Source: Eukaryota sp. GEM-RC1
Lineage: Eukaryota
Direction of reading: 5' to 3'
DNA: 64,000 bases
Assembly (NCBI GenBank): GCA_040285855.1
Contig: JAUFOQ010000004.1
Span: forward strand, 744,001 to 808,000
Position numbers and translations under genes: made by a program
Shown here: positions 1 through 64,000 of the stretch, in pieces
Position numbering within the stretch: position 1 is the stretch's first letter
How the letters are laid out: every line of letters starts with the position of its first letter
The notes under the pieces: model-generated
What the model saw: the letters and a program-made list of their open reading frames with translations, nothing else
What the model was told of the DNA's origin: nothing
Database searches by the model: none

Positions 1-343
1 CGTCATTATAGGCTATGCCGATTTTCCCTTGAGTTCTGTTTGTTCTTCAAGTGCATCTCAAGTGGCCGTTGCTCTACAGGACCTCAATTCCAATGGTAAG
101 CTAGATGTCACTTTCTGTGGTAGAAGTTCGGGAAGTTCTAGATTGAGATGTATAATTGGCGTTGGCTTGAAATCCTATGCTGAGCTCCAACCTCACCACA
201 ACAAAATGATTGACTCTCTTTTTGAGCGATATTATGGTCCTTTTGAATCTGATGATCTCTTCTCTGGTGACTTCCCCAAGTTTATCGACCCTCCTGGTGA
301 TCAATCAGTTTTGCAGTTGATTTACAAAAGAACAATCAACTAA
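1..343 (+). CDS. 3' part of an unidentified protein-coding gene (runs in from the window edge)
   Basis: ORF 29..343 has coding-like composition and is followed by an AT-rich 3' region with AATAAA; no recognisable motif. Confidence 0.3.
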   Translation, partial: VIIGYADFPLSSVCSSSASQVAVALQDLNSNGKLDVTFCGRSSGSSRLRCIIGVGLKSYAELQPHHNKMIDSLFERYYGPFESDDLFSGDFPKFIDPPGDQSVLQLIYKRTIN

Positions 344-460
344 TGACCAGATTCATTCAGCCTTTTCTAGATGTTGATTGGTCATAAGTAGACGCAGTTG
401 TATCATTGTACAGATGTAAAATAAAATAAATAATTCAGATTTGTATATTACAATTAAAAT

Positions 461-3400
461 TTAATCCATCTGAAGAACACCCTCAATTAAACTAATAAAA
501 TCATCAATAAAAGGATCAGATTCGACCATTAAATCATCTTCACTGATTAAATTTTTAAAACAAGCTAATAATTCAGATACGACTGACTTGAAGTCAATTC
601 CCAACTTGTCAACCAAATGATGTGACAAAGAACAACACAATATTAATGATCCTTGACAAAGACCAGGCGAACGGTGGACAATTTCCTTTAAATAGTGAGG
701 TAGAATTCTAAAAACTGAGATTGAACTGCCAGAAATAGAATTTAAAATTAGTACACAAAAGAGGTTAAATTCACGAATATTTCAGAATCACTGATTGACG
801 ATAATTCTTCAATTGAAGCAGGTAAGTGCTGTAGAGGCAAAGTTACTCTGGAAAGAGATTCAACGACAAAGGAAAATATTGTTTTGAAAAAATTAACAAT
901 ATTTGAACGAAACTGACCGTCGACACATTGAAGTGTTAGCGTACCATCGGCAATCTTTTGGAAAATGAAAATGAAATCTTGATGAATTGTTTAAATTTTG
1001 ATTTAAATTCGTCATCAAGTCCATTTCTTAAACATTTTGGTTCACATATAGTCAACAATAACTTGGTTGTTTGTTGAAGCTTCGACAACAATTCCCCAGC
1101 AAAACCTTTCTTGTTTCCATCGACAATCAACTCTCTCTCAATCACAGAAATGATTGTCATCATCACGTCAACAAGATTGGCTTGATAGTGAACTGCCGAA
1201 CTAGGCATGTGTTCACAAACCATTTGTGTGATTGAAATTATTTGATTACAAAGCTGAATAAATGGTTTGTTTTGCTCATTTACAAGGGGTACACAGCCTG
1301 TTTCTAGAATGGCACTGGTAACAGAAACAAAAACGGAAAGAACAACTGGAATGGGTTGAGTGATTGAGGTAAAGAAATCAGGGGAAATCGAATCATTGTT
1401 TGATTCAATCACTGACGAGAAAGCAGTTGACCAATCAGAAACGAGATCAATCAAATAATCATCACAGAAAGTGATAATGTCGGTTATGGCAGTTGATCGG
1501 AAGGATTCAGATTTTCCAATTACGGCGACAATCAACTGTAGATAGGAAACTACACGTGATGATAACTTTGGATCAATTGCCGTTTGTGAAGAGAGACCGG
1601 GTAGCATCGATGATACAGAATCACAGGCACGACTTTTCATAAAATTTAAAATTTTGGAAAACACTGGCGATGATATAACTTGAGAAAACTCGTCCAATGA
1701 AAGCAAACTCGAGATCAAAACAGTTAATTCTTCCTGGTCATTCTCAAGGGCATAACTTAAAGCAACATTAATTAATTCTGGTGAAGAACAACAAGAAATG
1801 TAGAGTTTCTGCAATGATGACGTCATCAGGGCTAATGAGTCACTAATGAAGTCGATCCAAGTAGAATCAGATGAAAAATTTGAAAATATTTGAATAATTA
1901 TGTGGGTGATGATGTCATAGGATGATGATTTTTTCAAAGAACTGAAATACTTTGGATTTAAAGGGGATGGGATTGAGGAAAACATAACATCAGGAGGTTT
2001 GAAATTCAAAATCTCAATCAAAATTGAAATAATTTCAAAACCGTACTTTGAAAAATAATCATCGTAACTCTGACAAAATAATTTAGAATTATTCAACAAA
2101 CTCAAAAATGACAACAAAACAGCTCTTGTAGCATCATCATTAATATTTGAATCATCAATCTTGGACAAAACATTTGGTTTAGGTAATAAAACCGATATTA
2201 ATTCAGGACGATAGTTTGTAACAAGCTCTGGTAAAAAGTAGACAAAAACTGAGGCAGATAGAGCATCAGCATTGAAAAACTGAATGATCTTACGGAAGAA
2301 CTTTGCTTTAGATAGGGTGGAACACAATACAGTTGAAAGACATTTACATAGTTCAAAGGAAGAAGCAGGAGTACCGTTAGATAAATGATCTTGTAGCATC
2401 CATCTAATTGTGAGTGTGATTTCAGAATTATTTAAATTTTTAAGGGAATCTCTGTTTTTTAAATAATAACCCAAATGAGCTTCGTACACATTTAGAGCAG
2501 CCTTTTGAACTTTCAACGATGGGTCAAAAATGGCTTTGGAAACGTCATCAAATGTAGAAAGACAAAGACTTCCGTAGAAGTCGTCTCTGAGTAGAGCTCC
2601 TACAGCAGTGATTGCAGTTTGTCTCACTTTGACAGCTGATGAATCCCTGGAAAGCTCAGAAATTCGTTTAATCCAATCAGTTTTGAGCTCTACTTCGATT
2701 GAGTCTCGAAAAGTCAACATGACGTTTACAGCACAATTAACTCCAGCAAGACGAACAACCGGAGCCTCATCAACCAAAGAATTTGAAATAATTAAAATAT
2801 TCTGCGATAATTCAGACTCGAACGTAGTCCTAGATGATGGTTTAATAACAGGAAACAAAAACGACAACAACTGTACAACTCTAGCTCTAACTAGAGAATT
2901 AGCACACCCAGAATAACGATTAATGAAAGGTTTAGCAGAGTCTACAATAAAGTTTTCATATAATTCAGAGGTAGTTTTTAAAGATCTTTTAGCTACAAAT
3001 GGACGGAATACGGCTTTACATATAGAGATTGAGTTGGGATCAGTACTGAGAATGGCACCTTTAATGATTTTTTTTAGAACATTTGAAATTTCAGAATATA
3101 TTGAGTTTTTAACTAATTCGACATCAGTACTTCGGGACAAGCTCAAAACACAACCAATTAGGAACTTTCCCAAATCAGCACCAATATTTTTATTATTCAA
3201 CAAATTTGAAAAACCTTTCCACACGTTATCAAACACCTCACGTGATCTGATTGCAATCTTTGGAAGCTCCTTGACAACAACATTCTTCTCCACGTCAGTA
3301 GCCAGTAGAAGACCCATCGAGAGCTCTGAAAGACGAGTAGCGAGGAAGGAAGAAGAAGGATCAGTAAAGTCAATAAAGTCAAGGAGATTCCTGTGCTTTA

Positions 3401-3916
3401 TGAGCTTTTGAAAGCAGAAGAGATCTTTTAAATCACGTTGAGACTTAGTCTCCCGCCGTATTCTTTTCTTTAAGACAATCCCAGTCTTAGCCTCATTGGT
3501 ACAAGACAAGACCAAGACGTAGACAAAGGAGGGAATGATCTGTTGGTGGTCAGAAGAAAAGGGGGAGTTAGGAAGAGATCGCCAATGGAGAGAACGAGGG
3601 TAGGGTCCCAGCCTTCACATTCAGGTAGTAAGGAGAAGACAAAGAAGATGAGAGAGTTGATCTGTGGAAGGGAAAACTTTGAGAGGGTGAGGGTGGATTT
3701 GATTAGGAGAAGGATTGTGTTGAGGAAGGTTCCAAAGGAGCAGTCAGGGGAAAGAGAGAGGGTATGGGGATGAGAAGATAGTGTGAGATGTACATTCTGG
3801 AAGAGTTCTGCACATTGTTCTTGAGATAGTTGATCGATGTGGGATTTCAGTGATTTTGAGGTGAAAGAAGAGAGAAAACCATAGAGATCAAGAGCAGATT
3901 CAGGCAGATCGTACAT
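461..3916 (-). CDS. NCAPG2: Condensin II subunit G2-like HEAT-repeat protein (several frameshifts)
   Basis: ORFs 3470..3916 and 936..3515. Motifs NSLVRARVVQLL..LFP, LVDEAPVVRLAGV, LSRDSSAVKVR and IFDPSLKVQKA parallel CAP-G2. Coding-like sequence continues to ...LIEGVLQMD* at 461. Confidence 0.7.
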
Positions 3917-4093
3917 AAATAGAAAACTATCTAGTTAAGGACTGAACCTAGACAAACAGAAACAGATTTTGTTAAACACTTTTCTTCTTCAAAAGATCTC
4001 TGATTAAATCCTGTGAATGTTGATATCCTCTGAATGATCTGCGAGTCCTTAGTTTCATCAATCCTGGATAAGTTATGCAGAATATTCTTCTTT

Positions 4094-4774
4094 ATGTACA
4101 CTTTGAAAGCTTCCGCTCTATGTATCATTGGGAGTTTCTTTGCTCTTACAGGCATCCTTGCTTCCGCTGCCATGTCGATCTACTTCAATGGTGAAGTTTG
4201 GGAAGGTCAAGACTATGTCTACCTCTCAGATATGGGTGGTAAATATCCGTCTTCAGTCCCTTTTGTCTGGGGTCTCAACGTAGCAGGTACAATGTTTTAC
4301 ATCTCTGTCCAATTACTAAGTAGCAAAGTCAAAGCCAGGGGAAGCCGATCCACCTGTCGACTACTGAAACTAGCTTCAATGGGATCTGCAATATTCCTGA
4401 GTCTGTTGAGTATCGTAAGTACATTTGATGACGCCAAGGTCCATGCCTACCTCACTTGGAGTTTCTTTGCTTGTTCAGCCTTGGCTTCTGTATTTTTGTT
4501 CAGCTCTAGTATGATTTTAAGACAAGCCGAGAAACCAAAGTTTCCTTTAAGGATATGTGGAATCCAGTTTCTATTGTTCTCTCTCTTTGTAGGATCTTGT
4601 GCTTCTCTTGGGTATTATAGTTTCATTCACGAGGACCGCAGGTTGTCTGTCTACTCTGAGTATTGCTGTGTTGGGTTTTTGATTGCACAGTTTGGGTATA
4701 TGTCTAGAGATTTAGAAACTGACGTTATCCACTATTATCAGGAATTTGATGAGCTGGTTACTAGCCTTCCATAA
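4094..4774 (+). CDS. Frag1/DRAM/Sfk1 (TMEM150-like) multi-pass membrane protein
   Basis: About six hydrophobic segments; YLSDMG..P, SIVS..D..VH and SEY motifs typical of the family. Confidence 0.65.
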   Translation: MYTLKASALCIIGSFFALTGILASAAMSIYFNGEVWEGQDYVYLSDMGGKYPSSVPFVWGLNVAGTMFYISVQLLSSKVKARGSRSTCRLLKLASMGSAIFLSLLSIVSTFDDAKVHAYLTWSFFACSALASVFLFSSSMILRQAEKPKFPLRICGIQFLLFSLFVGSCASLGYYSFIHEDRRLSVYSEYCCVGFLIAQFGYMSRDLETDVIHYYQEFDELVTSLP

Positions 4775-5019
4775 AAAATATTTAAAAAAGAAATTATTAA
4801 AAATTTACTCTATGTGTATCGTTTTGGTTTTGCTTCAGGGAATATCCTAGTGACTGAAATGACAAATCGGGTTCAACCAAACATAATCCTTCAATTATAG
4901 TTAGAAAGAAGGAATGATCAATCACTCCAGATGACGTGTAAGACCATTCACTGTTTAATCTCTTAATCAAATGAGTTATGAGAAGAAACAGTGAGATAAA
5001 AATTTATTAGAAGATAAAT

Positions 5020-6375
5020 CTATAACAATTCAAGAACAGAATTTTGACGAAACAAACACCCAACAAGATGGTAGTTGTCATTATCTAAAGAACTAATTTC
5101 TTTTGTACAATTAAATCCAGGGTCTGACTCTTTTGTAACAGTAATTGAACTATTCACAAGATTAATTGTGATTTCAATGATTTCATTTTGGGTTCCATTT
5201 TCCATTAGAGGATCCTAATTCCAGAAGTTATTGTAATAACTGTAAAAACAATGAGCATTTGACCCACTCCAAACATAACCACTACAATTAAACTCCTTTC
5301 TAGGAATAATTCCAATCATGATTCCATCAAAAGAAGACGAAGGAGTGCATTTCCTAGCCCTAACTTTATAGGCATTTCCTGTAAGAAGAGGAGTTTCTGA
5401 AAGAACATTGGACCAGTCTGAACCATTGTAAGTAACAGTTTTTCCTCCATTTGAAATATTTAAATTTTGATGCTTAAGACTGGAAGAAAAACTCAAAACT
5501 GAAGATTCAACAGGTTTTACACATTCAACTTGTTTTTCAACAGCTTCCTTCAATTTAAATATTTCATCATCTTTTTCCTTAATTAATTCAGTTGCTTCAA
5601 CTAATTGTTCTTTTAACGTCAAATTTTCAGAAATTATTGACTCGAAAAATATCGGACGTAATTGTTTAAAGTGGAACTTCATCAAAACTTCTTCCAAATT
5701 TGAAATATTCTCAAGATGATTTAAAAACAGCTCATCCCAGTCTTTAAAAGTCAACAGGTTAACGTCAACAAGGGTCAGAATTTATAGTTTCTGATTTAAC
5801 TGAAGCCACAAGTGACTTTAAAAACCATTTGAAAGAACTTGAAGAAGTGCAAAATTCAAGTAAACTTTGGAGAAAGATAAATGGAAAGACAAATTCAGAT
5901 TTTTGACCAATATTGTCAATTTCGGTGAGAAAATCTCCAACAAATTTTAATCCTCTCAAGTCTTCTTGTTCAACGCACTTTGTCAAGAACTTACTGCACC
6001 AGTCCCAATTGGTCATTTTTGAAGGGAGAATCTCCAAAAGAGTAGTTTTGAGATGAGGGCATTGGAAGTAAGTAGCGAGGTAGAAAACGTCATAGACGTT
6101 GGAAGAAGTGAGGTCAATGGAGTTACCAAAGAAGGAAGAGATGAAGGCGGAGAAAGACTCGGATGATACTGGCAAATGAGAGAAGTCCAGAGGGTTCTCA
6201 TAGCGATCTCCAAACTCCATAAACCAAAGAGAGAAGAAGTACTGAGAGTTGGAAGCAAGGACTGACTTAATGACAGAGAAGGACTCACCATTAAAGATAA
6301 TGGTTTGATCATGGAGACTGGAGTGTTGGACTGGAGTGTAGAGAGAGTGTTGGGTGAGGTGGATGTGAGTGTCAT
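5020..6375 (-). CDS. BTB/POZ - coiled coil - SPRY/B30.2 protein, copy 1 (frameshifted; ~20-bp deletion near 5775, possibly a pseudogene)
   Basis: HDQTIIFNGESFSVIKSVLASNSQYF BTB start; NLNISNGGKTVT..MIGII..IEITINL SPRY; near-identical to 23592-24963 and 60711-62088. Confidence 0.75.
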
Positions 6376-7022
6376 TGAAGGAGAGATTGTTTTCAATTTG
6401 ACAAACAATGTCTAGGTGTTGTTGGTTTCAGAAAAGGCATCTTTCACCAATTTCCCCTTTGATCAAACCTGCAACTAGATTCTTCAACACCTTTATTACC
6501 ATAAATAGCTACTTAATGACATATACAAAAACACACCTCATATCTGGACAAGATCTACGACAACTGAAGAAAAATTAATTGGGAGAATTCTTGTAGAACA
6601 GTTAGTATTTTTAGAAGAAATTAGTTTTCGCACAGAACATTTTTTTAATACACATGGGTAGTCTAGAAGAAGCACTCCTGCCATTTTGAAAAGAACTCGT
6701 AGGGGTCTTAACACTTATTGTGTTAAAAGTTGTGTGTAATGACGTGATTGCACACATCCTGGCACTGGGTGCTTTTTAAATTTTTACACACATGCTATGA
6801 AGCCATTTAACTCTCACCAAAAGACTGGACATACAAGTGTTCTAGTTGTACACAAACAAAATTTATTACCAATAATATACAAAAGAGGAAGGTATTAGAA
6901 ATACACTCAAAATTTTGAAAGCGTACAAATCCTATTCAAAAAAGACACCACTAGGATGAAACGTAAAACAACATTGTGAAGCAACAGAACCAAAACTACA
7001 ATGAAGACAATTAAAACCAATC

Positions 7023-8372
7023 CTACACTGGAGTCGTAAAAGGTCTCTCCACTGGTAGATTCTCAAAGACAAACACGTCACCATCCTCAGTTGCAACCAC
7101 AATAAACCGATTATCATCACCAGACTCAACGTAGAAATCACCAGGAATAGCTTGTCCCAAGGTCTTAGGTCCAAAAACAGCCGCAGTCACGTTTCCATTG
7201 ACTTCAAAAGACTCAGTTGACCTATTATGATCTGATCGACTAAATATATTCAATCTTGGATTAACTGCAGGCACGTAATTAGACTCAACTGGCCAAATAT
7301 ACACTTTCCTATTCTCAGATCCACATATAATATACCTAGCATCAGGGGAAAACGTAGCTCCAATGTGAGATGTCTTGGAAACGTGACCCAGGTACTTAAT
7401 GCCTTTCTTACAAGAGGAGTAAACAAAGGAGCGGATTCTGGAATCATTTGTGGATACCAAAATACGATTGATTTCAGGTCTGACTGTGACGCACGTGACT
7501 TTATGACCCTTTTGTTAGATCCACGTGATGAAACTGCTTGGAAGAGATGTTCTTGAATTAGAACAATTCTGGGGTGTACTTGCAGACCAAACAGATAGCA
7601 CCATGCGTAGTGAGTTCCAACAGCAAGAGTTCCCCCCATTAGAGTAGAAGAGGAAGAAGTGGAAGTAGGATGTGAGGGGGAGGGAATCCAGTCAAGAGCA
7701 GTGACCATGGCTTTGAGGTGAGTGAAAGCAATGGGTTTGGAGGGTTCAGAGTAGTCCCAGACATAGACATTCTGGTCAAGAGAACCAGTGATGGCAAAGC
7801 AAGAGTAAGTGACATCGTTTGGAGAGGTGAGGGATGGAGGGGAGGACAACGGAAGTAACAACCTCCTTGTGATCGAGAACGGCAACAGGACGAGGAGGAG
7901 CAGAAGAGGGATCATCTGGGGGGATATACCAGACTCTGGCAGTCTTATCAGCACTTCCACTGATGAGAAGGCCGTCGTGTCTCCAATGCATGGAAATTAC
8001 GGGCCTAGTGTGTCCCTGAAGAGTAACAACTGGAGTTGGAGAGAGAACATCATTAGAAGGAGGTTGTGATGATTTAGGTAATGCATTAAGGATTTGGTAG
8101 ATGTAAATGACGTTGTCTCCACCAGCGCAGGCGAGAAGAGTTGGGTTTGAAGTGTCCGGACCAAATCTGAGTGTCCAAATAGGCGTAGAAGTCACAGAGA
8201 AACGTTGTCTTTGAATTAGATTAGAAAAGTCACAGAGATTCATCCGCTGATTGGTGGATACATTAACCGGTGTTCCAGACGGGATAAATGGTCTGGGATT
8301 TTCATCTTCAACAGCATCAACAAAGTCGTCTAAATCAAGATCAGATAAGGATGAGTGACAAGAGTCATCCAT
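7023..8372 (-). CDS. WD40-repeat protein, WDR44-like (frameshifted across ORFs 7776..8435, 7250..7960, 7023..7460)
   Basis: LQGHTRPVISMHW, LISGSADKTARVW, ITGSLDQNVYVWD, STNDSRIR, ATFSPDARYIICGSENRKVYIW, VTAAVFGP. Confidence 0.75.
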
Positions 8373-8420
8373 TGCTTGGAGGGGAAATTTCAATTTTGGG
8401 CTTTGAATTTGCTGTTTATG

Positions 8421-8520
8421 AATCCGAAGATTCAATAATGCTACAGATTCACTGTAGTAAATATAGGCTATGACTATGACTATGACAAATAACTGGGTCT
8501 AACTCCTAGACCCCGCTCCA
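8421..8520 (-). ncRNA. Putative Fanzor omegaRNA (scaffold to 8441, then flank-derived guide CATTATTGAATCTTCGGATT)
   Basis: Conserved with 39421-39498 up to a sharp breakpoint; hairpins GGGTCTA-ggagt-TAGACCC and CTACAG-tgaat-CTGTAG; 5' limit unknown. Confidence 0.55.
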
Positions 8521-10020
8521 AATGATGCTCCACAATGGTCTTGATGTTGATACATGCTAACTTGTTACGATTTTAAACCTTGGCGCTACCATGACATTCT
8601 TCTCTACATTCTTGGGACTTGCATCTCAACAAAGCGTGACACTTTATCAAAGGTTTCTTCTCTCTTTTCCATGGTTTTGGATTACTGATTTCTTTGAACA
8701 CTTTAACTGCCTTCCAACAAGTCGGACACTTTGAAGACGTGTAACTCTCATCTACCAGTACAATATTGTAACCATTTCTCTTAAAGAAGTTTCTCCAACC
8801 AACACCTCCACTTGATCGGAGATGTTTTAGGTTCTGCATCTTATTACCATTGTCACCAAACATCAATACACTGTCGTTTTTATTCCATCCTTTTTCAGTC
8901 ATATTTTTCCACAACTTACTTTCTGTTTTTTGAATTTGGACGTATCTTTACATTTTTTGAATGCGCCATATCATCAAACAGTAGTAATCAAATGTTGATT
9001 CAATAACTGTAAGCTTGGAACCCACATAGTCATAGAACGTGTCATAAACGGTCGACTTTGAATTTTCTTTCGAAATTTGACTCTTCTTGTTCAGCCGTTT
9101 TTCCATCTTGGAGAATGAATTCTTTTTTCTTTCCTCTTCTGAACTTTTGATGAATCCTTGACCATCTGGACCATTCTGTCTCTGTCAATCTTAGCCACTC
9201 ATATTCTTTGTCTCTTCTTTCTCGGACTTTTTTGTTCAGGAAATGGCCTATTTACTTTCTCTGAACAAACATAGAGTAAATCTGATTTTCCAGGGTCAAT
9301 AAACACTTGTGTTTTCAATGAAAACTCTTCAATATCATAGTCTTGAACATATTCTTCTTTACTGGAGAACTTTGTACTATCTGGTTTAAATGACATTCCC
9401 ACACAGTCCTCTCTAGTTAGTTCAACACAAGCAGAGAAACCATCAGTTTTAATGGTATTGTTAAACTTATAACCTTTCTTTATAAACGAAGGATTAAAGT
9501 TGAAAAAGTAAGACCAGAATTGATTTTGTTCAGCAGGAGAATTTCAGCTTTTGTGTTCCACTCAGACATTTTTTTCTTGACGTTCACTTGTTTTGTTGAC
9601 AAAGTGGAACGTAATATTCCCCAAAGACCTTGTGTGTCTGTTTCAAAGAAGCCTAGTGTGACGTGACGAACAATCGGAATTACATTGTAAGCACTTGCTC
9701 CTTCACTTTCAAGATAGTTATCTATTTGAATCGCAGATTTCATAAAGGACTGAGGATGTTCAGGAACTGATTTTGATTTTAGTAGAGAATTAATGACTTT
9801 CTTTTTATAAACACCTTTTGAAGTTTGAATGTCAATTGACGGTGGGAGAAGTTCTGTGGTGAAGAATTTCTGCATTACATCTTTGAATAAAGTATTGTAT
9901 TTTTACAGTGGTTTTTGGAATATCATTTCTGTTACCTTCAAGAAAAACATTTTTAACTTGTCTAAGTCTCCAACGAAAAACAGATTGTTCTTTTTTTGAC
10001 ATTTTTTCTTCTTGATCAGT
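8441..10020 (-). pseudogene. Fanzor (TnpB-like RuvC nuclease), 5'-truncated decayed copy 2 of the element at 34280-39498
   Basis: Collinear with ~37830-39498: KTDGFSACVEL, VFIDPGKSDLL, LVDESYTSSKCPTC, HALLRC, NRNKLACINIK. In-frame TAA replaces the W and Q codons of copy 1. Cut at 10020 by a LINE. Confidence 0.9.
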
Positions 10021-10436
10021 TTTTTTTAAAATACACAGTTTTATTATAAATGCAATAGATCAACCAACTAAAATTTGATATCATTAAAACAACACCCGTC
10101 GCTATCAAACCTTACAACAGCGTTGTCCTCATAAATGGCACTCACTGCAAATAAAGCTTTGGAGATGATTAGGGGAACTGTTTTAAAACAGTAAAAACGA
10201 TCCGATTCAACCATAACATAAAATCAAAACGTTTGCTCATCCTATTTTTTACGATTTTTCCGAAATCGTTTAAACAATTCAATGCACTTTTTCCTAAACG
10301 TCCGTAAATTGGAAACAGCAAAAGGGCATAATTCATATTCAACATGTTTTACATGTGTTAAAGCCATCAATGGTTTCTTGTACTTATCCTGTTTAGCCTG
10401 TTCAGAAAAGTCTAAAGGAGAAGTTTCAGACGAAGC

Positions 10437-11967
10437 TAGGGATGCGAAAAAATATATTGTTATTGTATTTATTGCAATAAATATTCACAATAAATTTATT
10501 GTTGGTCAAAACAATAACAATATATTTATTGTGAGTCCCAGCAATAAATAATAATATTGCAATAATATTGTTTATTGTGGCAATAATTTTCATCACTAAA
10601 ATCATCCATCTGTTAAAAAAAATAGAGAGAATTTATTCGGCACCCAATAAGGTAACCTTCCTACAAACTATGAAATTGTAAAAACAAACAAATAATACTA
10701 AGATTAAATCCAAACGACTTCATCACCACCCGGTAAAAGATTACGTTTATCAACATTAACCTTCACACCAAACTTGTACAATTTCTCAATTAATCTAGAG
10801 AAATAGAAAGGCATATTCCGATATATGGAAAACACAATACGGTTTTTCCATTCAGCCATTCTAAACTTACGCTTCTTTTCTTTACACAATTCTTCAAAAT
10901 CCTTGAAAAATTGATCACCAGCAGGACTAATTGATCCAAAAGAGAAACATCAAAAGGTTGAAACACAAATTTGGAATATGAGTTTCTATTTAATTCTTCT
11001 ACTTGAGAGTCATACTTGGAGTGTTTGAGCTTTTCAGCAGCTGTTAACGGGTTAAAAGAAGAATCTAATATCCTACTAACACAAGATTTGTTACATACAT
11101 CTACTGTAGTAAAATCCATTAATGATTGACTCGATTTAAGCCACGGAGTATGTAGATCCCCTCTTTTTGATTCCATCTGTTTGATGTTACATGCAATTTT
11201 GCTTCCATTTGGGAGTAAGAAGATGTGTTGTGGGAGAAGTAGTCCTCTGAAGAGCTTTCACTTCAGGAAAAACAACCTAGACAAAAGAGTATAATATTTG
11301 TTTAAGTCAAATTGAAGACTGTTTGGCTTTTAAACTGCCGTAGTTCAACAAAGTCTAAACGGCAATCAAGAACTGATGACCGTAAGAGTGGGAAACATTC
11401 AGAAGAACTTTTTGCGTGGGACATACCAAGCAAGTCGAACGACTATTTAGTCGTGCTAACGTGACTACTGAAACCCTTCGCAAAAGACTATATACATCAA
11501 GTCTGGAAAAACAACTTTTTTTGAAAAAAAACGGATTTATGTGCGGAGAAAAACACATAATAAGAAAACAATAAATAAATGAACACTATTAAAACAAATT
11601 ATCAAACGAACTACCTAATTTCGAAAGGTACTAGTAGTTGCCTCCAAACAACTTGGACAAAATGGAATCAACATATCTTTTATTGATGTATAACTCTCAT
11701 CTATGGTGAAGATACTGTTCGCAAAAGTCGTAATACTAACCCTTGACTTGGTTGTTGGACAGTGAAGGAGATTTTACGGATGATGGCGAATAGACCACAA
11801 CAAAAAGGAGTCAACGGATTGCGTAGAAATATTGCCAATATATTTATTTATTTATTTGCAAACTTGACAATACCAATATTTTTATTGTTGGCCACAACAA
11901 TAACAATACATTTATTATCGTCGTGAACAATAATTTATTTAAATAAATATATTTTTTCGCATCCCTG
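10437..11967. mobile_element. Non-autonomous hAT-type TIR element
   Basis: TIR (T/C)AGGGATGCGAAAAAATATATT at both ends; 8-bp TSD GACGAAGC at 10429-10436 and 11968-11975. Confidence 0.9.
10631..11180 (-). mobile_element. 5'-truncated CRE-like LINE, family B, nested in the hAT element
   Basis: RGDL..DFTTVDVC..AAEKLKHSKY..FQPF..EWKNRIVFSIY; near-identical copy at 43211-43690. Confidence 0.75.
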
Positions 11968-12732
11968 GACGAAGCGTTCTTTAAAGATGTCTTTTTACAA
12001 ACATCCACTGACACTACATCAACAACAAACAATTTGTCTGAAGAAGAAGGGACAACAACATCTGCTCTCCGTTGACAACTATTAATTGGGTCTAAAGATC
12101 TTCGAAGTGGTTCAACAAATGATTCAATTTTATAAGACTTACAAATAGAATATATTTACCTGTTTATATCATTTTCATTGTTAATTCCAGTGATCGTCAA
12201 AATATAGAACTTTTAGGCAACTTTTTAGACAACTCCGTAACTAGGAGTTGGATACTACTCCGTATCTTTATTTCCAAAGATAATCTAATATGAGCAAGAT
12301 GTGAAAGATATGATGTTGACGACGCTGCTAAGACGGGGATGTCAGGGGTATCAAAGGAAATATATCCGGTATATGTGAAGTCAAGAAAGAAGGTAATACA
12401 ACTTCAAGTTGATGATCAAAAGATGTTATCAGAATGAACGCCAGCAATACGACAGTTTATTACCAAAGAGAACTACTGATAGATGCGACAGACAATGTGT
12501 CATATGGGAAAAAGGGAGGAAAATGTCGGACCGTGAAAAGTGCACACTATATAGTTTTACGCTATCAGTTTTTTGCTTTAATGATATTGAGTTCTAGTAC
12601 ATGTATTTGTGTTTACTTTAGTGTTTTTGTTCCATAAAAATGAAGCTATACAGTCATGGTCAAACCTCTATAATTTCTCCCTCCATAACTGCTCAGTCCC
12701 AAACATCTTGAACTTTGACATCACTTGTGAAC

Positions 12733-13466
12733 CAGCAACGACAAACAATATATTGTATTGTTACAATACAATATATTGTGATATTATTATTGTATTGTAT
12801 TGTGTTTTTGCAACAATATATTTATTGTTCGAATCCACAATAAACAATATATTGTACAATAACACAATACAATATTTGTCATTTTGTGCAACTGTATCAA
12901 GAATCACATATCTGCCAACATCACTGTTCTTCACATTACAACCAAACCATTGGAAGATATGCCACTCCCAATGGTTCATTAGGAATCCTTTGATGAACGA
13001 ACACCTTGTATATATTACCCAAAATTCTGATGGTATGTCTTTTGAGCAACTTTTAAAGGAAATTAACAGAGCTCAGGCTCTTAGCAACCAGACAGCACAA
13101 ATGATCTATTATTCACACCCTCATCCAGTTAAGACATTGACAACTTTTTCAGTAGAGCATAGAACACTCTCACTGATCATCCGAACCAAAATTTATGTCG
13201 CAAAATCAATTTTGCATTTACTACTACCAGAAATCAGCATACAGTGTGCTGTGTTCGAACTCGAGCAGCAGAAAGTGAAGTTGTACGTGTAAAAGCAATT
13301 ACTCAGATTGATGATAGCTTTCAATAAAGCAGAAATATTGTATTGTTATTTATTGTTTTTTCTCACAATATACCTACAATACAATACAATATTTGATTGG
13401 ACAATATATTTATTGTTCGATCAAACAATAAACAATACAATAAATATATATTTTTTGTCGTTGCTG
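12733..13466. mobile_element. hAT-type MITE
   Basis: TIR CAGCAACGACAAA; 8-bp TSD TTGTGAAC at 12725-12732 and 13467-13474; ACAATA subterminal repeats. Confidence 0.9.
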
Positions 13467-14229
13467 TTGTGAACATATTCACCCCGATATTGTATCATTA
13501 GCTTCCTTTTAGCTGACAAGTCAGTCATTTTTGATAATCAGTTTCTTCACCTTTTCAGTGTTAACTTCACATCTAGCTTCTGGAACTACATCATTGGTTG
13601 AGATCCCAGGGTCTTATGTTCTAAGTAGCATTGTTTCAAGCATCGACTACACCAACTTTACGATAATCTTGAGCATATTCTCGTCAATAAATCTTCTGTA
13701 GAGTATTGTCGACATCTGTGCATGTGCGTTCTTGCTTTTGCGGTGAATTTTGCATGTTCCTTTTGTTCTTTCGAGCGAAAGCACCACTGCAACACGTCGC
13801 AGAAACGATCACTGTGTACAAATGTCTTCGTGAACACAAATTCATCCACAGTCTAAATGCTACAGCGAGTTTTTGGCAATTCATAGACCACTGTTTTTCA
13901 ACAACCTTTTGGTGCTTGCTCCTTGTCGCTTGTTGCCATAAGAGGTATGACTATGCCTGTGATTGTTGTCCCTCCACAGTAATGCTTTTGAAAGGGAATA
14001 TTTAAACGTTTTGACTACAAGTTCAACTTTTTCGATACTTCTATACATGCGAAAGATGAGCACGACCTGATGTTGAAAGATTTGTCCATCCAAAGTGCGG
14101 TGATTTTGTTAGTCTGGTGGTCAAGATGTAACATGATGTTTCTGATTCACTTTTATTGTTGACAACATAGTTTTCGATACAAAAAATCGGTACATGTATA
14201 ATTAGACATAAACAACAGTATTTTGTCAG

Positions 14230-14759
14230 ATCCAATTTTTTGGTAAACGGAGAGCAGATGTTGTTGCCCCTTCTTCTTCAGACAAATTGTTTGTTGTTGA
14301 TGTAGTGTCGGTGGATGTTTGTAAAAAGACATCTTTAAAGAACGCTTCGTCTGAAACTTCTCCTTTAGACATTTCTGAACAGGCCAAACAGGATAAGTAC
14401 AAGAAACCATTGCTAGCTTTAAAACATGTAAAACATGTTGAATACGAATTATGCCCCTTTGCTGTTTCCAATTTACGGACGTTTAGGAAAAGTGCAATGA
14501 ATTTTTTAAACGATTTCGGAAAAATCGTAAAAAAATAGGATGAACAAACGTTTTGATCATATGTTATGGTTGAATCGGATCGTTTTTACTGTTTTAAAAC
14601 AGTTCCCCTAATCATCTCCAAAGCTTTATTTGCAGTGAGTGCCATTTATGAGGACAAAGCTGTTGTAAGGTTTGATAGCGACGGGTGTTGTTTTAATGAC
14701 ATCAAATTTTAGTTGTTTGATCTATTACATTTATAATAAACTCTAATTTTTCAAAAAAA
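14230..14759 (+). mobile_element. 5'-truncated CRE-like LINE, family A, with poly(A) and TSD
   Basis: RLE C-terminal motifs; poly(A) at ~14753-14760; 13-bp TSD AGTATTTTGTCAG at 14217-14229 and 14760-14772. Confidence 0.85.
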
Positions 14760-15599
14760 AGTATTTTGTCAGTGAAGACATAAAAACACGAGAAAACACG
14801 TGTTTTTCCATAATTTCTCACCCTCTATAGTTTATCGGTCCCAAAGGTGAGAAATTATAGAGGTGTGACTTTATAGAGTTTCACGCTATAAACAGTTTTG
14901 ACTGTACTTTGATTTATGTGATTGAGTAGGTTAACGTTTGCGTTGTTTCGTTCAATGCACTTATAATTTAATTCAATTATAGGTAAGTTGTTTGGTGAAG
15001 GACAGAAGGATCACAGTTTAGATACTTTAGTTAGTGTCTGTTAGTAATTATTTGCAAAAGCATTTTTTTCATTGATTGATCATAAACCCCGTTATTTTAA
15101 TTGGAATAAACAAACATTGTTTGGTTGGTGGCCTGGAAGAATTCGTCGAATCTAAAGTTTCTTGAAATACACTGTAATTTATAAATCATCTTTCTTCTTC
15201 CGCTGTTATTGCAACTCGAATTGCTTCAGAGAGAGATGTGTAAATTTGACACTATGTTAAAGTGTGTTATAGAAGATTTTTAGACAGCTGATGATGGTAC
15301 ATAAGAGGACAGACCAGGAAAGTACGTGAAGTACGTACCTAACAAATTTGTAGGTACACGTACTCTTAGCACATTGGTTCAAGGAATTCCTCGAATTCCA
15401 GTTCTTCTGGTGTTACAAATTTGAGTTTCAGTAATTATAGGAATTATGATTAGTCAAAATTAGTAATAAAGAACTGTGTAATAAACCAATAGACTCAAAT
15501 TTATTACTTCTCATCCCTGGTTTTCACCTAACTACACCGCATAAATGGGGTAGTTTTCAAAAGAGTCCGTCTGATTCGATTGATATACACAATGGGCAC

Positions 15600-16100
15600 A
15601 GGAAACACATGGGTGATCCTAGAAGAGTTAACGCCGTCTTGGTCTTAAAATCAAAGCGGCGCTCAAAACTCCTATGAACAAACCACCGGTGATTTTTGCC
15701 ACAGAAGAAATGAAGCCAAAAAAGCCGGATTCACTAGTATTAGAAGAATCACGTAGACAATCTTGTCGAGGAATGGGACGAGAGTTTATGGTACTAGGAG
15801 GAGTGCGAGGAGAAGGGCCCGTAGGAATTCTTTCATCACTTGTTCTAGTTACAGTTTTCTTCGATTTTTGTACAACTCCGATAAAAATGGCATTACAATC
15901 TTAAAATTAGAGGTACCCTTGATACCTTTAGCGTAATCAAAGTAGTCTCGGACAAAAAGATTCCAAGCAGTTGGCTCACGTTTAGCAAAATTTCCACCAA
16001 CACGTGTCCCAGGTTCATACCAACAAGGTTCGTCATTTTGAAGATAGCAGAGATCGGCAGCTTCAAGAGCTTCGGCAGATGGAGTGATAGAACGTCTCAT
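15600..16100 (-). CDS. Small unidentified protein with an HMG/YABBY-like motif and possible C-terminal TM segment (frameshifted)
   Basis: KREPTAWNLFVRDYF in ORF 15849..16124; another frame downstream gives a Ser-rich then hydrophobic stretch. Confidence 0.35.
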
Positions 16101-16789
16101 TTTAGAAATGAAAAGATGACCCAAAACTTTTGCATACTAGTACATGTACTACTACAGTCAAAAGTTTTGGGACTATATGTACCTACGCTATATGGAGTTT
16201 CACGCTATAAACAGTTTTGACTGTAGTCCATAGCAGCTGTGAGTTCCTTGTATGAGGACAAAGCTGTTGTAAGATTTGATCGCTATGGGTATTGTTTTAA
16301 TGATACCAAATTTTAGTTTTATTGTTTTATTACATTTATATACTTGTGTTTTTTTAAGAAATACACGCCGAAATAGAGACTAGTATTAAGTTATTTGAAT
16401 CTATATGTAACGAATAATTAAGCAGTTGAGAGGGTTTGGATTCAGAGGGGATGATCGTGTACAGTAAGAAAACAACAAGACATAAACAAAATCGTACAGT
16501 GTAGATGAGAAACGAGTATGCGTTGTGAGACCAAAATTGGTGGATGTAGCGGTTTTTTAGTCATCATAAACTAGTAATGCTTATTGAAGATACATTTATT
16601 GTTTTAACAAAAGACAGCAATAAATAAAACAAGATATCAACTACAGTAGATCTTGATCAGTATATTTATTGTTGAATGTCGTTTGAAACCACAAGACAAA
16701 GGGTCTGCGTGAGCTAAGTTGAGATAGAACAGCATGATAAAATTCACATTATATTGCCGTTTATTTTTATACAAAAGTATTTAATGATA

Positions 16790-17385
16790 TCAAGTATTAA
16801 TTAATCCTTCGCCCTTCTTCCATAAACACTTAGAAACCTTAAACTGATCTGGTTCCTCCCAAGAATATGAGAAAATGCTAACCTCCGTACCCTTGATATC
16901 CAGCAAAGCAAAAGACGATGAAACCTTTTCTTTCATTGGATGAGAAGCACCAGTCGCAGTACCAGGGTTAATGATCAGCTTCCCTTCGATTTCCGCTATG
17001 AAATGTTCGTGAGTATGTCCAGTCACCAAGATGTCACAGTTCAGTTGACGGATGGTGATGGAGAGAGCCTCAGGATCACCCCAGGGGACAATTTGATGAC
17101 CATGAATGAGACCCACTTTGAGATCACCAAGAGTTACAATCTTTTGTTCTGGGAAAGATGTGAGGTCATCAAAATCTCCACGAACAATGTGTAGGTCTGA
17201 AGATAGAGAACGGAGATATTCGAAAGTAGTTTGTGTACATAGATTACCAGTGCAGAGAATGTGTTGAATCTTATCGGGTACTAAGAGAGTTTTGAATTTT
17301 GCAGGGAGATCAGTAGCACGATAGGGGATATGGAAGTCACCAATAACAAGAACGAGCTACAATAAGAGGAGGGATTCCAAACCAT
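16790..17385 (-). CDS. VPS29: Retromer subunit VPS29
   Basis: M|LVLVIGDFHIPYRA..LVPDKIQHILCTGNLC..HGHQIVPWGD..GHTH..INPGTATGA; 26-nt intron at 17357-17382. Confidence 0.97.
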
Positions 17386-17643
17386 TTTATCAGAAATGAG
17401 AGAAAAATTCCATCTCATTATGTGTAGGTGACTTACCTGCATTAGACTCTGACGTGATGTTCTGCAGACTTCCTCCAATACAAAGAGCATAATATATTAA
17501 ACCAAGAAGTGCATTTATTAGCATCAAATGCCAACACTAATAGAAAAGTAGGAAATAATAATAATATACAATCAACAAATTAAGTCAAAATAAAAGACCA
17601 ATAGAAATCAACGACCGAGTCATTATGTTGTTCTAAACAACAA

Positions 17644-18591
17644 TTAAATCTCTTGAAAATGCTGATTACTTTTGAATTCAGAATACAACGAGAAAAGTAA
17701 ATGCGCACTTTCAATAGGATCGTCATAAACAGGGATATCGAGTAATAAACAAGCAAATTTAAGATAACTAGCAATGTCCAACTCAGCATCTGGTGGGGGA
17801 AAGTCGTGCTTATCCAGAATAGATTCTATATGAGGGGGCCAAACTTGCATTAGATTCTCAAGGTCTGGCATCTTCCGTGAGTACACAACAGATGGAGGTG
17901 GTAAACTATGGTGTATTTCCTCAATGTTATGTATCCACTCCGAGACGTGACGTGTGTTCTTCTCAGCGTTTTCAATCTTTCCTACTACAACCTTGTCATT
18001 TCCTGATGTTTTTAGTTTAGATCTCAGTTGTAGTTCAAGGACTACGGGGTCTGATTGTTTGAGCTCTGGTTCGTCCAGAACCAATATTCCCAGAGATTCT
18101 TGTTTTTCATCAGGTCTAGGGGGTTTGATGAAGCTGTCGATATCGCCTACAGCAGGAATGTACTCAGGAATAAAAGGACGGAGGTAAATCTCTAGTTCTA
18201 CATCCTGCGGAGTGAAGTTATTCATCAACACAAAAAGCTGATGTTAATCAAGTGAGGAACATACGTCTTCTATTTCGGCGTCAAGGTTGGAAAAATCTGC
18301 TTCAGAAGAATGGTTGACTTGTCCGGGAACAAATGAAGAATGAAGGCTTCGTGGGGGAGAATTAGTCAAAATGCTGTCAGGAGAAAGAGAATTGTCAACA
18401 TTGGGAGAACCAGTTTCTGAAGAGGTTATATCCACTGCTTCATCATGATCTTGATTAGATATGAGTTGACTGTTAACAAAATCAGGAGATGAAGCATCGG
18501 AAGTTAAAGGGGAATTGAAGTTGTTGTGTAGTGAAGTCTCATTAAAGTCGTCGTCGCTAACAGAAAGACCTGAATCCGAGTCACTAGACAT
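17644..18591 (-). CDS. IFT46: Intraflagellar transport protein 46
   Basis: LRPFIPEYIPAVGDIDSFIKPPRPD, LGILVLDEP..QSDP, YSRKMPDLENLMQVWP, HLLFSLYSEFK; 27-nt intron at 18238-18264. Confidence 0.95.
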
Positions 18592-18953
18592 GGGCAAGTA
18601 AATGAGTTGCAAGACCAGAATTTATTTTGCACACAATTACTCTATACAAGCTTACTGCCCAAAGGATACAAATAATCCTACTACCCGCATTTTAAAATAA
18701 CACTGAGATATGTTGATAAAATGACCATAAGATATTTGATATTCATTCTCAATCAATCACAAAACCTATTTTTCTAATATTATCTCGCAAAGACAAACCC
18801 AACTGCGTTACTTTGATAGCTACATGATCACAGTGTACATTGATAGACCTGTAGCTACTATATTTTACACATTAAGTCGTGAGGGAAATTCAGATTTCCT
18901 TTCCTCTTTCTTTTCTTTGGTATGCCACTTTAATGGCTTTTTGATCTTAGATC

Positions 18954-19272
18954 ATGGTATCTTGGCCCAAAACTAAAAAGACCCGCTGCCACAACCCATC
19001 CTGTAACAAGCACACCACCCACAAGATCTCACAGGTGAAGGCTGGTAAGAGACGCGTCAATGCTGAAGGTTTGATCCCACCCTTTTCTAATTGTAGGAGA
19101 ACGTAGATATCGTCGTAAGCAATCTGGTTTCGGAGGTCAAACCAAACCCGTTTTCCATAAGAAAGCCAAGACCACCAAAAAGATTCTCCTTCGTCTGGAA
19201 TGTGCAGTGTGTAAACAAAAGCATCAGGTCTCCTTAGCCAGAGCTAAAGTTTTTGAAATCGCTGCCAAGTAA
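18954..19272 (+). CDS. RPL36A: 60S ribosomal protein eL42 (L36a/L44); absent from the ORF track
   Basis: [45 protein letters not shown]; 28-nt intron at 19069-19096; probable 31-nt 5'UTR intron at 18920-18950. Confidence 0.97.
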
Positions 19273-19637
19273 TGGTATTCGTCAGTTCCTTAGTTTCTTT
19301 GTCATACTGTGATTGTCCCTATGTTGCTTTTATAAGCATCTCAAAAATGAATACAATTGATATCATGAATCTAGTGCTACTATACCCTTTTAGTCAGACT
19401 TTTATTCCTCAACAATCAATAATCTTTTGGTTTAATTACATCTGAAGTTTAGATCAAATAAGTATGGTATTTTAAAACATGAACTGCAATTTTAACATCA
19501 ATCTTCACAAACACTGGGATGAAACATCAATATTAGAACACACTTATGAGCATACACAATCCCTCAGCAGTTTGAGTCTTGAAAGTTTCCGAGAGTAAGT
19601 TTTCAATAAAAAAATCTCTTTTCTCTCCAGTACAAAA

Positions 19638-19906
19638 ATGGGTTTGTTACACTCCCAAACGTCTCATCATTAGGTAAAGTTCACGGATCTCTCTCTCATA
19701 CCGGTAAGGTCAAGAATCAGACTCCTAAAGTCGAAAAGGCAGATAACCCCAAGAAAAAAAGCGGTCGTGCTAAGAAGCGTATCCTCTATAACGCCCGTTT
19801 TGTGAATGTTGTGATGGGACCCCAAGGTAAGCCCCTTGGTCCTAACAGTCGGTATGTTCGATCTTCTGTTTCTCATATTAGTGCCCGTTTAGGCGTCTCT
19901 GCTTAA
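19638..19906 (+). CDS. RPS30: 40S ribosomal protein eS30 (no ubiquitin-like fusion); absent from the ORF track
   Basis: [44 protein letters not shown]; 32-nt intron at 19642-19673, probable 30-nt intron at 19852-19881. Confidence 0.95.
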
Positions 19907-20490
19907 TTCTTATTCAATCAAGTTAGTCTTTGTCCTTGTAGCCCTTCGCATCCATAATTGAGCTACTTTCAATCATACACCTCTTCGATTCTAGTTGTTC
20001 ACAAATAAATCTGAACATCACTGATGACTATTAATGTTCTATGTTGGCTTTATATTTCTTCTCAATAGTATGAATTGTTCTAAATCCAACATCATCAAGT
20101 TTTTCCTTAATTTACAACATAAGGCTTCGCGAAAAATAGTGGATTGATATCATTATTTCTTGAACTACAAACACAAACAACAGAATAGTGTCGATGTATT
20201 GGTACAATTTGTCTCACTGGTACAGTAGTCTTTAAAAACACAATTTTACCTCCAAAATGTTAATGACTAAGTTAGGACCCAATCTATTGATCTACCAGTT
20301 TTAGTATTAAAGTACATTACATCCTTCTGAGTGTACTACAGAGAACACCAAAGCTATTGCACCAGAGTTGTTGATCAGACTCATGAGTACACTGTATTTA
20401 GTTCTTGTAATTTTTTGTAATTGTCCTTATACAGTAATTCTTATACTGATCATCAGTAGTTAACACTCTCTCCCAAAAGAACCACACTTT

Positions 20491-22122
20491 ATGGCATCTC
20501 TTATTCAACCTCTCATAGATCAGATAATCTCCAAGTGTGAAACAAAGGTCACTTGGTTTCGAGTACACTGACGGCATATACTCTCAAACTCACAATCCTT
20601 AAACATATTCAAGACATCTCTCTCGACTCATCACTCTCTCAAGATGATATAACATTTCTTGTCACAGAAGTGTCTCAGTTTCTCACTGACACATCTAATG
20701 TCGACCTTCTCACTCTCAAACTCCAGTCTGCCTTCATTGACGTCCAAAAGGAAGCTCAATTCGACTACTCCTCTAAAACATCTCAACGAGATCGCAATCT
20801 AGTCAATCTTCGTGAATCCATCTCGGCCATATCCTCTGGCGACACAATGCAAGCATACTCCCTACTCCTCCAATACGCAATGACCTACCAAAACAAGAAA
20901 CTTGGTACCAATCCAACTGACGACTCTGACGTTTCCACTGCTCTCGAATCAGTTCTTCCTAGAGGTGAAATGGTCACGTTCCTCTCCCTCTCCCCCTTCA
21001 GCACGTGTTTCTCAACTTAATGAGCTTGCAGAGATTGTTCAAGGGATTTGCCTGCTCAACAGTAGGCAAGTTATTCTTGATCAAAACAAATCAGTCTTTG
21101 CTGATCTCATTCAGTTCAGCCAACGTCTTCTCCATGACGTCACCACTACAATCAATTCTGTCTCTCATTTAGCTTCTTCTCTCCTCTCAGTCATTGACTT
21201 TTTTCTCTTCCATTAATTCCAACTCTTCTAATAATGGAGGTATTGACAGGTTAATTAAGGAACACGTGTTTTGTTCTCAATATTTGAGGTATTTGGAAGG
21301 ACTCAAATTAGATATCGAATCAGTTAGAAGAACAGTTTCGGAAGGATTTAGTTCTTTTCAATCAGAAATCGCTACGATTGTTGATTTGATTGGTAAGAAA
21401 GCTTCTGTTCCTAAGAAAGATGTTTACCCTAGGTTTATATCTCTTTCTAGAGGGTTTAATGTTATTGTTAACGAGAGATATGGACTTAACAGCGGTGCTT
21501 TGACATTGAAAAGGCTTGATGACATATTTAAAAATTTCAATTCTTTGTTGGACCAAGATGATGTTGACTGTGTGAAAACTCCAGAAGAAACTTTAAAAAA
21601 TGATCGAAATTTAGAATATGATCCCGAATTTGGATGTTTGGTTAAACGTGGTTCAGAAGAATCTGATCGGAAAAGTCACGCAAAGTCTTTGATTTTTGAC
21701 CGACCGTCACTCGTCTACTACATTGGATCTGATCTCCTTTTTGATGGTGACTCTCCCGTCTCCATGGATGACGAGTTGTCCAAGGGAAGTCTAAAGAGTG
21801 TGATTGATCAAGATGCCCAAACTCCTGTTCATTTTGTTGAGAAGAATATCGATTATAATTATGATTTTTCAGAGTGGAAGCTACGTCAAAAGGCCCTAAA
21901 GTTAACTAATCTTTTGTCTAAGAAAACCCATTCCTCACAAACTACTGAATGTTCCTTCAAGAAAACTGCTGAGACCCAAGTTTACGTTCCTAAGGTCAAC
22001 GGAAGTCAAACGACTGTTGATGAGTCGACAAATACAGCTCAGCAGAAGGTGTTTCATCATGGACTTGTGGGGCGACCTTTTTGAAACCAGCAACAGTTAC
22101 TTTGAAATTGGATTTTGATTAG
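20491..22122 (+). CDS. CFAP206: Cilia- and flagella-associated protein 206 (frameshifted)
   Basis: ALESVLPR, QLNELAEIVQGICLLN, VPKKDVYPRF, QTPVHFVEKNIDYNYDFSEWKLRQKALKLTNL..KTHSSQT. Confidence 0.85.
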
Positions 22123-22592
22123 TTTTTGAAGGGGATTTGTTTGATCATTGTTACGGGTGTATTTGTATTTTATTGAATTTATTTAAGAGACTGTATTTTA
22201 GTTATTTGCTTATGCTGTTTAAATCAGTTTGTTTTAAGACGTTTCTAGAATAAAACGATGATTATCAAGTTATGGCAAAGTATCTTATCTCCAGCAAGTA
22301 TAGATCCGAGGTATTTGGTTCTGCTGTAATAGATTCCCGTATGAACATTCTGAAACTAAACGTCTTCATGAACAAACATTTATAATCAGACATTATGAGG
22401 GTGTTGATACCTTATTCCGACAAATATTGAATGAAAACAGAACCTATAAGGACATGGCAAAGGTCAGTTGCCATGTCCAAAAAGAAGATATAGGATTTTT
22501 TAGAACTTATAGTCTCTTGGTCATGGGTTTTGAGTTTTCTGAATGATTAAACAGTGTTTTGAATCACTGGTAGTACCGATATCACTTGACAA

Positions 22593-23217
22593 CATAGTTG
22601 TGGATACCTATATCCCAATAAAAAGGATACCTAATCCCTACCAAAATACCAAAATACCTCAGCCTGATACCTGAATACCCAGAAAAATGATTGAACACAT
22701 TATCGAAGCTAATTTGTATAACCTGTTGTACAAGCCTCTAACTGAACAATATACAGTGCTACAAACTATATTACTCGTCGCTGCGTCTTGTGTTTCTTCC
22801 ACATAGTCCATACATGTGGTTGACAACCATTACACCCGATATCCACAAGTTCTTTCTTGATAATCTTGGCTGTGTCAAGCTTCCACAATGGGTTGTTAGA
22901 AGATTGCCTAATGGTAACAAAAAGTGTCGTTTTTTTGGGAAAAGATGATTCAAAGAGAAGGTTGGCAATAATTCAACAAACAGTTTTAATCTGGTGTTGA
23001 CTTAGAACACGTACAATGTATCCTTTTGTTCAAAAATAGAAAACTTGATTAATCCAAATGAATGTACTAAACAAAATTAATACTATTTAAATGTAGCATT
23101 AGAAGGGTACTTTTGGTAGTGACAGGTATCTCCAATATGAGACATGATAATACCTAATACCTACCGAAATACCTAATACCTACCGAAATACCTCGAATTT
23201 AGGTATCCACAACTATG
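22593..23217. mobile_element. hAT-type MITE
   Basis: 18-bp TIR CATAGTTGTGGATACCTA; 8-bp TSD CTTGACAA at 22585-22592 and 23218-23225; the paralogous site at ~60334 is empty. Confidence 0.92.
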
Positions 23218-23591
23218 CTTGACAATATTTAACACAATTTTTGATTGAGTGGAGAAATTAAGTGTTACTGTATGTAAGTGACTTCAACAAAACATGAGTA
23301 AGTGAGTGTACACGAGTAAAATTCAAGTGCAGCGCCACGTTAATTTTATTAGAGAGACATCACCTTGAAATACCAGAATAAAAAACGGATTTTTGTACAG
23401 AGAAAAACACACAGCAAGAAAACAATCAAATAAATAAAGACTATTAAAAATTAAAACCAGAATTGGAATCAATTAATTTGTACTGATACAAATAACACAA
23501 TTAAATCAAATCAAATCTTGCACATAGCCTATTTTGATACTTCTAGTGTTGAACCATCACTTATAGGATGCAAGTTTATTAGAAAATGAAG

Positions 23592-24963
23592 CTACAACAA
23601 CTCAAGAACACAACTATGATTAGCCAAATACCCAACAAGATGGTAGTTATCATTATCTAAAGAACTAATTTCTCTTGTACAATTAAATCCAGGGTCTGAC
23701 TCTTTTGTAACAGTAATTGAATTATTCACAAGATTAATTGTGATTTCAATGATTTCATTTCGGTTCCATTTTCCATTAGGGGTTCCTGACGGATAGAAGT
23801 TATTCCTATGACTGTAAAAACAATGAGCATTTGGCTTTGAGTAAACACCACTACAATCAAACTCTTTTCTAGGAATAATTCCAATCATTAGTTGATTAGA
23901 AACAGACGAAGGAGTGCCATTCCTAGCCCTAACTTTATAGACATTTCCTGTAAGAAGAGGAGTTTCTGAAAGAACATTGGACCAGCCTGAACCATTGTGA
24001 GTAACAGTTTTTCCTCCATTTGAAATATTTAAATTTTGACTTTTGATATCAGATGAAAAGGAAAGAACTGAAGAATCAACAGGTTTTGCACATGTATCTT
24101 GTTTTTCAACATTTTCCTTCAATTTAAATATTTCTTCATCTTTTTGCTTAATTAATTCAGTTGCTTCAACCAATTGTTCTTTTAACGTCAAATTTTCAGA
24201 AATTATTGACTCGAAAAATATCGGACGTAATTGTTTAAAGTGAAACTTCATCAAAACTTCTTCCAAATTTGAAATATTCTCAAGAGGATTTAAAAACAGC
24301 CCATCCCAGTCTTTAAAAAGTCAACAGGTTAACGTCAACAAGGGTCAGAATTTGAGATAATTCTTCAGAATTTATAGTTTCTGATTTAACTGAAGCCACA
24401 AGTGACTTAAAAAACCATTTGAAAGAACTTGAAGAAGTGCAAAATTCGAGTAAACTTTGGAGAAAGACAAATGGGAAGACAAATTCAGATTTTTCACAAA
24501 TATTTTCAATTTCTGTAAGAAAATCTCCAACAAATTTTAATCCTCTCAAGTCTTCTTGTTCAACACACTTTGTCAAGAACTTGCTGCACCAGTCCCAATT
24601 GGTCATTTTTGAAGGGAGAATCTCCATAAGAGTAGTTTTAAGATGATCACACTGGAAGTAAGTAGCAAGGTAGAAAATATCATAGACGTTGGAAGAAGTG
24701 AGGTCGATGGTGTGACCAAAGAAGGACGAGATGAAGGCGGAGAAAGACTCAAATGATATGGGCAAATGCGAGAAGTCCAAAGGGTTCTCAAAGCGATCTC
24801 CAAACTCCATAAACCAAAGAGAGAAGAAGTACTGAGAGTTGGAAGCAAGGACTGACTTAATGACAGAGAAGGACTCATCATTAAAGATAATGGTTTGATC
24901 ATGGAGATCAGTGTTGGATTGGAGTGTAGAGAGAGTGTTGGGTGAGGTGGATGTGAGTGACAT
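23592..24963 (-). CDS. BTB/POZ - coiled coil - SPRY protein, copy 2 (one frameshift in a homopolymer at ~24315)
   Basis: ORFs 24313..25011 and 23592..24266; same domains as copy 1. Confidence 0.8.
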
Positions 24964-25935
24964 TGAAGGAGAGATTTGAATTTTGTATATTTCTATCAAT
25001 TCATGGTGCAATGAGATTGCCTAGTCGACAGTTAGAGATGATGTCATCAATGTAATGCTTAGTATGAGGGTTAGATTTGCCATACAATGATTAAATTTTA
25101 GCAATATATACATACGTTCTGTCACAAACTGAATCTGCATATAACACAACTTTATGATATGGTATGGCTTGTCAAATTCTAAACTAGTTCGGCTTCGGCT
25201 TGAGCCATTTGAGTAAGCCAAGCCAAATTTGGATATGAATTGGTCAAGTCGATCGTCTTACGGCTTGAGCCGAACCGTTTGACAGCTCTAACATAACATT
25301 ATTAAAAGCTATTTTATGATTAATGAAGTACGACCTGATCTCGATCTTCCTTTGGATGATTGAAGCATTTTATCACTTCAAAAAGTTTAGACAACAGCTG
25401 GTGGATTTATTATTGAAATTTTGTTCAATCATTAGATTTACATTTGTATAGAACATTATAAACTTCACAACCAGAAGCATATTCTTCACTCTGCTTGTTT
25501 CACGACCACGATGGTATGTGACAGTAGTCGGTGGTCTTTGTTATCGATCTGATGTCTACCACCACTGATGCTACGAGGGCTTAAAAATCATATGCATCGT
25601 AATTCTTATCTTTGTCAAAACAACCTAGAAATCAAACAGAACATTCATCTGTACTAAATCTCACGGCAACTGTTTGCTTATACAAATAATTAAAGTAGCT
25701 ACTGAATTATTAACAAGAATTGCTATAGAGTGTTAGTGTAATGGCGTATTAGCCTATTTGTACCTTTATGAATTCACTTTTCTTTATTCATATGACTAAG
25801 ACCAACAAGAGGGTGTAAAGATAATGCCATCCAAATGTGCCGACACTTTTGATCGGAACGGTTGTCCATTTTTTCCTCAAAGAGAATTTGTTGCTACAAG
25901 TAAAAATTGTTACACTGATATTGCAACGTCTTGAT

Positions 25936-28696
25936 TAGAGTTGCCGATTGACTCGACTCGAGTCTGAGCCTGAGCGTACTCAGAATTGTGTGAGTCGAAT
26001 CCGAGTGTACTCAAGAGTTTCCGAGTCGAGTCGAGTACGCTCAGTCTGCACTCAAAACGAAACGTCTTAATTTTTGTTTTTATTTGTGTTTAACGACAAA
26101 AATTGAAGATCATAAGGTAAAGTATAACCTATTAACTATGCAAAAACCTTTTTGAAGAGAGTAGTGGTGGAAGTTTAAACGGATCAAAAACACCAAATTT
26201 AACAAAACTAAAATATAAATAAAGTAGAAGTTACATTATTAACTACATGTACTGTTGTAACTAGAACAGTCATTTTCATTTTCTTCCCTTCACAATAAAG
26301 TTTGGTATTCACCTATGTTCTTTCACAAAAAAATGATCTGAGCAGCAAAAAACTGTCCAGTAGGTAGACTTCAAACGAACGAAAATTCATACTGTAACGG
26401 TTGTAGGTCCGTCTTTATACTGAAGAGTAGAAGTAACATCACTTCTTGTTTGTTTAACGCAGTGATGAGAAAATTTAATTTAATTATAATTTATTGAGTT
26501 AATTCCCTGAGAATTAATTACATTAATTGTACTTTACTGAAGCCTGGCAAAAAGGCATTGTTTATTTTTACATTTGGGATTAAGAAATCAAACATATAAC
26601 GAACAGTTAGTCTCCCCAAAAGTGATCGGGAAAGACATTTTCTTGACAAAAACTCATTTCGTGATCACTCAACGACCTCTTGGGATATATACGTTAGAAG
26701 AAGTGTGTCTTTAACGAAGTGTAATAGGTAGTGTGGCCGTATAGAATGCTCAAAAGCGTAGATTGACATCAGGGGTACACCGTAGTTAGCTGTTAGCTTC
26801 TATAAGAGACAAGAGACCAGTGTTTGAACGAAGTGGTGTAGATTATAAGTGTTATCTTAAGTGGTACATGTAGATACTTTTTATTGACAAAGAATGTGTA
26901 TGTAGATCATAATAGGAGGATCGGTTATCGAAGGATAAGTATTATTAAATTCAGTACAATTGACTACAGATGAAAATACAACACATACATGATACATGAT
27001 ACATTTATGTTGTGTTATAGTCTTTATAGTAGAAAGTTTCTATTAGAGTTTCTAATTAATTGTAGGCCACAGGAATTGAAATCAATTAATTGAGAACGTC
27101 AAAAATTAATAATTTAATTCATCTGATCAGTAAATTGTTGACAAACGATGAGCTAAAAAATTGACTATGAGTCTATGGACTGAGTACGCTCGACCAGGAA
27201 TCGGAATTTATTGTATTGTATTGTATTGTATTGTATTGCACTTTTGCAGACTGCAACAATAAATAGTTGTATTGTTAATCAATAATCACAAAGTTATGTG
27301 AATCAGGTATAACTGATTAACATCATTAAACAACATTTGCTAGTATGGTACAGTCGACTTGAAATGGTCATAGTAGTTTTAATAATGACATTGCTAGTAC
27401 ATCGTGATGGATTTAGAAACAGTAATTTTCGATCCACCCACCATCCATCTATTAGCAAAACGGGTGACCATACAAAATTGTTAAAGAGAGAATTAATGCC
27501 AAGAACATTCAACATGTATGTCTGTACTCTACTTAGTAGATGATCCAGCAGATTGGCGGTAGCAAGTGGTTGAAGGTATGACCTACCATGTTCAAAATTC
27601 TTGCATTTGATTTATGCAAATTGTCTTACGGTGTCATTCATTCAGAAGCAGACCGTCGCCATTGATATTATGTTTGAAACACGGAAACTGCTTAAGAAAA
27701 ACCAGGATTTAACACGAACTGTGACGGTAAACAAACAGTGAAATGCTGCTCGGTCAAATAGACGAATCTCTATATATCAGCAACAAACTTATCGAAAGTA
27801 GAATATATATAGTGTTCACATGGAACACACAACAACCAATATTTACTATTTAGGGCGATAGTGTTGGATTCAGCGATTGCCAATTGATGCATTAACAATC
27901 GGACGTCACATAGTTGTCTCTAGTAGATGTAGGACACTCGTAACAATCACCTCTGACCTCAAGAAGTTGTCACAGCTCTGTTTGGATGAGTAGGTTTTAG
28001 AGAAAAAGACAGGGAAACTAATTTGTATTGCAATCAATGTATTTTACTTATTGTATTGTATTGTGGTACTCGAACAATATATAATTGTGATATTCTGTAT
28101 TTACAAAATCGGCTTTTATTTAATCATACAAATACAAACTATCATCAATTTTAACAAATGAGATACAAATACCTCTACATCATCTCAATTTCATGTCTCA
28201 ATGCAAAGAGACGGTTCAAAATCGAATCAAAATACCTCAACAATGCTTTGAAAAGGAAAAACGACAACATTCCTCTCCAGGAACTTTCATTAAAATTCTT
28301 TGCATACTGCTTACACAATTTGCCAAAATCTGTGAGAAATTGTTGACCGAAGTAACCAAACGTACCATAAAGAGAAATAGCAAAAGGATGGAAAACAAAA
28401 GGATTGTGTAGGCGAGAATTCTTATCTTGGAAATTAATTCACCATAACGATCTAATTTTTTCCTTTCAGCAGTTTTAAGATCTGAATAGTTTTGGTCAAA
28501 AATATACTTAACAGAAGTTGAGTTACAAGGATCAGCCGTAGTAAAGTCCATAATTATTTCTTGAGAGGTCAACCAATTGTATTTACATTATTTGTAGTGC
28601 AATTATTTATTTCCGATCAGTGCGCTCGACTCGACTTGAGAATACGAGTTCGAGCGTACTCACACTTGTCTGAATCGAGAGTCGACGGCAACTCTA
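25936..28696. mobile_element. Decayed hAT-type element with nested insertions
   Basis: TIR TAGAGTTGCCG; TSD GTCTTGAT/GTCGTGAT (7/8 match); GACTC/GAGTC subterminal repeats; LLIDGW remnant; interior 26380-27850 repeated at 62180-62940. Confidence 0.7.
28090..28580 (-). mobile_element. 5'-truncated CRE-like LINE, family C
   Basis: MDFTTADPCN..TAERKKLDRY..PFAISLYGTFG; homologous to 45880-46150 and 63270-63515. Confidence 0.65.
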
Positions 28697-29301
28697 GTCG
28701 TGATGGCTAGTGAGTGAATGTGGGTTATCTAATAGTTTACTTCAATTAAGCTAATGCAAACCATTCCACACCTTCAGTACTTAAGTATTTATAGGGTGTT
28801 CTTAGCCCTTGATGATAACAGTTACTGTGTGATCAAAACTGGAAGAAACTTCTTATCTACTAGTAGGTCAAAAATTCTTGGCCATGGGGCAATTAGATCA
28901 ATTGACAATATATTGTATTACATACATAAGTAACAATCTTCTCAAAGTAGAGTGCTCAGTAGAAGATGAAGTAAACTAAAAGAAGTGACATCTACAATAC
29001 ATGTAAAATGTTCCTCCAATTAAAGATGTGAATGAGATCCAAAAGCGTTCACAGTATCGGAATTTACTTCAAAAACTTGGTTTATAATTTGGTACAAGGA
29101 TTAAAGACTCATTTATTAAATCAATGTCAAGATGATTTTTGTACTTTAATTCCCGATCGGAATTTATACATTCGTTTGACAGTCAAGATTAGTAGTCTTT
29201 TTTATTTCTAAATTCTTTAAGTGTAGTTGTTTCAACAGTTATAAGAAGTTGGTTTATTTAAATTAATGACATAGTAAGACGATGCAGAAGTGGTAGACGA
29301 T

Positions 29302-30660
29302 TTAAAAGCCCATTCTACTACCGTGTAACGATTTAATTGACTCTTTTGTTTCACTGTCAATAGGGTTGCCGAAAAGAAGAATTGATGAAACAGATGTGTT
29401 CACCTTTAAAGCCTCTGCAAGTGCCACAGCACCCTCATTTCCAATAGAGTTTTGATATAGATAAATCGTAGATAGAGCCGAATTCACCTTTATAGCCTCT
29501 GCAAGTGCCACAGCGCCCTCATTTCCAATAGAGTTTTGGTAAAGATACATCGTAGAAACCGAGGAATTCACCTTTAATGCCTCTGCAATCGCAACAGCTC
29601 CTTCCTCTCCAATGGGGTTTCTGTCCAAACAGATCTCTGAAACAGATGAAGTCACCTTCAGAGCTTCAGCAACTAGTTTAACATCCTCAGGACCAATAGA
29701 CATGTTACTTAGATTGACTTCAATGATTGTATTATTTATCATTGAATCACAACAATTCTTCAATGAGGAACCTGGGGTTAAACCAGGGGTTAGAGAACTG
29801 AGGTTAATGGAGGAAGAACCTGGGTGGAAGGTCAAACCACTTGTTGTGGGTTGACCAAGAAAGGCACCAGTACCGAAAGTTCCAGCAGTAGTACTGGGAG
29901 GATTGTTGCCAAAAGAACTACTAGTACCGAAGGAAACAGACTGTGGGGGAGATGATTTGCCAAAGGAACCAGAACCGAAAGTTCCAGCAGTAGTACTGGG
30001 AGGATTGTTGCCAAAAGAACTACTAGTACCGAAGGAAACAGACTGTGGGGGAGATGATTTGCCAAAGGAACCAGAACCGAAAGTTCCAGCAGTAGTACTG
30101 GGAGGATTGGTGCCAAAAGAACTACTAGTACCGAAGGAAACAGACTGTGGGGTTGATGGTTTGCCAAAGGAACCAGAACCGAAAGTTCCAGCAGTAGTAC
30201 TGGGAGGATTGGTGCCAAAAGAACTACTAGTACCGAAGGAAACAGACTGTGGGGTTGATGGTTTGCCAAAGGAACCAGTACCGAAAGTTCCAGCAGTAGT
30301 GCTGGGAGGATTGGTACCAAAAGAACTACTAGTACCAAAGGAAAGAGACTGTGGGGGAGATGGTTTACCAAAGGAACCAGCACTGAAAGTTCCAGTGGTA
30401 GTACTGGGAGGATTGTTAACGACAGAACTACTAGTACCAAATGAAACAGACTCTGAGGCAGAAGAGGGTTCAAGTGGTTTCGGATCTTGGGGGGAAAACT
30501 TTGGAACAAAAAAGGCATGTTTCTTCAAAGGAGAAGATACATGGGATCTTAAAGGTTCTGAACGGTGAGTCACTCGAAAACAATCATCGCATAGGTCAGA
30601 ATCACATTCAGCGCAATTAACAGTTGAAGGAGTTTGCTTACATTCGATGCATTGAGACAT
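29302..30660 (-). CDS. B-box zinc finger + FG-rich tandem repeats + ribonuclease-inhibitor-type LRRs
   Basis: CIEC..CAECDSDLCDDCFRVTH..H; 34-aa repeats; 28-aa LRRs such as LYQNSIGNEGAVALAEALKVN. Confidence 0.85.
   Translation of the reverse strand: MSQCIECKQTPSTVNCAECDSDLCDDCFRVTHRSEPLRSHVSSPLKKHAFFVPKFSPQDPKPLEPSSASESVSFGTSSSVVNNPPSTTTGTFSAGSFGKPSPPQSLSFGTSSSFGTNPPSTTAGTFGTGSFGKPSTPQSVSFGTSSSFGTNPPSTTAGTFGSGSFGKPSTPQSVSFGTSSSFGTNPPSTTAGTFGSGSFGKSSPPQSVSFGTSSSFGNNPPSTTAGTFGSGSFGKSSPPQSVSFGTSSSFGNNPPSTTAGTFGTGAFLGQPTTSGLTFHPGSSSINLSSLTPGLTPGSSLKNCCDSMINNTIIEVNLSNMSIGPEDVKLVAEALKVTSSVSEICLDRNPIGEEGAVAIAEALKVNSSVSTMYLYQNSIGNEGAVALAEAIKVNSALSTIYLYQNSIGNEGAVALAEALKVNTSVSSILLFGNPIDSETKESIKSLHGSRMGF
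29855..30452 (-). repeat. 102-bp coding tandem repeat, ~6 units
   Basis: Unit SVSFGTSSSFGTNPPSTTAGTFGSGSFGKPSTPQ. Confidence 0.95.
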
Positions 30661-31060
30661 TTCGAAAGAAGATGAAGAGTTATCAATATGACAGTCGATC
30701 AAAAGGAAAACTTGGTCTGCCGTTCAGAACTAGAAGTTATTTATTGTAGTTATTTGCTGGTGACGTGTTTAAAAGCAGTTGGTGAAGTAAAGAAAGCAGA
30801 TGAAGTTTGTTCATACTATTTGAGCGAGTATTATTTGAGCGTATCGTTTGACACTAAATGAATGTTCAGCAAAGTAGTTTATTTTGTATGGATAGAAGGA
30901 GAGAGTAGCTATTTTACGGGAAACTCGCTTGTCAAGACGGACAGAAGTGGGAAATTGTAAATGATTGACTTGAAGTGTTGAGGAAAGTTCTTAAAATACA
31001 TCCTCTGCTTCTTTCTTCATCAATCACAGTGACGTAAACCACACAGATAAAACTAAATAG

Positions 31061-32698
31061 TCATGTTAATAATTTAGAATTTTGTTCCTGTATGTGTTTT
31101 TTGATTTTTCTTTTTTTGGGTGGCTCTGGAAGTGACTGAACCTCGGGGATTCTCCGCTCATTGCAATTGAAAATAGCCGGAGCAACTGCAGAAGTGGAAG
31201 GTTGGGGCGGAAGCAAGGTTCTTCGTTCTCCAGTCCACAGGAAACTGATATCACCTCCATCATAACCAACTAGCATCATTGGATCTATCATTTCAACAGT
31301 TCTCCTTACTCTCCAACAGAATGCCTCATTGTTCACAAGATGAGGTTTAGCCTTGACAACATCCTTAAGCTCTTGTAGAGTAGGTCTCTTGTTTCTTTTA
31401 GGATCTCTAATTATCGCTCTTAATCCTTGTCTGTTTAACTTGTCAGCTGCCCTCGCAACTCCCATAGCAAAGTCCATGTTTGATTTGTAGTTAGTCAAGA
31501 AAGGGGAAGGTTTGGGATCAGGTTTAGGTTTAATCACAGGCCATTCAGATTCAATAGACAAGTGTTCTTCAGTTTTAGTAATGTGATTATTGTAGAGAGT
31601 ATCAGTGGTAAGCAGTAGACGAACTGTGGAGGCTGAGAATTGGTAGTTAGGTATCTTGCGTAGTTTGTCGGCAGCTTCCTTTTTAAACCTATCAAATGTG
31701 GATAACTGACCTTGATTGAGGTCTGATTGGGTGATTCGATGGAGAAGAACAAGAATAAAACCAAGGAAACGAGCAATGAACAGCGGGTCACGTAATTGAA
31801 AGAAGAAAAGGTTCGGTTCAGGTTTGATTACCTCTACTGGATCTTCAATTAATGATTGAGAATCAGATGTCAAATGAGGTAAGATTTGGTCAATGTTTCT
31901 AAAAACAGCTGATATATCAGACATAACAGTGGGAAGATCATTAACGTAAATAGAACTGGAATCACCAAAGGTGTAGAGCCTGAGAAAGCACAGGTAAATG
32001 TCTTTTAGAACAAAACATTCACCATCTGCTGATAAAACTTCCGTGTCGGTTACAAAAAGCCCAAGATCTTGCCATGAGCGGTAGAGAGTATCGTCCTGGA
32101 GATCAAGATCATCAAGGTCAGGAAAGAGACCAGCTAGGGTGATGGGAGAAGAGGATTTGGAAGAGACGTGTAGAGGCGGAGTAATGGCAGTGACAATGAT
32201 GAGGATAGCAAGAAGACCATCTTCAGCTGAGCAAGGAGGAAGTGGGGAGTCTTGTTTCATGGCTTGAACTGAGGAAGTAGATAGAGTTACTTGAGGGAGA
32301 GGGCTTAGACGACGAACTACACGGTTCATTGTGAGACAAACGACTGCGTATAAGTATTGGCGGAATTCTGCTTCTAGTGAATAGATAAGGGACTTGATTA
32401 GTGGCAATTGGTCTTTGAGGAAACATAGAATATACGGAACTGAATGGATGTGGATTGTTGAAGTAATATCATGAATAGTGGTTGTGAAGATTCTGAATGC
32501 AGATACCACGGTTCCTCTTGCTGGAGAAGAGGAGAAGAAGCGAGAAGTTGTAGCAAAAGAAAGTGCCAGTATTTTGTAGGAGAGTAGGACATCGCTATGG
32601 TTCACTGTGTCTGGTGAAAGTTGAATTAAGAAGGGAAGAACCATGGCACGAAATCTATCAGAAGTGTCGGGTACATCAGAAAGAGGAAGAGAAGCCAC
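31061..32698 (-). CDS. THOC1: THO complex subunit 1 (Hpr1)-like, divergent; start uncertain
   Basis: LFFFQLRDPLFIARFL, FSASTVRLLLTTD, RPTLQE and VNNEAFCWR recall the THOC1 motifs LQLSD..FR, F...V..IL..E and NN..YGWR. Confidence 0.5.
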   Translation of the reverse strand: MASLPLSDVPDTSDRFRAMVLPFLIQLSPDTVNHSDVLLSYKILALSFATTSRFFSSSPARGTVVSAFRIFTTTIHDITSTIHIHSVPYILCFLKDQLPLIKSLIYSLEAEFRQYLYAVVCLTMNRVVRRLSPLPQVTLSTSSVQAMKQDSPLPPCSAEDGLLAILIIVTAITPPLHVSSKSSSPITLAGLFPDLDDLDLQDDTLYRSWQDLGLFVTDTEVLSADGECFVLKDIYLCFLRLYTFGDSSSIYVNDLPTVMSDISAVFRNIDQILPHLTSDSQSLIEDPVEVIKPEPNLFFFQLRDPLFIARFLGFILVLLHRITQSDLNQGQLSTFDRFKKEAADKLRKIPNYQFSASTVRLLLTTDTLYNNHITKTEEHLSIESEWPVIKPKPDPKPSPFLTNYKSNMDFAMGVARAADKLNRQGLRAIIRDPKRNKRPTLQELKDVVKAKPHLVNNEAFCWRVRRTVEMIDPMMLVGYDGGDISFLWTGERRTLLPPQPSTSAVAPAIFNCNERRIPEVQSLPEPPKKRKIKKHIQEQNSKLLT

Positions 32699-33539
32699 GT
32701 CTTCGCAGTAATTTTAGGAGTGCAGTAATTTTATATACGGACATGAAAAACTTTTACGAACAAATCTGCTTTGGGAGTGTTTAGTGGATTACTATTCAGC
32801 TTCTACTAACGATTACAAATCTGAATTAGACCAAATTCAACGTCGTCGGCAGACTGTACATGATTCTCAAGTATCAGATGAGATTGTTGATGTCAATGCT
32901 GAAAGTTTAGGGAAGTGTTCCCCAAATTTGGGGAAAATGTAGCAGATCAGTAGTTCTTGTTTTGTTTTAATTTTTTGTTTTATAAATGGATTTAATCTTT
33001 GTATTGTTTGTTTGTTTTTGCACTCACTTTCATCGTTTTTTCCATCATACAATGGCCTGTACCCTAGATCAAGATTTTAGTGACTGTCATTACAAATGTT
33101 GTCATTACAAATGTTGAACAAAATCAACATCTATGTGTGGAAAATGTAGCAGTAATTGTTATGTTTTGATTTATTTATAAGGCATTGCGGTGTTCAACAA
33201 AAATAAATGTAAATAGGGACGTGTTGGAGTGAGTATCACCATGATGTGTCCAATTTCTTGCATTGGAATCAAAACAGTCCCAATCTTTCATTCAAAAGTG
33301 TGAAGATGAGAAGAGTTTTGACAGAGTGCATATGACGGTGGAGTTAGCTGTAGTGGTTCGTAACACTGGGAAGCTGGGAAGAAGCTAAATAAACACAGTG
33401 AAAGATCACGATTGAAAGGATCTTCACCTTTTAAGATCATAGGGAGGTGTGTTCATGAAGAGAAGACCAGTACAACATATGATGAAGATGCCATAATGTC
33501 AAGTTGTCAGTGTCAACATCAGCTATAAATAGTTGAAAT

Positions 33540-34214
33540 CAGGGATGTTAAAAAATATATTTTTATTTTATTTATTGCAATAAATATTATTTATTTATTT
33601 ATTGTCAGCAGCTGGATCAACAATATATTTATTGTCTCAAATCGCAATATGCAATAATATTGCAATATATTGCAATATTGTGACAATATATTTTCATTGC
33701 AAATATCGAACTTTCTTCATTTCAATTCTTACAGTACTGTCTCAATTTTGTAACCAAGGATACAAACAGTTGATCATACCATCATGTAACAAAATTGAAA
33801 GATTGTTCAGTCGAGCAAAGCTTACTACTGGCACTCTTCGATCACGTTTACACCCTTCAAGCCTTGAGAAACAGTTACTTTTACTCTACAACTCCCAACT
33901 TTGGAATGAAGAGACTGATCGAAGAATTCTCCTCCACAATCCTTTTCAAGATTTGTTGCACTAAGATGGGGATGTAATAGATGAAGAATAGATTATACTA
34001 CGATAGCAATTTTTCACTGATTGATCATAAACCCGGTTTTTCTACATTATACCAGTACTAAAGTTGCAGCAGATAATAATGTCAATAAATATATTTATTT
34101 ATTGTGATGCCCGACAATATCAATATATCTATTGCAAGCCCACACAATATCAATATATTTATTGCAAGCCCACACAATATTTTATTTATTTAAATATATT
34201 TTTTAACATCCCTG
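33540..34214 (+). mobile_element. Non-autonomous hAT element with a dimerization-domain remnant
   Basis: 23-bp TIR CAGGGATGTTAAAAAATATATTT; 8-bp TSD GTTGAAAT at 33532-33539 and 34215-34222; PSCNKIERLFSRAKL..RSRLHPSSLEKQL. Confidence 0.93.
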
Positions 34215-34222
34215 GTTGAAAT

Positions 34223-37200
34223 CTTTTTGACCTGTATCTCATTGCCTTTTTCGCTTCCAAACACTGCAAAGTGTTTCGAATGATAGTAACAGGATTCAGT
34301 TACTCGCACTATCACTCGTCGTTTTTCAACAGTCGTTTTAATCAACAGTCATCTCAGTTTTGTCATGACCTAACCACGGACGGAGGCATAGAGTCCAATC
34401 CAGGACCTCCTCTTACAGATGACCTTAGAGATGAGCAACTGAGACCCGTTTTTGCACCAAACGTAGACAATATCGAGACGTTAGAGCCCAACGTCTGGGT
34501 TAATGATGATGTCATCGACTTATACGGTGATTTTCTTACAAAAAGCAGCAAATGTTGTCAGTACTTTCCAATCAATGACCTGCTTGGTGCTTCTGGTGTT
34601 TATGATTTTCAACTATTGTTAAAAAAAATTCGAATACCTAATAACTTCAATGAATGTTTGTGTTCCGAAGAAACGATTCATATTCATGCCAATCAACGAT
34701 GGCCTTGTCGGTAAAACACCGACTCATTGGACACTTCTAATTTGCGATATTAAGATTAGACGACTTTTTTCAATCGATTCAACGTATACTGAAGAGGAAC
34801 ACTTCAAACATCTGGCGAATACAATTCGAGCTTCTCGCAATGAAAAAGTAGTCCAACGTTTACAGCAAGATTTGTTTAATGACGCACAGTATTTGTATAT
34901 GGATAAACTAGTTGTAAAGCAAGAGCAAACTGAAAACGATTGTGGACCTTTTATTCTATTGTACATTCAAAAGTTTGTTACCTTAACAGACTCATATATT
35001 GATTGTTCATCTATCGATTTTAAGGAAATTTTAACCAAACTTGTAACTAGCCAAGACTATGATGCTTTAAAAATGAGGAAAGAAGTTTTGACTCATATTT
35101 CGACTACTCAATCAGCAGAGAGGGCTAAACGTGCTAGAGAAATCTTAAACAAATTCTTTTCCGTTTATTCGACACCTTCTCAACAGCGTCGTAAACCCAA
35201 AAACCAGATGCAAGAAAGAAAAAAGGTCCTAAAACTAAACAACCGGCCAAAAAAAGAAAGAAGACTGCTAATACTTCTCAATCTCCCGGTCCATTGTGCC
35301 ATATCACTGAAAGTAAATCTTGCTAGGTTCAAGGGACTAAAAACATGGAACTCGCCGTTTGATTTATCTGAACCTTCTACACTGATATCATCTACTCATG
35401 AAATTCCAGATCCTAACAAACTGACAAAAACTCAATTACAAGAGGTTTCAGAAGCAATCAAATCGTTGTCATCTGAAGAATCGATTGCAGAAGAATGTGT
35501 CAATTGGTACTCTCGTCATTTGATGGACATATACAAAGTTGATTTCAATGCCTTTGTAGCTTCTGGATCACTTCAATCATATTTAGTTGATGAAACTCAA
35601 TCTCTCCACGAGTTTTTCATGAACAAGATTCTTCAGACAGATTCCAGATATCTTTTTGTTCCAATAAATGATGCAATGACTGGTTTACATTGGGGTTTGA
35701 TTGTAATTGACAAAAATGATCTACAAGTAATATTTCTCGATCCTCTTTATAATGTTGAAGATCACAGGCAGGATGTTGATAAAAATTTAAATGAAATTGA
35801 CTCTTATTTGAATCAAGATATTTCAAAAATACATGAAATTCTTCATCAACTCCAGTTTCAGCTCATTATTGTCCCAGTGCTACAGAAACAAACAGCAAAT
35901 GATTGTGGAGTATATGTTCTTCAGTTTATGCGAGGACTTATAGAACTTCTGACTTCAAACCAATTCACAGATCAATCTCTTCTCCATGCTGCTGATAGAA
36001 TGATACAACAACCTATCAATACTAGGGAGAGTAGACAAGAAATAAAAGTGTACCTTCAATCTCTACAACCTCCTACAAGTAGAAACCGCATATCTGGACA
36101 AACCAAAATTAAGCGAACATGCAAATATCCGGTGAAAAAAACTGACAAAGTTGCTCAAAAAAAAGTCAAAAAGGATTATACGAAAGCCCAGTGATTCTGA
36201 TATAGAGGTTCCAAATGTGACTCATAAAGAATTTCTAAATAGTTTACCAGGTGATTTGTCTAACCGACAAAGAGACGTCGCTTGAAGTTGCACATGATAC
36301 AACACGCACTTCAAGAAGCTGAACAATTGTTTCAGGATTCTTTGATTCGTCCAAAGTTAGAGACTTTAGCTCCAATAGATTTGACAACTCCTAAAATAAA
36401 CGTTGCTGCTTGTGAGAAAACTGAAACCACAAAGACACCAGCTAAGAGTACAACAAAAGTTGGCAAATCCAAAAAGTCAACAACCAAACCAAAGGCAAGT
36501 GGTAAAACTAATGCTACCAAGAGTCTTAAACCTCCTAAGAAACAAATGATTGAGTTTCATTGTAATTCTGAATTACCAGAAGACTCTAACTCTTGTTCAA
36601 TATTGTCGTTTGATATTGAAACAAGAGAAGTTGATCAATTGCCTGTTAAGAAACTTACACAGAAGTTGAATGATCAAAGACATGAACAAAATGAAGTTTT
36701 AAAAAACCAAAGTGATTCAGAAAGAGAAGCTTGGATTGAAAAACAACAAGTGTTTATGATTTCTGGAGTTTTCGGTCATTTTATTAAGGATGAGTTTTAC
36801 CTTCAAGAAAGCTTCGTTGCGACTTCAGAAGAATCAACTTCCTTTTCAAAAGTTGAAAATCCAACTGATTGTCATAGCCTTTTCTTCTTTGAAGATGAAA
36901 AACAGTTACTAGAGTTTTTTGTCAATTATTTGACTGATAAAAATCCATCTGTTTTAACTGGATTTAACATTACTAATTTTGATAATGTTGTTCTAGACAA
37001 TAGAATTGATGCATTTGGAATAGACTTTCCAGAACCAATGCAAGATGATACCACAAAATCACATTTGTCACCTTTATGGCAACGTGTTTGTACTGAATGG
37101 GCTGGTAGAACTGTCTGTGATTCTTACCTCTATGCTAAACAATTCATTGCTACAAAATGTTCAAGATCACTAAGATCACTAAGTTGGTTTTTATTAAATG

Positions 37201-39498
37201 AATCAAAAGGGCATCTCCATGACAAATTCGAACACTTGTTACCTATTGATTGTGTTAGTAGACGACCTCAAGAAGTTCTAAACTATTGTTTCCAAAGACA
37301 GTGTATTAGCATTGAAGTTGTTTTTATTATTTCAATCAAATAAAATAGTTCGTCCCACTTTTGTAACACATAAGACTACACTGAAGTCTATTGTAAAACA
37401 TACAGGACTGGAATTATTGTTGAATTATTATGCTCTATTGGTTCATAAGCTACGGATGCACACTTCTTATTGTTTGAAGCTGTTTTTATTGCATTTAAAT
37501 AAGAATGAGCTTCCACTACCATTAATTTCAAGGAAAGAGGTTGAACACATTCAAACGTTGCTGAAGGAAATCTCTGCTGATCGTCATAAGATTAAACTAA
37601 ACAATGGAAATCCAACAATTAATGACGACTTGAGAACATTTGTTACAAATCAATACAAACAAGTAATGATGGACAATGGTGGTATTCCACAATTTCCAGC
37701 TGCATATTCTCCACGACTTATGGCAATGGTAGGTGAAACAATCAAAACAAATTTGAACACCAATATTAAAATGCGATATCCTCAGTACATTGACAAATTT
37801 ATTAATGTTTGGTTTGAAAAGAATAGTGTTGAAGAAGAAATGTCTAAAAAAGAAAAGTCTGTATTTCGTTGGAGATTGAGACAAGTAAAGAATGTTTTTC
37901 TTCAAAGGAATAGAAACGATATTCCAACGACCACTGAAGAAATACAGGAGTTTATTGAACAATCTAATGCAGAAATTCTTGAAGATGACAGTGAGAAAAG
38001 CTTAAGCATTGCAGATAAAATGCAACTTTTAAGGCAAAGCCACGACACTGTTCTAAAACTGTTCCAAGATAATGTCTGCATTGATATCCTCTTCCCACCA
38101 ACAATTAAAATTCAAAAGTCAAATGGTGATTATGAAGACAAACAGATTGATTCTCTACTTAAAGCAGTACATGAACATCCACAATCGTTTATTAAATCAG
38201 CAATACAGATAAATAACTTTCTTGAAGAGGATGAAGCCAGTACTTACAATATAATTCCGATTGTTCGACACGTGGTTCCAGGCTTCTTTGGAAGTAGACA
38301 CACAAGGTCTTTGGGGAATATTACGTTCCACATTAACCAATCATCAGGTTAAAGAGAAAAAAAACAGATCTGAGTGGAATTCAATTGAGGAAAATTAGGC
38401 ACATGTCTCCTGCCGAACAAAATCAATTCTGGTCATACTTTGTCAATTTTAATCGTCCATTTATAAAGAAAGGCTATAAGTTTAACAATTCTATTAAAAC
38501 TGATGGTTTCTCTGCTTGTGTTGAACTTACCAGAGAGGACTGTGTGGGAATGTCGTTCAAACCAGACAGCGCAAAGTTCTCCAGTACTGATGAATATGTT
38601 CAAGACTATGATATTGAAGAGTTTACATTGAAAACAAAAGTTTACATTGATCCTGGCAAGAAGGATTTACTCTACTTCTGTTCAGAAAAAATAAGAAAGC
38701 CAGAAAATTTAGCCCGTGAAATGAGAAACAAAGAATACGAGTGGCTAAGATTGACAGAAACAGAATGGTCGAGATTGTCCAGAGTCCATCAAAAGTTTAG
38801 AAGGGAAAAGAAAAAAGAATTTATTCTCCGAGATGAAAAAACGGTTGAACAAGAAGAGTCAACATTATCCAAAGAAAATTCAAAGTCAACCGTGTATGAA
38901 ACCTTCTATGACTATGTGGGTTCCAAACTGACAGTTATTGAATCAACATTTGATTACTACTGTTTGATGATATGGCGCATTCAAAAATGCAAAGATATGT
39001 CCATATTCAAAAAACAAAAAGTAAGTTGTTGAAAAATATGACTGCAAAAGGATGGAATAAAAATGACTGTGTATTGATGTTTGGTGACAATGGTAATAAG
39101 AGGCAGAACCTAAAACACCTCCGATCAAGTAGAGGTGTGATGTGGAGAAACTTCTTTAAGAGAAATGGTTACAATATTGTTCTCGTAGATGAGAGTTACA
39201 CGTCTTCAAAGTGTCCTACTTGTTGGGGGCCAGTCAAAGTGTTTATGGAAGTTGACAATCCTCGACCCAAGACACAAGAAGAGAAGCCTACGGTGAAGTT
39301 ACATGCGTTGTTGAGATGTCAATCTGAGAAGTGTAGAGAAGAATGTGATGACAAAGACAAAGTGTGGAATCGTAACAAGTTAGCGTGTATCAACATCAAA
39401 GCTATTGTGGAGCATCATTTGGAGCGGGGTCTAGGAGTTAGACCCAGTTATTTGTCATAGTCATAGTTATAGACTATATTTACTACGTGAATCCGCAG
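34223..39498 (+). mobile_element. Fanzor-encoding element; right end defined, left end not determined, no transposase recognised
   Basis: Homology with the copy at 8441-10020 stops abruptly after GTGAATC(C/T)G(C/T)AG at 39498. Confidence 0.7.
34280..39460 (+). CDS. Multidomain Fanzor polyprotein (~1700 aa once frameshifts are bridged): 2A-like peptide, 2x Ulp1/SENP protease, PolB-type DEDDy exonuclease, Fanzor/TnpB RuvC
   Basis: Six same-strand ORFs joined by single-base shifts. DLTTDGGIESNPGP; PIND..HW..DS..Q..NDCG twice; SFDIET / TGFNITNFD / YCxKD; KTDG, YIDPG, VDESYTSSKCPTC, WNRN..ACINI, RPSYLS*. Confidence 0.85.
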
Positions 39499-39518
39499 TT
39501 ATCTGAGTAATCATCTTT
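39421..39518 (+). ncRNA. Putative Fanzor omegaRNA overlapping the ORF end (scaffold to 39498; guide TTATCTGAGTAATCATCTTT)
   Basis: Hairpin 39427-39445 (GGGTCTA/TAGACCC), stem ATAGTC/GACTAT and terminal stem CTACG/CGCAG; non-coding conservation for 38 nt past the stop in both copies. Confidence 0.6.
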
Positions 39519-39862
39519 TTACAGAAACCACTTCATGCAGTAGTTGTCATTATCATTCACAACACCTGTTGTCTTCATTACATACTATAGCGAAGGTCTA
39601 GGATTCAGTTTAGTAAAGACGTACATACATCTATGAATTATTGATACCAACTAAGAAATTCGATTCGATTTTTATTACAGTTTGAAAGACAAATGAGTAA
39701 GTTACACTGATCACAAACGAAGAAACTAAGTGCTAGAAATTACACATATAATAATTACCATAGCTGTTAAATGGTGGGATGTTTCAAGTAAGATCAAACT
39801 AACTCTTTGGATGACATTGGATCTGCCCAAATTCTATCGTTGAGAGGAATTGCAAAGAAGAT

Positions 39863-40807
39863 CAGTTTATGGAACAAAAACACTAAAATAAACATAAATA
39901 CTAGAATTCAATATCATCAAAGCAACAATCATTGCCATTAAAACACACATCAGATTTTTCTTCATAAAAAACACTGAGAGCTAATAGAGCTTTTGAAATC
40001 ATGATAGGAATTGTTTTAAATATTGTAAAAACAATACGATTCAACCAAAATTTGAAATCAAATTTCTTGTTCATTCTTTTTTTGACCACTTTCTCAAAAT
40101 CAGAGAGAAAACAAAGAGCATCTCTACCAAGTCGACCATAAATTGAAATTGCAAAAGGACATAATTTGTACTCAACATGTCTAATATGTTTGAGAGCAGT
40201 CAGTGGTTCATCATATTTGTTTCTCTTGTATTGTTCTGAAGAATTCAGTGGAGAAACTTCATTTTTAGCATCCTTGAATGCACTTTTTTTGCAAACATCC
40301 ACAGTAATCACATAAACAACGGTTAGTTCATCATTAGCTGATGGAACTATAACATCAGCTCTTCGTTTACCAAAAGTCTTATCAGAATCACTATTTTTGG
40401 AAATTATTGATTTCCAGTGATCTCAACAGTGGCTCAACGAAAGATTCGATTTTGTAGGACTTACACATAGCATGAATTTGATCTCTGACAGCATCATGAA
40501 TACAAGTTCTATAAGTAATGAAACGATTACAACTCAAAAGGTGAGAAAAAGTAACTAATTTACCACATTTGCATTGAAGATCATTGGGTAAATTAGAGGG
40601 CCACAAGAAACATCGAAGTCTGAATGTTGTAGTCCATTGATGATCATTCAACAACAAACCATAAATCTGAGGAATTTGGTTAATCAAAGCAACTGAAGAA
40701 CTGTCCTTCAAATCGATTAAAAAATTTGCGACAGCTGGATTTTTTTCTTTGGCCGAGCCAAGTCGAATTTTAAAATCCAAACATTCAAAATGTTTTAAAA
40801 GGTGTTT
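39863..40807 (-). mobile_element. 5'-truncated CRE-like non-LTR retrotransposon (zinc knuckle + restriction-like endonuclease)
   Basis: CKCG..HLLSC, IHDAVRD, EP, RADV, TVDVC, K..KY, PFAISIYGRLG; 13-bp TSD TTGCAAAGAAGAT at 39850-39862 and 40808-40820. Confidence 0.88.
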
Positions 40808-40887
40808 TTGCAAAGAAGATGAATACTACTAGTACAGTAGTACAGTTCATACTTGTAGTATGAAAACGGATTTCAGAATTTAACTTC

Positions 40888-41109
40888 ATGGTTTCCCTAC
40901 TTTCGCCTATCGGTGTTGTATCTCTCCTACTTCTCTTCATCTGTACATCTTCTTATCTTCGGCGTGTGGAACGTGTAGGAAAGTTCCTCAAAAAGCACAA
41001 ATCTGGATTTCTTGGCAGCGTCTTCAAAGCATCTGTTATCGGTGTTCGTCTCCATTGGATTGTTTCCATTGTCTGTGTGATAACGGCTATCTGTGTTTTG
41101 TTTTCGTAG
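40888..41109 (+). CDS. TMEM167: Protein kish (TMEM167)
   Basis: LLFICTSSYLRRV..KSGFLGSVFKASVIGVRLH..VSIVC, 73 aa. Confidence 0.9.
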   Translation: MVSLLSPIGVVSLLLLFICTSSYLRRVERVGKFLKKHKSGFLGSVFKASVIGVRLHWIVSIVCVITAICVLFS

Positions 41110-41272
41110 TTTTCCTATCTCCACCCCTTTCTCATCAACTCTCATTCCTTATCAGTCTTCTGTATGGACTGATAAATACTCTGACTCTCATCTTTCATCA
41201 TTTTTGCAGTCATTAAGACAGCTTTTATGTCATACAACCACACATGTACAAAGTATAAAACACACATTGGAT

Positions 41273-42250
41273 CTATATCTTATTTACAAATGGCAAATCC
41301 TTAGAAAATCGATCAACAAAAATACTAAATAGACGAGATACACTTTCTGGATCATCTTCATGTACAGAATGTCCCGTATTTCTAACAACCTCCACCTGAA
41401 ACTTCCCGGCCATCTGCATTATGATACCTTCTTTATCAAGACGGTCCAGGTTGGCTAAAACTAACATTCGACCTCCAGGAAAAGCTATAAACTTATCAAA
41501 TGATCCCTCAAACCAACTTCTCCAATGATCTTCGTTTTCTATCAACAGATCTGCAGAGACTCGCCATACCCATCCAGATTCAGTCTGTTTTAGCATAGAA
41601 GGGATATGAACACGAATAGCTTCAGTGTTAAGAATAGTCCCTGAGGATTTAGCCCATTTGAATGCTGTTTTGAGGTTTGGAAAAGACGAAGGTCTTTCAA
41701 TCAAATACTGTTTCATAAATGACAGGTTGTCAATAGCGGTGTTTTCAGCAACATCGATACAAACAATTCCCTTGGGATCGAATACTGAAGGCAGAGACGC
41801 GGTAGAAAGGTGGCAAACCAATGCAGCTCCAAGTGAATGACCTACAAGAAATAACTTGAGTTTTGAGAATGATGAATTATCGTCAGCAATCTGTTGTAGA
41901 ATTGACAAAAGATCCTGAACTAGGTTGTCTGTAGAAAGAGGACCAGATACTTGAGTTTCTCCGTGATGACGTAGATCAGGTGCAACTATAGTACATTTTG
42001 ATTTCAGACGTTTTGCTAATGGTGCGAAAGAAAGAGCTGTAAACGAAGCACCATGAACACACAGTGCAATGGAATCGTGGATTGGTTCTGTTTTATACAA
42101 TCGAAAAACGCCTCTGGGAGTAGTTACATCAGATACTATGTCAAAAAAGTCTGTTGCAGGCAAAGGTTGTAAAGAAGGCAAAGATGGACTTGAACCAACA
42201 GAGAATAGACTTCTATGTAGAGAAGAATGAGATGGTGGTTTTGGAGGCAT
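41273..42250 (-). CDS. PPME1: Protein phosphatase methylesterase 1 (alpha/beta hydrolase)
   Basis: HGASFTALSF, DLRHHGET, GHSLG, IDVAE, RPSSF, DRLDK..IMQMAGKFQ, GHSVHED. Confidence 0.92.
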   Translation of the reverse strand: MPPKPPSHSSLHRSLFSVGSSPSLPSLQPLPATDFFDIVSDVTTPRGVFRLYKTEPIHDSIALCVHGASFTALSFAPLAKRLKSKCTIVAPDLRHHGETQVSGPLSTDNLVQDLLSILQQIADDNSSFSKLKLFLVGHSLGAALVCHLSTASLPSVFDPKGIVCIDVAENTAIDNLSFMKQYLIERPSSFPNLKTAFKWAKSSGTILNTEAIRVHIPSMLKQTESGWVWRVSADLLIENEDHWRSWFEGSFDKFIAFPGGRMLVLANLDRLDKEGIIMQMAGKFQVEVVRNTGHSVHEDDPESVSRLFSIFVDRFSKDLPFVNKI

Positions 42251-42305
42251 TGTGAAGCAGAAACAAACTCACAAAACTACATCCACCATATCCAATCTTT
42301 ACATA

Positions 42306-42686
42306 ATGTCTTCAACCAAACAACTCGTTGTTTTTGAGTTTCCAGAGTTAGAGAATACTGATTTTCTGAATGAACCCAATGATTTGCGACTTCTTGGACT
42401 TGAGACACAACATCCGCTTTGTGCAGTTAATGGGTTTTTGTTTTCAGGTGAATGGCGTTATGTTGTTGGTACTGGTCTTCTTTTCCCAAACAATCCCAAT
42501 AATATCCCATCTTCTCGTGTATCTAAAAAGCTAGTGTTCAGACGGTGTATCCAGATCCCCATGCAATACCGAGAACAGCTCTCGTCACTACCACAGGTGT
42601 CTTATAGTAAAACATCAAAGTCAAATAATTCTATCTCTCTCTTAACACTCGGTTCACGTCTACCTTGCAGAATTGTTCATCCCTAG
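42306..42686 (+). CDS. TFIIIC subunit 6 (Tfc7/GTF3C6)-like small protein
   Basis: LLGLETQHP....FLFSGEW..VVGTGLLF matches the TFIIIC_sub6 pattern. Confidence 0.6.
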   Translation: MSSTKQLVVFEFPELENTDFLNEPNDLRLLGLETQHPLCAVNGFLFSGEWRYVVGTGLLFPNNPNNIPSSRVSKKLVFRRCIQIPMQYREQLSSLPQVSYSKTSKSNNSISLLTLGSRLPCRIVHP

Positions 42687-43210
42687 TGTTTTGAGATACG
42701 ATGTCAGTATTTTGGTTTGAGCGGACTATTGTATTTGGTCTTCCCATTGAAAACCTATTTGCAATTGTGTCCTCTGTAGTTATGTTGTACATAACTAAAA
42801 ATCTTAGCCTAAGACTCTATTCGGCAAATTGTTGGATGCCAAAATCTCATTTACATGATTGCATCAATGAGGATAAATGACTACTCTACCTCTCTTTTCG
42901 ATTGTAACATCTTTTACCATCTTTGTTGCTTTTAAATCACTAAGAATGAAGGTTCTTTTGCATTTTGCCGTCGATAATGATTGTTGCTTTAATGATATTC
43001 AATATAAGATATTGAGTTCTAGTATTTGTGTTTATTTTAGTGTTTTTGCTCCATAAAAATGTAGTAATAAATATTTAGTCAAAATTTATTGAAATAGTCC
43101 ATTGAAACAACGGGATGTAATGACCAAGAATAACTTCATATAATGTGGCCAAAACACCATTTAGCAATATGCAACATGTTGATCTTCCTAAAGTACTACA
43201 TTGTAAGATG

Positions 43211-43690
43211 TTTATTCGGCACCCAATAAGGTAACCTTCCTACAAAACTATGAAATTGTAAAAACAAACAAAAAATACTAAGATTAAATCCAAACGACTT
43301 CATCACCACCCGGTAAAAGATTACGTTTATCAACATTAACCTTCACACCAAACTTGTACAATTTCTCAATTAATCTAGAGAAATAGAAAGGCATATTCCG
43401 ATATATGGAAAACACTATACGGTTTTTCCATTCAGCCATTCTAAACTTACGCTTCTTTTCTTTACACAATTCTTCGAAATCCTTGAAAATTGATCGCCAG
43501 CAGGACTAATAGATCCAAAAAGAGAAACAGCAAAAGGTTGAAACACAAATTTGGAATATGAGTTTCTATTTAATTCTTCTACTTGAGAGTCATACTTGGA
43601 GTGTTTGAGCTTTTCAGCTGCTGTTAATGGATTAAAAGAAGAATCTAATATCCTACTTACACAAGATTTGTTACATACATCTACTGTAGA
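43211..43690 (-). mobile_element. 5'-truncated CRE-like LINE, family B
   Basis: Near-identical to 10631-11110; possible TSD ACATTGTAA. Confidence 0.75.
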
Positions 43691-43882
43691 TAGACATTGT
43701 AATAATTCTCATTTGAGAAGTTTACTAATTTCCGAGTTTAGGTTTGTAAAGAAGTTTGGCTTTGTAGTTTTTGAACTACATGTATATGTACATTGTGTGT
43801 ACAATTTGTCATATGGAGTCAAGTGAAAGACATCTGAAACGATCGGTCAAAATCAACATGAAATATCAGTTTTTCTCGTATC

Positions 43883-44888
43883 ATGAAACTGTTGTTCGTT
43901 TTAGCTCTTGCTGCTGTGGTTTTCGCTAACCCTCAAATCGTCTCCATTGTCAACTCCAATCCCACTTCCACATGGGTTGCTGGTGTTAACCCCAGATTTG
44001 TTGGTATGACTCATGAAGAAATGCGCTCTCTATTGGGTTTGAAGCTCGACTTCATCAACCTTCCCAAGAAAGTTGAAGAAAACGCTAACCTTCCCGAAAC
44101 CTTTGATGTTCGTGAACAATGGCCTGGATGCCCTTCCTATGCTATTCGTGACCAAGGACGTTGTGGTTCCTGTTGGGCTTTCGGTGCTGCTGAAGTTTGT
44201 CCCCTTTCTCATCTTATCTTAGGCTCTTTCCGATAGATTCTGTATCGCTCAAAACAAGAAGGTTGTCCTCTCCCCTCAATGGTTAGTATCCTGTGACAAG
44301 TCTAACATGGCCTGTAACGGTGGTTGGTTAGACAAGGTTTGGAGATTCATGGCTTCCACTGGTGTTGTTGAAGACTCTTGTATGAAGTACGTTTCCGGAC
44401 GTGCGGGTCAAGTCCCTCCATGTCCTTCTCAATGTGAAGACGGATCTGCTCTCAAGATGTACAAGGCTGCTAACGCTTATGATGTTTCCTCTTCTGAAAC
44501 CGCAATTATGTCTGAAATCCAAAAGTACGGTTCCGTTGAAGTCGGTTTCTCCGTCTACTCCGATTTCATGTCCTACAGATCTGGTATCTATCATCATCAA
44601 ACTGGTTATCTCCAAGGTGGACATGCCGTCAAGATGATTGGTTGGGGTGTTGAAAACGGTCAAAAGTACTGGTTAGTTGCTAACTCCTGGGGAACCAGCT
44701 GGGGTGAATCAGGTCACTTCCGTATCCGCCGTGGTGTTAACGAATGTAACATTGAATCTATGGTCACTGCCGGTCAAGCTGGAGATGCTCCCAATCACGA
44801 AATGCCTTCTGACGACAATAGATGCAGTACTTCATGCTCATATAACTCCCGTGGAGAATGGAAATGTGAAGTTAGATGTACTTTCTAA
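43883..44888 (+). CDS. CTSB: Cathepsin B-like cysteine protease (papain family C1A), secreted
   Basis: Signal peptide; [23 protein letters not shown]; 28-nt intron at 44195-44222. Confidence 0.95.
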
Positions 44889-45165
44889 TAGATATATTGT
44901 CAATTTATTGTAAAGACCACTTGTTAATAAAACATCTCACCAATTTTTATAGGAACATGAATGGCGTATCAATATTCGTTTGAGGATAGGTTTATGGCAT
45001 GTGGTTAAGTCTACTTGTGTGTGGTAGTTCTTTAGGCCTCTTTCCATCATGTTTCCAACTGTCATAAGTTCATTTAAGACCTATCATTCACAACAGTTTA
45101 TGGGATCAATGTTTAGAATTGTTTAAAAGTAATGTTTTTCATGGAAAAATTGAACCAGTATTAAA

Positions 45166-45864
45166 CATAGTTCTACTTCACAACAATATTGTTTTGTGAT
45201 TTGTGATAACAATGATCACAATAATCACACACTACATGTATATGAAAAATGTACTCTTCATCTTCATAACTCCTATAAAAAATTATCCCATTGTGACTTA
45301 TCTCCAGACAATTTGATCTTAACCAACAGTAAAACAATTTCAATTTTATCACGAACTGTATTTCAGCGTTACTTTATAACCACTTCTTCTATTTCCTCAC
45401 TAAGATCAACATCTATCATCACCTTTCTCCACTAATTCATCTTCAGCACTCAGAGTTCCTTCAGTGCTGGCACGCACTACACTCCAAATATCTGCTTATA
45501 TGTAACATTGTTTGATAACTTCGTCCATAAATTATAAATTGAGCGAAACTGAGAATTTCTTCTTCTTGCTTCCAATAGAGCTAGGTTAAAATAATCTCCA
45601 ATGACATCATCTATATGAGTAAGTTGCAGACATATTTAATCGTCATTTAGAAAAAGAATAATCTAATTCGTGGACTTCAGTCTGCCACTCAGACATGACA
45701 AATAGTTGACTTGTCTTGTTAATTTTCAGTTATTTGACTAAAATCTGACAAATAAACAAAATAACAACCAAGTTTAGCGTCAACAGTCGTGATCACATTG
45801 AATCCGACCATTTTTACACTTTTGTGATCACAAATCACAGTGTGATTTGTGAAGTACAACTATG
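45166..45864. mobile_element. hAT-type MITE
   Basis: TIR CATAGTT(C/G)TACTTCACAA; 8-bp TSD GTATTAAA at 45158-45165 and 45865-45872; longer sibling at 58002-58874. Confidence 0.9.
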
Positions 45865-45879
45865 GTATTAAATACGTTG

Positions 45880-46150
45880 TCTGACTAAATTATGAGAGAT
45901 AAGATTAGAGCTGATTTGATTGGTCCTTGGTTGTCCTCTCAAGAAATATTTATGGACTATACTTCGGTTGATCCTTGTAACTCAACTTCTGTTAACAAAA
46001 TTTTAGATGAAAAATAATTTGCTCTTGAAACTACTGAAAGGAAAGATTAGGTCATTATGGTGAATTAATTGCCACGATGAATTCTCGTCGACACACTTTT
46101 GCCATTCCTCTTTACGGAACGTTCGGCTTCTTTGGTCAAAAATGTCAGAA
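45880..46150 (+). mobile_element. CRE-like LINE fragment, family C
   Basis: RADL..MDYTSVDPCNSTSV; homologous to 28340-28570. Confidence 0.55.
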
Positions 46151-46202
46151 ACCTCGATTAAAACAGACCTAGGTCATTGTCATGTTACAGAACTCTCTGA
46201 GT

Positions 46203-47782
46203 CAGGGACTGTCAAAAATATATTGCAATATATTGCGGGGCCAAAAAGATTTGCAATACAGTATTGCAATAATTGGAAGCAATATAAATATTGTTGAGTA
46301 CACTATTTATTGTATTTATTCCGTCAATAACTCATAAGACCATCATTAGGCATGATCTAAGTTTACTAGTTTCTGGTTAACCATCTTGCGGACCAAATTA
46401 ATGTCACAAAACTCTGTGTTTACAGAAAGGAATTGTTGATTGGCAAGTCTTCTATCAGAAAAGTTGTGTCGTGACAAATCTTGCGGTAATCGAGCTTTCC
46501 TGAAAAGTCGTTCTGCAACATTTGATGAAGTTGTAATTGCAGTAACCAACAGTATCACGTCTCAGTCGATTACAAACATCTTAAACAGAGGAAACATATC
46601 CAGGCCGTTCAGCAATTTCGTCATCATCATCACTGTTCACGTTATCTACTATCAAAGAATTCCATTGATTTAGTTGAGTGCTGGGAGATAGAAGTAAAGT
46701 AGGCTTTCGCCATCTGTTCTCGAGTGAAACTCCAGGAAAACGTCATGTAAGATGATGTGTAGAATGATATCAGATATACACCTGTAGCCAAAACTAGACA
46801 GATACTACTAATAGTAAGGACTTTTGTACTTATCTTCAGGCTTCACTAAAGTAGTAAAGTGATAAAGTGACTTTACTTTACTTTACTTTACTTTACTTTA
46901 ATATTTCGGAACGGTAAAGTGACAAACCTCAATCTTGTTTATTTTGCCTTCTGAGCACAGTAAATAACTCTTTGACACCAAAAGTACACTATTATACATG
47001 TTTTATTGCAGAAACTCACCAAAAACTGGAATGTAAAAATGGAAAGCGGGCAATGGCTGAGCGCTTAAGATCATATCATTTTCACTATGGATCAACTTAA
47101 CCCACATCTTCATATGGGTTCACTTCTTCAACTTGGACCACATCATCTTCATCTCTTCTAGATCTTCATCAGACACTTCTTGGTCATCATCCTCAAATAC
47201 AAAGACCACTTCCTCTGCTGGTTGCCAGTCGAAGAACTGATTTGAAGGAGCTGTTCGGAAGGAAGGAATGTCATGGAAATCTATTTTCAATTTTCAGGAG
47301 AGAATGTATGGGAGAGGAATTGAGATTGGATCCAACTTTAATGTCCTTAAAGTTACTTTATTTATCAAAGTAAAGTAAAGCTAAAAGTAAAGTAAAGTAC
47401 TTTACTTTAATTTTGAATTTTGGACTACTTTAGTGAAGCCTGCTTATCTTACCCAAGAAACATAATTTAATTTGATGACATCAACTTACCACGTACAATG
47501 TGGACTAACCGAAAATATCATATTTTACTGTTTTTGTTCTCTAAAATTATGTGAGTAGTAGAAGTAAGGACTTCCAATTGTACACAAACCAAAAACTACA
47601 TGTCCTATGTTGCCAAAATTCCTTTCAAGCAACAAAAAAAGCAATGATTTATAATTGTTGTTCAAAATCGAAATTATTGCAATATATTGCAATACAAAAT
47701 GAAACTGCAATACAGTATTGCAATACACAATACTCAATATTGCAATTATTGCAAAAGTGCAATATATTTTTGACAGTCCCTG
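46203..47782 (-). mobile_element. Non-autonomous hAT element with a dimerization-domain remnant
   Basis: TIR CAGGGACTGTCAAAAATATATTGCA; 8-bp TSD CTCTGAGT at 46195-46202 and 47783-47790; TSSNVAERLFRKAR. Confidence 0.92.
46837..47442. mobile_element. hAT-type MITE nested in the previous element
   Basis: 19-bp TIR CAGGCTTCACTAAAGTAGT; 8-bp TSD CTTATCTT; TTTAC/GTAAA subterminal repeats. Confidence 0.92.
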
Positions 47783-48277
47783 CTCTGAGTGTGACAACTT
47801 CTTTGAAAATCGTGGCTTTGTTATTGCACATGGAAATGATTACCTACTACACATTGCTAATGCAACCACAACTAAACACAAACTGACAACTGGGAAATTG
47901 CTTTGTAGATTTGAAAGTTCTTGTCCATTCATTGTCATTTCGATATAATCATCAATAGAACACAATACTTTCAGTCTGATTTTGATTAAACTGATAGACA
48001 GTTCAGAAGATGATAATTTTAGCATCTTAAAGAATTTTCAGAACCACGAAGTAGATATAAGCACATCATCTTGGTTTTAAAAAACTTAACTTTACATATA
48101 ATACATATTCTTACTAATATGTTTGTATTAGGACCTTGAATGTATTAGAAATACAGCGACATGCTTCTGGCTGAGAACACTGTTCTAATGTAGACAGTCA
48201 GTTTTTGCATTCTCTGCTCTGAGGTCTTGCTTAAACAAAATTAACTATTGGCAAATTCTTCTACATTGTACTCTTTC

Positions 48278-48912
48278 CAGGCCCTCTCATAAGATAAGTT
48301 AAAATAATTTGAACATCCAAAAGTGCCAAAAATAAATGTGAAATAAATATAATTTAAACAAAATAAAACCCAAATAAAAACAAAATATTATATTATACAT
48401 TTAATGTGAGTCACTATCGATGAATACACAATCCATTTGATCATCCCTTTCTTGTCGAAATAGGTTAGTTGACTTTCTGCTTCGTATAATTGCTCTAACT
48501 GTGTCATCATTCCATAGACATCTGTGGATCTTCAATATTAGTTCAATGTTCAGCATCGTTCAATGATCATATGCCCGGGTTTAGTCGTCGGAATTGGCTT
48601 AGAACACAGATAAAGGCTCGTCTGTACTGGTTAGGTTCGACATTGAAATTGCAAAGTTTGAGAGAAAATGTCTCAACCTTAATTTTTGTCTGAGCTTGAG
48701 TATTTCAAATATCATGTTTCACGTCAATCAACAACCTTGAGTACTAAATTAACTCATGTATTATATAGATCAATGAAGTTTACTTTCCGACATTTTATTT
48801 ATATTTATTTATATTTGTTCTATTTTGTTTTATTTGCATGATCGCCAAAAAGGCTCAAAAATAAATATAAATAGAAATAAATAGAATTGATATATATTTA
48901 TGAGGAGCCCTG
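48278..48912. mobile_element. hAT-type MITE
   Basis: Imperfect TIR CAGG(C/G)C..CTCATAA; 8-bp TSD ACTCTTTC; right half repeated at ~62940-63261. Confidence 0.8.
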
Positions 48913-49505
48913 ACTCTTTCAAACATAGCTTGAAGTTATATAATTCTTCCAAAATAATTTGGTATAATAATAATAACCTCTATAATAAAAATAATAATCT
49001 ATTATTCACCATATTTGTCGAAATGTTTTTTTGGCAAGTTTTATTGACAACAACACTAAAGTGTACATGCATCTAATAATCAATATCCTCAAAATCCAGA
49101 TTGCCTAACTGGAAATTTTCACCTACCTTATCCTCATAATGTCTGCCAAGAGATAATAAAGCGCTAGATACAGAAGTCACCATACCTTTAAAGATAACAA
49201 ACAAATTCGGAATTACATACCTATAATTGTCTTGTGTCTTGCTATATATTACAAGTTAGACCATTTCAGAGCATTCTGATCTCAAAGAAGAAGAAAAACT
49301 TCAATATTACCAATAGAAAATGTACAGGCAGATGAGTTTCAATTCATCAAAATTATGGGCTTGTTCTTTTCCAGTTCATAATTTCAAGCTACTATATGTT
49401 TTAAAACGATTTCAGTTGAAAATTCTCCTTCGAGGTCCGGTTACCGTATAATTCAAAAACACAAACATGAAATGTATTTACAACAAACTGAACGACTAAT
49501 AAGAT

Positions 49506-50360
49506 CTACTCAGCAAAGGAAACCGTACAAACAAGATAAATATCTTCAGTGCTATCTTCAACGTCATGGAAAGTAACATCATAAGACTTACCAAACGGCA
49601 GCGCTACTAAAAAATTAGCAATACAAAGTCCAACATCCAAAGTCTTTGGGTAATTTGGTGTTTCCCTACCATCGAAAAAGAACGCAACTTGATTATCCTT
49701 AGTTACAAAACGCCAGGACTGTCTGTTAATGGCTGAAGGTGATATCCTGGCTGCTTCCAAAGCAGCGGTCATCCAAGGAAGTTCCATTGTTCTTTCATCT
49801 GATAAAATCAGTGTAGACATGGGTTTTCTCTTCGCTGAACCAGCCATTGTTGAAAGTACTCGCTCACCAAAAGGTTTTGTATCGGTGCAGTATCCAATTG
49901 GAGTGACAGCTAATACGTCCTCGTTTTCAGCGAGATCGTAATATCGTTTAATATTGTCTTTGTACCAAGTTCCTGATATGATACAAGTACCAAGAGATTG
50001 GGCGGTACAGTATAAGACAAAAGCTTCAAGAACGATACCAGCTTTGACACGGGAGAAAGATTGGTTATTGTCGACTATGAGGGTGGCAAATAAGGAAGCA
50101 TTAGCACGGGCAAAACTGGCAAAGATCCCTTTGAAGACAGGAAGATCAACTCTGGCTTCAGAGATTTCTATTCTAATGCCTTCATATGGAGTGAAACTAG
50201 CTGCAAACTCTTTTAGAGAATCAACAACTGATCGAGAAACAATTCGAGAAGTGTCGTAAGATCGACGTGACTTGCGTAAGGGAATGGCCTTTTGAAGATC
50301 GTCATGATGAGGGAAGGTTAACATAAAGCCAAAGAAATAAAGTAAAAAAACAATTAACAT
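49506..50360 (-). CDS. Nitroreductase family protein (two-module, TM1586-like)
   Basis: AIPLRKSRRSY, LGTCIISG, TPIGY, KRKPM, ALEAARISPSAINRQSWRF, LDVGLCIANF; start may be the ATG at 50324. Confidence 0.85.
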   Translation of the reverse strand: MLIVFLLYFFGFMLTFPHHDDLQKAIPLRKSRRSYDTSRIVSRSVVDSLKEFAASFTPYEGIRIEISEARVDLPVFKGIFASFARANASLFATLIVDNNQSFSRVKAGIVLEAFVLYCTAQSLGTCIISGTWYKDNIKRYYDLAENEDVLAVTPIGYCTDTKPFGERVLSTMAGSAKRKPMSTLILSDERTMELPWMTAALEAARISPSAINRQSWRFVTKDNQVAFFFDGRETPNYPKTLDVGLCIANFLVALPFGKSYDVTFHDVEDSTEDIYLVCTVSFAE

Positions 50361-50849
50361 TCATGATAACTCAAAAAGTGGATGTTTCTATCCATCCTAA
50401 ACAGCTATATAAAGCTACTTCCTTCTACTCCTCGCATACAACTCCTCGCATACAACATAAACATAATGGATGATTCGGCAAGATCTCACTTGGGGGTTTC
50501 CCTTTTTCAGCGTGAGGTTCCCGTATCAGCCTCTGCTTGCCTACAGTTAGTACAATTGATATCATACATTGATAGCTTGAAACAACTAGCCATTCACCCA
50601 CCCACCCACCCCATCAGCAACCAATCTTGATGCGTCATTCCTTATGCAAAGGAAAAAAGCAATGAATTCTTCGTTGACATCTTCTTAATGTTAGCCTGTA
50701 GATATCTACAGCAATGTCGGTGTTAACACTCGTGTCCACACGGTGTCTTTGATGTGTTTTTTGGGGTGTTTTTGCATGTTTGTTTGAAATCAATTCAAGT
50801 TCTCTTCGAAGTCCCCAAATCCCTGTTATTAGTATCATTCCTATATGAC

Positions 50850-51352
50850 TATGACTTTTATATGGAGGCTTATCGTGCCAAATTGTTATGTTTGCATGTA
50901 GAAAACGCTTGGGATTTTCCTGTCCTGACTTTGCTGTGTACCAAAAGTCCTATGTTTCTGAGTTTTTCACCATTAACGACTATCGAGACGCCTATCGCTA
51001 TGGAGTTTTCTATCCCATACAATTAAGTGAGGACATGGAACACTTGAAGAGAACATTACCACTTTTATATTCAAAGAAAACTGGTAGGAGAAAGAAGAAA
51101 CACTATAGATCTAACCTTCATGGAAGAAAAAAGGCACGTAAAGAATATGAACAAGACATATTCGACAAGTTGATGATTTCTTTGCGTGAGATAGATGGAG
51201 GATGTAAATCAGAAGCGCATGAAAACGAGGATGTTGTTGAAGATGATGATAACAAACCGTCCAAATGTGATGAAAAACTGATGGAGGAATGTAGATGGGA
51301 TTTCCCCAACTATGTTGGAGAACCATCACCACTTGACCGGATTCTCATGTAG
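50850..51352 (+). pseudogene. Mutator/MULE transposase C-terminal remnant
   Basis: YVSEFFTINDYRDAY...YPI...LP..SKKTGRRKKK resembles the post-SWIM tail of MULE transposases. Confidence 0.5.
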
Positions 51353-51512
51353 AGTATATTAGTTTTATATTTTTATGTCAATAAAGCATGTAGTTGAAGA
51401 GAAGAGTGAATGAAGTTTGAGAACAGTGATGTCCAGTAGATACAGAAAAGTTGGAAGAGGTTTGATGACCCTGTTTTGTAAATAGTGACCCGATTTTGTA
51501 AACAGAGGATGT

Positions 51513-51864
51513 CATTGAACGCTAACACGTAACACGGCCTGACACGTAACACGCGTGTTAACACGTGTTAGGAATTTTCACTGATTTCTAACACGCAAAC
51601 AACGGTTATAATTTTTTGGTCCGAATGACCTAAAAATGTCTTTTGTTCCTAAAAAAATGATATGCGACGTTTTAGAAGTCCTCTATAGGGAAGTAGAGTA
51701 TCGTAAGGATGAATGTGTAGAAGAAATGAGCTATTTATCGTTGAACAAGAAACCAGCAAAAATTCTTGTAGCGCAAACACGTAACACGTCCTAACACGTA
51801 ACACGCGTGTTAACACGTGTTAACACGTGTTAGATTCAATTTTGTTACGTGTTAGCGTTCACTG
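51513..51864. mobile_element. MITE with long inverted AACACGT-repeat arms
   Basis: TIR CA(T/G)TGAACGCTAACACGTAACA; flanking direct repeat GATGT (5 bp, or up to GGATGTCA depending on boundary). Confidence 0.8.
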
Positions 51865-52009
51865 GATGTCAATGAGGTCGATTTTGTAAAAGCCCCAAAA
51901 ACGGTTTCTGATCCATGGTACAGAGTTTGATTATTAAAACGTCGTTTTGGCCCAATTCTTGATGTCAATTCGTAATTCATGATTCAGTAATGGATCAATT
52001 GCATTGCAT

Positions 52010-52590
52010 AGGTAAGTTTTGTGGAATAGTCTTATGATTTTGGAACCAGTTCTGGCTATATGGATGTTTGACAAATCGTTTGGAAACAGTTATGAGGGTT
52101 TCTTCATCATTGCTGAAGTCACATGTATTGATGTTTGTAATGAAGCCAACCAGAGACTTGTCAAATGCAATGTTAAAAAAGCTCTTTTAATTGGTGAAAA
52201 GTTCAAAGAGGAAAAATAATGTGCTAAATTGATACAATCGATATTGACTTCGGTTTCACACGATTTGCGTGTTTTTCCCATTTTTATTCTCGTAATTTGT
52301 TTCTCTTGGTGCACCAGCAACATCATTGCTTGGAATCCTTGTGAAGATTGTAAACGAAATAGCACATGGCTCTTTAAATCTTAGAAATAAAATCTTTGCA
52401 AATCTTTGGAAAAATCGAATTGTGTTTACTCTCTTTAAAGGTATGGTGACTTTTCTTTCTTATGCATCATTATCTCATGACAGACATTATGAGGATAAGC
52501 TGTGGACGATTTGGATTTTGATGACATTCATTTTTGAATGTATGTACACTGTTATGTTGTTTTAGCTCGTAGTATATTTTTTTGAAGTAA
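52010..52590 (+). mobile_element. Decayed CRE-like LINE 3' fragment, family D
   Basis: EVTCIDVCN..GEKFKEEK..LWKNRIVFTLFKG. Confidence 0.6.
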
Positions 52591-52819
52591 AAACTGATGT
52601 GATTTTTTATGGCAATGATTGTTGCTTAAATGATATTGAGTTCAAGTTTTTGTGTCTATCTTAGTGTTTTTGTTCCATATAGAATACGCAATTTGTAAAA
52701 AAAAGGTTATGTTGTTTTTAATGAAATATTCGTCAAACGAGAAATGAAAAAAATAGTGTATTATGGATTTATATGGACAAAAACACATACCGCGATATAT
52801 GTTTCTGCAATTTTCTGAG

Positions 52820-52998
52820 AAAAAACCATCCAGCATCATCAGCAGAATGGCCCGCATTTTAACTTACATTTATTATTATTATTATGACAACAAAAACCCA
52901 CGTATATCTGTTCACTCTTCACCGTAGCAACTCTCGGTTTATGTCCATATTCGGGTCATGTCCAGTGGAAGAGGGGGACATAAACCGGGGAAGACTGT
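52820..52998. mobile_element. Solo right end of the Tc1/pogo-type element
   Basis: GGACATAAACCGGGGAAGACTGTA, same as 55222-55247; another related end at ~57340-57617. Confidence 0.7.
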
Positions 52999-53644
52999 AT
53001 GTTTCAAAATTAAGGGGCCAACACTTATAATTAGGGAAAATTGAACTGTATCTCGTCATCCAAACACTGTTCTTTTACCATTTTATCCATAAAAATACAG
53101 TTAATACAGTTTTAATTCAGCATAAGAAAATACAAAAAATACAGTGTATATCCAGTCTGAGAAAACATAAAATAAAGTAGAGTATTTCCATTTTCCAAAT
53201 ATGGTACAAACTATCAAATGGGAAAACAAATTATCAACTGAACAATAATTAATCAAGACTTTTGTTAACGACAGAAGTGTAATTAACTCAGGATTTAACA
53301 TCAACAAACTGACTTGCATTGAATCAGAAATCGACACATAACCACAAACAGGTATTTTTGCGGTTTTCACTCTATTTCCAAATCCAAAGTTTCTTTAATG
53401 CATATCAACTGTAACTTTAATCATGTAAGAACAACGCTCTAAAACAATACGGACTCTGCACTTTGTTTCGATCTTATACAATTTGTTGTACAAGAAAAAT
53501 GCTAATTCATTCCCCTAAGTTGATAACAGTATGTCATGAACTTGAGAGAATACAGGAGTCACTGATCGTATCAACACGTGTTAACACGTCGACACGTGTT
53601 GGTTTGAGCTCCTTCCCCTTTCAGTTATCCCATTTTCCATAACG

Positions 53645-54094
53645 ATGTTCACGAACACTTATTGTGCACTGTTTTTCCTATCTATGGCTCTCATTGTATC
53701 ATGTGATGCCAAGATGTTGGATGAAGTACGAGATCTTTACAGAAACGTTGAAGGAAACGAGAAGGTTGCTGATAGGCTGTTCGAAGTAACGAAAGGCATG
53801 ACAGAGCCTCTTTTCTTTGCCTATAATGGTGTAGCTAAGGCTGTGCTTGCTTCCTTCAAATGGAATCCCTACTCTAAACTTAGATTGGTCCAAGAAGGAT
53901 GTGCACAATTGAACAAGGCCTCCAAGATGCTTTCTTCTGACATTGAGATCAGAATGCTGCGTTTGTCTGTTGAAATCAACATACCCGCAATTATTTCTAT
54001 CGACAGACATATAGACGAAGACCGTGCTTATCTGAAGAAACACTTCGATCCCAACCATCCCATGGCTGATGTCATTAAACACTTTCTTGATTAA
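53645..54094 (+). CDS. Secreted helical protein resembling an uncharacterised Bacteroidota family
   Basis: Signal peptide; AYNG....A...WNPYSKL....G...L.KA......IEIRMLRLSV..NIP......IDED..YL. Confidence 0.6.
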   Translation: MFTNTYCALFFLSMALIVSCDAKMLDEVRDLYRNVEGNEKVADRLFEVTKGMTEPLFFAYNGVAKAVLASFKWNPYSKLRLVQEGCAQLNKASKMLSSDIEIRMLRLSVEINIPAIISIDRHIDEDRAYLKKHFDPNHPMADVIKHFLD

Positions 54095-54288
54095 TCGAAC
54101 ACATTAACACACTAAATAAACTGTATCTCAATCACCAAACTGTCCAAATTCGCACATTGGTTCAAGAGTATATACTAAGCATTTCATGGTGTATAATTAC
54201 TCCTTTGTATTTCGAAAAATAGAATTATGAATCACAACTTTCAAACAAATACCCAAGAAATAGACGACAACATTTTCAAATACAGATA

Positions 54289-55245
54289 CAGTCTTCCCCC
54301 GGTTTATGTCCAAACTCGGTTTATGTCCAAAATTTTCCTGTCCGACTTTTGTTGATCGATCTTCTTCTCTCCGTGGATCGTTCATCGACCGATCTCTTTT
54401 CTATCGACATATGTAATAAACACGCTTACATTCTATAGTCTTTGACTTCACATTTGGAGCCCAACTCCAACATTTCTTCTCTTCACACACTTTCCTCCAG
54501 AAGATGTTGTACAAAGAGTCTTCTGTGTTATTTAGACACACTTTACACCAGATCACACCACAAATGTCTCACTTCCTTTCTTCTTTTGTTCTCGTCCTCT
54601 GTTTTGATGTATATAAGGGTAGGATTGGATGCAGACACAATTTGATCTCAAATGGAATATTTTCTGCCGTGACCGGACTATGTCTTTAGTAGAGACGTTT
54701 TGCTGGATGAGGAAGGCACCAAGAACATTAAATGAGCTCATATACCCTCTTAGGGGTTAGAATATCCTTCCTTTTGAACTCAACCACAAGCTCCTCCCTC
54801 ATCTTTGACGGATTTCGCTGGTCTATTTCCGTTTTCATTCCTTCCACAGCTTTCTACACAACGTTCTCATCTGATTTCCGCTTTCAAATTCTTCCTTTGG
54901 GGGGAGATTTTGTCTTCTCCAAGCCTTCTCTTTTTGTTATGATACTCCTTCAGTTATCTCAGATGTACTTGCTGTCTTGTGTTCATCATAGCTAGCTCTT
55001 CTTTGTTTGATATAACATCGTGAATCATGTCAAATTTGTCAATGTGTCACTGCCTTATCTTTGAACCCCCTTCTCTCCCGTCTTATTGAGAACGGGAACC
55101 CACCAGTATCATCAGTAGAATGGCCCGCATTTTAGCTTTTATTTCTCATTACAATAAAGACCCATATATATCTGTTCACTCTGCACCGAATCAACCCTCG
55201 GTTTATGTTTAGTCCAAGAGGTGGACATAAACCGGGGGAAGACTG
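54289..55245. mobile_element. Tc1/mariner (pogo-like) non-autonomous element
   Basis: Perfect 24-bp TIR CAGTCTTCCCCCGGTTTATGTCCA; TA on both sides. Confidence 0.92.
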
Positions 55246-55967
55246 TACATTGATAAAAACACAGATACAAAGATAACATTATTCACAAGATTCTACGTTT
55301 GCCATGGCACTGTACTTCTGATTGTTTTTAGACAAATTTGTATTGCACAACCACTTTTTACTCCAAATTTGTGAGTTCCTTCTACTACGAGAGAGCTAAT
55401 TACGTGATAGTGATGTGTGTTTCTTTAATGATATCAAATTTTGTTTTCCAGAATATCTAAATTAAAAGAATACAGGCTTTGTAGAAACATTCCCAAGTAT
55501 CATCTCCATTTTTTCCAAGTGGTGTAATGATTATTCTCGTGTGGAAGTGGAGAACTAAATTTCTTTCTTATTCTGAATGAGTATGTATAAGATTATTGTT
55601 GCAAATAAACTTACAGTACTTCCAAAGAAAACGATCATATTTTTGTGTGTAAATTACATCAAACAAAAAACGAATGACAAAGACAATCTTTGATCAAAAT
55701 ATATTGTTCCGAGTTTATCTTCTTCGTCAGGCCACTGCGAATCTAATGTAAGAGTAAAATTCTTTGAATAACAGAAGATGAAGATAACAACGGCAAGTCA
55801 TACGATCAAGTAAATATAGTAGACTTAGAAAGTTCAGATCACACATGTTTTGACCTTATCACAATACTTGTAAAAGAATCGATAAACAGTTCAATTGGTT
55901 GCTCTACCACTCCTCATATAGACACAGTTTTAATTAACAAGTTTACAAGAATACATATACAATAAAT

Positions 55968-57025
55968 TTACAATCTGGTCACTCTGATCAAAGCAGATCC
56001 CAAGACCTCATCAGCTGCTCCATAGAAAACCATGAACTCATTAACACCAACCTGCTTCATGCCCTCGATAAATACAACATTTGGAACCAAGCCTTGAGGA
56101 TTCCTTTCCCAAGCTAACTCAGGTGTTAAAATGGGGACTTCAGACCTTTGAAGGATGTGTGAAGGATCTGTCCCATTGAGAATGAGATAACCTGCGTTGT
56201 ACTGGAGATCATAGCCAGGTCGTACGGAAGGAAATCCTCTACGAGCAGAGTTGTAAATGAACAAATAGTTGCCATCAGACAGAAGAAGCGGTGGAGGACC
56301 AGACTCAACAAGTTCAGAATCAAAATGGTCATTGCGTACTGTCAGAAAGTCATCAATGGTGGTCTTATAACTTATCAAATCATCGGAAACTGCAAAGAAA
56401 GCTTCTCATCCCCCCAGATCAGGTAATGTGGGGAATCTGCTACATCATCTCTTAACAACAGAGCCCCAGACTTTGACCATTTGTTAGTGACAACTGGCCC
56501 ATGTCTCTTCCAGGATTCCTTTATCAAGGGGGTAGTAGTAGTAGCGAGAGCTAGTCTGGAAGTGAGACTTGTTGGTGTCTCTTCAACAGCAGAGTAGAAC
56601 ATGTAGTAAGTTCGATCTTTTGTTCTATACACAATCCGAGGGTCTTCAACTCCATAGTTCTCTTCAGGACCAGACGCTTCAAAGACAACATTTCTGTTGG
56701 TAATCGGAGACAGTCTTATATTACTTATGTTTTCTTCAAGCTTTCCACTTTTCGAAGTGGAGAAGGATGCAGTGACTACAGATTGACCAACTTCATAGGG
56801 AGGTTTAGTGACATTCTGGGATCGTACAAACAGAACATCAATGCTCTCAGTAGGAGATGTATATACTGGGGCATAAGAAGGGTTATACGAAAGCGTAAAG
56901 ACAGACTGAATATCGAGGGGACGTTGCTGGTTGACTCTTTTCAGGGTAACATCATACAGAGGAACTGTGGCCAGACTCACAGAGCACAGAGCCATATACA
57001 TCAAAACCCGAACATCGAATCTCAT
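55968..57025 (-). CDS. Glycoside hydrolase family 130-like (beta-mannoside-active), secreted; break near 56380-56400
   Basis: YGVEDPRIVY, WSKSGA, LVESGPPP, YNSA, GLVPNVVFIEG, YGAAD. Confidence 0.85.
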
Positions 57026-58001
57026 TGAGAGTGAGTGATTTAACTCAATTAATGAACTTATGTTAACCTGTCAAAATGAAACCAATGAAACCGAAACCAA
57101 ACTAAAACTTCTTCAAAACGGATTGGTTGGCCATTTTCAGCTTTGTGACTGATTTTAGTGGACAATGATCATCATTTTCGTCATTACAATACGTTTAGAC
57201 ATGGAAACAATGACTACCCAATCATCAGCAGGTTTTAAAACCATTGAATGATTTACAGCTTTTATGCAAAACAAATCATTTTTACAGCATTTTTACAGCA
57301 AATCGTTCCTAGCTCTTCGTTGTTCGCTAAAACATCATTAATGATGTCAAATTTCTCAATGTGTCACTGCCTTTTAAAAAAAATCTTTTAAAATCTTTAT
57401 TATTATTTTTTTCTTGAAACCCTTTCTCTCCTGCTTGATTGCCAATGGTATCCCACTAGTATTATCAGTAGATGCACGTCAGTCATAGCTTTTATTTCAC
57501 ATAACAATAAACATCCATCATCGTCTGTTCACACTGCACGGAACAAGCCCTCGATTTAGTGCCTAACTCGATTTAGTGCCGGTCCAAACAGGGGCACTAA
57601 ACCGAGGGAAGACTGTATCTACATTACTATCCTGCTATAACTTCAGCAGGGACAGAATATTTCTGTTGTAATTAATCTGAGTCATAAATTTTCGACTATA
57701 TATACATTTTTTAAAACAATTCATGTTATGATCTCCAAAGCTGTTTTAACTCTACGTTTATTCACAGAAAAATTTTATGTGATATTCAGAGGCAATAACT
57801 GTTGCTTTAATGATATTCAGTTCTAGTTTATATTCCTTTCTTTTTGTAAACCCACGTTTTAAGGAATAGTGTTTACCATGTGCAGCATTGAACTAATTAA
57901 ACCGATTTCTTATGTACTAAAGAGATGATACTGTATTTTGATTAAATCTAAAGCAATCTAATAGATTTTGTAAATTACAATCATCACTAATTACATTAAT
58001 C

Positions 58002-58874
58002 CAAAGTTGTACTTCACAACAATATTGCTTTGTTTTGTGATCTGTGATCACAAATCACAATAATCACACACGATATGAAAAATGTACTCTTCATCTTCAT
58101 AACTTATATAAAAAATTATCCCTTGTGACTTATCTCCCGACAATTTGATCTCAACCAACAGTAAAACAATTGCAATTTTATCAAGAACTTTATTTCAGCG
58201 TTACTTTATTGTAATACTTTATTTCATCAATTATCTACTAATTATTTCTACTGTTTTTCTTGGTGGACAATTCAGTAGTTCCGACACCTTGTCATCATCT
58301 TCGTATGATTCAACCTAGAAATCCACAGGGTTTTCAATTGTAATGTCAATTAATACGCTTTGAAAATCCACTTCGTCTATTTCCTCACTAAGATCAACAT
58401 CTATCATCACCTTTCTCCACTAATTCATCTTCAGCACTCAGAGTTCCTTCAGTATTGGCACGCACTACACTCCAAATATCTGCTTATATGTAACATTACT
58501 TGATAACTTCTTCCCTAAATTTTAAATTGAGCGAAACTGAGATTTTCTTCTTCTTGCTTCCAATAGAGCTAGGTTAAAATAAACTCCAATGACATCATTT
58601 ATATGAGTAAGTTGCAGACATATTTAATCGTCAAAAAAAGAATAATCTAATTCGTGGACTTCAGTCTGCCACTCAGACATGACAAATAGTTGACTTGTCT
58701 TGTTTATTTTGCATTTATTTGACTAAAATCTGACAAATAAACAAAATAACAACCAAGTTTAGCGTCAACAATCGTGATCACAAATCACAGTTGGGATCAC
58801 AAAAATCCGACCATTTTTACACTTTTGTGATCACAAATCACAGTTCACAGTGTGATTTGCGAAGTACAACTATG
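58002..58874. mobile_element. hAT-type MITE, sibling of 45166-45864; TSD not matched
   Basis: Collinear high identity with 45166-45864 plus ~160 bp extra; TIR CA(A/T)AGTTGTACTTC. Confidence 0.8.
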
Positions 58875-59185
58875 TTTTCAAGTATTTCATTTGAAGCCAT
58901 TTCTGGTAGAAAATCCTGAATAATAGAAGTTACTGGCAGTACAGTAAAAACAAGAACATATGACTCGTTGCAAACACCACCACCACCACAATCAAACTCA
59001 TTTCCAGGAATAATTCCAATCATTAGAACATCACTAATGGACGAAGGAGTGCGATTCCTAACCCTAACTTCATAAACATTTCCTGTAAGAAGAGGAGTTT
59101 CTGAAAGATCATTGCTCCATATAGAATTTGGACCACTGTGAGTCACAATTGTTCCCCATTTGAAATATTTAAATTTTGATTTTTA
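58875..59185 (-). pseudogene. SPRY-domain fragment of the BTB-SPRY family (copy 4)
   Basis: LSETPLLTGNVYEVRVRN..LMIGIIPGNEFDC; bounded by TE ends on both sides. Confidence 0.75.
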
Positions 59186-59641
59186 ATCAAGTACATTCTC
59201 CACTAAAGATGCCAATTGACTCGGCTCAACGTACTCAAAAGTTTTCTCGGTCGAGTCCGTGTGGACTCAGAAGTGTGCGAGTTGAGTTGAGTACGCTGAG
59301 TTCGCACTGGATACGAATCCTAGTTTCTGTTAGTTTGATGTTCTATAGATTGATTGTTAGATTACACAGTTTCAAGTTGTCAATGAGCTGTACAGAAACC
59401 CATGTGTTGAGTTTCTTAATTGGAAGAAGTTTTATCTCGAATATATGTTTTCATAAAACATATAGGTTGTATTTTTCCACTTTTTGATAGATTGAGTGAA
59501 CATATACTTATAAGCAGACATTCTGAGGGTGTTGAGACATTATCCCGACAATAAGTGAAGGAAAACATAACCTATAAGGACTTTATGCAGATCATGGCAA
59601 TGTTAAGTTGAACTTGAAGTTTCGTGGTAATGGGTTTTGAG

Positions 59642-60276
59642 TAGGGAGAACTAATACATCTTTATATTGCAATATTCACTTTCGACTGTTTCGAAAGTGC
59701 AATATATTGCTTGATGTTGCAATATTTAAATAAATATGATTGAAGACAAACACTTAGAGGTGATCACAATACACACACATTTGAACCAAAATACAGTTGT
59801 TTAGAGACGTTAGGTCGTTCTTCATTTACCTATTGTTTCAAAATCACATTGCTGTCACCCAAAAACAAAAAAGAAGTCAGGTAAAATATCAAGTATCTGG
59901 ACTATATTTCCATCAATCTTACCATGAAACTGTGACAGCTACATGACTGTTTAGTAAAGCTGAACTAAAACTAGAAATCCATCGGCCTTTTGTTAAGACA
60001 GACAGTCTTCATAAACATCTGTTTCTCCATGAAAACCGCGAGTATTGGGACTTACCATTAATTGAATACATTGTTAACACAAGAAGAGCTAAAGGCGGTG
60101 ATGGTGAAGTTGTAGACATCGGTGATGATGAGTAAGTTTGTGTCAATCAGTATTTTTGTCTTGCTAAATGGTGCGACTAGTATCCAAATTTACTGTAAAA
60201 CATGGAGTCTGAATAAATATATATTTTCATCGAATCACAATATCATATTTATTTAAATATTTATTAGTCCTCCCTG
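59642..60276. mobile_element. hAT-type MITE
   Basis: TIR (T/C)AGGGAG(A/G)ACTAATA; 8-bp TSD GTTTTGAG at 59634-59641 and 60277-60284; the paralogous site at ~22527 is empty. Confidence 0.85.
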
Positions 60277-60710
60277 GTTTTGAGTTTCGTGAATGATGAA
60301 ACAGTTTGTGAATCACTGGTAGTACCGGTATCACTTGAAAATATTTAACATAATATTTATTGAAGTGTTACCGTATGTGAACGACTTCAAAAAAACATGA
60401 GTAACTGTGTTTACAAGAGTAAAATTCAAGTGCAGCACCACTATAGTGTTGATCTTATTAGAGTGACATCACCTTTAAATACCAGAATAAAAAACGGATT
60501 TATGTACAGAGAAAAACACACAGCAAGAATACAACAAAAAATTAAAGACTATTAAAAATTAAAACCAGAATTGGAATCAATTAATTTGTACTGATAAAAA
60601 TAACACAATTAATTCAAATCAAATCTTGCACATAGCCTGTTTTACTACCTCTAGTATTGAACCATCACTTCACTTACACTTATAGAATGCAAGTTTATTA
60701 GAAGATGAAG

Positions 60711-62088
60711 CTATAACAACTCAAGGACTGAATGTTTCCAATGCAAACACCCAACAAGATGGTAGTTATCATTATCTAAAGAACTAATTTCTCTTGTACA
60801 ATTAAATCCAGGGTCTGACTCTTTTGTAACGGTTATTGAATTATTCACAAGATTAATTGTGATTTGAATAATTTCATTTGAGGGCCATACTCCATTAGGG
60901 GATCCTGGAGAATAGAAGTTGTTGTAAGCACTAAAGAAACAATGAGCATTTGACTTTGAGTAAACACCACCACCACTAACAAACTCTTTTCTAGGAATAA
61001 TTCCAATCATTAGACAATTACGAATAGACGAAAAAGGGCCATTCCTAGCCCTAACTTTATAGACATTTCCTGTAAGAAGAGGAGTTTCTGAAATAACATT
61101 ATACCAGTCAGTTGGACCATGGTGAGTAACAGTTTTTCCTCCATTTGAAATATTTAAATTTTGATGTTTAAGACTAGAAGAGAAACTCAAAACTGAAGAT
61201 TCAACAGGTTTTGCACATTCCTCCTGTTTTTCAACAATTTCCTTCAATTTAAATATTTGCTCATCTTTTTCCTTAATTAATTCAGTTGCTTCAACTAATT
61301 GTTCTTTTAACGCTAAATTTTCAGAAATTATTGACTCAAAAATATCGGACGTAATTGCTTAAAGTGAAACTTCATAACAATTTCTTCCAAATTTGAAATA
61401 TTCTCAAGAGGATTTAAAAACAGCTCATCCCAGTCTTTTAAAGTCAACAGGTTAACGTCAACAAGGGTCAGAATTTCAGATAATTCTTCAGAATTTATAG
61501 TTTCTGATTTAACTGAAGCCACAAGTGATTTTAAAAACCATTTAAAAGAACTTGAAGAAGTGCAAAATTCAAGTAAATTTTGGAGAAAAACAAATGGGAA
61601 AACAAATTCAGATTGTTGACAAACATTTTCAATTTCTCTAAGAAATTCTCCAACAAATTTTAATCCTCTCAAGTCTTCTTGTTCAACACACTTTGCCAAG
61701 AACTTACTGCACCAGTCCCAATTGGTCATTTTTGAAGGAAGAATCTCCATAAGAGTAGTCTCAAGATGATCACATTGGAAGTAAGTGGCGAGGTAGAAAA
61801 CGTCATAGACGTTAGAAGAAGTGAGGTCAATGGAGTGACCAAAGAACGAAGAGATGAAGGCGGAGAAAGACTCGGATGATATGGGCAAATGAGAGAAGTC
61901 CAAAGGGTTCTCGAAGCGATCTCCAAACTCCATAAACCAAAGAGAGAAGAAGTACTGAGAGTTGGAAGCAAGGACTGACTTAATAACAGAGAAGGATTCA
62001 CCATTAAAGATAATGGTTTGATCATGGAGACTGGAGTGTTGGACTGGAGTGTAGAGAGAGTGTTGGGTGAGGTGGATGTGAGTGACAT
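60711..62088 (-). CDS. BTB/POZ - coiled coil - SPRY protein, copy 3 (frameshifted)
   Basis: ORFs 61328..62179 and 60711..61247. Confidence 0.8.
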
Positions 62089-63269
62089 TGAAGGAGAGAA
62101 TTGAATGAAGATTATCTAAGAGATAACAGATCTTTCTATTAGGGATGGCGGCCGGCCCACTTTTTACTCTCGACTTCAAAGGGACGAAAATTCATACTGT
62201 ATCGGTTGTAGGTCAGTCTTTATATTCAAGAGTAGAAGTAACATCACTTCTTGTTTGTTTAACGTAGTGATGTGGAAAATTTATTTAATTATAATTAATT
62301 GAGTTAATTCCCTGAGAATTAATTACATTAATTGTACTTTACTGAAGCCTGGCAAAAAGGCATTGTTGTTTTTACATGTGTCGGACCCATTTGGGATTAA
62401 GAAATCAAACATATAACGACCAGTTATTCTCCCCAAAAGTGATCGGGAAAGATATTTTTTGACATAAACTCCTTTCGTGATCACTCTTGGGATATATACG
62501 TTAGACGAAGTGTATAGTGGATAGTTACACCATCCATCTATTAGCAAAACGAGTGATTTTACAAAATCGTTAAAGAGAGAATTGATGTAAGAACATTCGA
62601 TATGTATGTCTGTACTCTCCTTAGTATATGGTCGGGCAGATTGGCGGTAACAAATGTTTGAAGGTATAACCCATCATATTCAAAATTCTTGCACTTGTTT
62701 TATACAAAGATTGTCTTACGGTCATTCATTCAGAAGTACCGTATCCTTTGATATTATGTTTGAAACACAGAAACTGCTTAAGAAAACCCCCGAATTTAAC
62801 ACTAACTGTGACGGTAAACAAACAGTAGGATGCTGCTCGGTCAAATAGACGAATCTCTATATACCAGCAACAAACTTATCGAAAATATAATATAAATAGT
62901 GTTCACTTGGAACACACAACATCCGACTATTTACTATTTACAGCAATCTCATCTTCTACAAGTGTTACGTTCGACAGAGTTTGAGAGAAAAAGACTCAAC
63001 TTTGTTTTTTTGATGAGCTTGAGTATTTCACAAGTCATGTCTCAAGCCAATCCACTCTCTCGATCACTAAAGTAACTCATGTATTATAGAGAACGAGACC
63101 AATGAAGTTTACTTTCCGGCAATTTCTCTATATGTATTTATATTTTGTTTAATTTGTTTTATTTTGTTTTATTTGCATATTCTTCAAAAAGGCCCAAAAA
63201 GAAATAATAATACAAATAAATACAATTCATTAGAATTTGTATTTATTTATGAGGAGCCCTGGATATACT

Positions 63270-63515
63270 GTATTTAAAAAAACGGTTTTTATTTAATCAT
63301 ACAAATACAAACTACCATCAATATTCACAAATGAGATTCAAATACCTCTACATCATGTCAAATGCATGACTCAATGCAAAGAGACGGTCGAAAATCGAAT
63401 CAAAACACCTAAATAATGCTTTGAAGAGGAAAAACGTTTACCTTCCTCCCCAGTAATTCTTTGCATACTGTTTACACAATTTGCCAAAATCTATGAGAAA
63501 TTGTTGACCGAAGCT
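63270..63515 (-). mobile_element. CRE-like LINE 3' tip, family C
   Basis: Homologous to 28100-28350. Confidence 0.6.
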
Positions 63516-63635
63516 TGTTAATCACATACTTGTTGATCACACTCGTTTTGTCAGTGTGATCACAATCACAAATGCTGTTTATTGGGAAACAAACAGTTGA
63601 TAATACTGTATTATACTGTGTTTTTTTTTGCCTTC

Positions 63636-64000
63636 ATGTCTTTAAGAAATTCTGCCAGATTGTCTAGTCTTTCTCTTTCTAACCGTGAGTCTTCTGACTC
63701 TGGTGTTGTGAAGGGTAAGTCCAAATTACCATATCATCTGGCTAAAAAACTGGCAGGTACTTCTTCTTCCTCTATTACTACTCCTCCTCTTGCTGCTCCT
63801 GTTCGGGGGTATGCTCGGCTTTCAAATCGTTTAGTTCGTAAGTCATCTCATTCTTCTGTCTTTGCCTCCAACCAACCTTCTTCAGTTCGTTCTGCTTCTT
63901 CTCCTCTTAAAGCTGTTTCTTCTGTCTTTGATGGAAGTTGTTCTGTCTCTTCTCTTAAGTACTTAGCTCGAAACCCGTGTTTTTCTTCTTTTTCTTCATC
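63636..64000 (+). CDS. Ser-rich ORF open to the window end (unidentified; possibly the N-terminus of a retroelement protein)
   Basis: ATG at 63636, no stop for ~121 codons (MSLRNSARLSSLSLSNRESS...). Confidence 0.35.
   Translation, partial: MSLRNSARLSSLSLSNRESSDSGVVKGKSKLPYHLAKKLAGTSSSSITTPPLAAPVRGYARLSNRLVRKSSHSSVFASNQPSSVRSASSPLKAVSSVFDGSCSVSSLKYLARNPCFSSFSS

Follow-up and report, generated by a model that had tools for sequence, protein, structure and literature searches.

A PolB-type exonuclease joined to a complete Fanzor1 nuclease is the constant core of an element family, and this core is smaller than the architecture first drawn for it. It is likely that this single protein cuts a DNA target and then trims the cut end, guidance by RNA being predicted. 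The family was met in a 64-kb stretch of GEM-RC1 DNA (the window, meaning here the whole stretch analyzed), where 34280..39498 on the + strand encodes a 2A motif followed by a pair of C48 proteases, then the PolB-type exonuclease, and finally an entire Fanzor1.

Reading frames and upstream modules of the window copy

The six + strand ORFs described in the earlier note were found (at 34220-34714, 34623-36194, 36264-37343, 37282-38352, 38337-39032, and 38954-39460), and reading through them with an X at each break gave 1704 positions and 0 stops, along which all the motifs it had listed occur in the order given. Frameshift-aware alignment to sibling gene models recovered the seven shifts proposed there and uncovered an overlooked eighth, at 35199, along with an 82-nt extra stretch; the one-base breaks lie at 34622, 35199, 36159, 36268, 37293, 38290, 38393, and 38982. 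A basic linker (35100..35400, +) carries break 35199 and the 82-nt stretch (35279-35360), which is missing from siblings P0033 and P0031, and the two compensate each other within a 523-aa ORF. Siblings bridge seven of the eight breaks residue for residue at 76 to 95% identity, and TZLM3-RCL models bridge the remaining one. Break 38982, located before RuvC-II, is common to 6/6 GEM-RC1 models extending that far, so the GEM-RC1 subfamily may be dead or recoded. Three repeated BTB-like genes taken as a control displayed mixed kinds of indels and offered no way to tell error from decay; our judgment tips slightly toward an intact window copy. The claim of one long protein that includes a Fanzor1 is backed by the single gene models P0024 (1571 aa: 2A-like, C48, exonuclease, and Fanzor) and P0033 (956 aa: 2A, C48, C48, and exonuclease; 94.8% identical to the window copy). 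A hAT-like non-autonomous insertion (33540..34214, unstranded), bounded by terminal inverted repeats and flanked by a target duplication of 8 bp, lies some 60 nt ahead of the first Met; it is a later arrival outside the coding unit. A second hAT-like element occurs at about 10438-11968.

The short N-terminal peptide (34280..34408, +) ends in a StopGo/2A motif (34367-34408) that belongs to the DLTxDG class (classes as in PMC12846837). Screening for the core (D/G/C/N)(V/I)ExNPGP together with a DLTxDG-type hexapeptide upstream revealed both in the window copy, P0033, and P0017, the core in P0199 and P0202, and a deviating core in P0105/P0207/P0208 and P0024. The window motif has Gly at the position where P0033 has Asp; a dead 2A owing to this Gly is unsupported, since the expanded core admits Gly, even if Asp is favored within the DLTxDG class. 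Downstream are C48 (Ulp1-type) protease domain 1 (34490..34995, +; His 34725, Asp 34746, Cys 34941), interrupted by a one-base break in an A8 run (34621-34628), and domain 2 (35480..35960, +; His 35688, Asp 35709, Cys 35904). Pfam Peptidase_C48 confirmed the two domains reported earlier, matching two stretches (E 1.3e-21; 77.9 bits versus a cut-off of 20.7), and both His-Asp-Cys triads are present with the oxyanion Gln. The structure model of this region had a pLDDT of 29.5 (9 sequences), and the match of the region to a solved structure was weak (E 3e-4). Across the family, these proteases are optional: models have a pair, a single one, or no protease at all, located before or after the 2A motif. 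The C48 score of P0017 was 18.6, below the Pfam cut-off, P0024 has C48 motifs only, and in P0202 the 2A motif is situated after a protease remnant, which skipping would thus free. A Lys-rich linker (36000..36590, +), with breaks 36159 and 36268 and a short helix that is retained among near relatives, precedes the exonuclease.

The exonuclease-Fanzor core and its relatives

The DEDDy 3'-5' exonuclease (36594..37335, +; ExoI 36609, ExoII 36960, ExoIII 37284, with a break at 37293) displays the ExoI DxE, ExoII NxxxFD, and ExoIII YxxxD motifs and the expected fold. The ExoI D and E, ExoII N and D, and ExoIII Y and D are invariant in 10/10 aligned rows of 26 to 99% identity, the four acids being unchanged down to 26% (an alignment that included P0205, which is not an exonuclease, was set aside). 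Its assignment as a PolB-type proofreading domain was upheld by Pfam DNA_pol_B_exo1 (E 8.6e-17) and by the match of an AlphaFold model of relative P0004 (pLDDT 81) to PolB exonucleases (Z 16), residues 1-246 resembling the Pol epsilon exonuclease (Z 15.8, rmsd 2.9, 172 aligned). No polymerase domain follows (no DNA_pol_B Pfam match); in the P0004 model, the exonuclease joins the Fanzor, which starts at residue 248, without a linker.

Fanzor1 occupies 37345..39460 (+; stop 39458-39460), with breaks 38290, 38393, and 38982, RuvC-I Asp 38649, shifted RuvC-II Glu 39191, RuvC-III Asn 39374, and a C4 zinc finger. The earlier note had recognized a complete Fanzor1-like C-terminus; a Fanzor1 is indeed there, but its extent is the whole enzyme, since KTTLKSIV is the Fanzor start. 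Pfam Cas12f1-like_TNB reached E 1e-4 and 22.8 bits, below its 26.3 cut-off. Residues 248-940 of the P0004 model match SpuFz1 18-631 (Z 27.5, rmsd 3.9, 564 aligned), the top seven structure matches are all Fanzor1, and the window copy aligns with P0027 over 929 residues at 49% identity. A quick tree, covering 60 non-family rows out of 95 and built with neither a TnpB nor a Fanzor2 outgroup, placed the nine family rows on one side of a branch versus the 60 other Fanzors (SH-aLRT 100). Among 16 rows surveyed for RuvC motifs, where the P0208 Fanzor piece ended at 141 aa, RuvC-I (IDPG at 38646 in the window copy) reads DPG in 13, DLG in 2, and EPD in 1, and it has decayed in P0042; the C-terminally shifted RuvC-II Glu ahead of TSxxC and the C4 zinc finger (DESYTSSKCPTC) and the RuvC-III Asn occur in 16/16, near-copies among them. 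The Fanzor motifs of the earlier note are present, and the last RuvC motif reads in full WNRN, not WNRD; the literal RD of the 2013 Fanzor motif (PMC3627910) is absent, with a D-E-N triad instead. A RuvC rendered dead by RN is ruled out by GtFz1, which has Asn and cuts; D606N, moreover, increased SpuFz1 activity (PMC11423790). The two window copies differ with a dN/dS of 0.25 (504 codons), and the Fanzor is under purifying selection.

The family is multi-copy, with relatives in three skoliomonad (soda-lake protist) genomes, represented throughout by AUGUSTUS gene models, of which P0017, P0191, and P0210 are plainly chimeric. ExoIII lies 28-29 residues upstream in 26/26 Fanzor-start models, which answers in favor of the fusion the check on other copies that the earlier note had proposed against chance adjacency; relatives in three genomes rule such adjacency out. 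A single chain runs from ExoI through RuvC-III in 9/78 family rows, from TZLM3-RCL and TZLM1-RC; complete models include KAL0213088, KAL0221781, KAL0226007, and KAL0227444. The junction occurs in all three genomes and in six or more subfamilies, and exonuclease and Fanzor trees (6 rows) share the same two supported splits. Upstream parts, by contrast with this constant core, vary freely among family models. The idea of tethered cargo holds for the exonuclease but is not general for the proteases, none of which is found between 2A and exonuclease in P0105/P0207/P0208. The exonuclease profile matched 0/95 non-family Fanzor rows of 560-800 aa, indicating that the domain is not needed for the usual Fanzor life cycle. 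Pattern matches were confirmed in 0/5 cases from viral contigs and in 4/406 from metagenomes; among the latter, L001 (662 aa) and L003 (651 aa) are each a Fanzor standing alone, and the remaining two begin at a contig edge. The fusion was not found in the literature searched, in agreement with the earlier remark that the architecture is unlike described Fanzors.

Element ends and proposed function

Likeness between window copies 1 and 2 ends at 39498, marking a right end with a candidate omegaRNA scaffold (39405..39498, +) that overlaps the last codons and contains a 7-bp hairpin (39427-39445). The conserved block and hairpin occur in both copies with no covariation (0 compensatory changes, from 2 sequences only); the candidate fold had z -2.5 in copy 1 and -0.5 in copy 2, and an Rfam search of it returned one chance-level match. 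The second copy (8441..10037, -) is 5'-truncated, with 84% DNA identity and 2 stops, retains the right end, and on its left side directly abuts a LINE fragment's 3' tail. Neither a left end nor a TAM was found in the window copies, no inverted repeat was found for the window element, and no TSD was found in 2/2 copies, where the search gave only 7-10-nt chance-type matches. Consistently with the earlier statement that no transposase is visible, the window has no such gene, as a Mariner-, Helitron-, Sola-, MuDR- or Dada-type host element would carry, anywhere from the THOC1-like gene to the right end, and Pfam scanning revealed no transposase domain in the family models it covered; a weak DDE_Tnp_IS1 match (E 0.02-0.03) falls within the RuvC lobe. 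An upstream 550-aa ORF was ruled out as a transposase by its resemblance to THOC1 (score 0.89, a lead).

We give roughly even chances to the exonuclease trimming the 3' tail after a predicted RNA-guided cut, thereby aiding copy-in repair. In this scheme, the right end would supply an omegaRNA whose guide is the flank, and RuvC (D-E-N) would thereby be led to element-free sites. The TAM-side end would then carry a short 3' tail mismatched to the element-bearing donor, the tethered exonuclease would strip this unmatched tail, and repair would copy the element back in. As no left end, TAM, or TSD was found, the geometry of a guide targeting the empty site is borrowed from SpuFz1. Fanzor1 enzymes cut 14-21 bases beyond the TAM (PMC10432273), and in yeast the proofreading activity of Pol delta removes as much as 40 nt from an invading 3' end (PMC10868807); MmeFz2 editing was impaired by every one of the engineered fusions (TREX1, TREX2, and T5), with other enzymes and another read-out (PMC12923547). 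The 2A motif would split off the upstream portion, and the C48 proteases are exchangeable accessories that probably take off SUMO or a similar tag, a role also suggested in other transposons. A self-sufficient RNA-guided cut-trim-copy element that dispenses with a transposase and spreads by repair or by an RLE-type LINE reverse transcriptase is quite improbable; borrowing from a LINE is suggested by the LINE tail next to copy 2 and by one TZLM1-RC model in which a LINE is joined to an exonuclease-Fanzor piece.

Instead of aiding repair, the exonuclease may erode the cut beyond rejoining, so that the module destroys its targets (invading DNA, competing elements, or sites left by excision). The fusion and the intact active-site residues fit this equally, the 5' overhangs left by SpuFz1 (PMC10432273) would present recessed 3' ends open to degradation, and with other guided nucleases, fusion to an exonuclease is reported to have increased editing or the size of deletions (PMC12337685, PMC13545839). 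Yet we consider it unlikely, because the predicted guide matched no other DNA within the 64-kb window and multi-copy spread with retained right ends looks like a selfish element. Improbable, too, is that exonuclease and proteases are remnants of a larger DNA transposon, serving transposition with the transposase lost or supplied in trans. The DEDDy exonuclease of Dada transposases is thought to process cleaved 3' ends (PMC3706591), Ulp1 is carried by Ginger1 and Mutator transposons (PMC2836005), and the variable upstream parts would suit such an origin; however, the lack of a transposase domain in the Pfam-scanned models and an exonuclease-Fanzor spacing that stays constant across 26% identity argue against it. 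Trimming of the omegaRNA 3' end (guide maturation) rather than of DNA is quite improbable: DEDD enzymes include RNases, and the omegaRNA would presumably be cut from a long transcript extending past the right end, but the close matches are all DNA polymerase proofreading domains and other Fanzors mature their RNA with no exonuclease domain. Finally, separate decayed genes joined on paper, by chance or by gene prediction, can be dismissed almost entirely, for despite the eight breaks and some chimeric relatives, the breaks are bridged in siblings and TZLM3-RCL and the junction recurs across genomes and subfamilies.

Significance and known systems

The proposed trimming by the tethered exonuclease bears on a broader question, since retention of an exonuclease that is catalytically complete by sequence on a Fanzor in at least six subfamilies implies that cut-end fate matters to the element; two separate active sites in one protein make that question testable. 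Described Fanzors are single-enzyme proteins, to which this family adds a 2A/protease polyprotein layout, and metamonad protists now join Fanzor diversity. The fusion is a natural counterpart of editors' hand-built exonuclease-nuclease fusions, which failed on the one Fanzor2 tested (PMC12923547).

The nearest Fanzor1 systems are SpuFz1 (Spizellomyces punctatus Spu-1; PDB 8GKH, 9CEU-9CEZ) and PpFz1 (9CF0). The family shares with SpuFz1 the whole fold from first strand to C-terminus (TM to target 0.80 for the P0004 model), DPG, the shifted Glu, the C4 finger, and the absence of a transposase inside the element. SpuFz1, however, is a stand-alone protein of about 630 aa with 30-nt inverted repeats, whereas the window element has the fused exonuclease, optional proteases, 2A, and Asn as third catalytic residue. 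GtFz1 (Guillardia theta; PDB 9CER) has the same D-E-N triad, an omegaRNA that, like the candidate one here, overlaps the last codons, and no reported inverted repeats or linked transposase, but its fold is more distant (Z 21.9, 16% identity) and it has no fused enzyme. The exonuclease resembles the proofreading domains of Pol delta, Pol epsilon, and RB69 gp43 in ExoI/II/III motifs and fold, and differs from family-B enzymes in a family-specific two-helix insert after ExoI, the missing polymerase domain, and its fusion to a TnpB-derived nuclease. In the mobile elements Dada, Ginger1, and Mutator, the main enzyme likewise has an exonuclease or Ulp1 protease fused to it; that enzyme is a DDE transposase in their case and a Fanzor in ours. 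StopGo near the ORF start also occurs in non-LTR retrotransposons (Ingi, L1Tc, Rex1, L2, and CR1; PMC3708506); the window element has no reverse transcriptase or APE domain. Tethering of an exonuclease to an RNA-guided nuclease (guidance being predicted here) has its closest parallel in exoCasMINI, TREX2-Cas9, and TREX/T5-MmeFz2; these are man-made, use other exonucleases, and in the MmeFz2 versions are less active, whereas the family fusion is natural and conserved.

Conservation of the exonuclease-Fanzor junction

The earlier note had proposed a polyprotein on the + strand at 34280-39498 (copy 1), with a 2A-like motif, two C48 proteases, a PolB-type exonuclease, and a Fanzor1-like C terminus. 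Copy 1 is a real feature and a variant of Fanzor1, and the exonuclease-Fanzor fusion is almost certainly real at the family level. Its relatives are predicted gene models labeled Eukaryota sp. GEM-RC1, TZLM3-RCL, and TZLM1-RC, which are taken to be the skoliomonads of 10.1101/2023.05.03.539051; TZLM1-RC would be S. litria. The first Fanzor strand is present in 26 of the 78 family rows, many of them near-copies, and ExoIII lies 28-29 residues upstream of it in all 26; nine rows extend complete from ExoI to RuvC-III. With identities of 26-50%, the family exonucleases separate into six or more groups, and all catalytic residues are invariant across 10 aligned sequences. Among the top 150 library matches, the exonuclease profile hit six, each traced to the GEM-RC1, TZLM3-RCL, or TZLM1-RC genome, and it hit none of 95 other Fanzors of 560-800 aa; no additional Pfam domain (E 1e-4) appeared in the 66 nonfamily Fanzors scanned.

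In a quick tree without an outgroup, nine family rows occupied one side of a branch opposite 60 other Fanzors (SH-aLRT 100). The RuvC-III residue is Asn in 16/16 family rows, and the 96 rows of 560-800 aa, which include one family fragment, gave RD in 81 and RN in 2 (13 unscored). Fanzor and exonuclease identities correlate (Spearman 0.79; 15 nonindependent pairs), and dN/dS is 0.25 between copy 1 and a second, 5′-truncated copy (copy 2; 8441..10037, − strand). Structure prediction, as the earlier note had advised, gave a model of the relative P0004 (pLDDT 81, pTM 0.66) in which residues 1-246 match PolB exonucleases and 248 to the end matches SpuFz1; since these matches abut, the last exonuclease helix passes directly into Fanzor. 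A well-predicted two-helix insert follows ExoI (36640-36745) in all aligned family exonucleases; this insert is a candidate site of contact with either Fanzor or DNA.

Reading frame and integrity of copy 1

Six overlapping ORFs cover 34220-39460 (+ strand), where Pfam detected two C48 stretches, the PolB exonuclease, and, below its cut-off, a TnpB-type zinc finger; the putative protease assignment draws on Pfam and intact triads. Frameshift-aware alignment against eight relative gene models placed one-base breaks at 34622, 35199, 36159, 36268, 37293, 38290, 38393, and 38982. Placing an X at every break gives a protein of 1704 positions free of stops, in agreement with the ~1,700 aa that the earlier note had joined through single-base shifts. 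An 82-nt stretch (35279-35360) is absent from the sibling models P0033 and P0031, which may treat it as an intron or may genuinely differ from copy 1 here.

We slightly favor an intact copy 1 whose breaks are sequencing errors over real decay. Its 1675 codons hold no stop, whereas 2.2-6.5 are expected from eight indels at an assumed 5-15 substitutions per indel (probability of zero, 0.11-0.0015), which argues for error. Four of the eight breaks sit in runs of ≥5 bases, which make up 4.3% of the region (p 2e-4); this too counts for error, but natural slippage also favors runs. Nanopore assembly with short-read correction often leaves repeats unpolished. According to 10.1101/2023.05.03.539051, the named relatives' assemblies combined R9.4/9.5 nanopore reads with such correction. 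Decay is supported by a hAT-like nonautonomous insertion (33540-34214; 8-bp target duplication) lying 60 nt upstream of the first Met. It is also supported by the break at 38982, ahead of RuvC-II, which recurs in all six GEM-RC1 models reaching that site, as against 0/10 TZLM3-RCL models, and is absent from window copy 2; this break may stem from a systematic error in base calling, from descent of a dead subfamily, or from recoding. At the copy 1 indel rate, the chance that an 892-aa host ORF stays open is 0.015. The breaks are thus confined to the repeat, a pattern compatible with both error and decay. Elsewhere, three ~90% identical copies of one gene (5000-6430, 23218-25030, and 60334-62200; − strand), presumably BTB-like plus SPRY-like, are broken at differing places.

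Variable front end, element ends, and neighbors

Across gene models, the region ahead of the exonuclease is modular. The 2A-C48-C48 order of copy 1 recurs in P0033; P0024 and P0017 have 2A-C48, with proteases unlike each other; P0202 has a protease remnant followed by 2A; P0105, P0207, and P0208 have 2A without protease; and P0041 has a repeat-rich linker with neither seen. The domain order of the earlier note thus holds for the copy 1 subfamily but not for the family, in which the exonuclease-Fanzor pair is the constant. Because the models are predicted and some (P0017, P0191, and P0210) look chimeric, single ones carry less weight than the recurrent junction. In P0191 (KAL0221217, 2027 aa), a DEAH-type helicase domain, likely from a merged gene model though it may be captured, precedes exonuclease-Fanzor. 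The C48 proteases of P0032, P0039, and P0040 (GEM-RC1) belong to another subfamily (60% to domain 2); in these models the N terminus differs and the basic linker comes behind the protease, a layout that reads as a sign of module shuffling.

Agreement between copies 1 and 2 ends at 39498, 38 nt beyond the stop codon. In the terminal 100 nt, a stem closes at 39498 and contains a 7-bp hairpin, which makes this segment a candidate omegaRNA; two differences between the copies preserve pairing on one side, and none is compensatory. Searches at both window copies found neither a left end nor a target site duplication. Copy 2 adjoins a LINE 3′ tail of the same direction, and the P0210 model joins a matching LINE, with zinc knuckle and reverse transcriptase, to an exonuclease-Fanzor piece; LINE fragments at ~8 places in the window make chance nesting likely.

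RLE-type LINE 3′ fragments of at least two subfamilies lie at 10036-10436, 10632-11182, 11964-12155, 14238-14759, 28205-28432, 39866-40825, 43211-43708, 52278-52679, and 57698-57833, and the 64-kb window lacks a LINE reverse transcriptase. Copy 1 is flanked by a THOC1-like host gene upstream and a LINE fragment downstream. The hAT-like insertion and a second such element (~10438-11968), interrupted by a LINE fragment, have inverted repeats and, in our own reading, a remnant resembling the hAT dimerization region. A gene at 29302-30723 (− strand) combines a zinc-finger-like N-terminal start, ~five 34-residue Ser/Gly/Phe repeats, and leucine-rich repeats.

Possible exonuclease function and relation to known systems

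The fusion, the active-site residues, and selection are the established part of the mechanism; we give end trimming by the exonuclease an even chance. Cleavage by Fanzor1 enzymes falls 14-21 bases from the TAM, and cut-and-copy retention has been proposed for them (PMC10432273). Cutting an empty site would leave the TAM-side end with a short 3′ tail missing from the donor junction, which the fused exonuclease would trim in place; in yeast, a proofreading exonuclease can resect an invading end by as much as 40 nt (PMC10868807). The exonuclease might alternatively destroy the end, trim the guide, or serve a missing transposase. Engineered exonuclease fusions impaired MmeFz2 (PMC12923547), which counts against any helpful exonuclease role. 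ORFs and Pfam revealed neither transposase nor reverse transcriptase inside the element, as the earlier note had observed for transposase.

Among the papers listed by full-text searches, no title or abstract opening described a natural fusion of Fanzor or TnpB to an exonuclease or protease; Fanzor tables in supplements, subscription journals, or Repbase could contain the family. Within the available text, "exonuclease" does not occur in PMC3627910, 10.1101/2023.08.09.552727, PMC10530073, or PMC10691335, nor "fusion" or "fused" in PMC10432273, nor Fanzor or TnpB in the skoliomonad genome paper (10.1101/2023.05.03.539051). On a metagenome contig (L003, 2-2515), a stand-alone 651-aa Fanzor1 directly follows a DDE transposase-like ORF, the known Mariner/IS630-Fanzor arrangement. 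Other transposons also carry DEDDy (PMC3706591) and Ulp1 (PMC2836005) domains. Each single part is a known module, and the fixed exonuclease-Fanzor fusion appears to be undescribed.

Follow-up and report, generated by a model that had tools for sequence, protein, structure and literature searches.

TnpB nucleases have been classed as homing endonucleases, with vacant sites as their targets, and exonucleases are known to assist selfish endonucleases of another kind. Homing of the T4 td intron is reported to use 43Exo, the 3'-5' exonuclease of gp43 (a family B polymerase), together with DexA, which act on the ends left by the endonuclease and promote homing (PMC2988022, PMC12153337). According to these reports, the polymerase exonuclease is that of the phage replicative enzyme, which works in trans, and the cut is made by a protein-guided endonuclease. 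An intact accessory DEDDy domain has also been described in eukaryotic mobile elements, namely Dada DNA transposons (PMC3706591) and the bdelloid Juno/Vesta LTR elements and Terminons (PMC5408684). Their domains are described as RNase D/WRN-type, placed on a DDE transposase or in a separate retroelement ORF, and their descriptions do not include an RNA-guided nuclease. Lastly, exonucleases have been tethered to RNA-guided nucleases by engineering, as in TREX2-Cas9 and T5-CasMINI.

The locus described here lies in the window, a 64,000-nucleotide stretch of contig JAUFOQ010000004.1 of Eukaryota sp. GEM-RC1, and belongs to a protein lineage that is a natural counterpart of such hand-built exonuclease-nuclease editors, with a length of about 940 residues and intact coding sequences in public records. 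Like the Fanzor1 proteins SpuFz1, PpFz1 and GtFz1, it has the whole fold, starting at the first WED strand and reaching the C-terminus, the RuvC Asp and Glu and the C4 zinc finger; unlike them, it carries an exonuclease joined almost directly to its N-terminus, with Ulp1 domains and a 2A-like motif lying further upstream. The exonuclease shares the ExoI/II/III DEDDy residues and the fold of the proofreading domains of family B polymerases (Pol delta, epsilon, alpha, Pol II, gp43 and viral PolB), but has no polymerase domain and, behind ExoI, contains an additional helical stretch of about 40 residues. Compared with T4 td homing, the exonuclease is a captured domain placed in cis on a nuclease of the RNA-guided type, its part in homing being proposed below, and in contrast to the engineered fusions, which are artificial and use other exonuclease families, this one is natural, old and kept to about 30% identity. 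The lineage bears on the fate of DNA ends after TnpB/Fanzor cuts and on the spread of Fanzors by homing.

The exonuclease domain

The exonuclease of the window copy spans 36591..37329 on the forward strand, and its motifs lie where an earlier note on this DNA had placed them: ILSFDIET at 36600–36623 with the ExoI Asp and Glu at 36612–36620, TGFNITNFD at 36957–36983 with the ExoII Asp at 36981–36983, and EVLNYCF at 37272–37292 with the ExoIII Tyr at 37284–37286. The one-base split of ExoIII reported in that note is also present, as one extra C at 37293 is followed from 37294 by KDSVLALKLFLL in the Fanzor frame, with the final Asp (37297–37299) just past the break. ExoI DxE, ExoII NxxxFD and ExoIII YxxxD are all found, and Pfam DNA_pol_B_exo1 matches the window ORF with an E-value of 8.6e-17, far beyond chance. 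Across representatives of six families, which are mostly about 30% identical to each other, the catalytic D, E, D, Y and D are invariant in 6/6 while overall only 26 of 228 alignment columns are; the P0033 copy has lost the ExoI Glu.

Structure prediction of the window domain (pLDDT 83, pTM 0.84) returned the DEDD fold on which the earlier reading had been made to depend. In the VIA ranking, the top 17 rows are all family B polymerases (Z 11.2–13.8), with RNase T, REXO2 and 3'hExo below them (Z 7.0–7.4), which favours DNA as the substrate. Pol delta is the best match both by sequence (E 7e-13, the next family at 1.6e-7) and in Foldseek; several family B enzymes tie in the VIA ranking and viral polymerases score similarly, so that the donor is not singled out. 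A profile search for polymerase donors, which covered proteins of 1674–4780 residues only, gave no match. Domain and structure searches agree with the earlier claim that no polymerase domain (palm, fingers, thumb) follows the exonuclease, the Fanzor starting about five residues past the last exonuclease helix. By fold and motifs, the domain of the window and of the family is a family B DEDDy proofreading exonuclease, whose 3'-5' activity on single-stranded DNA is predicted.

The Fanzor1 domain

The Fanzor1 part (WED/REC, RuvC and C4 zinc finger) occupies 37345..39460 on the forward strand, with the RuvC-I Asp at 38649–38651, the RuvC-II Glu at 39191–39193 and the RuvC-III Asn at 39374–39376. 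The sequence pattern by which Bao and Jurka (2013) define Fanzor1, D-X(125,275)-[TS][TS]-XX-C4 zinc finger, is found in the related protein P0013 (D678, T863-S864, then CPCC..CSSEGC), and the same motifs are present in the pieces of the window copy. In all clade members long enough to include RuvC-III, the terminal RD of Fanzor1 is replaced by RN. Since GtFz1, an accepted active Fanzor1, is reported to cut DNA with the same Asn at this position (PMC11423790), RN does not exclude membership of Fanzor1, and a Fanzor rendered dead by this residue was rejected on the same ground. Foldseek matches three Fanzor1 structures with E-values of 1e-29 to 2e-18, TnpB and Cas12 reaching only about 1e-4, and the model compared with Fanzor1 structures in VIA gives Z-scores of 27.8 for SpuFz1, 25.7 for PpFz1 and 22.2 for GtFz1. 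Between the two Fanzor copies in the window, dN/dS is 0.15–0.44. The C-terminal part is a complete Fanzor1 whose catalytic residues, like those of the exonuclease, are preserved across old families, and for which RNA-guided, TAM-dependent cleavage is predicted.

Fusion of the two domains across relatives

The fusion of exonuclease and Fanzor is genuine and characterises the family. Its carriers are three genomes of Skoliomonas-type metamonads, free-living anaerobic protists, in which ExoIII continues in frame into the Fanzor in 28/28 related records that have ExoIII (8 of 23 records from GEM-RC1, 17 of 32 from TZLM3-RCL and 3 of 14 from TZLM1-RC; the junction was scored by profile in 27 and by eye in P0001). 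Nine records run from ExoI through RuvC-III in a single ORF, and the spacing is constant, with 6–7 residues between the two profiles in 26 records. The supporting records were predicted by computer from long-read assemblies, and some of these gene models bypass breaks with predicted introns (P0003). The earlier note was right in proposing a true fusion, but its best evidence, the split ExoIII, is much weaker than these intact single ORFs in related genomes.

In the predicted structure, residues 1–246 match family B exonucleases (Z 15–16, rmsd about 3.1, about 180 residues aligned) and residues 248–940 match SpuFz1 (Z 27.8, rmsd 3.4, 564 aligned). The linker of about five residues has a pLDDT under 50 at 243–246 and confidence in the exonuclease is mixed, so that the model does not fix its placement on the Fanzor. 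All Fanzors of the fused type fall in a single branch (100/100), with Asn at RuvC-III. Between full-length families the exonuclease is 27–49% identical and at least as conserved as the N-terminal half of the Fanzor (20–50%), and the exonuclease and Fanzor trees are concordant in the one group that both resolve.

A separate Fanzor start was rejected: in agreement with the earlier note there is no new ATG at the junction, the first in-frame ATG of the window copy lying 54 codons on at 37456, and this Met is not conserved across related families. An exonuclease was found in 0/134 other Fanzor1 proteins among the matches listed, and the literature searched contained no natural Fanzor-exonuclease fusion. 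No relatives appeared in viral contigs (searched with P0013), in metagenome contigs (two scans) or in phage records; look-alikes in the ESM Atlas, with scores under 0.9, comprised only separate exonuclease and Fanzor clusters and serve as leads only.

Upstream domains and state of the window copy

The layout given in the earlier note, exonuclease followed by Fanzor, holds, but the protein begins further upstream than the exonuclease, with in-frame Ulp1 domains and a 2A-like motif that had been missed. The full ORF encodes, in order, a 2A-like peptide, two Ulp1 proteases, a basic linker, the exonuclease and the Fanzor, and in the paralogues P0007 and P0002 the 2A-like peptide, both Ulp1 domains and the exonuclease are all in one frame. 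In the window (all on the forward strand), a short leader at 34280..34408 ends in the 2A/StopGo-like motif DLTTDGGIESNPGP (34367–34408), whose ribosome skipping is putative and whose core has G in place of D. The core is canonical in P0007 (D-I-E-S-N-P-G-P); among eight motif-bearing records, D(V/I)ExNPGP is canonical in four (P0007, P0036, P0197 and P0200) and variant in four. Two Ulp1/C48-like cysteine protease domains follow at 34409..35200 (His motif at 34725) and 35364..36161 (His motif at 35688); Pfam Peptidase_C48 matches the window ORF in two stretches (E 1.3e-21), with HWxL and Q..NDCG in each. The Lys-rich basic linker at 36162..36590 contains a conserved helix (..RRRLKLHMI..) and is in frame in P0002 and P0007. 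The number of Ulp1 domains and the position of the 2A motif differ between families, and Ulp1 domains are missing in some (P0139, P0206).

Measured against intact paralogues, the whole element ORF at 34340–39460 has nine frame breaks and zero premature stops. The description of the exonuclease as intact is thus true of the family but not of the window copy as assembled, in which one break falls within ExoIII. Other breaks lie near 34625 in the first Ulp1 domain, near 36162 and 36269 in the linker, and near 38293, 38396 and 38983, which leave the Fanzor in pieces. The break ahead of RuvC-II recurs in 6/6 GEM-RC1 records reaching that site. Canonical programmed -1 frameshifting is expected to use an X-XXY-YYZ heptamer; the sequence has no such heptamer in frame at 38983, and this explanation was rejected. 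The window copy may be a damaged or mis-assembled member of a multicopy selfish element, a judgement made jointly with the role in homing proposed below and held, for the pair, with somewhat less than even confidence.

Element ends and second copy

A second Fanzor copy lies at 8441..10030 on the reverse strand; it is 5'-truncated and decayed (5 frame breaks, 2 stops) and has no exonuclease, but shares the same 3' end. Homology between the two copies stops at about 39498, and the conserved 3' end at 39366..39498 (forward strand) overlaps the end of the ORF, as the omegaRNA of GtFz1 is reported to do (PMC10432273); it is a candidate omegaRNA scaffold. Its 133 nt are identical between the copies at 123 positions, compared with 823/969 upstream (Fisher p 0.017). 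Third-position conservation in the candidate region is non-significant (p 0.26), its folding is no better than that of shuffled sequences (z -0.76, -0.74), and Rfam gave no match for the element 3' end at E up to 1. The second copy closes in a terminal hairpin, CTACAG-TGAAT-CTGTAG, and the shared 3' end has no poly(A).

No transposase, TIRs like those of Spu-1, TSD, empty site or 5' end was found around the window copy. Helitron2-type Fanzor elements are recognised by hairpins at both ends and 8–15-bp asymmetric inverted repeats; no inverted match of at least 10 nt to 32700–34340 was found. The 5' end of the window copy is disturbed by another insertion.

A possible role in homing

A 3'-5' exonuclease removes 3' ends, while ordinary resection needs 3' overhangs to be exposed. 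The suggestion in the earlier note that the exonuclease resects ends to bias repair or homing is on this point not supported in the form given there, and ordinary 5'-to-3' resection was rejected as its role because the polarity is wrong. A role in homing must then be either removal of a non-homologous 3' tail or spoiling of the ends. The likeliest job of the exonuclease, which we put just short of an even chance, would be to clip a non-homologous 3' tail of 14–17 nt left by the cut, which would turn the end into a primer for copying the element.

Under this proposal, ribosome skipping at the 2A motif would separate the nuclease part from the leader, and the Fanzor, guided by the element 3' end plus flank, would cut the empty site 14–21 nt from the TAM. 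On the TAM side this would leave the displaced non-target strand with its 3' end 14–17 nt beyond the insertion junction, where it is mismatched to the filled allele. The exonuclease, tethered on the TAM side, would digest the tail back towards the junction to yield a 3'-OH, which host recombination would extend into the left end of the element. As to geometry, the model joins SpuFz1 at SpuFz1 residue 18; in SpuFz1 itself, H21 and T22 are reported to stack on the first guide-target pair, and the non-target strand is cut after base 14–17 (PMC10432273). Homing by a eukaryotic Fanzor is an assumption carried over from bacterial TnpB.

Hosts own proofreading and flap nucleases, so that the element has no evident need of an exonuclease of its own, which counts against clipping of the tail. 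Other Fanzor1 proteins, as far as the matches listed show, likewise manage without one. As an end-processing enzyme has stayed attached to the nuclease through long divergence, mutating a single position of the exonuclease would provide a clean test of a natural Fanzor role. Should trimming of the tail stop at a defined point, the protein would offer a scaffold from which to develop donor-templated insertion. A more far-reaching picture, which we consider unlikely, is that of a self-sufficient element that cuts, trims and is then copied: a virus-like 2A polyprotein would supply an RNA-guided Fanzor, the exonuclease built into it, of polymerase origin, would prepare the cut end for copying, and Ulp1 would disarm SUMO-dependent host control. 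Such an element would reach tens of copies solely through recombination, with no transposase of its own.

Alternative explanations

The exonuclease could instead spoil the cut ends against religation in the manner of TREX2, leading to deletion or destruction of the target and thereby stopping futile cycles of cutting and religation or hitting rival elements or viruses. The same evidence on the fusion and its substrate speaks for this, engineered TREX2-Cas9 and T5-Cas12f fusions are reported to raise editing, and the Ulp1-type proteases could counter host control by SUMO or ubiquitin-like proteins. If each copy draws its guide from the flank next to it, as in other Fanzors, however, empty sites rather than foreign DNA would be targeted, and their loss would be the loss of the element's own homing target, and neither a spacer-like array nor a link to viruses was seen. 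This role appears improbable.

Action on transposition intermediates, whose 3' ends would become exposed during excision or integration by a trans-acting transposase or rolling-circle protein, with the Fanzor fusion mainly a matter of the polyprotein, is distinctly improbable. It draws on the Dada transposase, whose internal DEDDy domain is proposed to act on exposed 3' ends (PMC3706591), on the DEDDy ORFs of bdelloid retroelements (PMC5408684), and on the shared 3' end with its terminal hairpin and no poly(A), which resembles rolling-circle elements. Yet the spacing of exonuclease and Fanzor is fixed while the upstream domains vary, the domains in those elements are described as RNase D/WRN-like rather than family B, and Helitron2 inverted repeats were not found in 32700–34340.

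A role in guide RNA maturation, with the exonuclease shortening a read-through transcript from its 3' end to a protected length, is very doubtful. Fanzor guides are indeed reported to be processed to 14–20 nt (PMC11423790, PMC10432273), and some DEDDy enzymes are described as processors of RNA 3' ends (PMC5408684), but the fold groups with DNA polymerase proofreading domains (Z 11–14), well above RNases (about 7). Moreover, the exonuclease would be attached on the TAM side, with the guide 3' end TAM-distal, and other Fanzors are reported to mature their guides in yeast without such a domain (PMC10432273).

The view that the exonuclease is a passenger, or that assembly or gene calling placed a polymerase fragment by chance ahead of a Fanzor, could appeal to the frameshift at the window junction, to the origin of every supporting record in gene models from three related assemblies and to the lack of relatives in the metagenome, viral and phage collections searched, but is largely refuted, and hardly credible, given 28 in-frame junctions in three genomes and at least six divergent families, invariant catalytic residues and no conserved internal start. 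A DEAH helicase in P0189 was rejected as a component of the element, since just one of four cluster members has it and the gene caller probably produced the join.

Exonuclease-Fanzor fusion in the window and across the family

In the window element, ExoI (36600-36623) and ExoII (36957-36983) are followed by an ExoIII motif interrupted by a single surplus base (37293), behind which the frame leads into Fanzor with no stop and with no ATG over 54 codons, as an earlier note had read from the sequence. The exonuclease ORF matches Pfam DNA_pol_B_exo1 (E 8.6e-17), the ORF upstream of it matches Peptidase_C48 over two stretches (E 1.3e-21), and the last ORF has a weak Pfam match to the Cas12f/TnpB zinc-finger domain. 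The gene content of the window is eukaryotic (IFT46, cathepsin, a TFIIIC subunit). Among NCBI records, those nearest to the window carry the label Eukaryota sp. GEM-RC1, P0007 being one of them (851 of 898 residues identical), and TZLM3-RCL and TZLM1-RC records are more distant; in the consulted part of PMC11316075, strain names of the related genomes occur in connection with Skoliomonas, free-living anaerobic metamonads.

Searches with the exonuclease ORF and a fused paralogue, plus cluster look-ups, gathered 69 named records from three genomes. ExoIII is carried by 28 records (8/23 from GEM-RC1, 17/32 from TZLM3-RCL, 3/14 from TZLM1-RC), all of which continue in frame from ExoIII into Fanzor (27 by profile, P0001 by eye), and the remaining 41 are fragments without the ExoIII region. 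The Fanzor-containing query retrieved many records, which biases the set towards fused forms; records retrieved from the exonuclease side have the identical junction wherever they reach it. Nine (P0013, P0026, P0029, P0032, P0033, P0040, P0189, P0190 and P0197) run from ExoI to RuvC-III within one ORF, P0033 having lost the ExoI Glu. The gap between the end of the exonuclease profile and the start of the Fanzor profile is 6-7 residues in 26 records, a number partly given by construction, as the profiles were built from the clade. The fusion is almost certainly real and, as judged from the sequences of these records, is a trait of the family.

Among the 150 of 218 hits listed from a representative search, none of the 134 other hits has the exonuclease. 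A long branch sets the fused Fanzors and same-clade fragments apart, both in a FastTree tree with 91 other rows (support 100) and in an IQ-TREE tree with 18 picked rows (100/100); the trees are unrooted, and a query from the fused clade was used to collect their rows. In P0189 (TZLM3-RCL), a DEAH-type helicase lies ahead of exonuclease-Fanzor. It occurs in one of the four members of this cluster, and the gene caller has probably joined a host gene at the insertion site to the element.

Predicted structure and origin of the exonuclease

The AlphaFold2 model of P0013 (pLDDT 81.9, pTM 0.71) consists of two parts. Residues 1-246 match the exonuclease domains of family B polymerases (Z 15-16), whereas residues 248-940 match SpuFz1 from SpuFz1 residue 18 (Z 27.8, rmsd 3.4, 564 aligned); the sequence alignment to SpuFz1 likewise begins at residue 239. 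For the predicted window exonuclease (pLDDT 83), a comparison with 48,161 chains places 17 family B polymerases at the top and RNases much lower, and the DEDD fold that the earlier note had proposed is thus predicted for both proteins. Pol delta is the top sequence and Foldseek match, but viral polymerases score within its range, so that Pol delta is one candidate donor among several. Directly behind ExoI (36620-36750, + strand), a basic two-helix insert of ~40 residues occurs in all families aligned and is a candidate for nucleic-acid or Fanzor contact.

Possible role of the exonuclease

A 3'-5' exonuclease takes away 3' ends and therefore cannot perform the resection that initiates recombination, so that the end-resection role suggested in the earlier note falls on established knowledge. 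Of the roles considered, we tentatively favour one in which the exonuclease trims a 3' tail so that the cut end primes copying of the element. Cas12a retains the TAM-side product after cleavage, and the fused Fanzor is assumed to do likewise. Since non-target-strand cleavage by Fanzor1 falls behind base 14-17 counted from the TAM (PMC10432273, consulted in part), this product would carry a terminal 3' tail, single-stranded for the life of the R-loop. At the left junction the tail would be mismatched to a filled allele, and it would have to be removed before the end could prime synthesis into the element. In the model, the exonuclease attachment appears to adjoin the WED residues stacking the first guide-target pair, the side anchoring the tail. 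T4 intron homing offers a likeness: in the sources consulted in part, a family B polymerase contributes its 3'-5' exonuclease to the process, alongside DexA. Rather than preparing cut ends for copying, the exonuclease might spoil them, which is unlikely; that it processes transposition intermediates is somewhat more doubtful, and that it trims the guide is more doubtful again.

That the exonuclease is a passenger or the fusion an artefact is very improbable. None of its five catalytic residues varies among six family representatives, in which only 26 of 228 columns are invariant overall. It is as well conserved as the joined Fanzor, and the two trees are concordant in the single group resolved in each, support in the exonuclease tree being moderate. 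RuvC Asp and Glu are kept in most members (in the related record P0041, Glu occupies the first site), dN/dS between the two window Fanzor copies is 0.15-0.44, and the third RuvC site is Asn throughout the family. In the consulted part of PMC11423790, GtFz1 has Asn at this site and cuts, and a change to Asn increases SpuFz1 activity.

Architecture and ends of the element

In the paralogues P0007 and P0029 a single frame begins with a 2A-like motif and one or two Ulp1-type domains and continues through a basic linker into the exonuclease and then Fanzor. The exonuclease-Fanzor join is constant while the front of the ORF varies, 2A lying directly ahead of the exonuclease region in the related records P0139 and P0206 and behind a Ulp1 remnant in P0200. 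By a consensus taken from the literature, the 2A core is canonical in 4 of the 8 records that have the motif; 2A motifs are already known in non-LTR elements from the literature consulted in part. The 82 nt between the two Ulp1 domains of the window (35281-35363, + strand), missing in P0007 and the related P0002, are a gene-model intron or a true insertion. Just ahead of the leader ATG, a perfect 7-bp hairpin, AAACACT-GCAA-AGTGTTT (34259-34276, + strand), is within chance and could mark the 5' end of the element.

The window element and the truncated second copy (8441-10030) share a 3' end ~38 nt beyond the stop codon, which lacks poly(A) and closes with a small hairpin. Between them, the final 133 nt are identical at 123/133 positions versus 823/969 in the coding DNA upstream (p 0.017); third-position conservation in this stretch is not significant (p 0.26), the 3' end folds no better than shuffles, and Rfam gave no match for it. 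No transposase, TIR or TSD of the element was found in the window. Just ahead of the leader lies an unrelated non-autonomous TIR element (33540-34214; ends CAGGGATGTTAA, 8-bp TSD GTTGAAAT), which we take from its features to be hAT-like, with further pieces at 10438-10593 and 11828-11968.

State of the window copy

The exonuclease had been described as intact, which holds for the family but not for the window copy as assembled: it is frameshifted within ExoIII and has nine breaks overall, with zero premature stops. Of the eight single-base breaks, four fall within A runs of >=5, the ExoIII break outside such runs. Because nine frameshifts without a stop have a probability of 0.001-0.12 under assumed neutral indel rates, the evidence leans towards sequencing error; the consulted part of PMC11316075 gives Illumina-corrected Nanopore R9 reads for the relatives' assemblies. 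Two patterns count against pure error, namely a break near 38293 common to the window and the related P0012, and a one-base shortage (break 38983) in an A run just ahead of RuvC-II (38975-38990, + strand), found in the window and 6/6 GEM-RC1 records reaching the site and in 0/24 records of the other two genomes. At the equivalent site the second window copy has a complete A run with a stop adjoining. The shared shortage may stem from read errors of a systematic kind, from a dead subfamily or from slippage; the family-level fusion conclusion is unaffected by the cause of the breaks.

Relation to earlier reports and other features

The fused protein is a Fanzor1 form so far limited to three related genomes. 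Full-text literature on Fanzor or TnpB with exonuclease, Ulp1 or domain fusions, taken in part and apart from supplements, subscription papers and Repbase, held only engineered fusions. "Exonuclease" is absent from the consulted main text, supplements aside, of Fanzor papers and a TnpB survey, as is "Fanzor" from that of the genome paper PMC11316075. Supplements, subscription papers or Repbase may list a fused Fanzor unremarked. Sources consulted in part already describe mobile elements of other kinds that carry DEDDy domains.

Elsewhere in the window, a BTB/POZ-domain ORF has three dispersed copies, each in pieces and 89-90% identical (5000-6388, 23218-24981 and 60334-62106, - strand), perhaps another mobile family with a host-type domain. 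Short dispersed repeats (10020-10436, 14344-14759, 39900-40825, 10632-11109 and 43211-43689), several nested near Fanzor copies, contain ORFs that presumably resemble the end of non-LTR retroelements where the cysteine motif and the restriction-like endonuclease lie, with a Pfam PDDEXK_9 match of only E 0.12. A B-box and LRR protein (29302-30723, - strand) contains a tandem repeat of 34 residues (102-nt units), rich in Ser/Thr/Gly/Phe, together with another, triple repeat. Genes for a nitroreductase (49509-50360, - strand) and a glycoside hydrolase 130 (mannoside phosphorylase; 55971-57070, - strand), families common in bacteria, are possible lateral transfers.

Follow-up and report, generated by a model that had tools for sequence, protein, structure and literature searches.

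Tandem C48 protease domains form the front of an exonuclease-Fanzor1 frame in Eukaryota sp. GEM-RC1 and are likely tethered removers of NEDD8 or SUMO

A 64,000-nucleotide stretch of contig JAUFOQ010000004.1 of Eukaryota sp. GEM-RC1 (the window) encodes two Ulp1/SENP-type protease domains in tandem, which raises the question of what larger protein these domains belong to and on what they act. Tandem Ulp1 domains by themselves are ordinary. A preliminary description of this DNA placed the pair on a polyprotein and raised counter-defence or self-processing as possibilities. In our analysis a single frame carries the C48 domains at its front and runs on into an exonuclease and a CRISPR-like, probably RNA-guided Fanzor1 nuclease. 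The proteases likely act while tethered, taking NEDD8 or SUMO off host proteins where the nuclease binds, a reading to which we give a probability of roughly 0.55.

The protease motifs quoted in the preliminary description were found in their places (WVNDD at 34496-34510 and PIND at 34689 in domain 1, PIND at 35661 in domain 2), and His, Asp, Cys and the oxyanion Gln are present in both domains. Membership of the C48 family, which that description had made to hinge on a profile match, was confirmed: scored alone, each domain passed the Pfam Peptidase_C48 cut-off of 20.7 bits (domain 1, 32.5 bits, E 1e-7; domain 2, 59.4 bits, E 5.8e-16), and the 523-codon frame 34623-36194 matched Peptidase_C48 in two stretches (E 1.3e-21). 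The WVNDDVI and FMPIND motifs of domain 1 lie in different frames in the window and in the same frame in the sister gene model P0026.

The AlphaFold model of domain 2 (pLDDT 92.5) has a clan CE fold; the fold of domain 1 was modelled solely through P0026, with lower confidence. Compared with 48,161 solved chains, the domain 2 model was closest to SENP8/NEDP1 (Z 18.1, 16% identity, rmsd 3.5 A over 191 residues), followed by NopD (Z 16.7), XopD (15.9), SENP3 (15.6) and Ulp1 (15.0), with the viral processing proteases I7L (14.3), pS273R (12.2) and adenain (10.1) lower. Foldseek placed SUMO proteases first by E-value and gave SENP8 the highest TM-score, and the family profile produced a near-tie between SENP8 (51.7 bits) and SENP2 (51.3 bits). 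SENP8 was also the best protease match of the long relatives P0007 and P0014 by phmmer, so the likeness to SENP8/DEN1 suggested earlier is borne out by both structure and sequence. The domains share the clan CE fold, the His-Asp-Cys residues and the PIND...HW pattern with SENP8/NEDP1/DEN1 (PDB 2bkq, 1xt9) and Ulp1/SENP1-7, and differ from them in being tandem and tethered, in a shorter Gln-Cys spacing in the GEM-RC1 types (5 residues here, 6 in the SENP8-like P0050 and P0051), and in the loss of a lid Trp from domain 2. Because identity to these proteases is only 16-19%, the substrate is not readable from sequence; NEDD8 is slightly ahead of SUMO as the modifier that would be cut.

Two Trp residues of C48 proteases clamp the Gly-Gly of the substrate. 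Domain 1 keeps both lid Trp residues, and the first is missing from domain 2, which reads ESIAEEC where most relatives have W-x-x-D. Across the family this Trp is lost in three of four second-position domains and in none of the ten others. His, Gln and Cys are kept in 13 of the 14 C48 domain types examined; one second-position domain has Ser and His instead of conserved residues, and the C48 domain of P0014 has Asn at the Asp position. All of the 22 aligned rows have the same His, Trp, Asp, Asp and Gly, at 17-35% identity between subfamilies.

The representative search for C48 relatives gave 23 matches; of those that were named or align closely, the best 12 are members of this element family, and the weaker matches include SENP8-like proteins and a reverse transcriptase-bearing element with two C48 domains. 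In a 41-row tree, which left out P0049 and several fragments and in which long branches leave the root and the RCL domains unplaced, and which does not separate a grouping with SENP8 from one with SUMO proteases, the GEM-RC1 domains fell into two supported clades. Window domain 1 belongs to the first of these and domain 2 to the second; copies elsewhere in the family combine the two clades differently. Since domains 1 and 2 share only 23% identity and belong to separate, well-supported clades, the pair is, judged from these alignments, not a recent tandem duplication. The Atlas yielded generic C48 and PolB-exonuclease clusters only, and the C48 matches in BFVD were all remote viral proteins, the best at E 7e-5.

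Three-frame translation gave a single coding path at 34280-39460 on the plus strand, about 1,700 codons long. This mobile-element frame contains, in order, a StopGo/2A motif, the pair of C48 domains, a basic linker, a DEDDy exonuclease of PolB type and a complete Fanzor1, with a candidate omegaRNA at the right end (Table 1). The polyprotein setting proposed for the C48 domains is thus correct. The left end of the element is hidden because a hAT-like MITE has inserted there.

Table 1. Positions in the window of the modules of the element, of its frame breaks and of associated features.
Feature	Position	Strand	Remarks
hAT-like MITE, terminal inverted repeats and 8-bp target duplication GTTGAAAT	33540..34214		just 5' of the frame
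Short leader, first ATG to StopGo motif	34280..34366	+	84% identity with P0037 residues 3-53
StopGo/2A motif DLTTDG-GIESNPG/P	34367..34408	+	sister copies: DIESNPGP
C48 protease domain 1	34466..35111	+	lid Trp 34496, His 34725, Asp 34776, Gln 34926, Cys 34941
One-base shift in A8 run 34621-34628	about 34622		splits C48 domain 1
Lys/Arg-rich linker	35112..35414	+	between C48 domains 1 and 2
One-base shift and 82-nt stretch absent from P0024/P0026 models	~35199 (shift)		offset each other in Lys/Arg-rich linker
C48 protease domain 2	35415..36071	+	His 35688, Asp 35739, Gln 35889, Cys 35904; Ser replaces lid Trp
Basic linker, predicted disordered, one conserved helical segment (~36210-36350)	36072..36596	+
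Frame shifts	~36159, ~36268		basic linker
PolB-type DEDDy 3'-5' exonuclease	36597..37320	+	ExoI D36612/E36618, ExoII D36981, ExoIII Y37284/D37297
Frame shift	~37293		exonuclease
Fanzor1	37345..39460	+	TDG 38499, RuvC1 DPG 38649, alternative Glu 39191, C4 zinc finger, RuvC3 Asn 39374
Frame shifts	~38290, ~38393, ~38982		Fanzor1
Candidate omegaRNA scaffold and right end of the element	39404..39499	+	7-bp hairpin 39427-39445
Second copy of the Fanzor part, 5'-truncated, decayed	8440..10011	-	83% identity, two stop codons, same right end

With 37282-38349 as the query, 2,412 candidates yielded five matching proteins, every one of them from Eukaryota sp. GEM-RC1 or TZLM3-RCL; a search for longer relatives with the protease frame as query found none among 3,664 candidates, and the fused forms surfaced through the Fanzor query. 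Unbroken gene models of the same order, 1571-1905 aa long, are present in Eukaryota sp. TZLM3-RCL. P0002 (1846 aa) and P0007 (1905 aa) each hold two C48 domains, exonuclease and Fanzor in one gene model, and P0014 (1571 aa) has the same order with a single C48 domain; these whole relatives are automatic gene models, in which false introns may bridge breaks, and two short stretches of P0007 are missing from P0002. P0007 and P0014 align to 36270-39452 at about 48%, and the helix sequence of the basic linker (36072-36596) is common to P0007, P0014 and P0020. The sister model P0026 (956 aa) unites StopGo, both proteases and the exonuclease and spans 34337-37128 with 854 of 904 residues identical (94.5%). 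GEM-RC1 carries many subfamilies with shuffled C48 modules, one of them without exonuclease motifs and with a continuation into Fanzor only at E 0.5-1.4. Dozens of dispersed near-identical and partial models lie on many contigs. A skoliomonad metamonad host is likely because the relatives belong to GEM-RC1 and TZLM3-RCL, which are named Skoliomonas in PMC11316075. No relative was found in the viral and metagenome contigs scanned by an exact-pattern method.

Another reading, raised in the preliminary description, is that the proteases cut the polyprotein itself; like adenain, pS273R and I7L, they would then free an exonuclease-Fanzor unit. They are N-terminal and precede a long disordered linker, viral processing proteases have the same fold, and exonuclease-Fanzor-only models of about 940 aa exist (P0004, P0017 and P0018). 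However, these models begin at an internal Met within the exonuclease, and the fold of the proteases is nearer to that of SENP8. The Gly-Gly located before the exonuclease in P0002 and P0007 is missing in P0014, P0020 and P0026, the last of which is without any Gly-Gly; adenain-type sites were found in two of eight long proteins and an AG site in one of eight, and the long proteins scanned have no di-Gly, adenain-type or AG site in common. Furthermore, the family has one or two domains, the second possibly dead, and a processing enzyme needs neither arrangement. Self-cleavage is therefore unlikely, and removal of NEDD8 or SUMO by the tethered proteases is preferred.

The leader could be separated from the rest of the chain by the StopGo motif. 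DLTTDG-GIESNPGP is the sole NPGP in six frames (octamer expectation 1.4e-4), it conforms to (D/G/C/N)(V/I)ExNPGP with a known upstream class, and the motif or a near variant is carried by 19 of 72 proteins, each time just before the first C48 domain. The remaining proteins are for the most part fragments or unrelated; P0025, P0032 and P0034 extend far enough upstream and have no StopGo. In the classification of PMC12846837, the family's DLTxDG-DIESNPGP form falls into upstream class 4. The window copy has Gly in place of the Asp of its sister copies, and this Gly at p12 differs from the usual partner of the DLTxDG class; a 2A motif alone is insufficient for skipping (PMC3708506). Several models have tandem repeats upstream of StopGo that differ between subfamilies. 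An N-terminal 2A about 30-80 residues into a single long frame is likewise known from the non-LTR retrotransposons L1Tc, Ingi, CR1 and L2 (PMC3708506), whereas here the 2A precedes a protease instead of APE and the element is without reverse transcriptase.

The exonuclease matched PF03104 (E 8.6e-17) and contains the DEDDy motifs ExoI D-x-E, ExoII Nx3D and ExoIII Yx3D; in the window copy the break at ~37293 falls within ExoIII, a motif that P0001 and P0005 have intact. Its closest solved relative, identified via P0007 and P0014, is Pol delta. The PDB matches of P0007 were SpuFz1 (E 2e-30) and PpFz1 (E 1.6e-25), and also SENP8, Ulp1 and Pol delta, with the Fanzor match starting directly behind ExoIII, no more than about 10 residues from its Asp. 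Homology to Fanzor1 over WED, REC, RuvC and zinc finger was established through P0007 and P0014, and the Fanzor1 hallmarks described in PMC10711439 are present, namely DPG in RuvC1, TDG in WED and a Glu six residues before the zinc finger. The TnpB-type zinc finger PF07282 was detected under the cut-off (E 1e-4). The third RuvC residue is Asn (WNRNK at 39365); a dead nuclease was considered on this account and dropped, since Asn at this position is active in GtFz1 and raises the activity of SpuFz1 (PMC11423790). Comparison of the two window copies over 439 codons gave a dN/dS of 0.24, indicating purifying selection on the Fanzor part.

The characterized Fanzor1 enzymes (SpuFz1, PDB 8gkh; PpFz1, 9cf0; GtFz1) share with this element the WED-REC-RuvC-zinc finger body, TDG, DPG and the alternative Glu, and GtFz1 also has the D-E-N triad and a right-end RNA that overlaps the stop region or last codons, as here. 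Unlike them, the present protein has about 1,000 extra N-terminal residues, containing StopGo, one or two C48 domains and the exonuclease, and neither terminal inverted repeats nor a transposase were found. The Fanzor1 families CRe-1/2/3 and MCi-2 have, like this element, a fixed right end and a variable or truncated left end (PMC3627910); here no Helitron ends or target duplications are shown, and accessory enzymes are unreported for those families in the text available.

The right end was examined for an omegaRNA with the two window copies as evidence, the region and its edges having been chosen after looking. The copies have 64 identical bases from 39404 and diverge at ~39494-39499. At the 13.3 synonymous sites of the final 18 codons the two copies do not differ, compared with a pS of 0.355 overall (P about 0.003), and the same codons compared with the adjoining segment (21/77 synonymous) gave about 0.015 by hand arithmetic. 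Both copies retain a hairpin of 7 bp, as long as SL1 is in three Fanzor1 RNAs, with folding z of -2.99 for copy 1 and -0.80 for copy 2. There were no compensatory (double-sided) pair changes between the two copies, Rfam gave no match in 32500-40000, and guide candidates had no second match within the window.

Frameshift-aware alignment to P0026, P0001 and P0007 located nine frame events in the window copy, eight of them single-base shifts (six in A runs and two in doubled bases) and one an 82-nt stretch. Single-copy host genes, judged from frame continuity without homologue alignments, also show apparent breaks at base runs (WD40 twice, GH130, FAP206 twice, and condensin), and the assemblies of the relatives were made from Nanopore R9 reads with Illumina correction (PMC11316075). 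The breaks are probably mostly assembly errors. Some may be real decay because the element rate (about 1.7 per kb, against about 0.4 per kb in host genes, by hand count) is several times that of the host. Introns were rejected as the source of the single-base breaks, which relatives read straight through, although host genes do contain short introns of the GT-AG type.

These breaks, together with the 5' MITE, the changed StopGo Asp and the lid Trp lost from this copy, are what could be expected if the proteases were role-less captured passengers and this copy a pseudogene. We regard this as very unlikely: along some 1,700 aligned codons the only stop sits in the 82-nt stretch, and the five invariant C48 residues argue against loss of function. 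Death of the window copy as such is possible, at clearly less than even odds, and it is unlikely that the proteases of the family are idle.

The same conservation might reflect a tamed family, whose copies the host uses as RNA-guided chromatin or repair modifiers and which is no longer mobile. Catalytic residues are kept in two species, the Fanzor part is under the purifying selection described above, and neither terminal repeats, a target duplication nor a transposase or mobiliser gene was found for the element in the window, where its left end is MITE-covered; target duplication candidates were 8- and 5-base matches only and were judged to be chance. Yet the many dispersed near-identical and partial models, the 5'-truncated copy with an intact right end and the subfamily-specific tandem repeats upstream of StopGo are all marks of mobile DNA, and domestication appears very improbable indeed.

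Counter-defence in trans would have the proteases de-neddylate cullin ligases, for instance those with BTB adaptors, that would otherwise destroy element proteins. The likeness to SENP8/NEDP1 would suit such a role, and so would the fast module shuffling and turnover, which resembles host conflict. The preliminary description had pointed to BTB-SPRY adaptors in the window as partners of the ligases to be antagonised; the BTB part was confirmed, in that three BTB genes are present, but no SPRY profile match was obtained. These genes are unlinked repeats about 9-28 kb away, and nothing connects them to the element. Moreover, the main cullin de-neddylase is CSN, not SENP8, and the proteases are joined to a DNA-targeting enzyme instead of being free. 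We consider action in trans improbable.

Since the proteases share one protein with the exonuclease and the Fanzor cutter, stripping of tags where the cutter lands is the likely alternative, and removal of SUMO or NEDD8 at the targeted locus, as the preliminary description had also suggested, is our best guess from sequence. Ulp1 and OTU domains on Ginger1, Mutator and Helitron elements have been proposed to act on repair signalling (PMC2836005). Ginger1 and Mutator/MULE resemble the present element in having a C48 domain within a mobile-element protein (PMC2836005), and the RLE retrotransposon P0052, which bears a reverse transcriptase, likewise contains a pair of C48 domains; in its second domain Ser takes the place of Cys. 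In these elements the partner of the C48 domain is a DDE transposase or a reverse transcriptase, whereas here it is Fanzor plus an exonuclease and no mobiliser was found.

A possible sequence of events under the preferred reading of tethered NEDD8 or SUMO removal is as follows. StopGo would free a leader of about 42 residues, so that the mature chain would begin at the protease, and the chain would load the right-end omegaRNA, with the flank as guide. In keeping with a homing model for OMEGA nucleases (PMC13565253), the element-free allele would be cut 16-21 nt past the TAM, as by SpuFz1, and a cut of that type would leave a short tail unmatched by the donor on the TAM-side end. The fused exonuclease might trim this short non-homologous 3' tail, after which host repair would copy the element in. 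Yeast Pol delta provides a precedent for tail trimming. Copying from the right flank that stopped early would yield 5'-truncated copies, such as those seen here and in CRe-1/2/3. The proteases may remove ubiquitin-like modifiers from proteins of silencing or repair at the site, and the second C48 domain may often be decaying towards a binding module. A broader reading, in which the element is a natural all-in-one programmable editor of eukaryotes, combining at an RNA-chosen site Fanzor1 with its own end-trimming exonuclease and NEDD8/SUMO removers, spreads from its right end by a homing-type, transposase-free route, and represents an autonomous Fanzor-only class, is put forward tentatively and is in our judgement rather doubtful.

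In the literature covered, which was incomplete, no Fanzor fused to a protease, an exonuclease or a 2A was found. Term look-up in the available text of PMC3627910, PMC10711439, PMC10530073 and PMC10432273 returned no such fusion, and the available parts of PMC6338049, PMC12338488 and PMC10288648 held nothing further on Fanzor fusions. Such fusions could be listed in Repbase or in the supplementary Fanzor catalogues of PMC10432273 and PMC10530073.

The role of Fanzor proteins in their hosts is a standing question, and helpers carried on the same chain would show what such a nuclease needs, namely break trimming and the removal of ubiquitin-like marks. Because the protease here could be guide-aimed, an old proposal on the Ulp1 domains of transposons, namely that repair or silencing is what they act on, becomes directly testable; whole predicted copies are available from cultured, free-living protists. 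A Fanzor with a D-E-N triad and a fused exonuclease is also a candidate editing tool.

Among the related protein models, P0041-P0043, P0058, P0066 and P0071 formed a GEM-RC1 subfamily in which StopGo and C48 are present and the exonuclease is degenerate; some of its members carry a further C48 domain, in which Ser replaces Cys. A single model, P0009 (RCL1_001071), comprises a DEAH-type helicase and the linker-exonuclease-Fanzor part; this join may reflect insertion into a host gene, or it may be a real fusion.

Features of the window outside the protease-bearing Fanzor element
Feature	Position	Strand	Remark
End of Fanzor copy 2 / host WD40 gene	8440 into 7776-8498	(-)	same strand
BTB-domain genes (three)	5000-6427, 23218-25020, 60334-62191 (-)
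B-box protein gene	29302-30723	(-)
Nitroreductase	49506-50360	(-)
GH130 phosphorylase	55968-57070	(-)
Second hAT-like element	10438-11967		8-bp duplication GACGAAGC
Non-LTR-like 3' fragments	39901-40825 (-), 10020-10436, 14344-14759		plus shorter pieces

The second, 5'-truncated Fanzor copy stops some 80 bases short of the point where the host WD40 gene probably begins. Copy and gene share a strand, so that the guide of this copy would be the 5' region of the gene.

The BTB genes share about 89% mutual identity, and each is broken at a different place; their C-terminal part appears SPRY-like by eye, and the Pfam search returned no match for it. The B-box protein contains six 102-nt repeats, which are Phe-Gly-rich and nucleoporin-repeat-like, together with 84-nt leucine-rich repeats. 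The nitroreductase and GH130 phosphorylase families are frequent in bacteria, and both genes are possible gene transfers.

The second hAT-like element, inserted in a retrotransposon fragment, has terminal repeats of one family with those of the MITE 5' of the Fanzor element. The non-LTR-like fragments, for which Pfam gave no match, resemble, judged by motif, the end of a non-LTR retrotransposon that encodes the restriction-like endonuclease. One such fragment begins about 400 bases beyond the right end of the Fanzor element, and another directly adjoins the 5' end of the truncated copy. Such a retrotransposon is a possible mobiliser of the Fanzor element or a possible source of its StopGo module.

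Follow-up and report, generated by a model that had tools for sequence, protein, structure and literature searches.

The window, a 64,000-nucleotide stretch of the genome of Eukaryota sp. GEM-RC1, holds two copies of a gene whose 3' part encodes a Fanzor1 protein. In copy 1, on the forward strand, this part is preceded by a putative 2A-like motif, proteases of the Ulp1 type and a PolB-type exonuclease, whereas copy 2, on the reverse strand, is 5'-truncated. The features of the two copies are as follows.

34367..34408, + strand: putative 2A/StopGo-like motif, ending GIESNPGP, near the ORF start
34450..35980, boundaries approximate, + strand: two tandem Ulp1/C48 cysteine protease domains (Pfam PF02902, E 1e-21, 2 stretches)
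34722/34935 and 35685/35898, + strand: Ulp1 His/Cys motifs
36282..37343, + strand: PolB-type 3'-5' exonuclease domain (Pfam PF03104, E 8e-17)
36609-23, 36963-83 and 37281-95, + strand: exonuclease motifs ExoI (FDIET), ExoII (FNITNFD) and ExoIII (NYCFQ)
37312..39460, N-terminal boundary approximate, + strand: Fanzor1 part of copy 1 (WED/REC/RuvC/TNB), from tblastn of intact relatives and PDB matches
38649..38651, + strand: RuvC-I catalytic Asp of copy 1, in IDPGK (38646-60)
39191..39193, + strand: rearranged RuvC-II catalytic Glu of copy 1, in VDESY, aligned with SpuFz1 E541
39374..39376, + strand: RuvC-III Asn codon AAC of copy 1, in WNRNKLACINI, at the column of SpuFz1 D606 and GtFz1 N658
39404..39500, + strand: candidate scaffold of an omega-RNA, overlapping the final 18 codons; beyond about 39500 the copies no longer resemble each other
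~8440..10035, - strand: copy 2, pseudogene, 5'-truncated, 83% identical
9300-9286, 8755-8741 and 8566-8564, - strand: copy 2 IDPGK, VDESY and the Asn of NRN

The first-pass annotation had read the RuvC-I Asp (IDPG, 38649) and the RuvC-II Glu (VDE, 39191) of copy 1 as intact and the RuvC-III motif as carrying Asn, and all three readings hold at these positions, the Asn standing in the column of the Asp in WNRD of SpuFz1 and PpFz1. When searched against the PDB, the C-terminal ORF of copy 1 retrieved PpFz1 (E 4.5e-19) and SpuFz1 (E 3.6e-14), with WNRN opposite WNRD. Counted along the alignment, the family triad corresponds to residues 777, 935 and 1000 of the 8GKH chain, which are the published D383, E541 and D606 at a constant offset of 394; this single offset places the Asn at the third catalytic position and speaks against a misalignment. 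Fanzor1 proteins are defined by a RuvC-I DPG motif and a rearranged RuvC-II Glu near the zinc finger (PMC10711439); copy 1 has IDPGK, and its rearranged Glu lies six codons upstream of the first zinc-finger CxxC (CPTC, 39212-39223). In the Fanzor1 motif of PMC3627910 a C4 zinc finger (TNB) is followed by RD; the zinc finger is present in copy 1 and the motif after it reads RN instead, as it also does in the accepted member GtFz1. The Fanzor1 part matches Pfam PF07282 at E 9e-5, under the curated cut-off. By its sequence, the copy 1 site is a D-E-N variant of the GtFz1 type, with Asn as the third residue and the first two acids intact.

An AlphaFold2 model of the relative P0003 (pLDDT 85, pTM 0.77) puts D341 on a strand, E523 after a strand and N578 at the start of the last RuvC helix. 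Its top seven PDB matches are all Fz1 structures, namely PpFz1, SpuFz1 and GtFz1 (E about 3e-22 to 2e-12, TM 0.53-0.67); Foldseek gives E values of about 1e-22 to 1e-20 against SpuFz1/PpFz1 and of 0.01 against Fz2. The modeled fold and the size of the family are closer to Fanzor1 than to Fz2, TnpB or Cas12, at an identity to the solved Fanzor1s of ~15-22% over the fold. Possible compensating acids enriched in the clade are E299, D304, D313, E380 and E408 (P0003 numbering), none of them adjacent to the motifs in sequence. The fungal proteins SpuFz1 (8GKH) and PpFz1 (9CF0) are the nearest solved relatives by both sequence and fold. They share with the family a DP[GN] RuvC-I motif, the rearranged Glu and the C4 zinc finger, but have the canonical Asp at RuvC-III, and the portions of the literature available to us report neither a protease nor an exonuclease fused to them; PpFz1 has an insertion domain of its own (PMC11423790). 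GtFz1 of Guillardia theta (PDB 9CER) agrees with the family in its D-E-N triad, and a 70-sequence profile sets its WNRN in the same column as the WNRD of SpuFz1/PpFz1 and the WNRN of the family. Nevertheless, it is more distant than SpuFz1/PpFz1 (234 bits against ~525), having been missed by single-sequence and 10-sequence searches and found only by this profile and the fold search, and the accessible portions of PMC11423790 and PMC10432273 describe no protease or exonuclease fusion in it. Given this greater distance, the Asn of GtFz1, which lies outside the trees presented here, probably had a separate origin from that of the family.

Neither window copy is functional as assembled. Copy 1 (~34271 to 39460) is divided into eight separate segments totaling 1,714 codons, with seven frame breaks and zero stops; breaks lie right behind ExoIII NYCFQ, where relatives read YCFQDS, and, inside the Fanzor1 part, near 38290, 38390 and 38985, one of the seven parting RuvC-I from RuvC-II/III. 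With break positions set by eye against the relatives, four of the seven fall in A-runs of 4-8 bases, which make up 9% of the region (binomial p ~0.002). As 5.4% of point changes in this region would create a stop, the presence of seven indels but zero stops is better explained by homopolymer errors of long reads, or by slippage, than by long decay. Hence, the frameshifts of copy 1 are likely to be partly assembly errors, and the copy may be intact in the organism. At the break between RuvC-I and RuvC-II/III (38983-38987) copy 1 has five A and copy 2 has six. The same break occurs in P0174, P0175, P0178, P0179, P0183, P0186 and P0188, seven predicted proteins that are all named GEM-RC1 and fall into two subfamilies ~88% identical, while the site-spanning proteins of two other organisms, TZLM1-RC and TZLM3-RCL, read through the site. 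The shared break may be a systematic assembly error, an inherited lesion or a programmed frameshift.

Copy 2, in turn, is a true pseudogene: a TAA (8575-8573, - strand) replaces the Trp directly before NRN, a second in-frame TAA lies at 8950-8948 (- strand), and there are several indels. Its AAC codon, which the earlier reading had also reported, is present on the minus strand at 8566-8564. The stops and indels of copy 2 and the seven frame breaks of copy 1 had been overlooked in that reading. Comparison of the two copies gives a dN/dS ratio of 0.24 over 429 codons (Fisher p 8e-20); for the RuvC-II/TNB/RuvC-III region alone (154 codons) it is 0.25, and shifted-frame controls yield 1.3 and 1.5. 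Such purifying selection fits an RNA/DNA-binding protein and a nuclease equally well.

Several other repeats are present in the window. Just upstream of the copy 1 ORF lies a non-autonomous DNA transposon (33540-34214) that has terminal inverted repeats and is flanked by a perfect 8-bp target duplication; from its form we take it to be hAT-like. Its short ORF has zero Pfam matches, and related ends occur at 11960 and 15512. Repeated fragments at 39900-40813 (- strand), 10020-10436 and 14238-14759 look like the terminal part of a non-LTR retrotransposon of the kind that has a restriction-like endonuclease; they likewise have zero Pfam matches, and one of these retrotransposon-like fragments lies immediately next to the point where copy 2 is 5'-truncated. 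A repeat of 1.4-1.8 kb with ORFs is present in three copies ~89% identical (5000-6388, 23218-24981 and 60334-62106) and in shorter fragments. Finally, an ORF at 29302-30702 (- strand) combines an N-terminal zinc-finger-like stretch, FG-rich tandem repeats of 34 aa and C-terminal leucine-rich-like repeats.

The close relatives of the window protein are NCBI proteins of Eukaryota sp. TZLM3-RCL, GEM-RC1 and TZLM1-RC, the last of which we take to be a skoliomonad as well. GEM-RC and TZLM3-RCL are Skoliomonas, free-living metamonads sequenced as nanopore assemblies with short-read correction (PMC11316075). Family counts are based on 72 predicted proteins standing in for genomic copies, the window's own being excluded. 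At RuvC-III, 44 of the 45 that cover the site have Asn; the sole Asp is in P0201, a fragment of 143 aa that has also lost one zinc-finger Cys. Asp calls in P0015 and P0018 were discarded as false pattern matches within the exonuclease domain. RuvC-I has Asp in 40 of 42 covering proteins and Glu in 2, the Pro of the motif being present in 37 of 42; RuvC-II has Glu in 46 of 47, and the zinc-finger Cys are kept in 44-47 of 46-47. The RuvC-I Asp, the RuvC-II Glu, the zinc finger and the C-terminal RuvC helix are all retained across subfamilies 32-56% identical, and Asn-bearing members include intact ORFs of 1,571-1,905 aa. This multi-copy Fanzor1 family, many of whose members are fragments, is thus fixed for Asn at the third RuvC position, and at 44 of 45 chance is excluded as the source of the residue. 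When P0003 was used to scan metagenomes, the 50 pattern matches included zero relatives, and the Atlas matches (score 0.76) are leads only. One family protein, P0023 (2,027 aa), begins with a DEAH-helicase-like region; its gene model may be chimeric, combining a host gene with an inserted element.

In intact relatives a single ORF of up to ~1,900 aa contains a 2A-like motif, one or two Ulp1 proteases, a PolB-type exonuclease and Fanzor1; P0006 (1,846 aa) and P0026 (1,905 aa), for example, have an NPGP 2A-like motif, two Ulp1/C48 domains, the exonuclease and Fanzor1. The motif of the relatives, DGDVEANPGP, is closer to the 2A consensus (taken from PMC12338488) than is the GIESNPGP of the window. 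The exonuclease spans the whole N clade (P0004, P0005, P0196, P0205) with its Exo motifs intact, and a search with the exonuclease returned only four family proteins. Among the distant subfamilies, the exonuclease is found in P0196, P0205 and P0208 and the NPGP motif in P0205 and P0208. Other Fanzor1-bearing mobile elements of eukaryotes are multi-copy, as is this family, and scans of the window ORF and six relatives detected no transposase domain. This fusion to two protease domains and an exonuclease is a less familiar feature than the Asn replacement: literature searches did not turn it up, nor did we find it in the available portions of the Fanzor literature (PMC3627910, PMC10432273, PMC10530073, PMC10711439), whose supplementary tables may list it.

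A search of 1.84 billion representatives yielded 583 matches, of which the best 150 were examined together with the window ORF. In this set RuvC-III has Asp in 117 and Asn in 22 (two being the window's own), the remainder being Glu (2), Gly (1), Ser (1) and gaps (8), so that the replacement for Asp is nearly always Asn. The Asn rows from the other 149 representatives number 20, with 11 from TZLM1-RC, TZLM3-RCL and GEM-RC1, 7 in one group and 2 singletons; six of the group of seven were looked up and are from Coemansia. This separate Coemansia Fanzor1 group (P0046, P0066, P0082, P0098, P0124, P0138) reads NRN or similar, and three of its Asn proteins, P0082, P0098 and P0124, have zero Pfam matches for a protease or an exonuclease. 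In P0082 and P0098 the RuvC-I motif is DxG instead of DPG. A quick LG+G4 tree was built from 64 of 70 aligned proteins, with four near-copies and two site-lacking rows left out and the trait column dropped. It unites the 10 family rows in one clade (SH-aLRT 100) and requires five changes of the Asn/Asp label, four of them forced by strongly supported branches, gains not being distinguishable from reversions and one long-branch warning being attached. Grouping all 15 Asn rows in a single clade is rejected (AU p=6e-9). A single origin of Asn in Fanzor1 is therefore rejected, and the residue recurs.

The 3' end of copy 1 contains a candidate omega-RNA. The omega-RNA of GtFz1 overlaps the last 17 codons of its gene (PMC10432273), and the candidate is likewise placed at the 3' end of the ORF. 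The longest run in which the window copies are identical (64 nt, 39404-39467) comprises the stop codon and the 18 codons before it. Within it, at 39427-39445, lies a perfect 7-bp hairpin that only these two copies have. Third-position changes number zero in this run against 33 of 136 upstream (p ~0.007, for a region chosen post hoc); an identical run of 59 nt exists elsewhere between the two copies. Folding z-scores of the candidate are weak, from -0.2 to -1.9, and an Rfam scan near the 3' end gave one chance match and nothing relevant. Within the 64-kb window the putative guides had no other match at up to four mismatches, and neither a target nor a TAM was found there.

Several observations on characterized proteins bear on whether such a site is active. 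In natural GtFz1 the third Asp is replaced by N658, and the D-E-N enzyme nonetheless cleaves DNA; moreover, the D606N mutant of SpuFz1 is more active than the wild type, and the N658D mutant of GtFz1 is less active (PMC11423790). Since the same replacement is known in a working Fanzor, the family is likely to be active rather than dead, and by analogy with GtFz1 we consider it probable (about 0.72) that its members are active dsDNA nucleases, guided by an omega-RNA and using a D-E-N site. In favor of this reading count the position of PpFz1 and of SpuFz1, which tolerates D606N, as the nearest solved relatives, the conservation of the other catalytic residues, the nearly exclusive use of Asn where Asp is replaced, the recurrence of Asn in Fanzor1, the lack of protease and exonuclease matches in the three Coemansia Asn proteins and the dN/dS of 0.24 between the copies. 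Against it count the extrapolation of activity from proteins only ~15-22% identical over the fold and the existence of bacterial TldRs with a single changed triad residue. The first-pass annotation had leaned towards an attenuated, nicking or dead enzyme and had listed a non-canonical but active site last, and it is this last option alone that has published precedent, in GtFz1 and SpuFz1. At the same time, indels were not detectable with GtFz1 in human cells, whereas three other Fanzors produced them (PMC10432273), which counts against assuming strong activity, and D-to-N raised activity in neither Cas12a nor TnpB (PMC11423790), so that tolerance of the replacement depends on context.

These last two results, together with the restriction of GtFz1 to Mg2+ (PMC11423790), also speak for an attenuated nuclease or nickase. 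Here the Asn would weaken metal binding, so that the enzyme mostly nicks or cuts slowly, and the exonuclease, fused throughout the N clade with intact motifs, would widen the nick to a gap. We regard this as unlikely, because Asn is the more active residue in both Fanzor1s tested, GtFz1 cut both strands in vitro (PMC10432273) and the Coemansia Asn proteins scanned have no exonuclease match. The Asn might, on the other hand, be a product of decay or sequencing error in dead copies, given that both window copies are broken as assembled. This is refuted by its fixation in three organisms, intact ORFs included, and in a fully supported clade; the earlier proposal of a family trait is upheld, and a predominance of Asp among the copies, named there as contrary evidence, is not what the relatives display.

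A nuclease-dead RNA-guided platform, a eukaryotic analog of the TldRs that carries the Ulp1 proteases and the exonuclease to guide-chosen DNA, appears distinctly improbable. In its favor, the proteases, exonuclease and Fanzor are joined in one ORF in intact relatives, and no transposase domain was detected in the relatives scanned. TldRs, moreover, share with the family a TnpB-family fold and a changed RuvC triad, and include members with one, two or three changed residues. However, they were first defined by the loss of at least two RuvC acids and display a progressive loss of one to three, often with that of the zinc finger (bioRxiv 10.1101/2023.11.30.569447), whereas the family has the D-to-N change only, with Asp and Glu conserved, the four Cys and the C-terminal helix kept across divergent subfamilies and none of the drift typical of TldRs. 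An identical D-E-N site is active in GtFz1, and the many copies and fragments resemble a selfish element rather than a domesticated gene. Of the suggestion that the protein delivers a protease and an exonuclease to DNA, the fusion itself is thus borne out by the intact relatives, while its delivery by a dead platform is opposed by the active site of GtFz1.

If the family is indeed an active nuclease, the candidate omega-RNA that extends into the 3' end of the coding sequence would guide the protein to DNA, the RuvC-I Asp and RuvC-II Glu would hold Mg2+ with Asn as a neutral third ligand, and the single site would cut both strands in turn. More speculatively, the break might aid the spread or persistence of the element, the fused exonuclease might trim the cut ends, and the protease might remove SUMO-like marks or process the polyprotein. 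It is conceivable, though doubtful, that these parts form a transposase-less selfish element expressed as one polyprotein, in which the D-E-N Fanzor1 cuts or nicks, the exonuclease processes the ends, the SUMO-type proteases strip host marks and the element is copied into the break. If true, the element would amount to an RNA-guided homing machine that brings along modules of its own for end processing and for countering silencing.

The D-to-N site itself is already known; what is added here is that it occurs repeatedly and is fixed throughout a clade. Xu et al. (2024) termed the Asn unique to GtFz1 (PMC11423790), yet it turns up in several Fanzor1 lineages, and a whole metamonad clade is fixed for it. 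A D-to-N change in Fanzor1 should hence not be scored as a dead nuclease, and screens that call RuvC dead from it would misfile such proteins. The Asn-bearing proteins lend themselves naturally to tests of why Fanzor1 is suited to Asn. With the 2A-Ulp1-exonuclease-Fanzor1 arrangement, nature offers its own example of an RNA-guided nuclease fused to an exonuclease, from which one might learn how Fanzor elements with no visible transposase spread.

Follow-up and report, generated by a model that had tools for sequence, protein, structure and literature searches.

A likely omegaRNA-encoding tail in a multi-copy Fanzor1 gene that also carries exonuclease, Ulp1 and 2A-like parts

The closest described systems to the locus reported here are the Fanzor1 nucleases SpuFz1, GtFz1 and PpFz1. 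In all three solved Fanzor1 RNA structures, the hairpin designated SL1 is 7 bp long (PMC11423790), and in the published omegaRNAs it is preceded by a leader of 5–7 nt (Table S3, PMC11423790). The SpuFz1 RNA of Spizellomyces punctatus is described as a 75-nt scaffold of two stems followed by a 14–15-nt guide derived from the flank of the element (PMC10432273). The position of the RNA relative to the gene differs among these systems. The original prediction for our locus took it as established that TnpB and Fanzor omegaRNAs overlap the 3’ end of the ORF; this is true of GtFz1, whose omegaRNA overlaps 17 codons of its gene, but it does not hold generally, as the SpuFz1 RNA is located downstream of the stop codon (PMC10432273).

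The window analyzed here is a 64,000-nt stretch of a contig from Eukaryota sp. GEM-RC1 (JAUFOQ010000004.1, positions 744,001 to 808,000). It contains two copies of one gene, copy A on the forward strand and copy B on the reverse strand, which are 83% identical over 1416 alignment columns, 29 of which are gap positions.

Fanzor1 gene and its relatives

As judged from its sequence, the gene is a Fanzor1, with C-terminal RuvC motifs, a C4 zinc finger and homology that includes the REC/WED region. The best PDB matches were SpuFz1 (8gkh, E 2e-22) and PpFz1 (9cf0), with weak N-terminal stretches also aligning, and matches of the family profile were stronger (SpuFz1, E 4e-33; PpFz1, E 5.5e-31). The last frame also matched the Pfam family Cas12f1-like_TNB at E 1e-4, which is below the cut-off. 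When the whole protein was compared to the ESM Atlas, only unfused Fanzor-like clusters were returned (0.76), which is taken as a lead only.

In copy A, the Fanzor1 coding region extends over 37354..39460 on the forward strand and contains three frame breaks, near 38288, 38390 and 38990. The RuvC-I aspartate is located in IDPGK (38646-38660) and the RuvC-II glutamate in DESYTS (39188-39205), followed by the zinc finger (CPTC/CQSEKC, 39212-39334) and the RuvC-III asparagine in WNRN (39365-39376), all on the forward strand. This arrangement, with the RuvC-II glutamate beside the zinc finger, is also that of SpuFz1. Copy B is a Fanzor1 remnant (8480..10011, reverse strand) whose homology to copy A ends beside a repeat at 10020; it is interrupted by premature stops and frame breaks, has lost an internal segment, and is without its 5’ half. 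Copy A has more frame breaks upstream of the Fanzor part, so neither copy in the window is intact as assembled. Both copies retain the RuvC-I aspartate and RuvC-II glutamate, and an asparagine occupies the third catalytic position. An asparagine at this site is no sign of decay, since GtFz1 is reported to cut with the same D-E-N triad and the D606N substitution raised the activity of SpuFz1 (PMC11423790). WNRN was present in 21 of the 25 proteins examined, and the other four end earlier. SpuFz1 is described as a stand-alone protein of 638 residues with a D-E-D triad, whereas the Fanzor1 part here is fused to other domains and carries D-E-N.

The close relatives of the gene are predicted proteins from Eukaryota sp. 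TZLM1-RC, TZLM3-RCL and GEM-RC1, with 23 related proteins in TZLM3-RCL, eight in a second organism and four in a third. The strain labels TZLM3-RCL and GEM-RC1 are those of skoliomonad metamonads (PMC11316075). Copies A and B belong to two subfamilies, both of which are represented among these relatives. Scans for related loci found no relative among 299 pattern matches in metagenomes and none among 53 in viral contigs. The gene is apparently an undescribed Fanzor1 variant.

Shared right end and predicted omegaRNA

In copy A the TAG stop codon ends at 39460 and the last base common to both copies is 39498 (forward strand); in copy B the stop ends at 8480 and the last common base is 8441 (reverse strand). 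The similarity past the stop that was originally proposed to extend for 38 nt was confirmed at 38 nt in copy A and 39 nt in copy B, with 34 of 39 columns matching and the remainder made up of four substitutions and one indel. The score of this alignment was 56, whereas 5000 pieces drawn at random from the window reached at most 17. Beyond the breakpoint, the first 15 flank bases match at only 2 of 15 positions in an ungapped comparison. The accompanying statement that the copies diverge completely was slightly strong, because faint similarity was seen when 15–40 nt of the flanks were aligned (global p 0.04–0.11; local p 0.09–0.34). This stretch is the right end shared by copies of a multi-copy Fanzor1 gene and, by its sequence and layout, likely encodes the omegaRNA of that gene.

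The predicted omegaRNA scaffold of copy A occupies 39421..39498 on the forward strand (about 78 nt). Its 5’ end, which may lie as far upstream as 39404, was placed at approximately 39421, giving the length of about 78 nt, because leaders of 5–7 nt precede SL1 in three published Fanzor1 omegaRNAs. A perfect 7-bp hairpin inside the last codons, as originally described, was found at 39427..39445 (forward strand) within the codons R-G-L-G-V-R-P and is the SL1 candidate. Its sequence (GGGTCTA-GGAGT-TAGACCC) is identical in copy B (8495-8513), and pair probabilities are approximately 1 for six of the seven pairs. The window contains 11 perfect stems of at least 7 bp with at least four G/C per arm, and two of them are the SL1 candidates of copies A and B. 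The hairpin is covered by the longest identical run in the 1.4-kb alignment of the two copies (64 nt, 39404-39467). The next longest run is 52 nt and lies in plain coding sequence, so that the 64-nt run by itself is weak evidence. None of the 18 informative codons in the 64-nt run differs synonymously between the copies, as compared to 21 of 103 codons elsewhere in the last frame (P ~0.017). Among eight near-identical relatives with a complete end, the last 18 residues are identical in six; one of the other two has a P-to-H change, which necessarily disrupts a pair of SL1, and the other an R-to-S change in the same 3’ arm of SL1 (codon positions taken from the window).

The 3’ stem region (39478..39498, forward strand) can be read either as a terminal hairpin in the register 39483-39498 or as an alternative hairpin at 39478-39492. 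The terminal hairpin of the original prediction was recovered in copy B, where it is a perfect 6-bp stem (8441-8457, -6.2 kcal/mol), but the same register is broken in copy A by one mismatched pair and one missing base. The last 18 nt of copy A fold only into a different 3-bp hairpin (-1.3), and forcing the copy B type of stem onto them costs energy. The alternative hairpin is weak but invariant, with 6 bp and the indel inside its loop. In all, the 3’ end of the scaffold can adopt three competing folds, and two alternative folds fit both copies. Folding of the whole scaffold was only modestly more favorable than that of shuffled sequences (z -0.6 to -2.7 in four folds). Covarying pairs numbered 0 of 13, 0 of 15, 0 of 27 and 0 of 16 in the four structures, a comparison that has no power with two sequences and an invariant SL1.

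In the case of copy B, the predicted scaffold (8441..8519, reverse strand) ends in the perfect 6-bp hairpin. The predicted 15-nt guides begin at the breakpoint, at 39499..39513 (forward strand) in copy A and at 8426..8440 (reverse strand) in copy B, where the guide overlaps a 6-bp UUCG-capped hairpin at 8419-8434; their length was set by analogy with SpuFz1. The idea that the guide is the flank just outside the element has a direct parallel in the 14–15-nt guide of SpuFz1 (PMC10432273). Within the window, the best non-self matches to the two 15-nt guides had three and two mismatches, which we read as chance on a rough estimate. No empty site was found from which the TAM and the left end could be deduced, as the original prediction had suggested, and neither of these was located otherwise. 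In the region searched for the left end (32700-34400), neither a left end nor a terminal repeat or target duplication was detected, and inverted or direct matches to the right end were not above random (p 0.11–0.98). Rfam gave no match in the window at the gathering threshold, and an exact search of metagenome contigs for the 19-nt hairpin also gave none.

The layout resembles that of the described systems. As in SpuFz1, a scaffold of approximately 75 nt is followed by variable flank that would serve as guide; as in GtFz1, the RNA would overlap the last codons; as in both GtFz1 and PpFz1, a perfect 7-bp SL1 follows a short leader (5–6 nt in those two; Table S3, PMC11423790); and published Fanzor1 RNAs are described with a short stem beside the guide, the second stem of PpFz1 being a minimal one of 4 bp. 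The differences are that the SpuFz1 RNA lies after the stop codon and inside 30-nt inverted repeats, whereas the RNA predicted here would share about 12 codons with the gene and the search for inverted repeats gave none, and that the GtFz1 and PpFz1 RNAs have, by eye, no apparent sequence identity to this one. The compact scaffold originally proposed is supported in its layout, with a 7-bp SL1 and a length of about 75–80 nt as in published Fanzor1 omegaRNAs, but only two copies define its boundary and none of its pairs covaries. The two natural guides and the direct reprogrammability proposed along with it are putative. Taken alone, the RNA would add a further predicted case to a design already published and is ordinary in that respect.

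Other readings of this tail can be set against a scaffold that ends at the breakpoint. The omegaRNA may be real but the element and scaffold may end about 20 nt further out and include a third small hairpin, in which case the sequences named as guides would be scaffold. A small hairpin does occur 5–6 nt past the breakpoint in both flanks: in copy B it is the C(UUCG)G hairpin with its perfect 6-bp stem, at a distance of 6 nt, which is the only one of more than 3 bp among the two such hairpins listed in the window, and in copy A it is a 3-bp GNRA-capped hairpin from 39504. The copy B hairpin leaves room for such an end, and the flanks align globally at p ~0.04 for 20, 30 and 40 nt. However, their local alignment does not fall below p 0.09 and requires several gaps within 20 nt, as compared to 29 gap positions over the 1416 columns of the gene, perfect 6-bp hairpins with any loop occur here at about 0.15 per 30 nt, and the flank hairpins were noticed after the fact, so that we consider this placement of the end unlikely. 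It is slightly less likely again that the tail was kept for recognition of the end at the DNA level, as in a Helitron-like or other hairpin end, or simply by recent common descent, and that no guide RNA is now made. The lack of covariation, the modest folding scores and the broken state of both genes fit this reading, as do the Helitron-borne Fanzors with 3’ hairpins and 5’-truncated copies that have been described (PMC3627910). Against it, the end lacks the CTRR sequence, the freezing of synonymous sites is confined to the hairpin, and the Fanzor1 elements tested in the literature made such an RNA. End recognition in DNA and a guide-RNA role need not exclude each other. A canonical Helitron (Helitron1), which is defined by a CTRR 3’ end after a subterminal hairpin (PMC3627910), was considered separately and rejected, as the ends read GCAG and GTAG and the copy B hairpin closes on the last base.

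The least probable of these readings, and one that we regard as very unlikely, is a longer scaffold of about 95 nt in which a stem formed by 39405-39411 and the last 7 nt encloses SL1. Over 100 alignment columns, the two copies have this fold as their consensus. It is also the best fold for copy A (z -2.7), and its closing stem begins where the 64-nt identical run begins. Both terminal C/T differences face a G in this fold (G-C versus G-U), but because any C-to-T change opposite G would be tolerated, little can be concluded from the fit of the closing stem. The fold is unfavorable in copy B (-7.3 kcal/mol, as compared to -17.0 for SL1 plus the terminal hairpin), and the solved Fanzor1 RNAs are described as SL1 followed by separate stems (PMC11423790, PMC10432273). 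The reading as an omegaRNA scaffold is likely; an end of scaffold and element exactly at 39498, which depends on two copies, is a little less probable.

Exonuclease, Ulp1 and 2A-like parts of the gene

Copy A forms the 3’ portion of a frame of 5.2 kb, in which a 2A-like motif, two Ulp1 domains, a basic linker, an exonuclease and the Fanzor1 part follow one another on the forward strand. The 2A-like motif (DGGIESNPGP, 34379..34408) is one residue off the GD(V/I)ExNPGP consensus, with G in place of D, and reads DGDVEANPGP in relatives. Ribosome skipping at the motif in the window is putative, as the consensus D is lacking, and a 2A motif alone is reported to be insufficient for activity, with a permissive upstream tract also needed (PMC3708506). 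The two Ulp1 (C48) SUMO-protease domains (34623..36194) were matched in two stretches by Pfam PF02902 (E 1.3e-21), and each contains one His/Cys motif pair (34725/34926 and 35688/35889).

The PolB-type 3’-5’ exonuclease domain (36600..37320; Pfam PF03104, E 8.6e-17) abuts the start of the Fanzor part. Proofreading exonucleases of the DEDDy type are characterized by the motifs Exo I (D-x-E), Exo II (N-x-x-x-F-D) and Exo III (Y-x-x-x-D). In copy A, Exo I is FDIET (36609-36623), Exo II is GFNITNFD (36960-36983) and Exo III is YCFQ|D (37281-37320), which is read across a frame break. The best matches of the domain were Pol delta (E 6e-7) and herpesvirus polymerases. The domain scored 0.94 in the ESM Atlas, and no match was found among GenBank phages. 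The Exo III helix continues directly into the first Fanzor strand, which by eye resembles the start of SpuFz1 (sequence from Table S3, PMC11423790).

All three exonuclease motifs are present in 11 of the 23 TZLM3-RCL relatives, and nine of the 23 combine Exo I–III with the three RuvC motifs in a single chain. Both anchors are present in 12 proteins, and there Exo III and RuvC-I are separated by 451 (six proteins), 463 (five) or 438 (one) residues, and this near-fixed spacing argues against chance joining by the gene finder. The same exonuclease-Fanzor1 junction is present in the window across one frame break, and the Exo I–III motifs are kept across three lineages at 43–55% identity. Of 25 proteins examined, three have the exact 2A motif and five have the Ulp1 motifs, with both subfamilies represented. 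A 1846-residue relative can be aligned along 35553-39454 with its domains in the same order, and a weak alignment of its 2A region was obtained at 34328-34624 in a sister copy. One 2027-residue relative model also contains a DEAD/DEAH helicase, which is probably a neighboring gene merged in prediction. No transposase domain was present among the Pfam matches of the element or its relatives. A word-index search with the fused region returned only three already known clusters among 7016 candidates (704–2242 residues). An AlphaFold2 model of a 940-residue relative (21-row alignment) reached a pLDDT of 37 and was not used.

Each accessory part has precedent in mobile elements. P and piggyBac transposons are described with accessory DEDDh nucleases (PMC3627910), and non-LTR elements with N-terminal 2A-like motifs (PMC3708506). 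The gene in the window differs from these transposons and retroelements in that all three parts lie on one chain with an RNA-guided nuclease, with no transposase or reverse transcriptase domain detected. Ulp1 is mentioned 21 times in a paper on Ginger transposons. Exonucleases have reportedly been fused artificially to Cas9 and Cas12a in engineering studies, and such constructs resemble the present protein in placing a cutting nuclease and an exonuclease that acts on ends together. However, the engineered fusions are artificial, whereas the one found here is natural and of the 3’-5’ PolB proofreading type; T5, a 5’ exonuclease, lowered editing when fused to SpuFz1 (PMC13434818), which indicates that an added nuclease is not automatically useful. 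Among the matches listed by our literature searches, there was no natural Fanzor fusion to an exonuclease, Ulp1 or 2A. The word “exonuclease” does not occur in the main texts of PMC3627910, PMC10530073, PMC13565253 and bioRxiv 2023.08.09.552727, and for GtFz1 and PpFz1 the available text of PMC11423790 makes no mention of exonuclease, Ulp1 or 2A. The strings YCFQD and WNRNK are absent from Data S1 of PMC10530073 within the first 400 characters of each cell; its Fig. S1B lists extra Fanzor domains and may bear on novelty.

Proposed mechanism and its meaning

By analogy with characterized Fanzors, the transcript of the element would be trimmed to an RNA of about 90 nt consisting of the 78-nt scaffold and the 15-nt flank-derived guide. 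The scaffold would be laid out as the 7-bp stem over the last codons, an A/U-rich linker and a short 3’ stem ending at 39498. This RNA would then be loaded on Fanzor protein supplied by an intact copy elsewhere, and the complex may cut an element-free allele, after which repair would restore or spread the element. Cut-and-repair homing of this kind is demonstrated for TnpB and IscB but not for Fanzor, according to a review (PMC13565253). The broken copies in the window could still donate guides in trans, for which the ghost loci of S. punctatus provide a parallel (PMC10432273). The roles of the accessory parts are among the weakest inferences: the fused 3’-5’ exonuclease may chew the cut ends so that simple rejoining is prevented, the Ulp1 domains may remove SUMO from the protein or from chromatin nearby, and a short leader may be shed when ribosomes skip at the 2A-like motif. 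Taken as a whole, the explanation of the tail as scaffold plus flank guide, together with these roles, is fairly likely to hold.

The main alternative to trimming of DNA ends is that the exonuclease serves the RNA, by trimming the 3’ end of a read-through transcript and so setting guide length; it may also be a passenger that takes no part in what the Fanzor does. Trimming at the 3’ end is required for any guide taken from the flank, the domain directly adjoins the N-terminus of the Fanzor, and some enzymes of the DEDD family are RNases. However, the best matches of the domain are proofreading domains of DNA polymerases (Pol delta, herpesvirus polymerases, PF03104), unfused Fanzors obtain trimmed guides in yeast (PMC10432273), and conservation of Exo I–III across the three lineages argues against a passenger. 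We consider an RNA-directed or passenger exonuclease rather unlikely, though less so than the other readings of the tail. It is conceivable, though somewhat less likely than not, that the family represents a natural all-in-one RNA-guided cut-and-trim enzyme, in which Fanzor1 is fused to an active proofreading-type exonuclease within an Ulp1 polyprotein opened by 2A skipping and is served by the 78-nt scaffold. The exonuclease would process the cuts made by Fanzor itself (or mature the guide), and the spread of the element might depend on guided cutting followed by repair, without a transposase of its own.

The part of interest is the protein served by the RNA, with its exonuclease-Ulp1-2A architecture, and not the omegaRNA. 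Engineered exonuclease fusions have been aimed at repair outcomes with mixed results, and the Fanzor1 family described here seems to have evolved such a fusion, with both active sites kept across lineages that are 43–55% identical. Open frames of full length have been recorded in a related organism, which allows exonuclease-dead and RuvC-dead forms to be compared. The fate of DNA after a Fanzor cut, and the persistence of the element without an evident transposase, thereby become directly testable.

Linker and flanking sequence at the 3' ends of the Fanzor1 copies

In copy A, the plus-strand Fanzor1 gene copy, the A/U-rich linker between the 7-bp hairpin and the 3' stem region of the predicted omegaRNA scaffold (39446-39478, +) is an imperfect hexamer repeat that spans the stop codon. 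One related protein has the C-terminus ...YLSLSLS, which suggests that the linker repeat varies or reads through. The C-terminus of one relative from another organism, ...YLSQVIVFY, resembles the window's other reading frame at 39446-39478.

A WD40-repeat gene runs in the same direction as the minus-strand remnant, copy B, and its likely start codon (8372, -) lies 68 nt downstream of the end of copy B. Because of this position, the predicted guide of copy B (8426-8440, -) probably derives from a promoter or leader of the host. Just beyond the copy B breakpoint lies a hairpin of 6 perfect base pairs, capped by a C(UUCG)G loop (8419-8434, -). In its arm, 7 nt of the element end recur, so that the hairpin may represent either a templated insertion at the junction or a third stem of the scaffold.

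Repeats and a small element near the two copies

Five repeats containing frames were found in the window, at 10020-10436, 10632-11109, 14344-14759, 39900-40375 and 43211-43689. Copy B homology stops at one of these repeats, and one is located 400 nt beyond copy A. Judged by a motif, their frames resemble non-LTR retrotransposons in the restriction-like endonuclease tail; a Pfam search with the tested pieces gave no match.

Immediately 5' of the copy A frame is a small element with terminal inverted repeats and a remnant frame (33540-34214, +), flanked by an 8-bp target duplication at 33532 and 34215. Related pieces are present within the window at 10438-10593 and 11828-11968. We take the remnant frame to resemble the end of a hAT transposase, and it had no match in a Pfam search.

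Duplicated regions and possible lateral acquisitions

Elsewhere in the window, one region is present in three copies that are 89% identical (5000-6388, 23218-24981 and 60334-62106), two of which encode a BTB/POZ domain. The segments at 22-28 kb and 59-63.5 kb share this duplication over several blocks. Tandem 102-nt repeats (29860-30465) lie within a frame that has matches to the B-box and leucine-rich-repeat families as well.

On the minus strand lie a nitroreductase (49506-50360, PF14512) and a weak match to a glycoside phosphorylase family (56375-57025, PF04041). Both families are mainly bacterial, and the two loci are possible lateral acquisitions.
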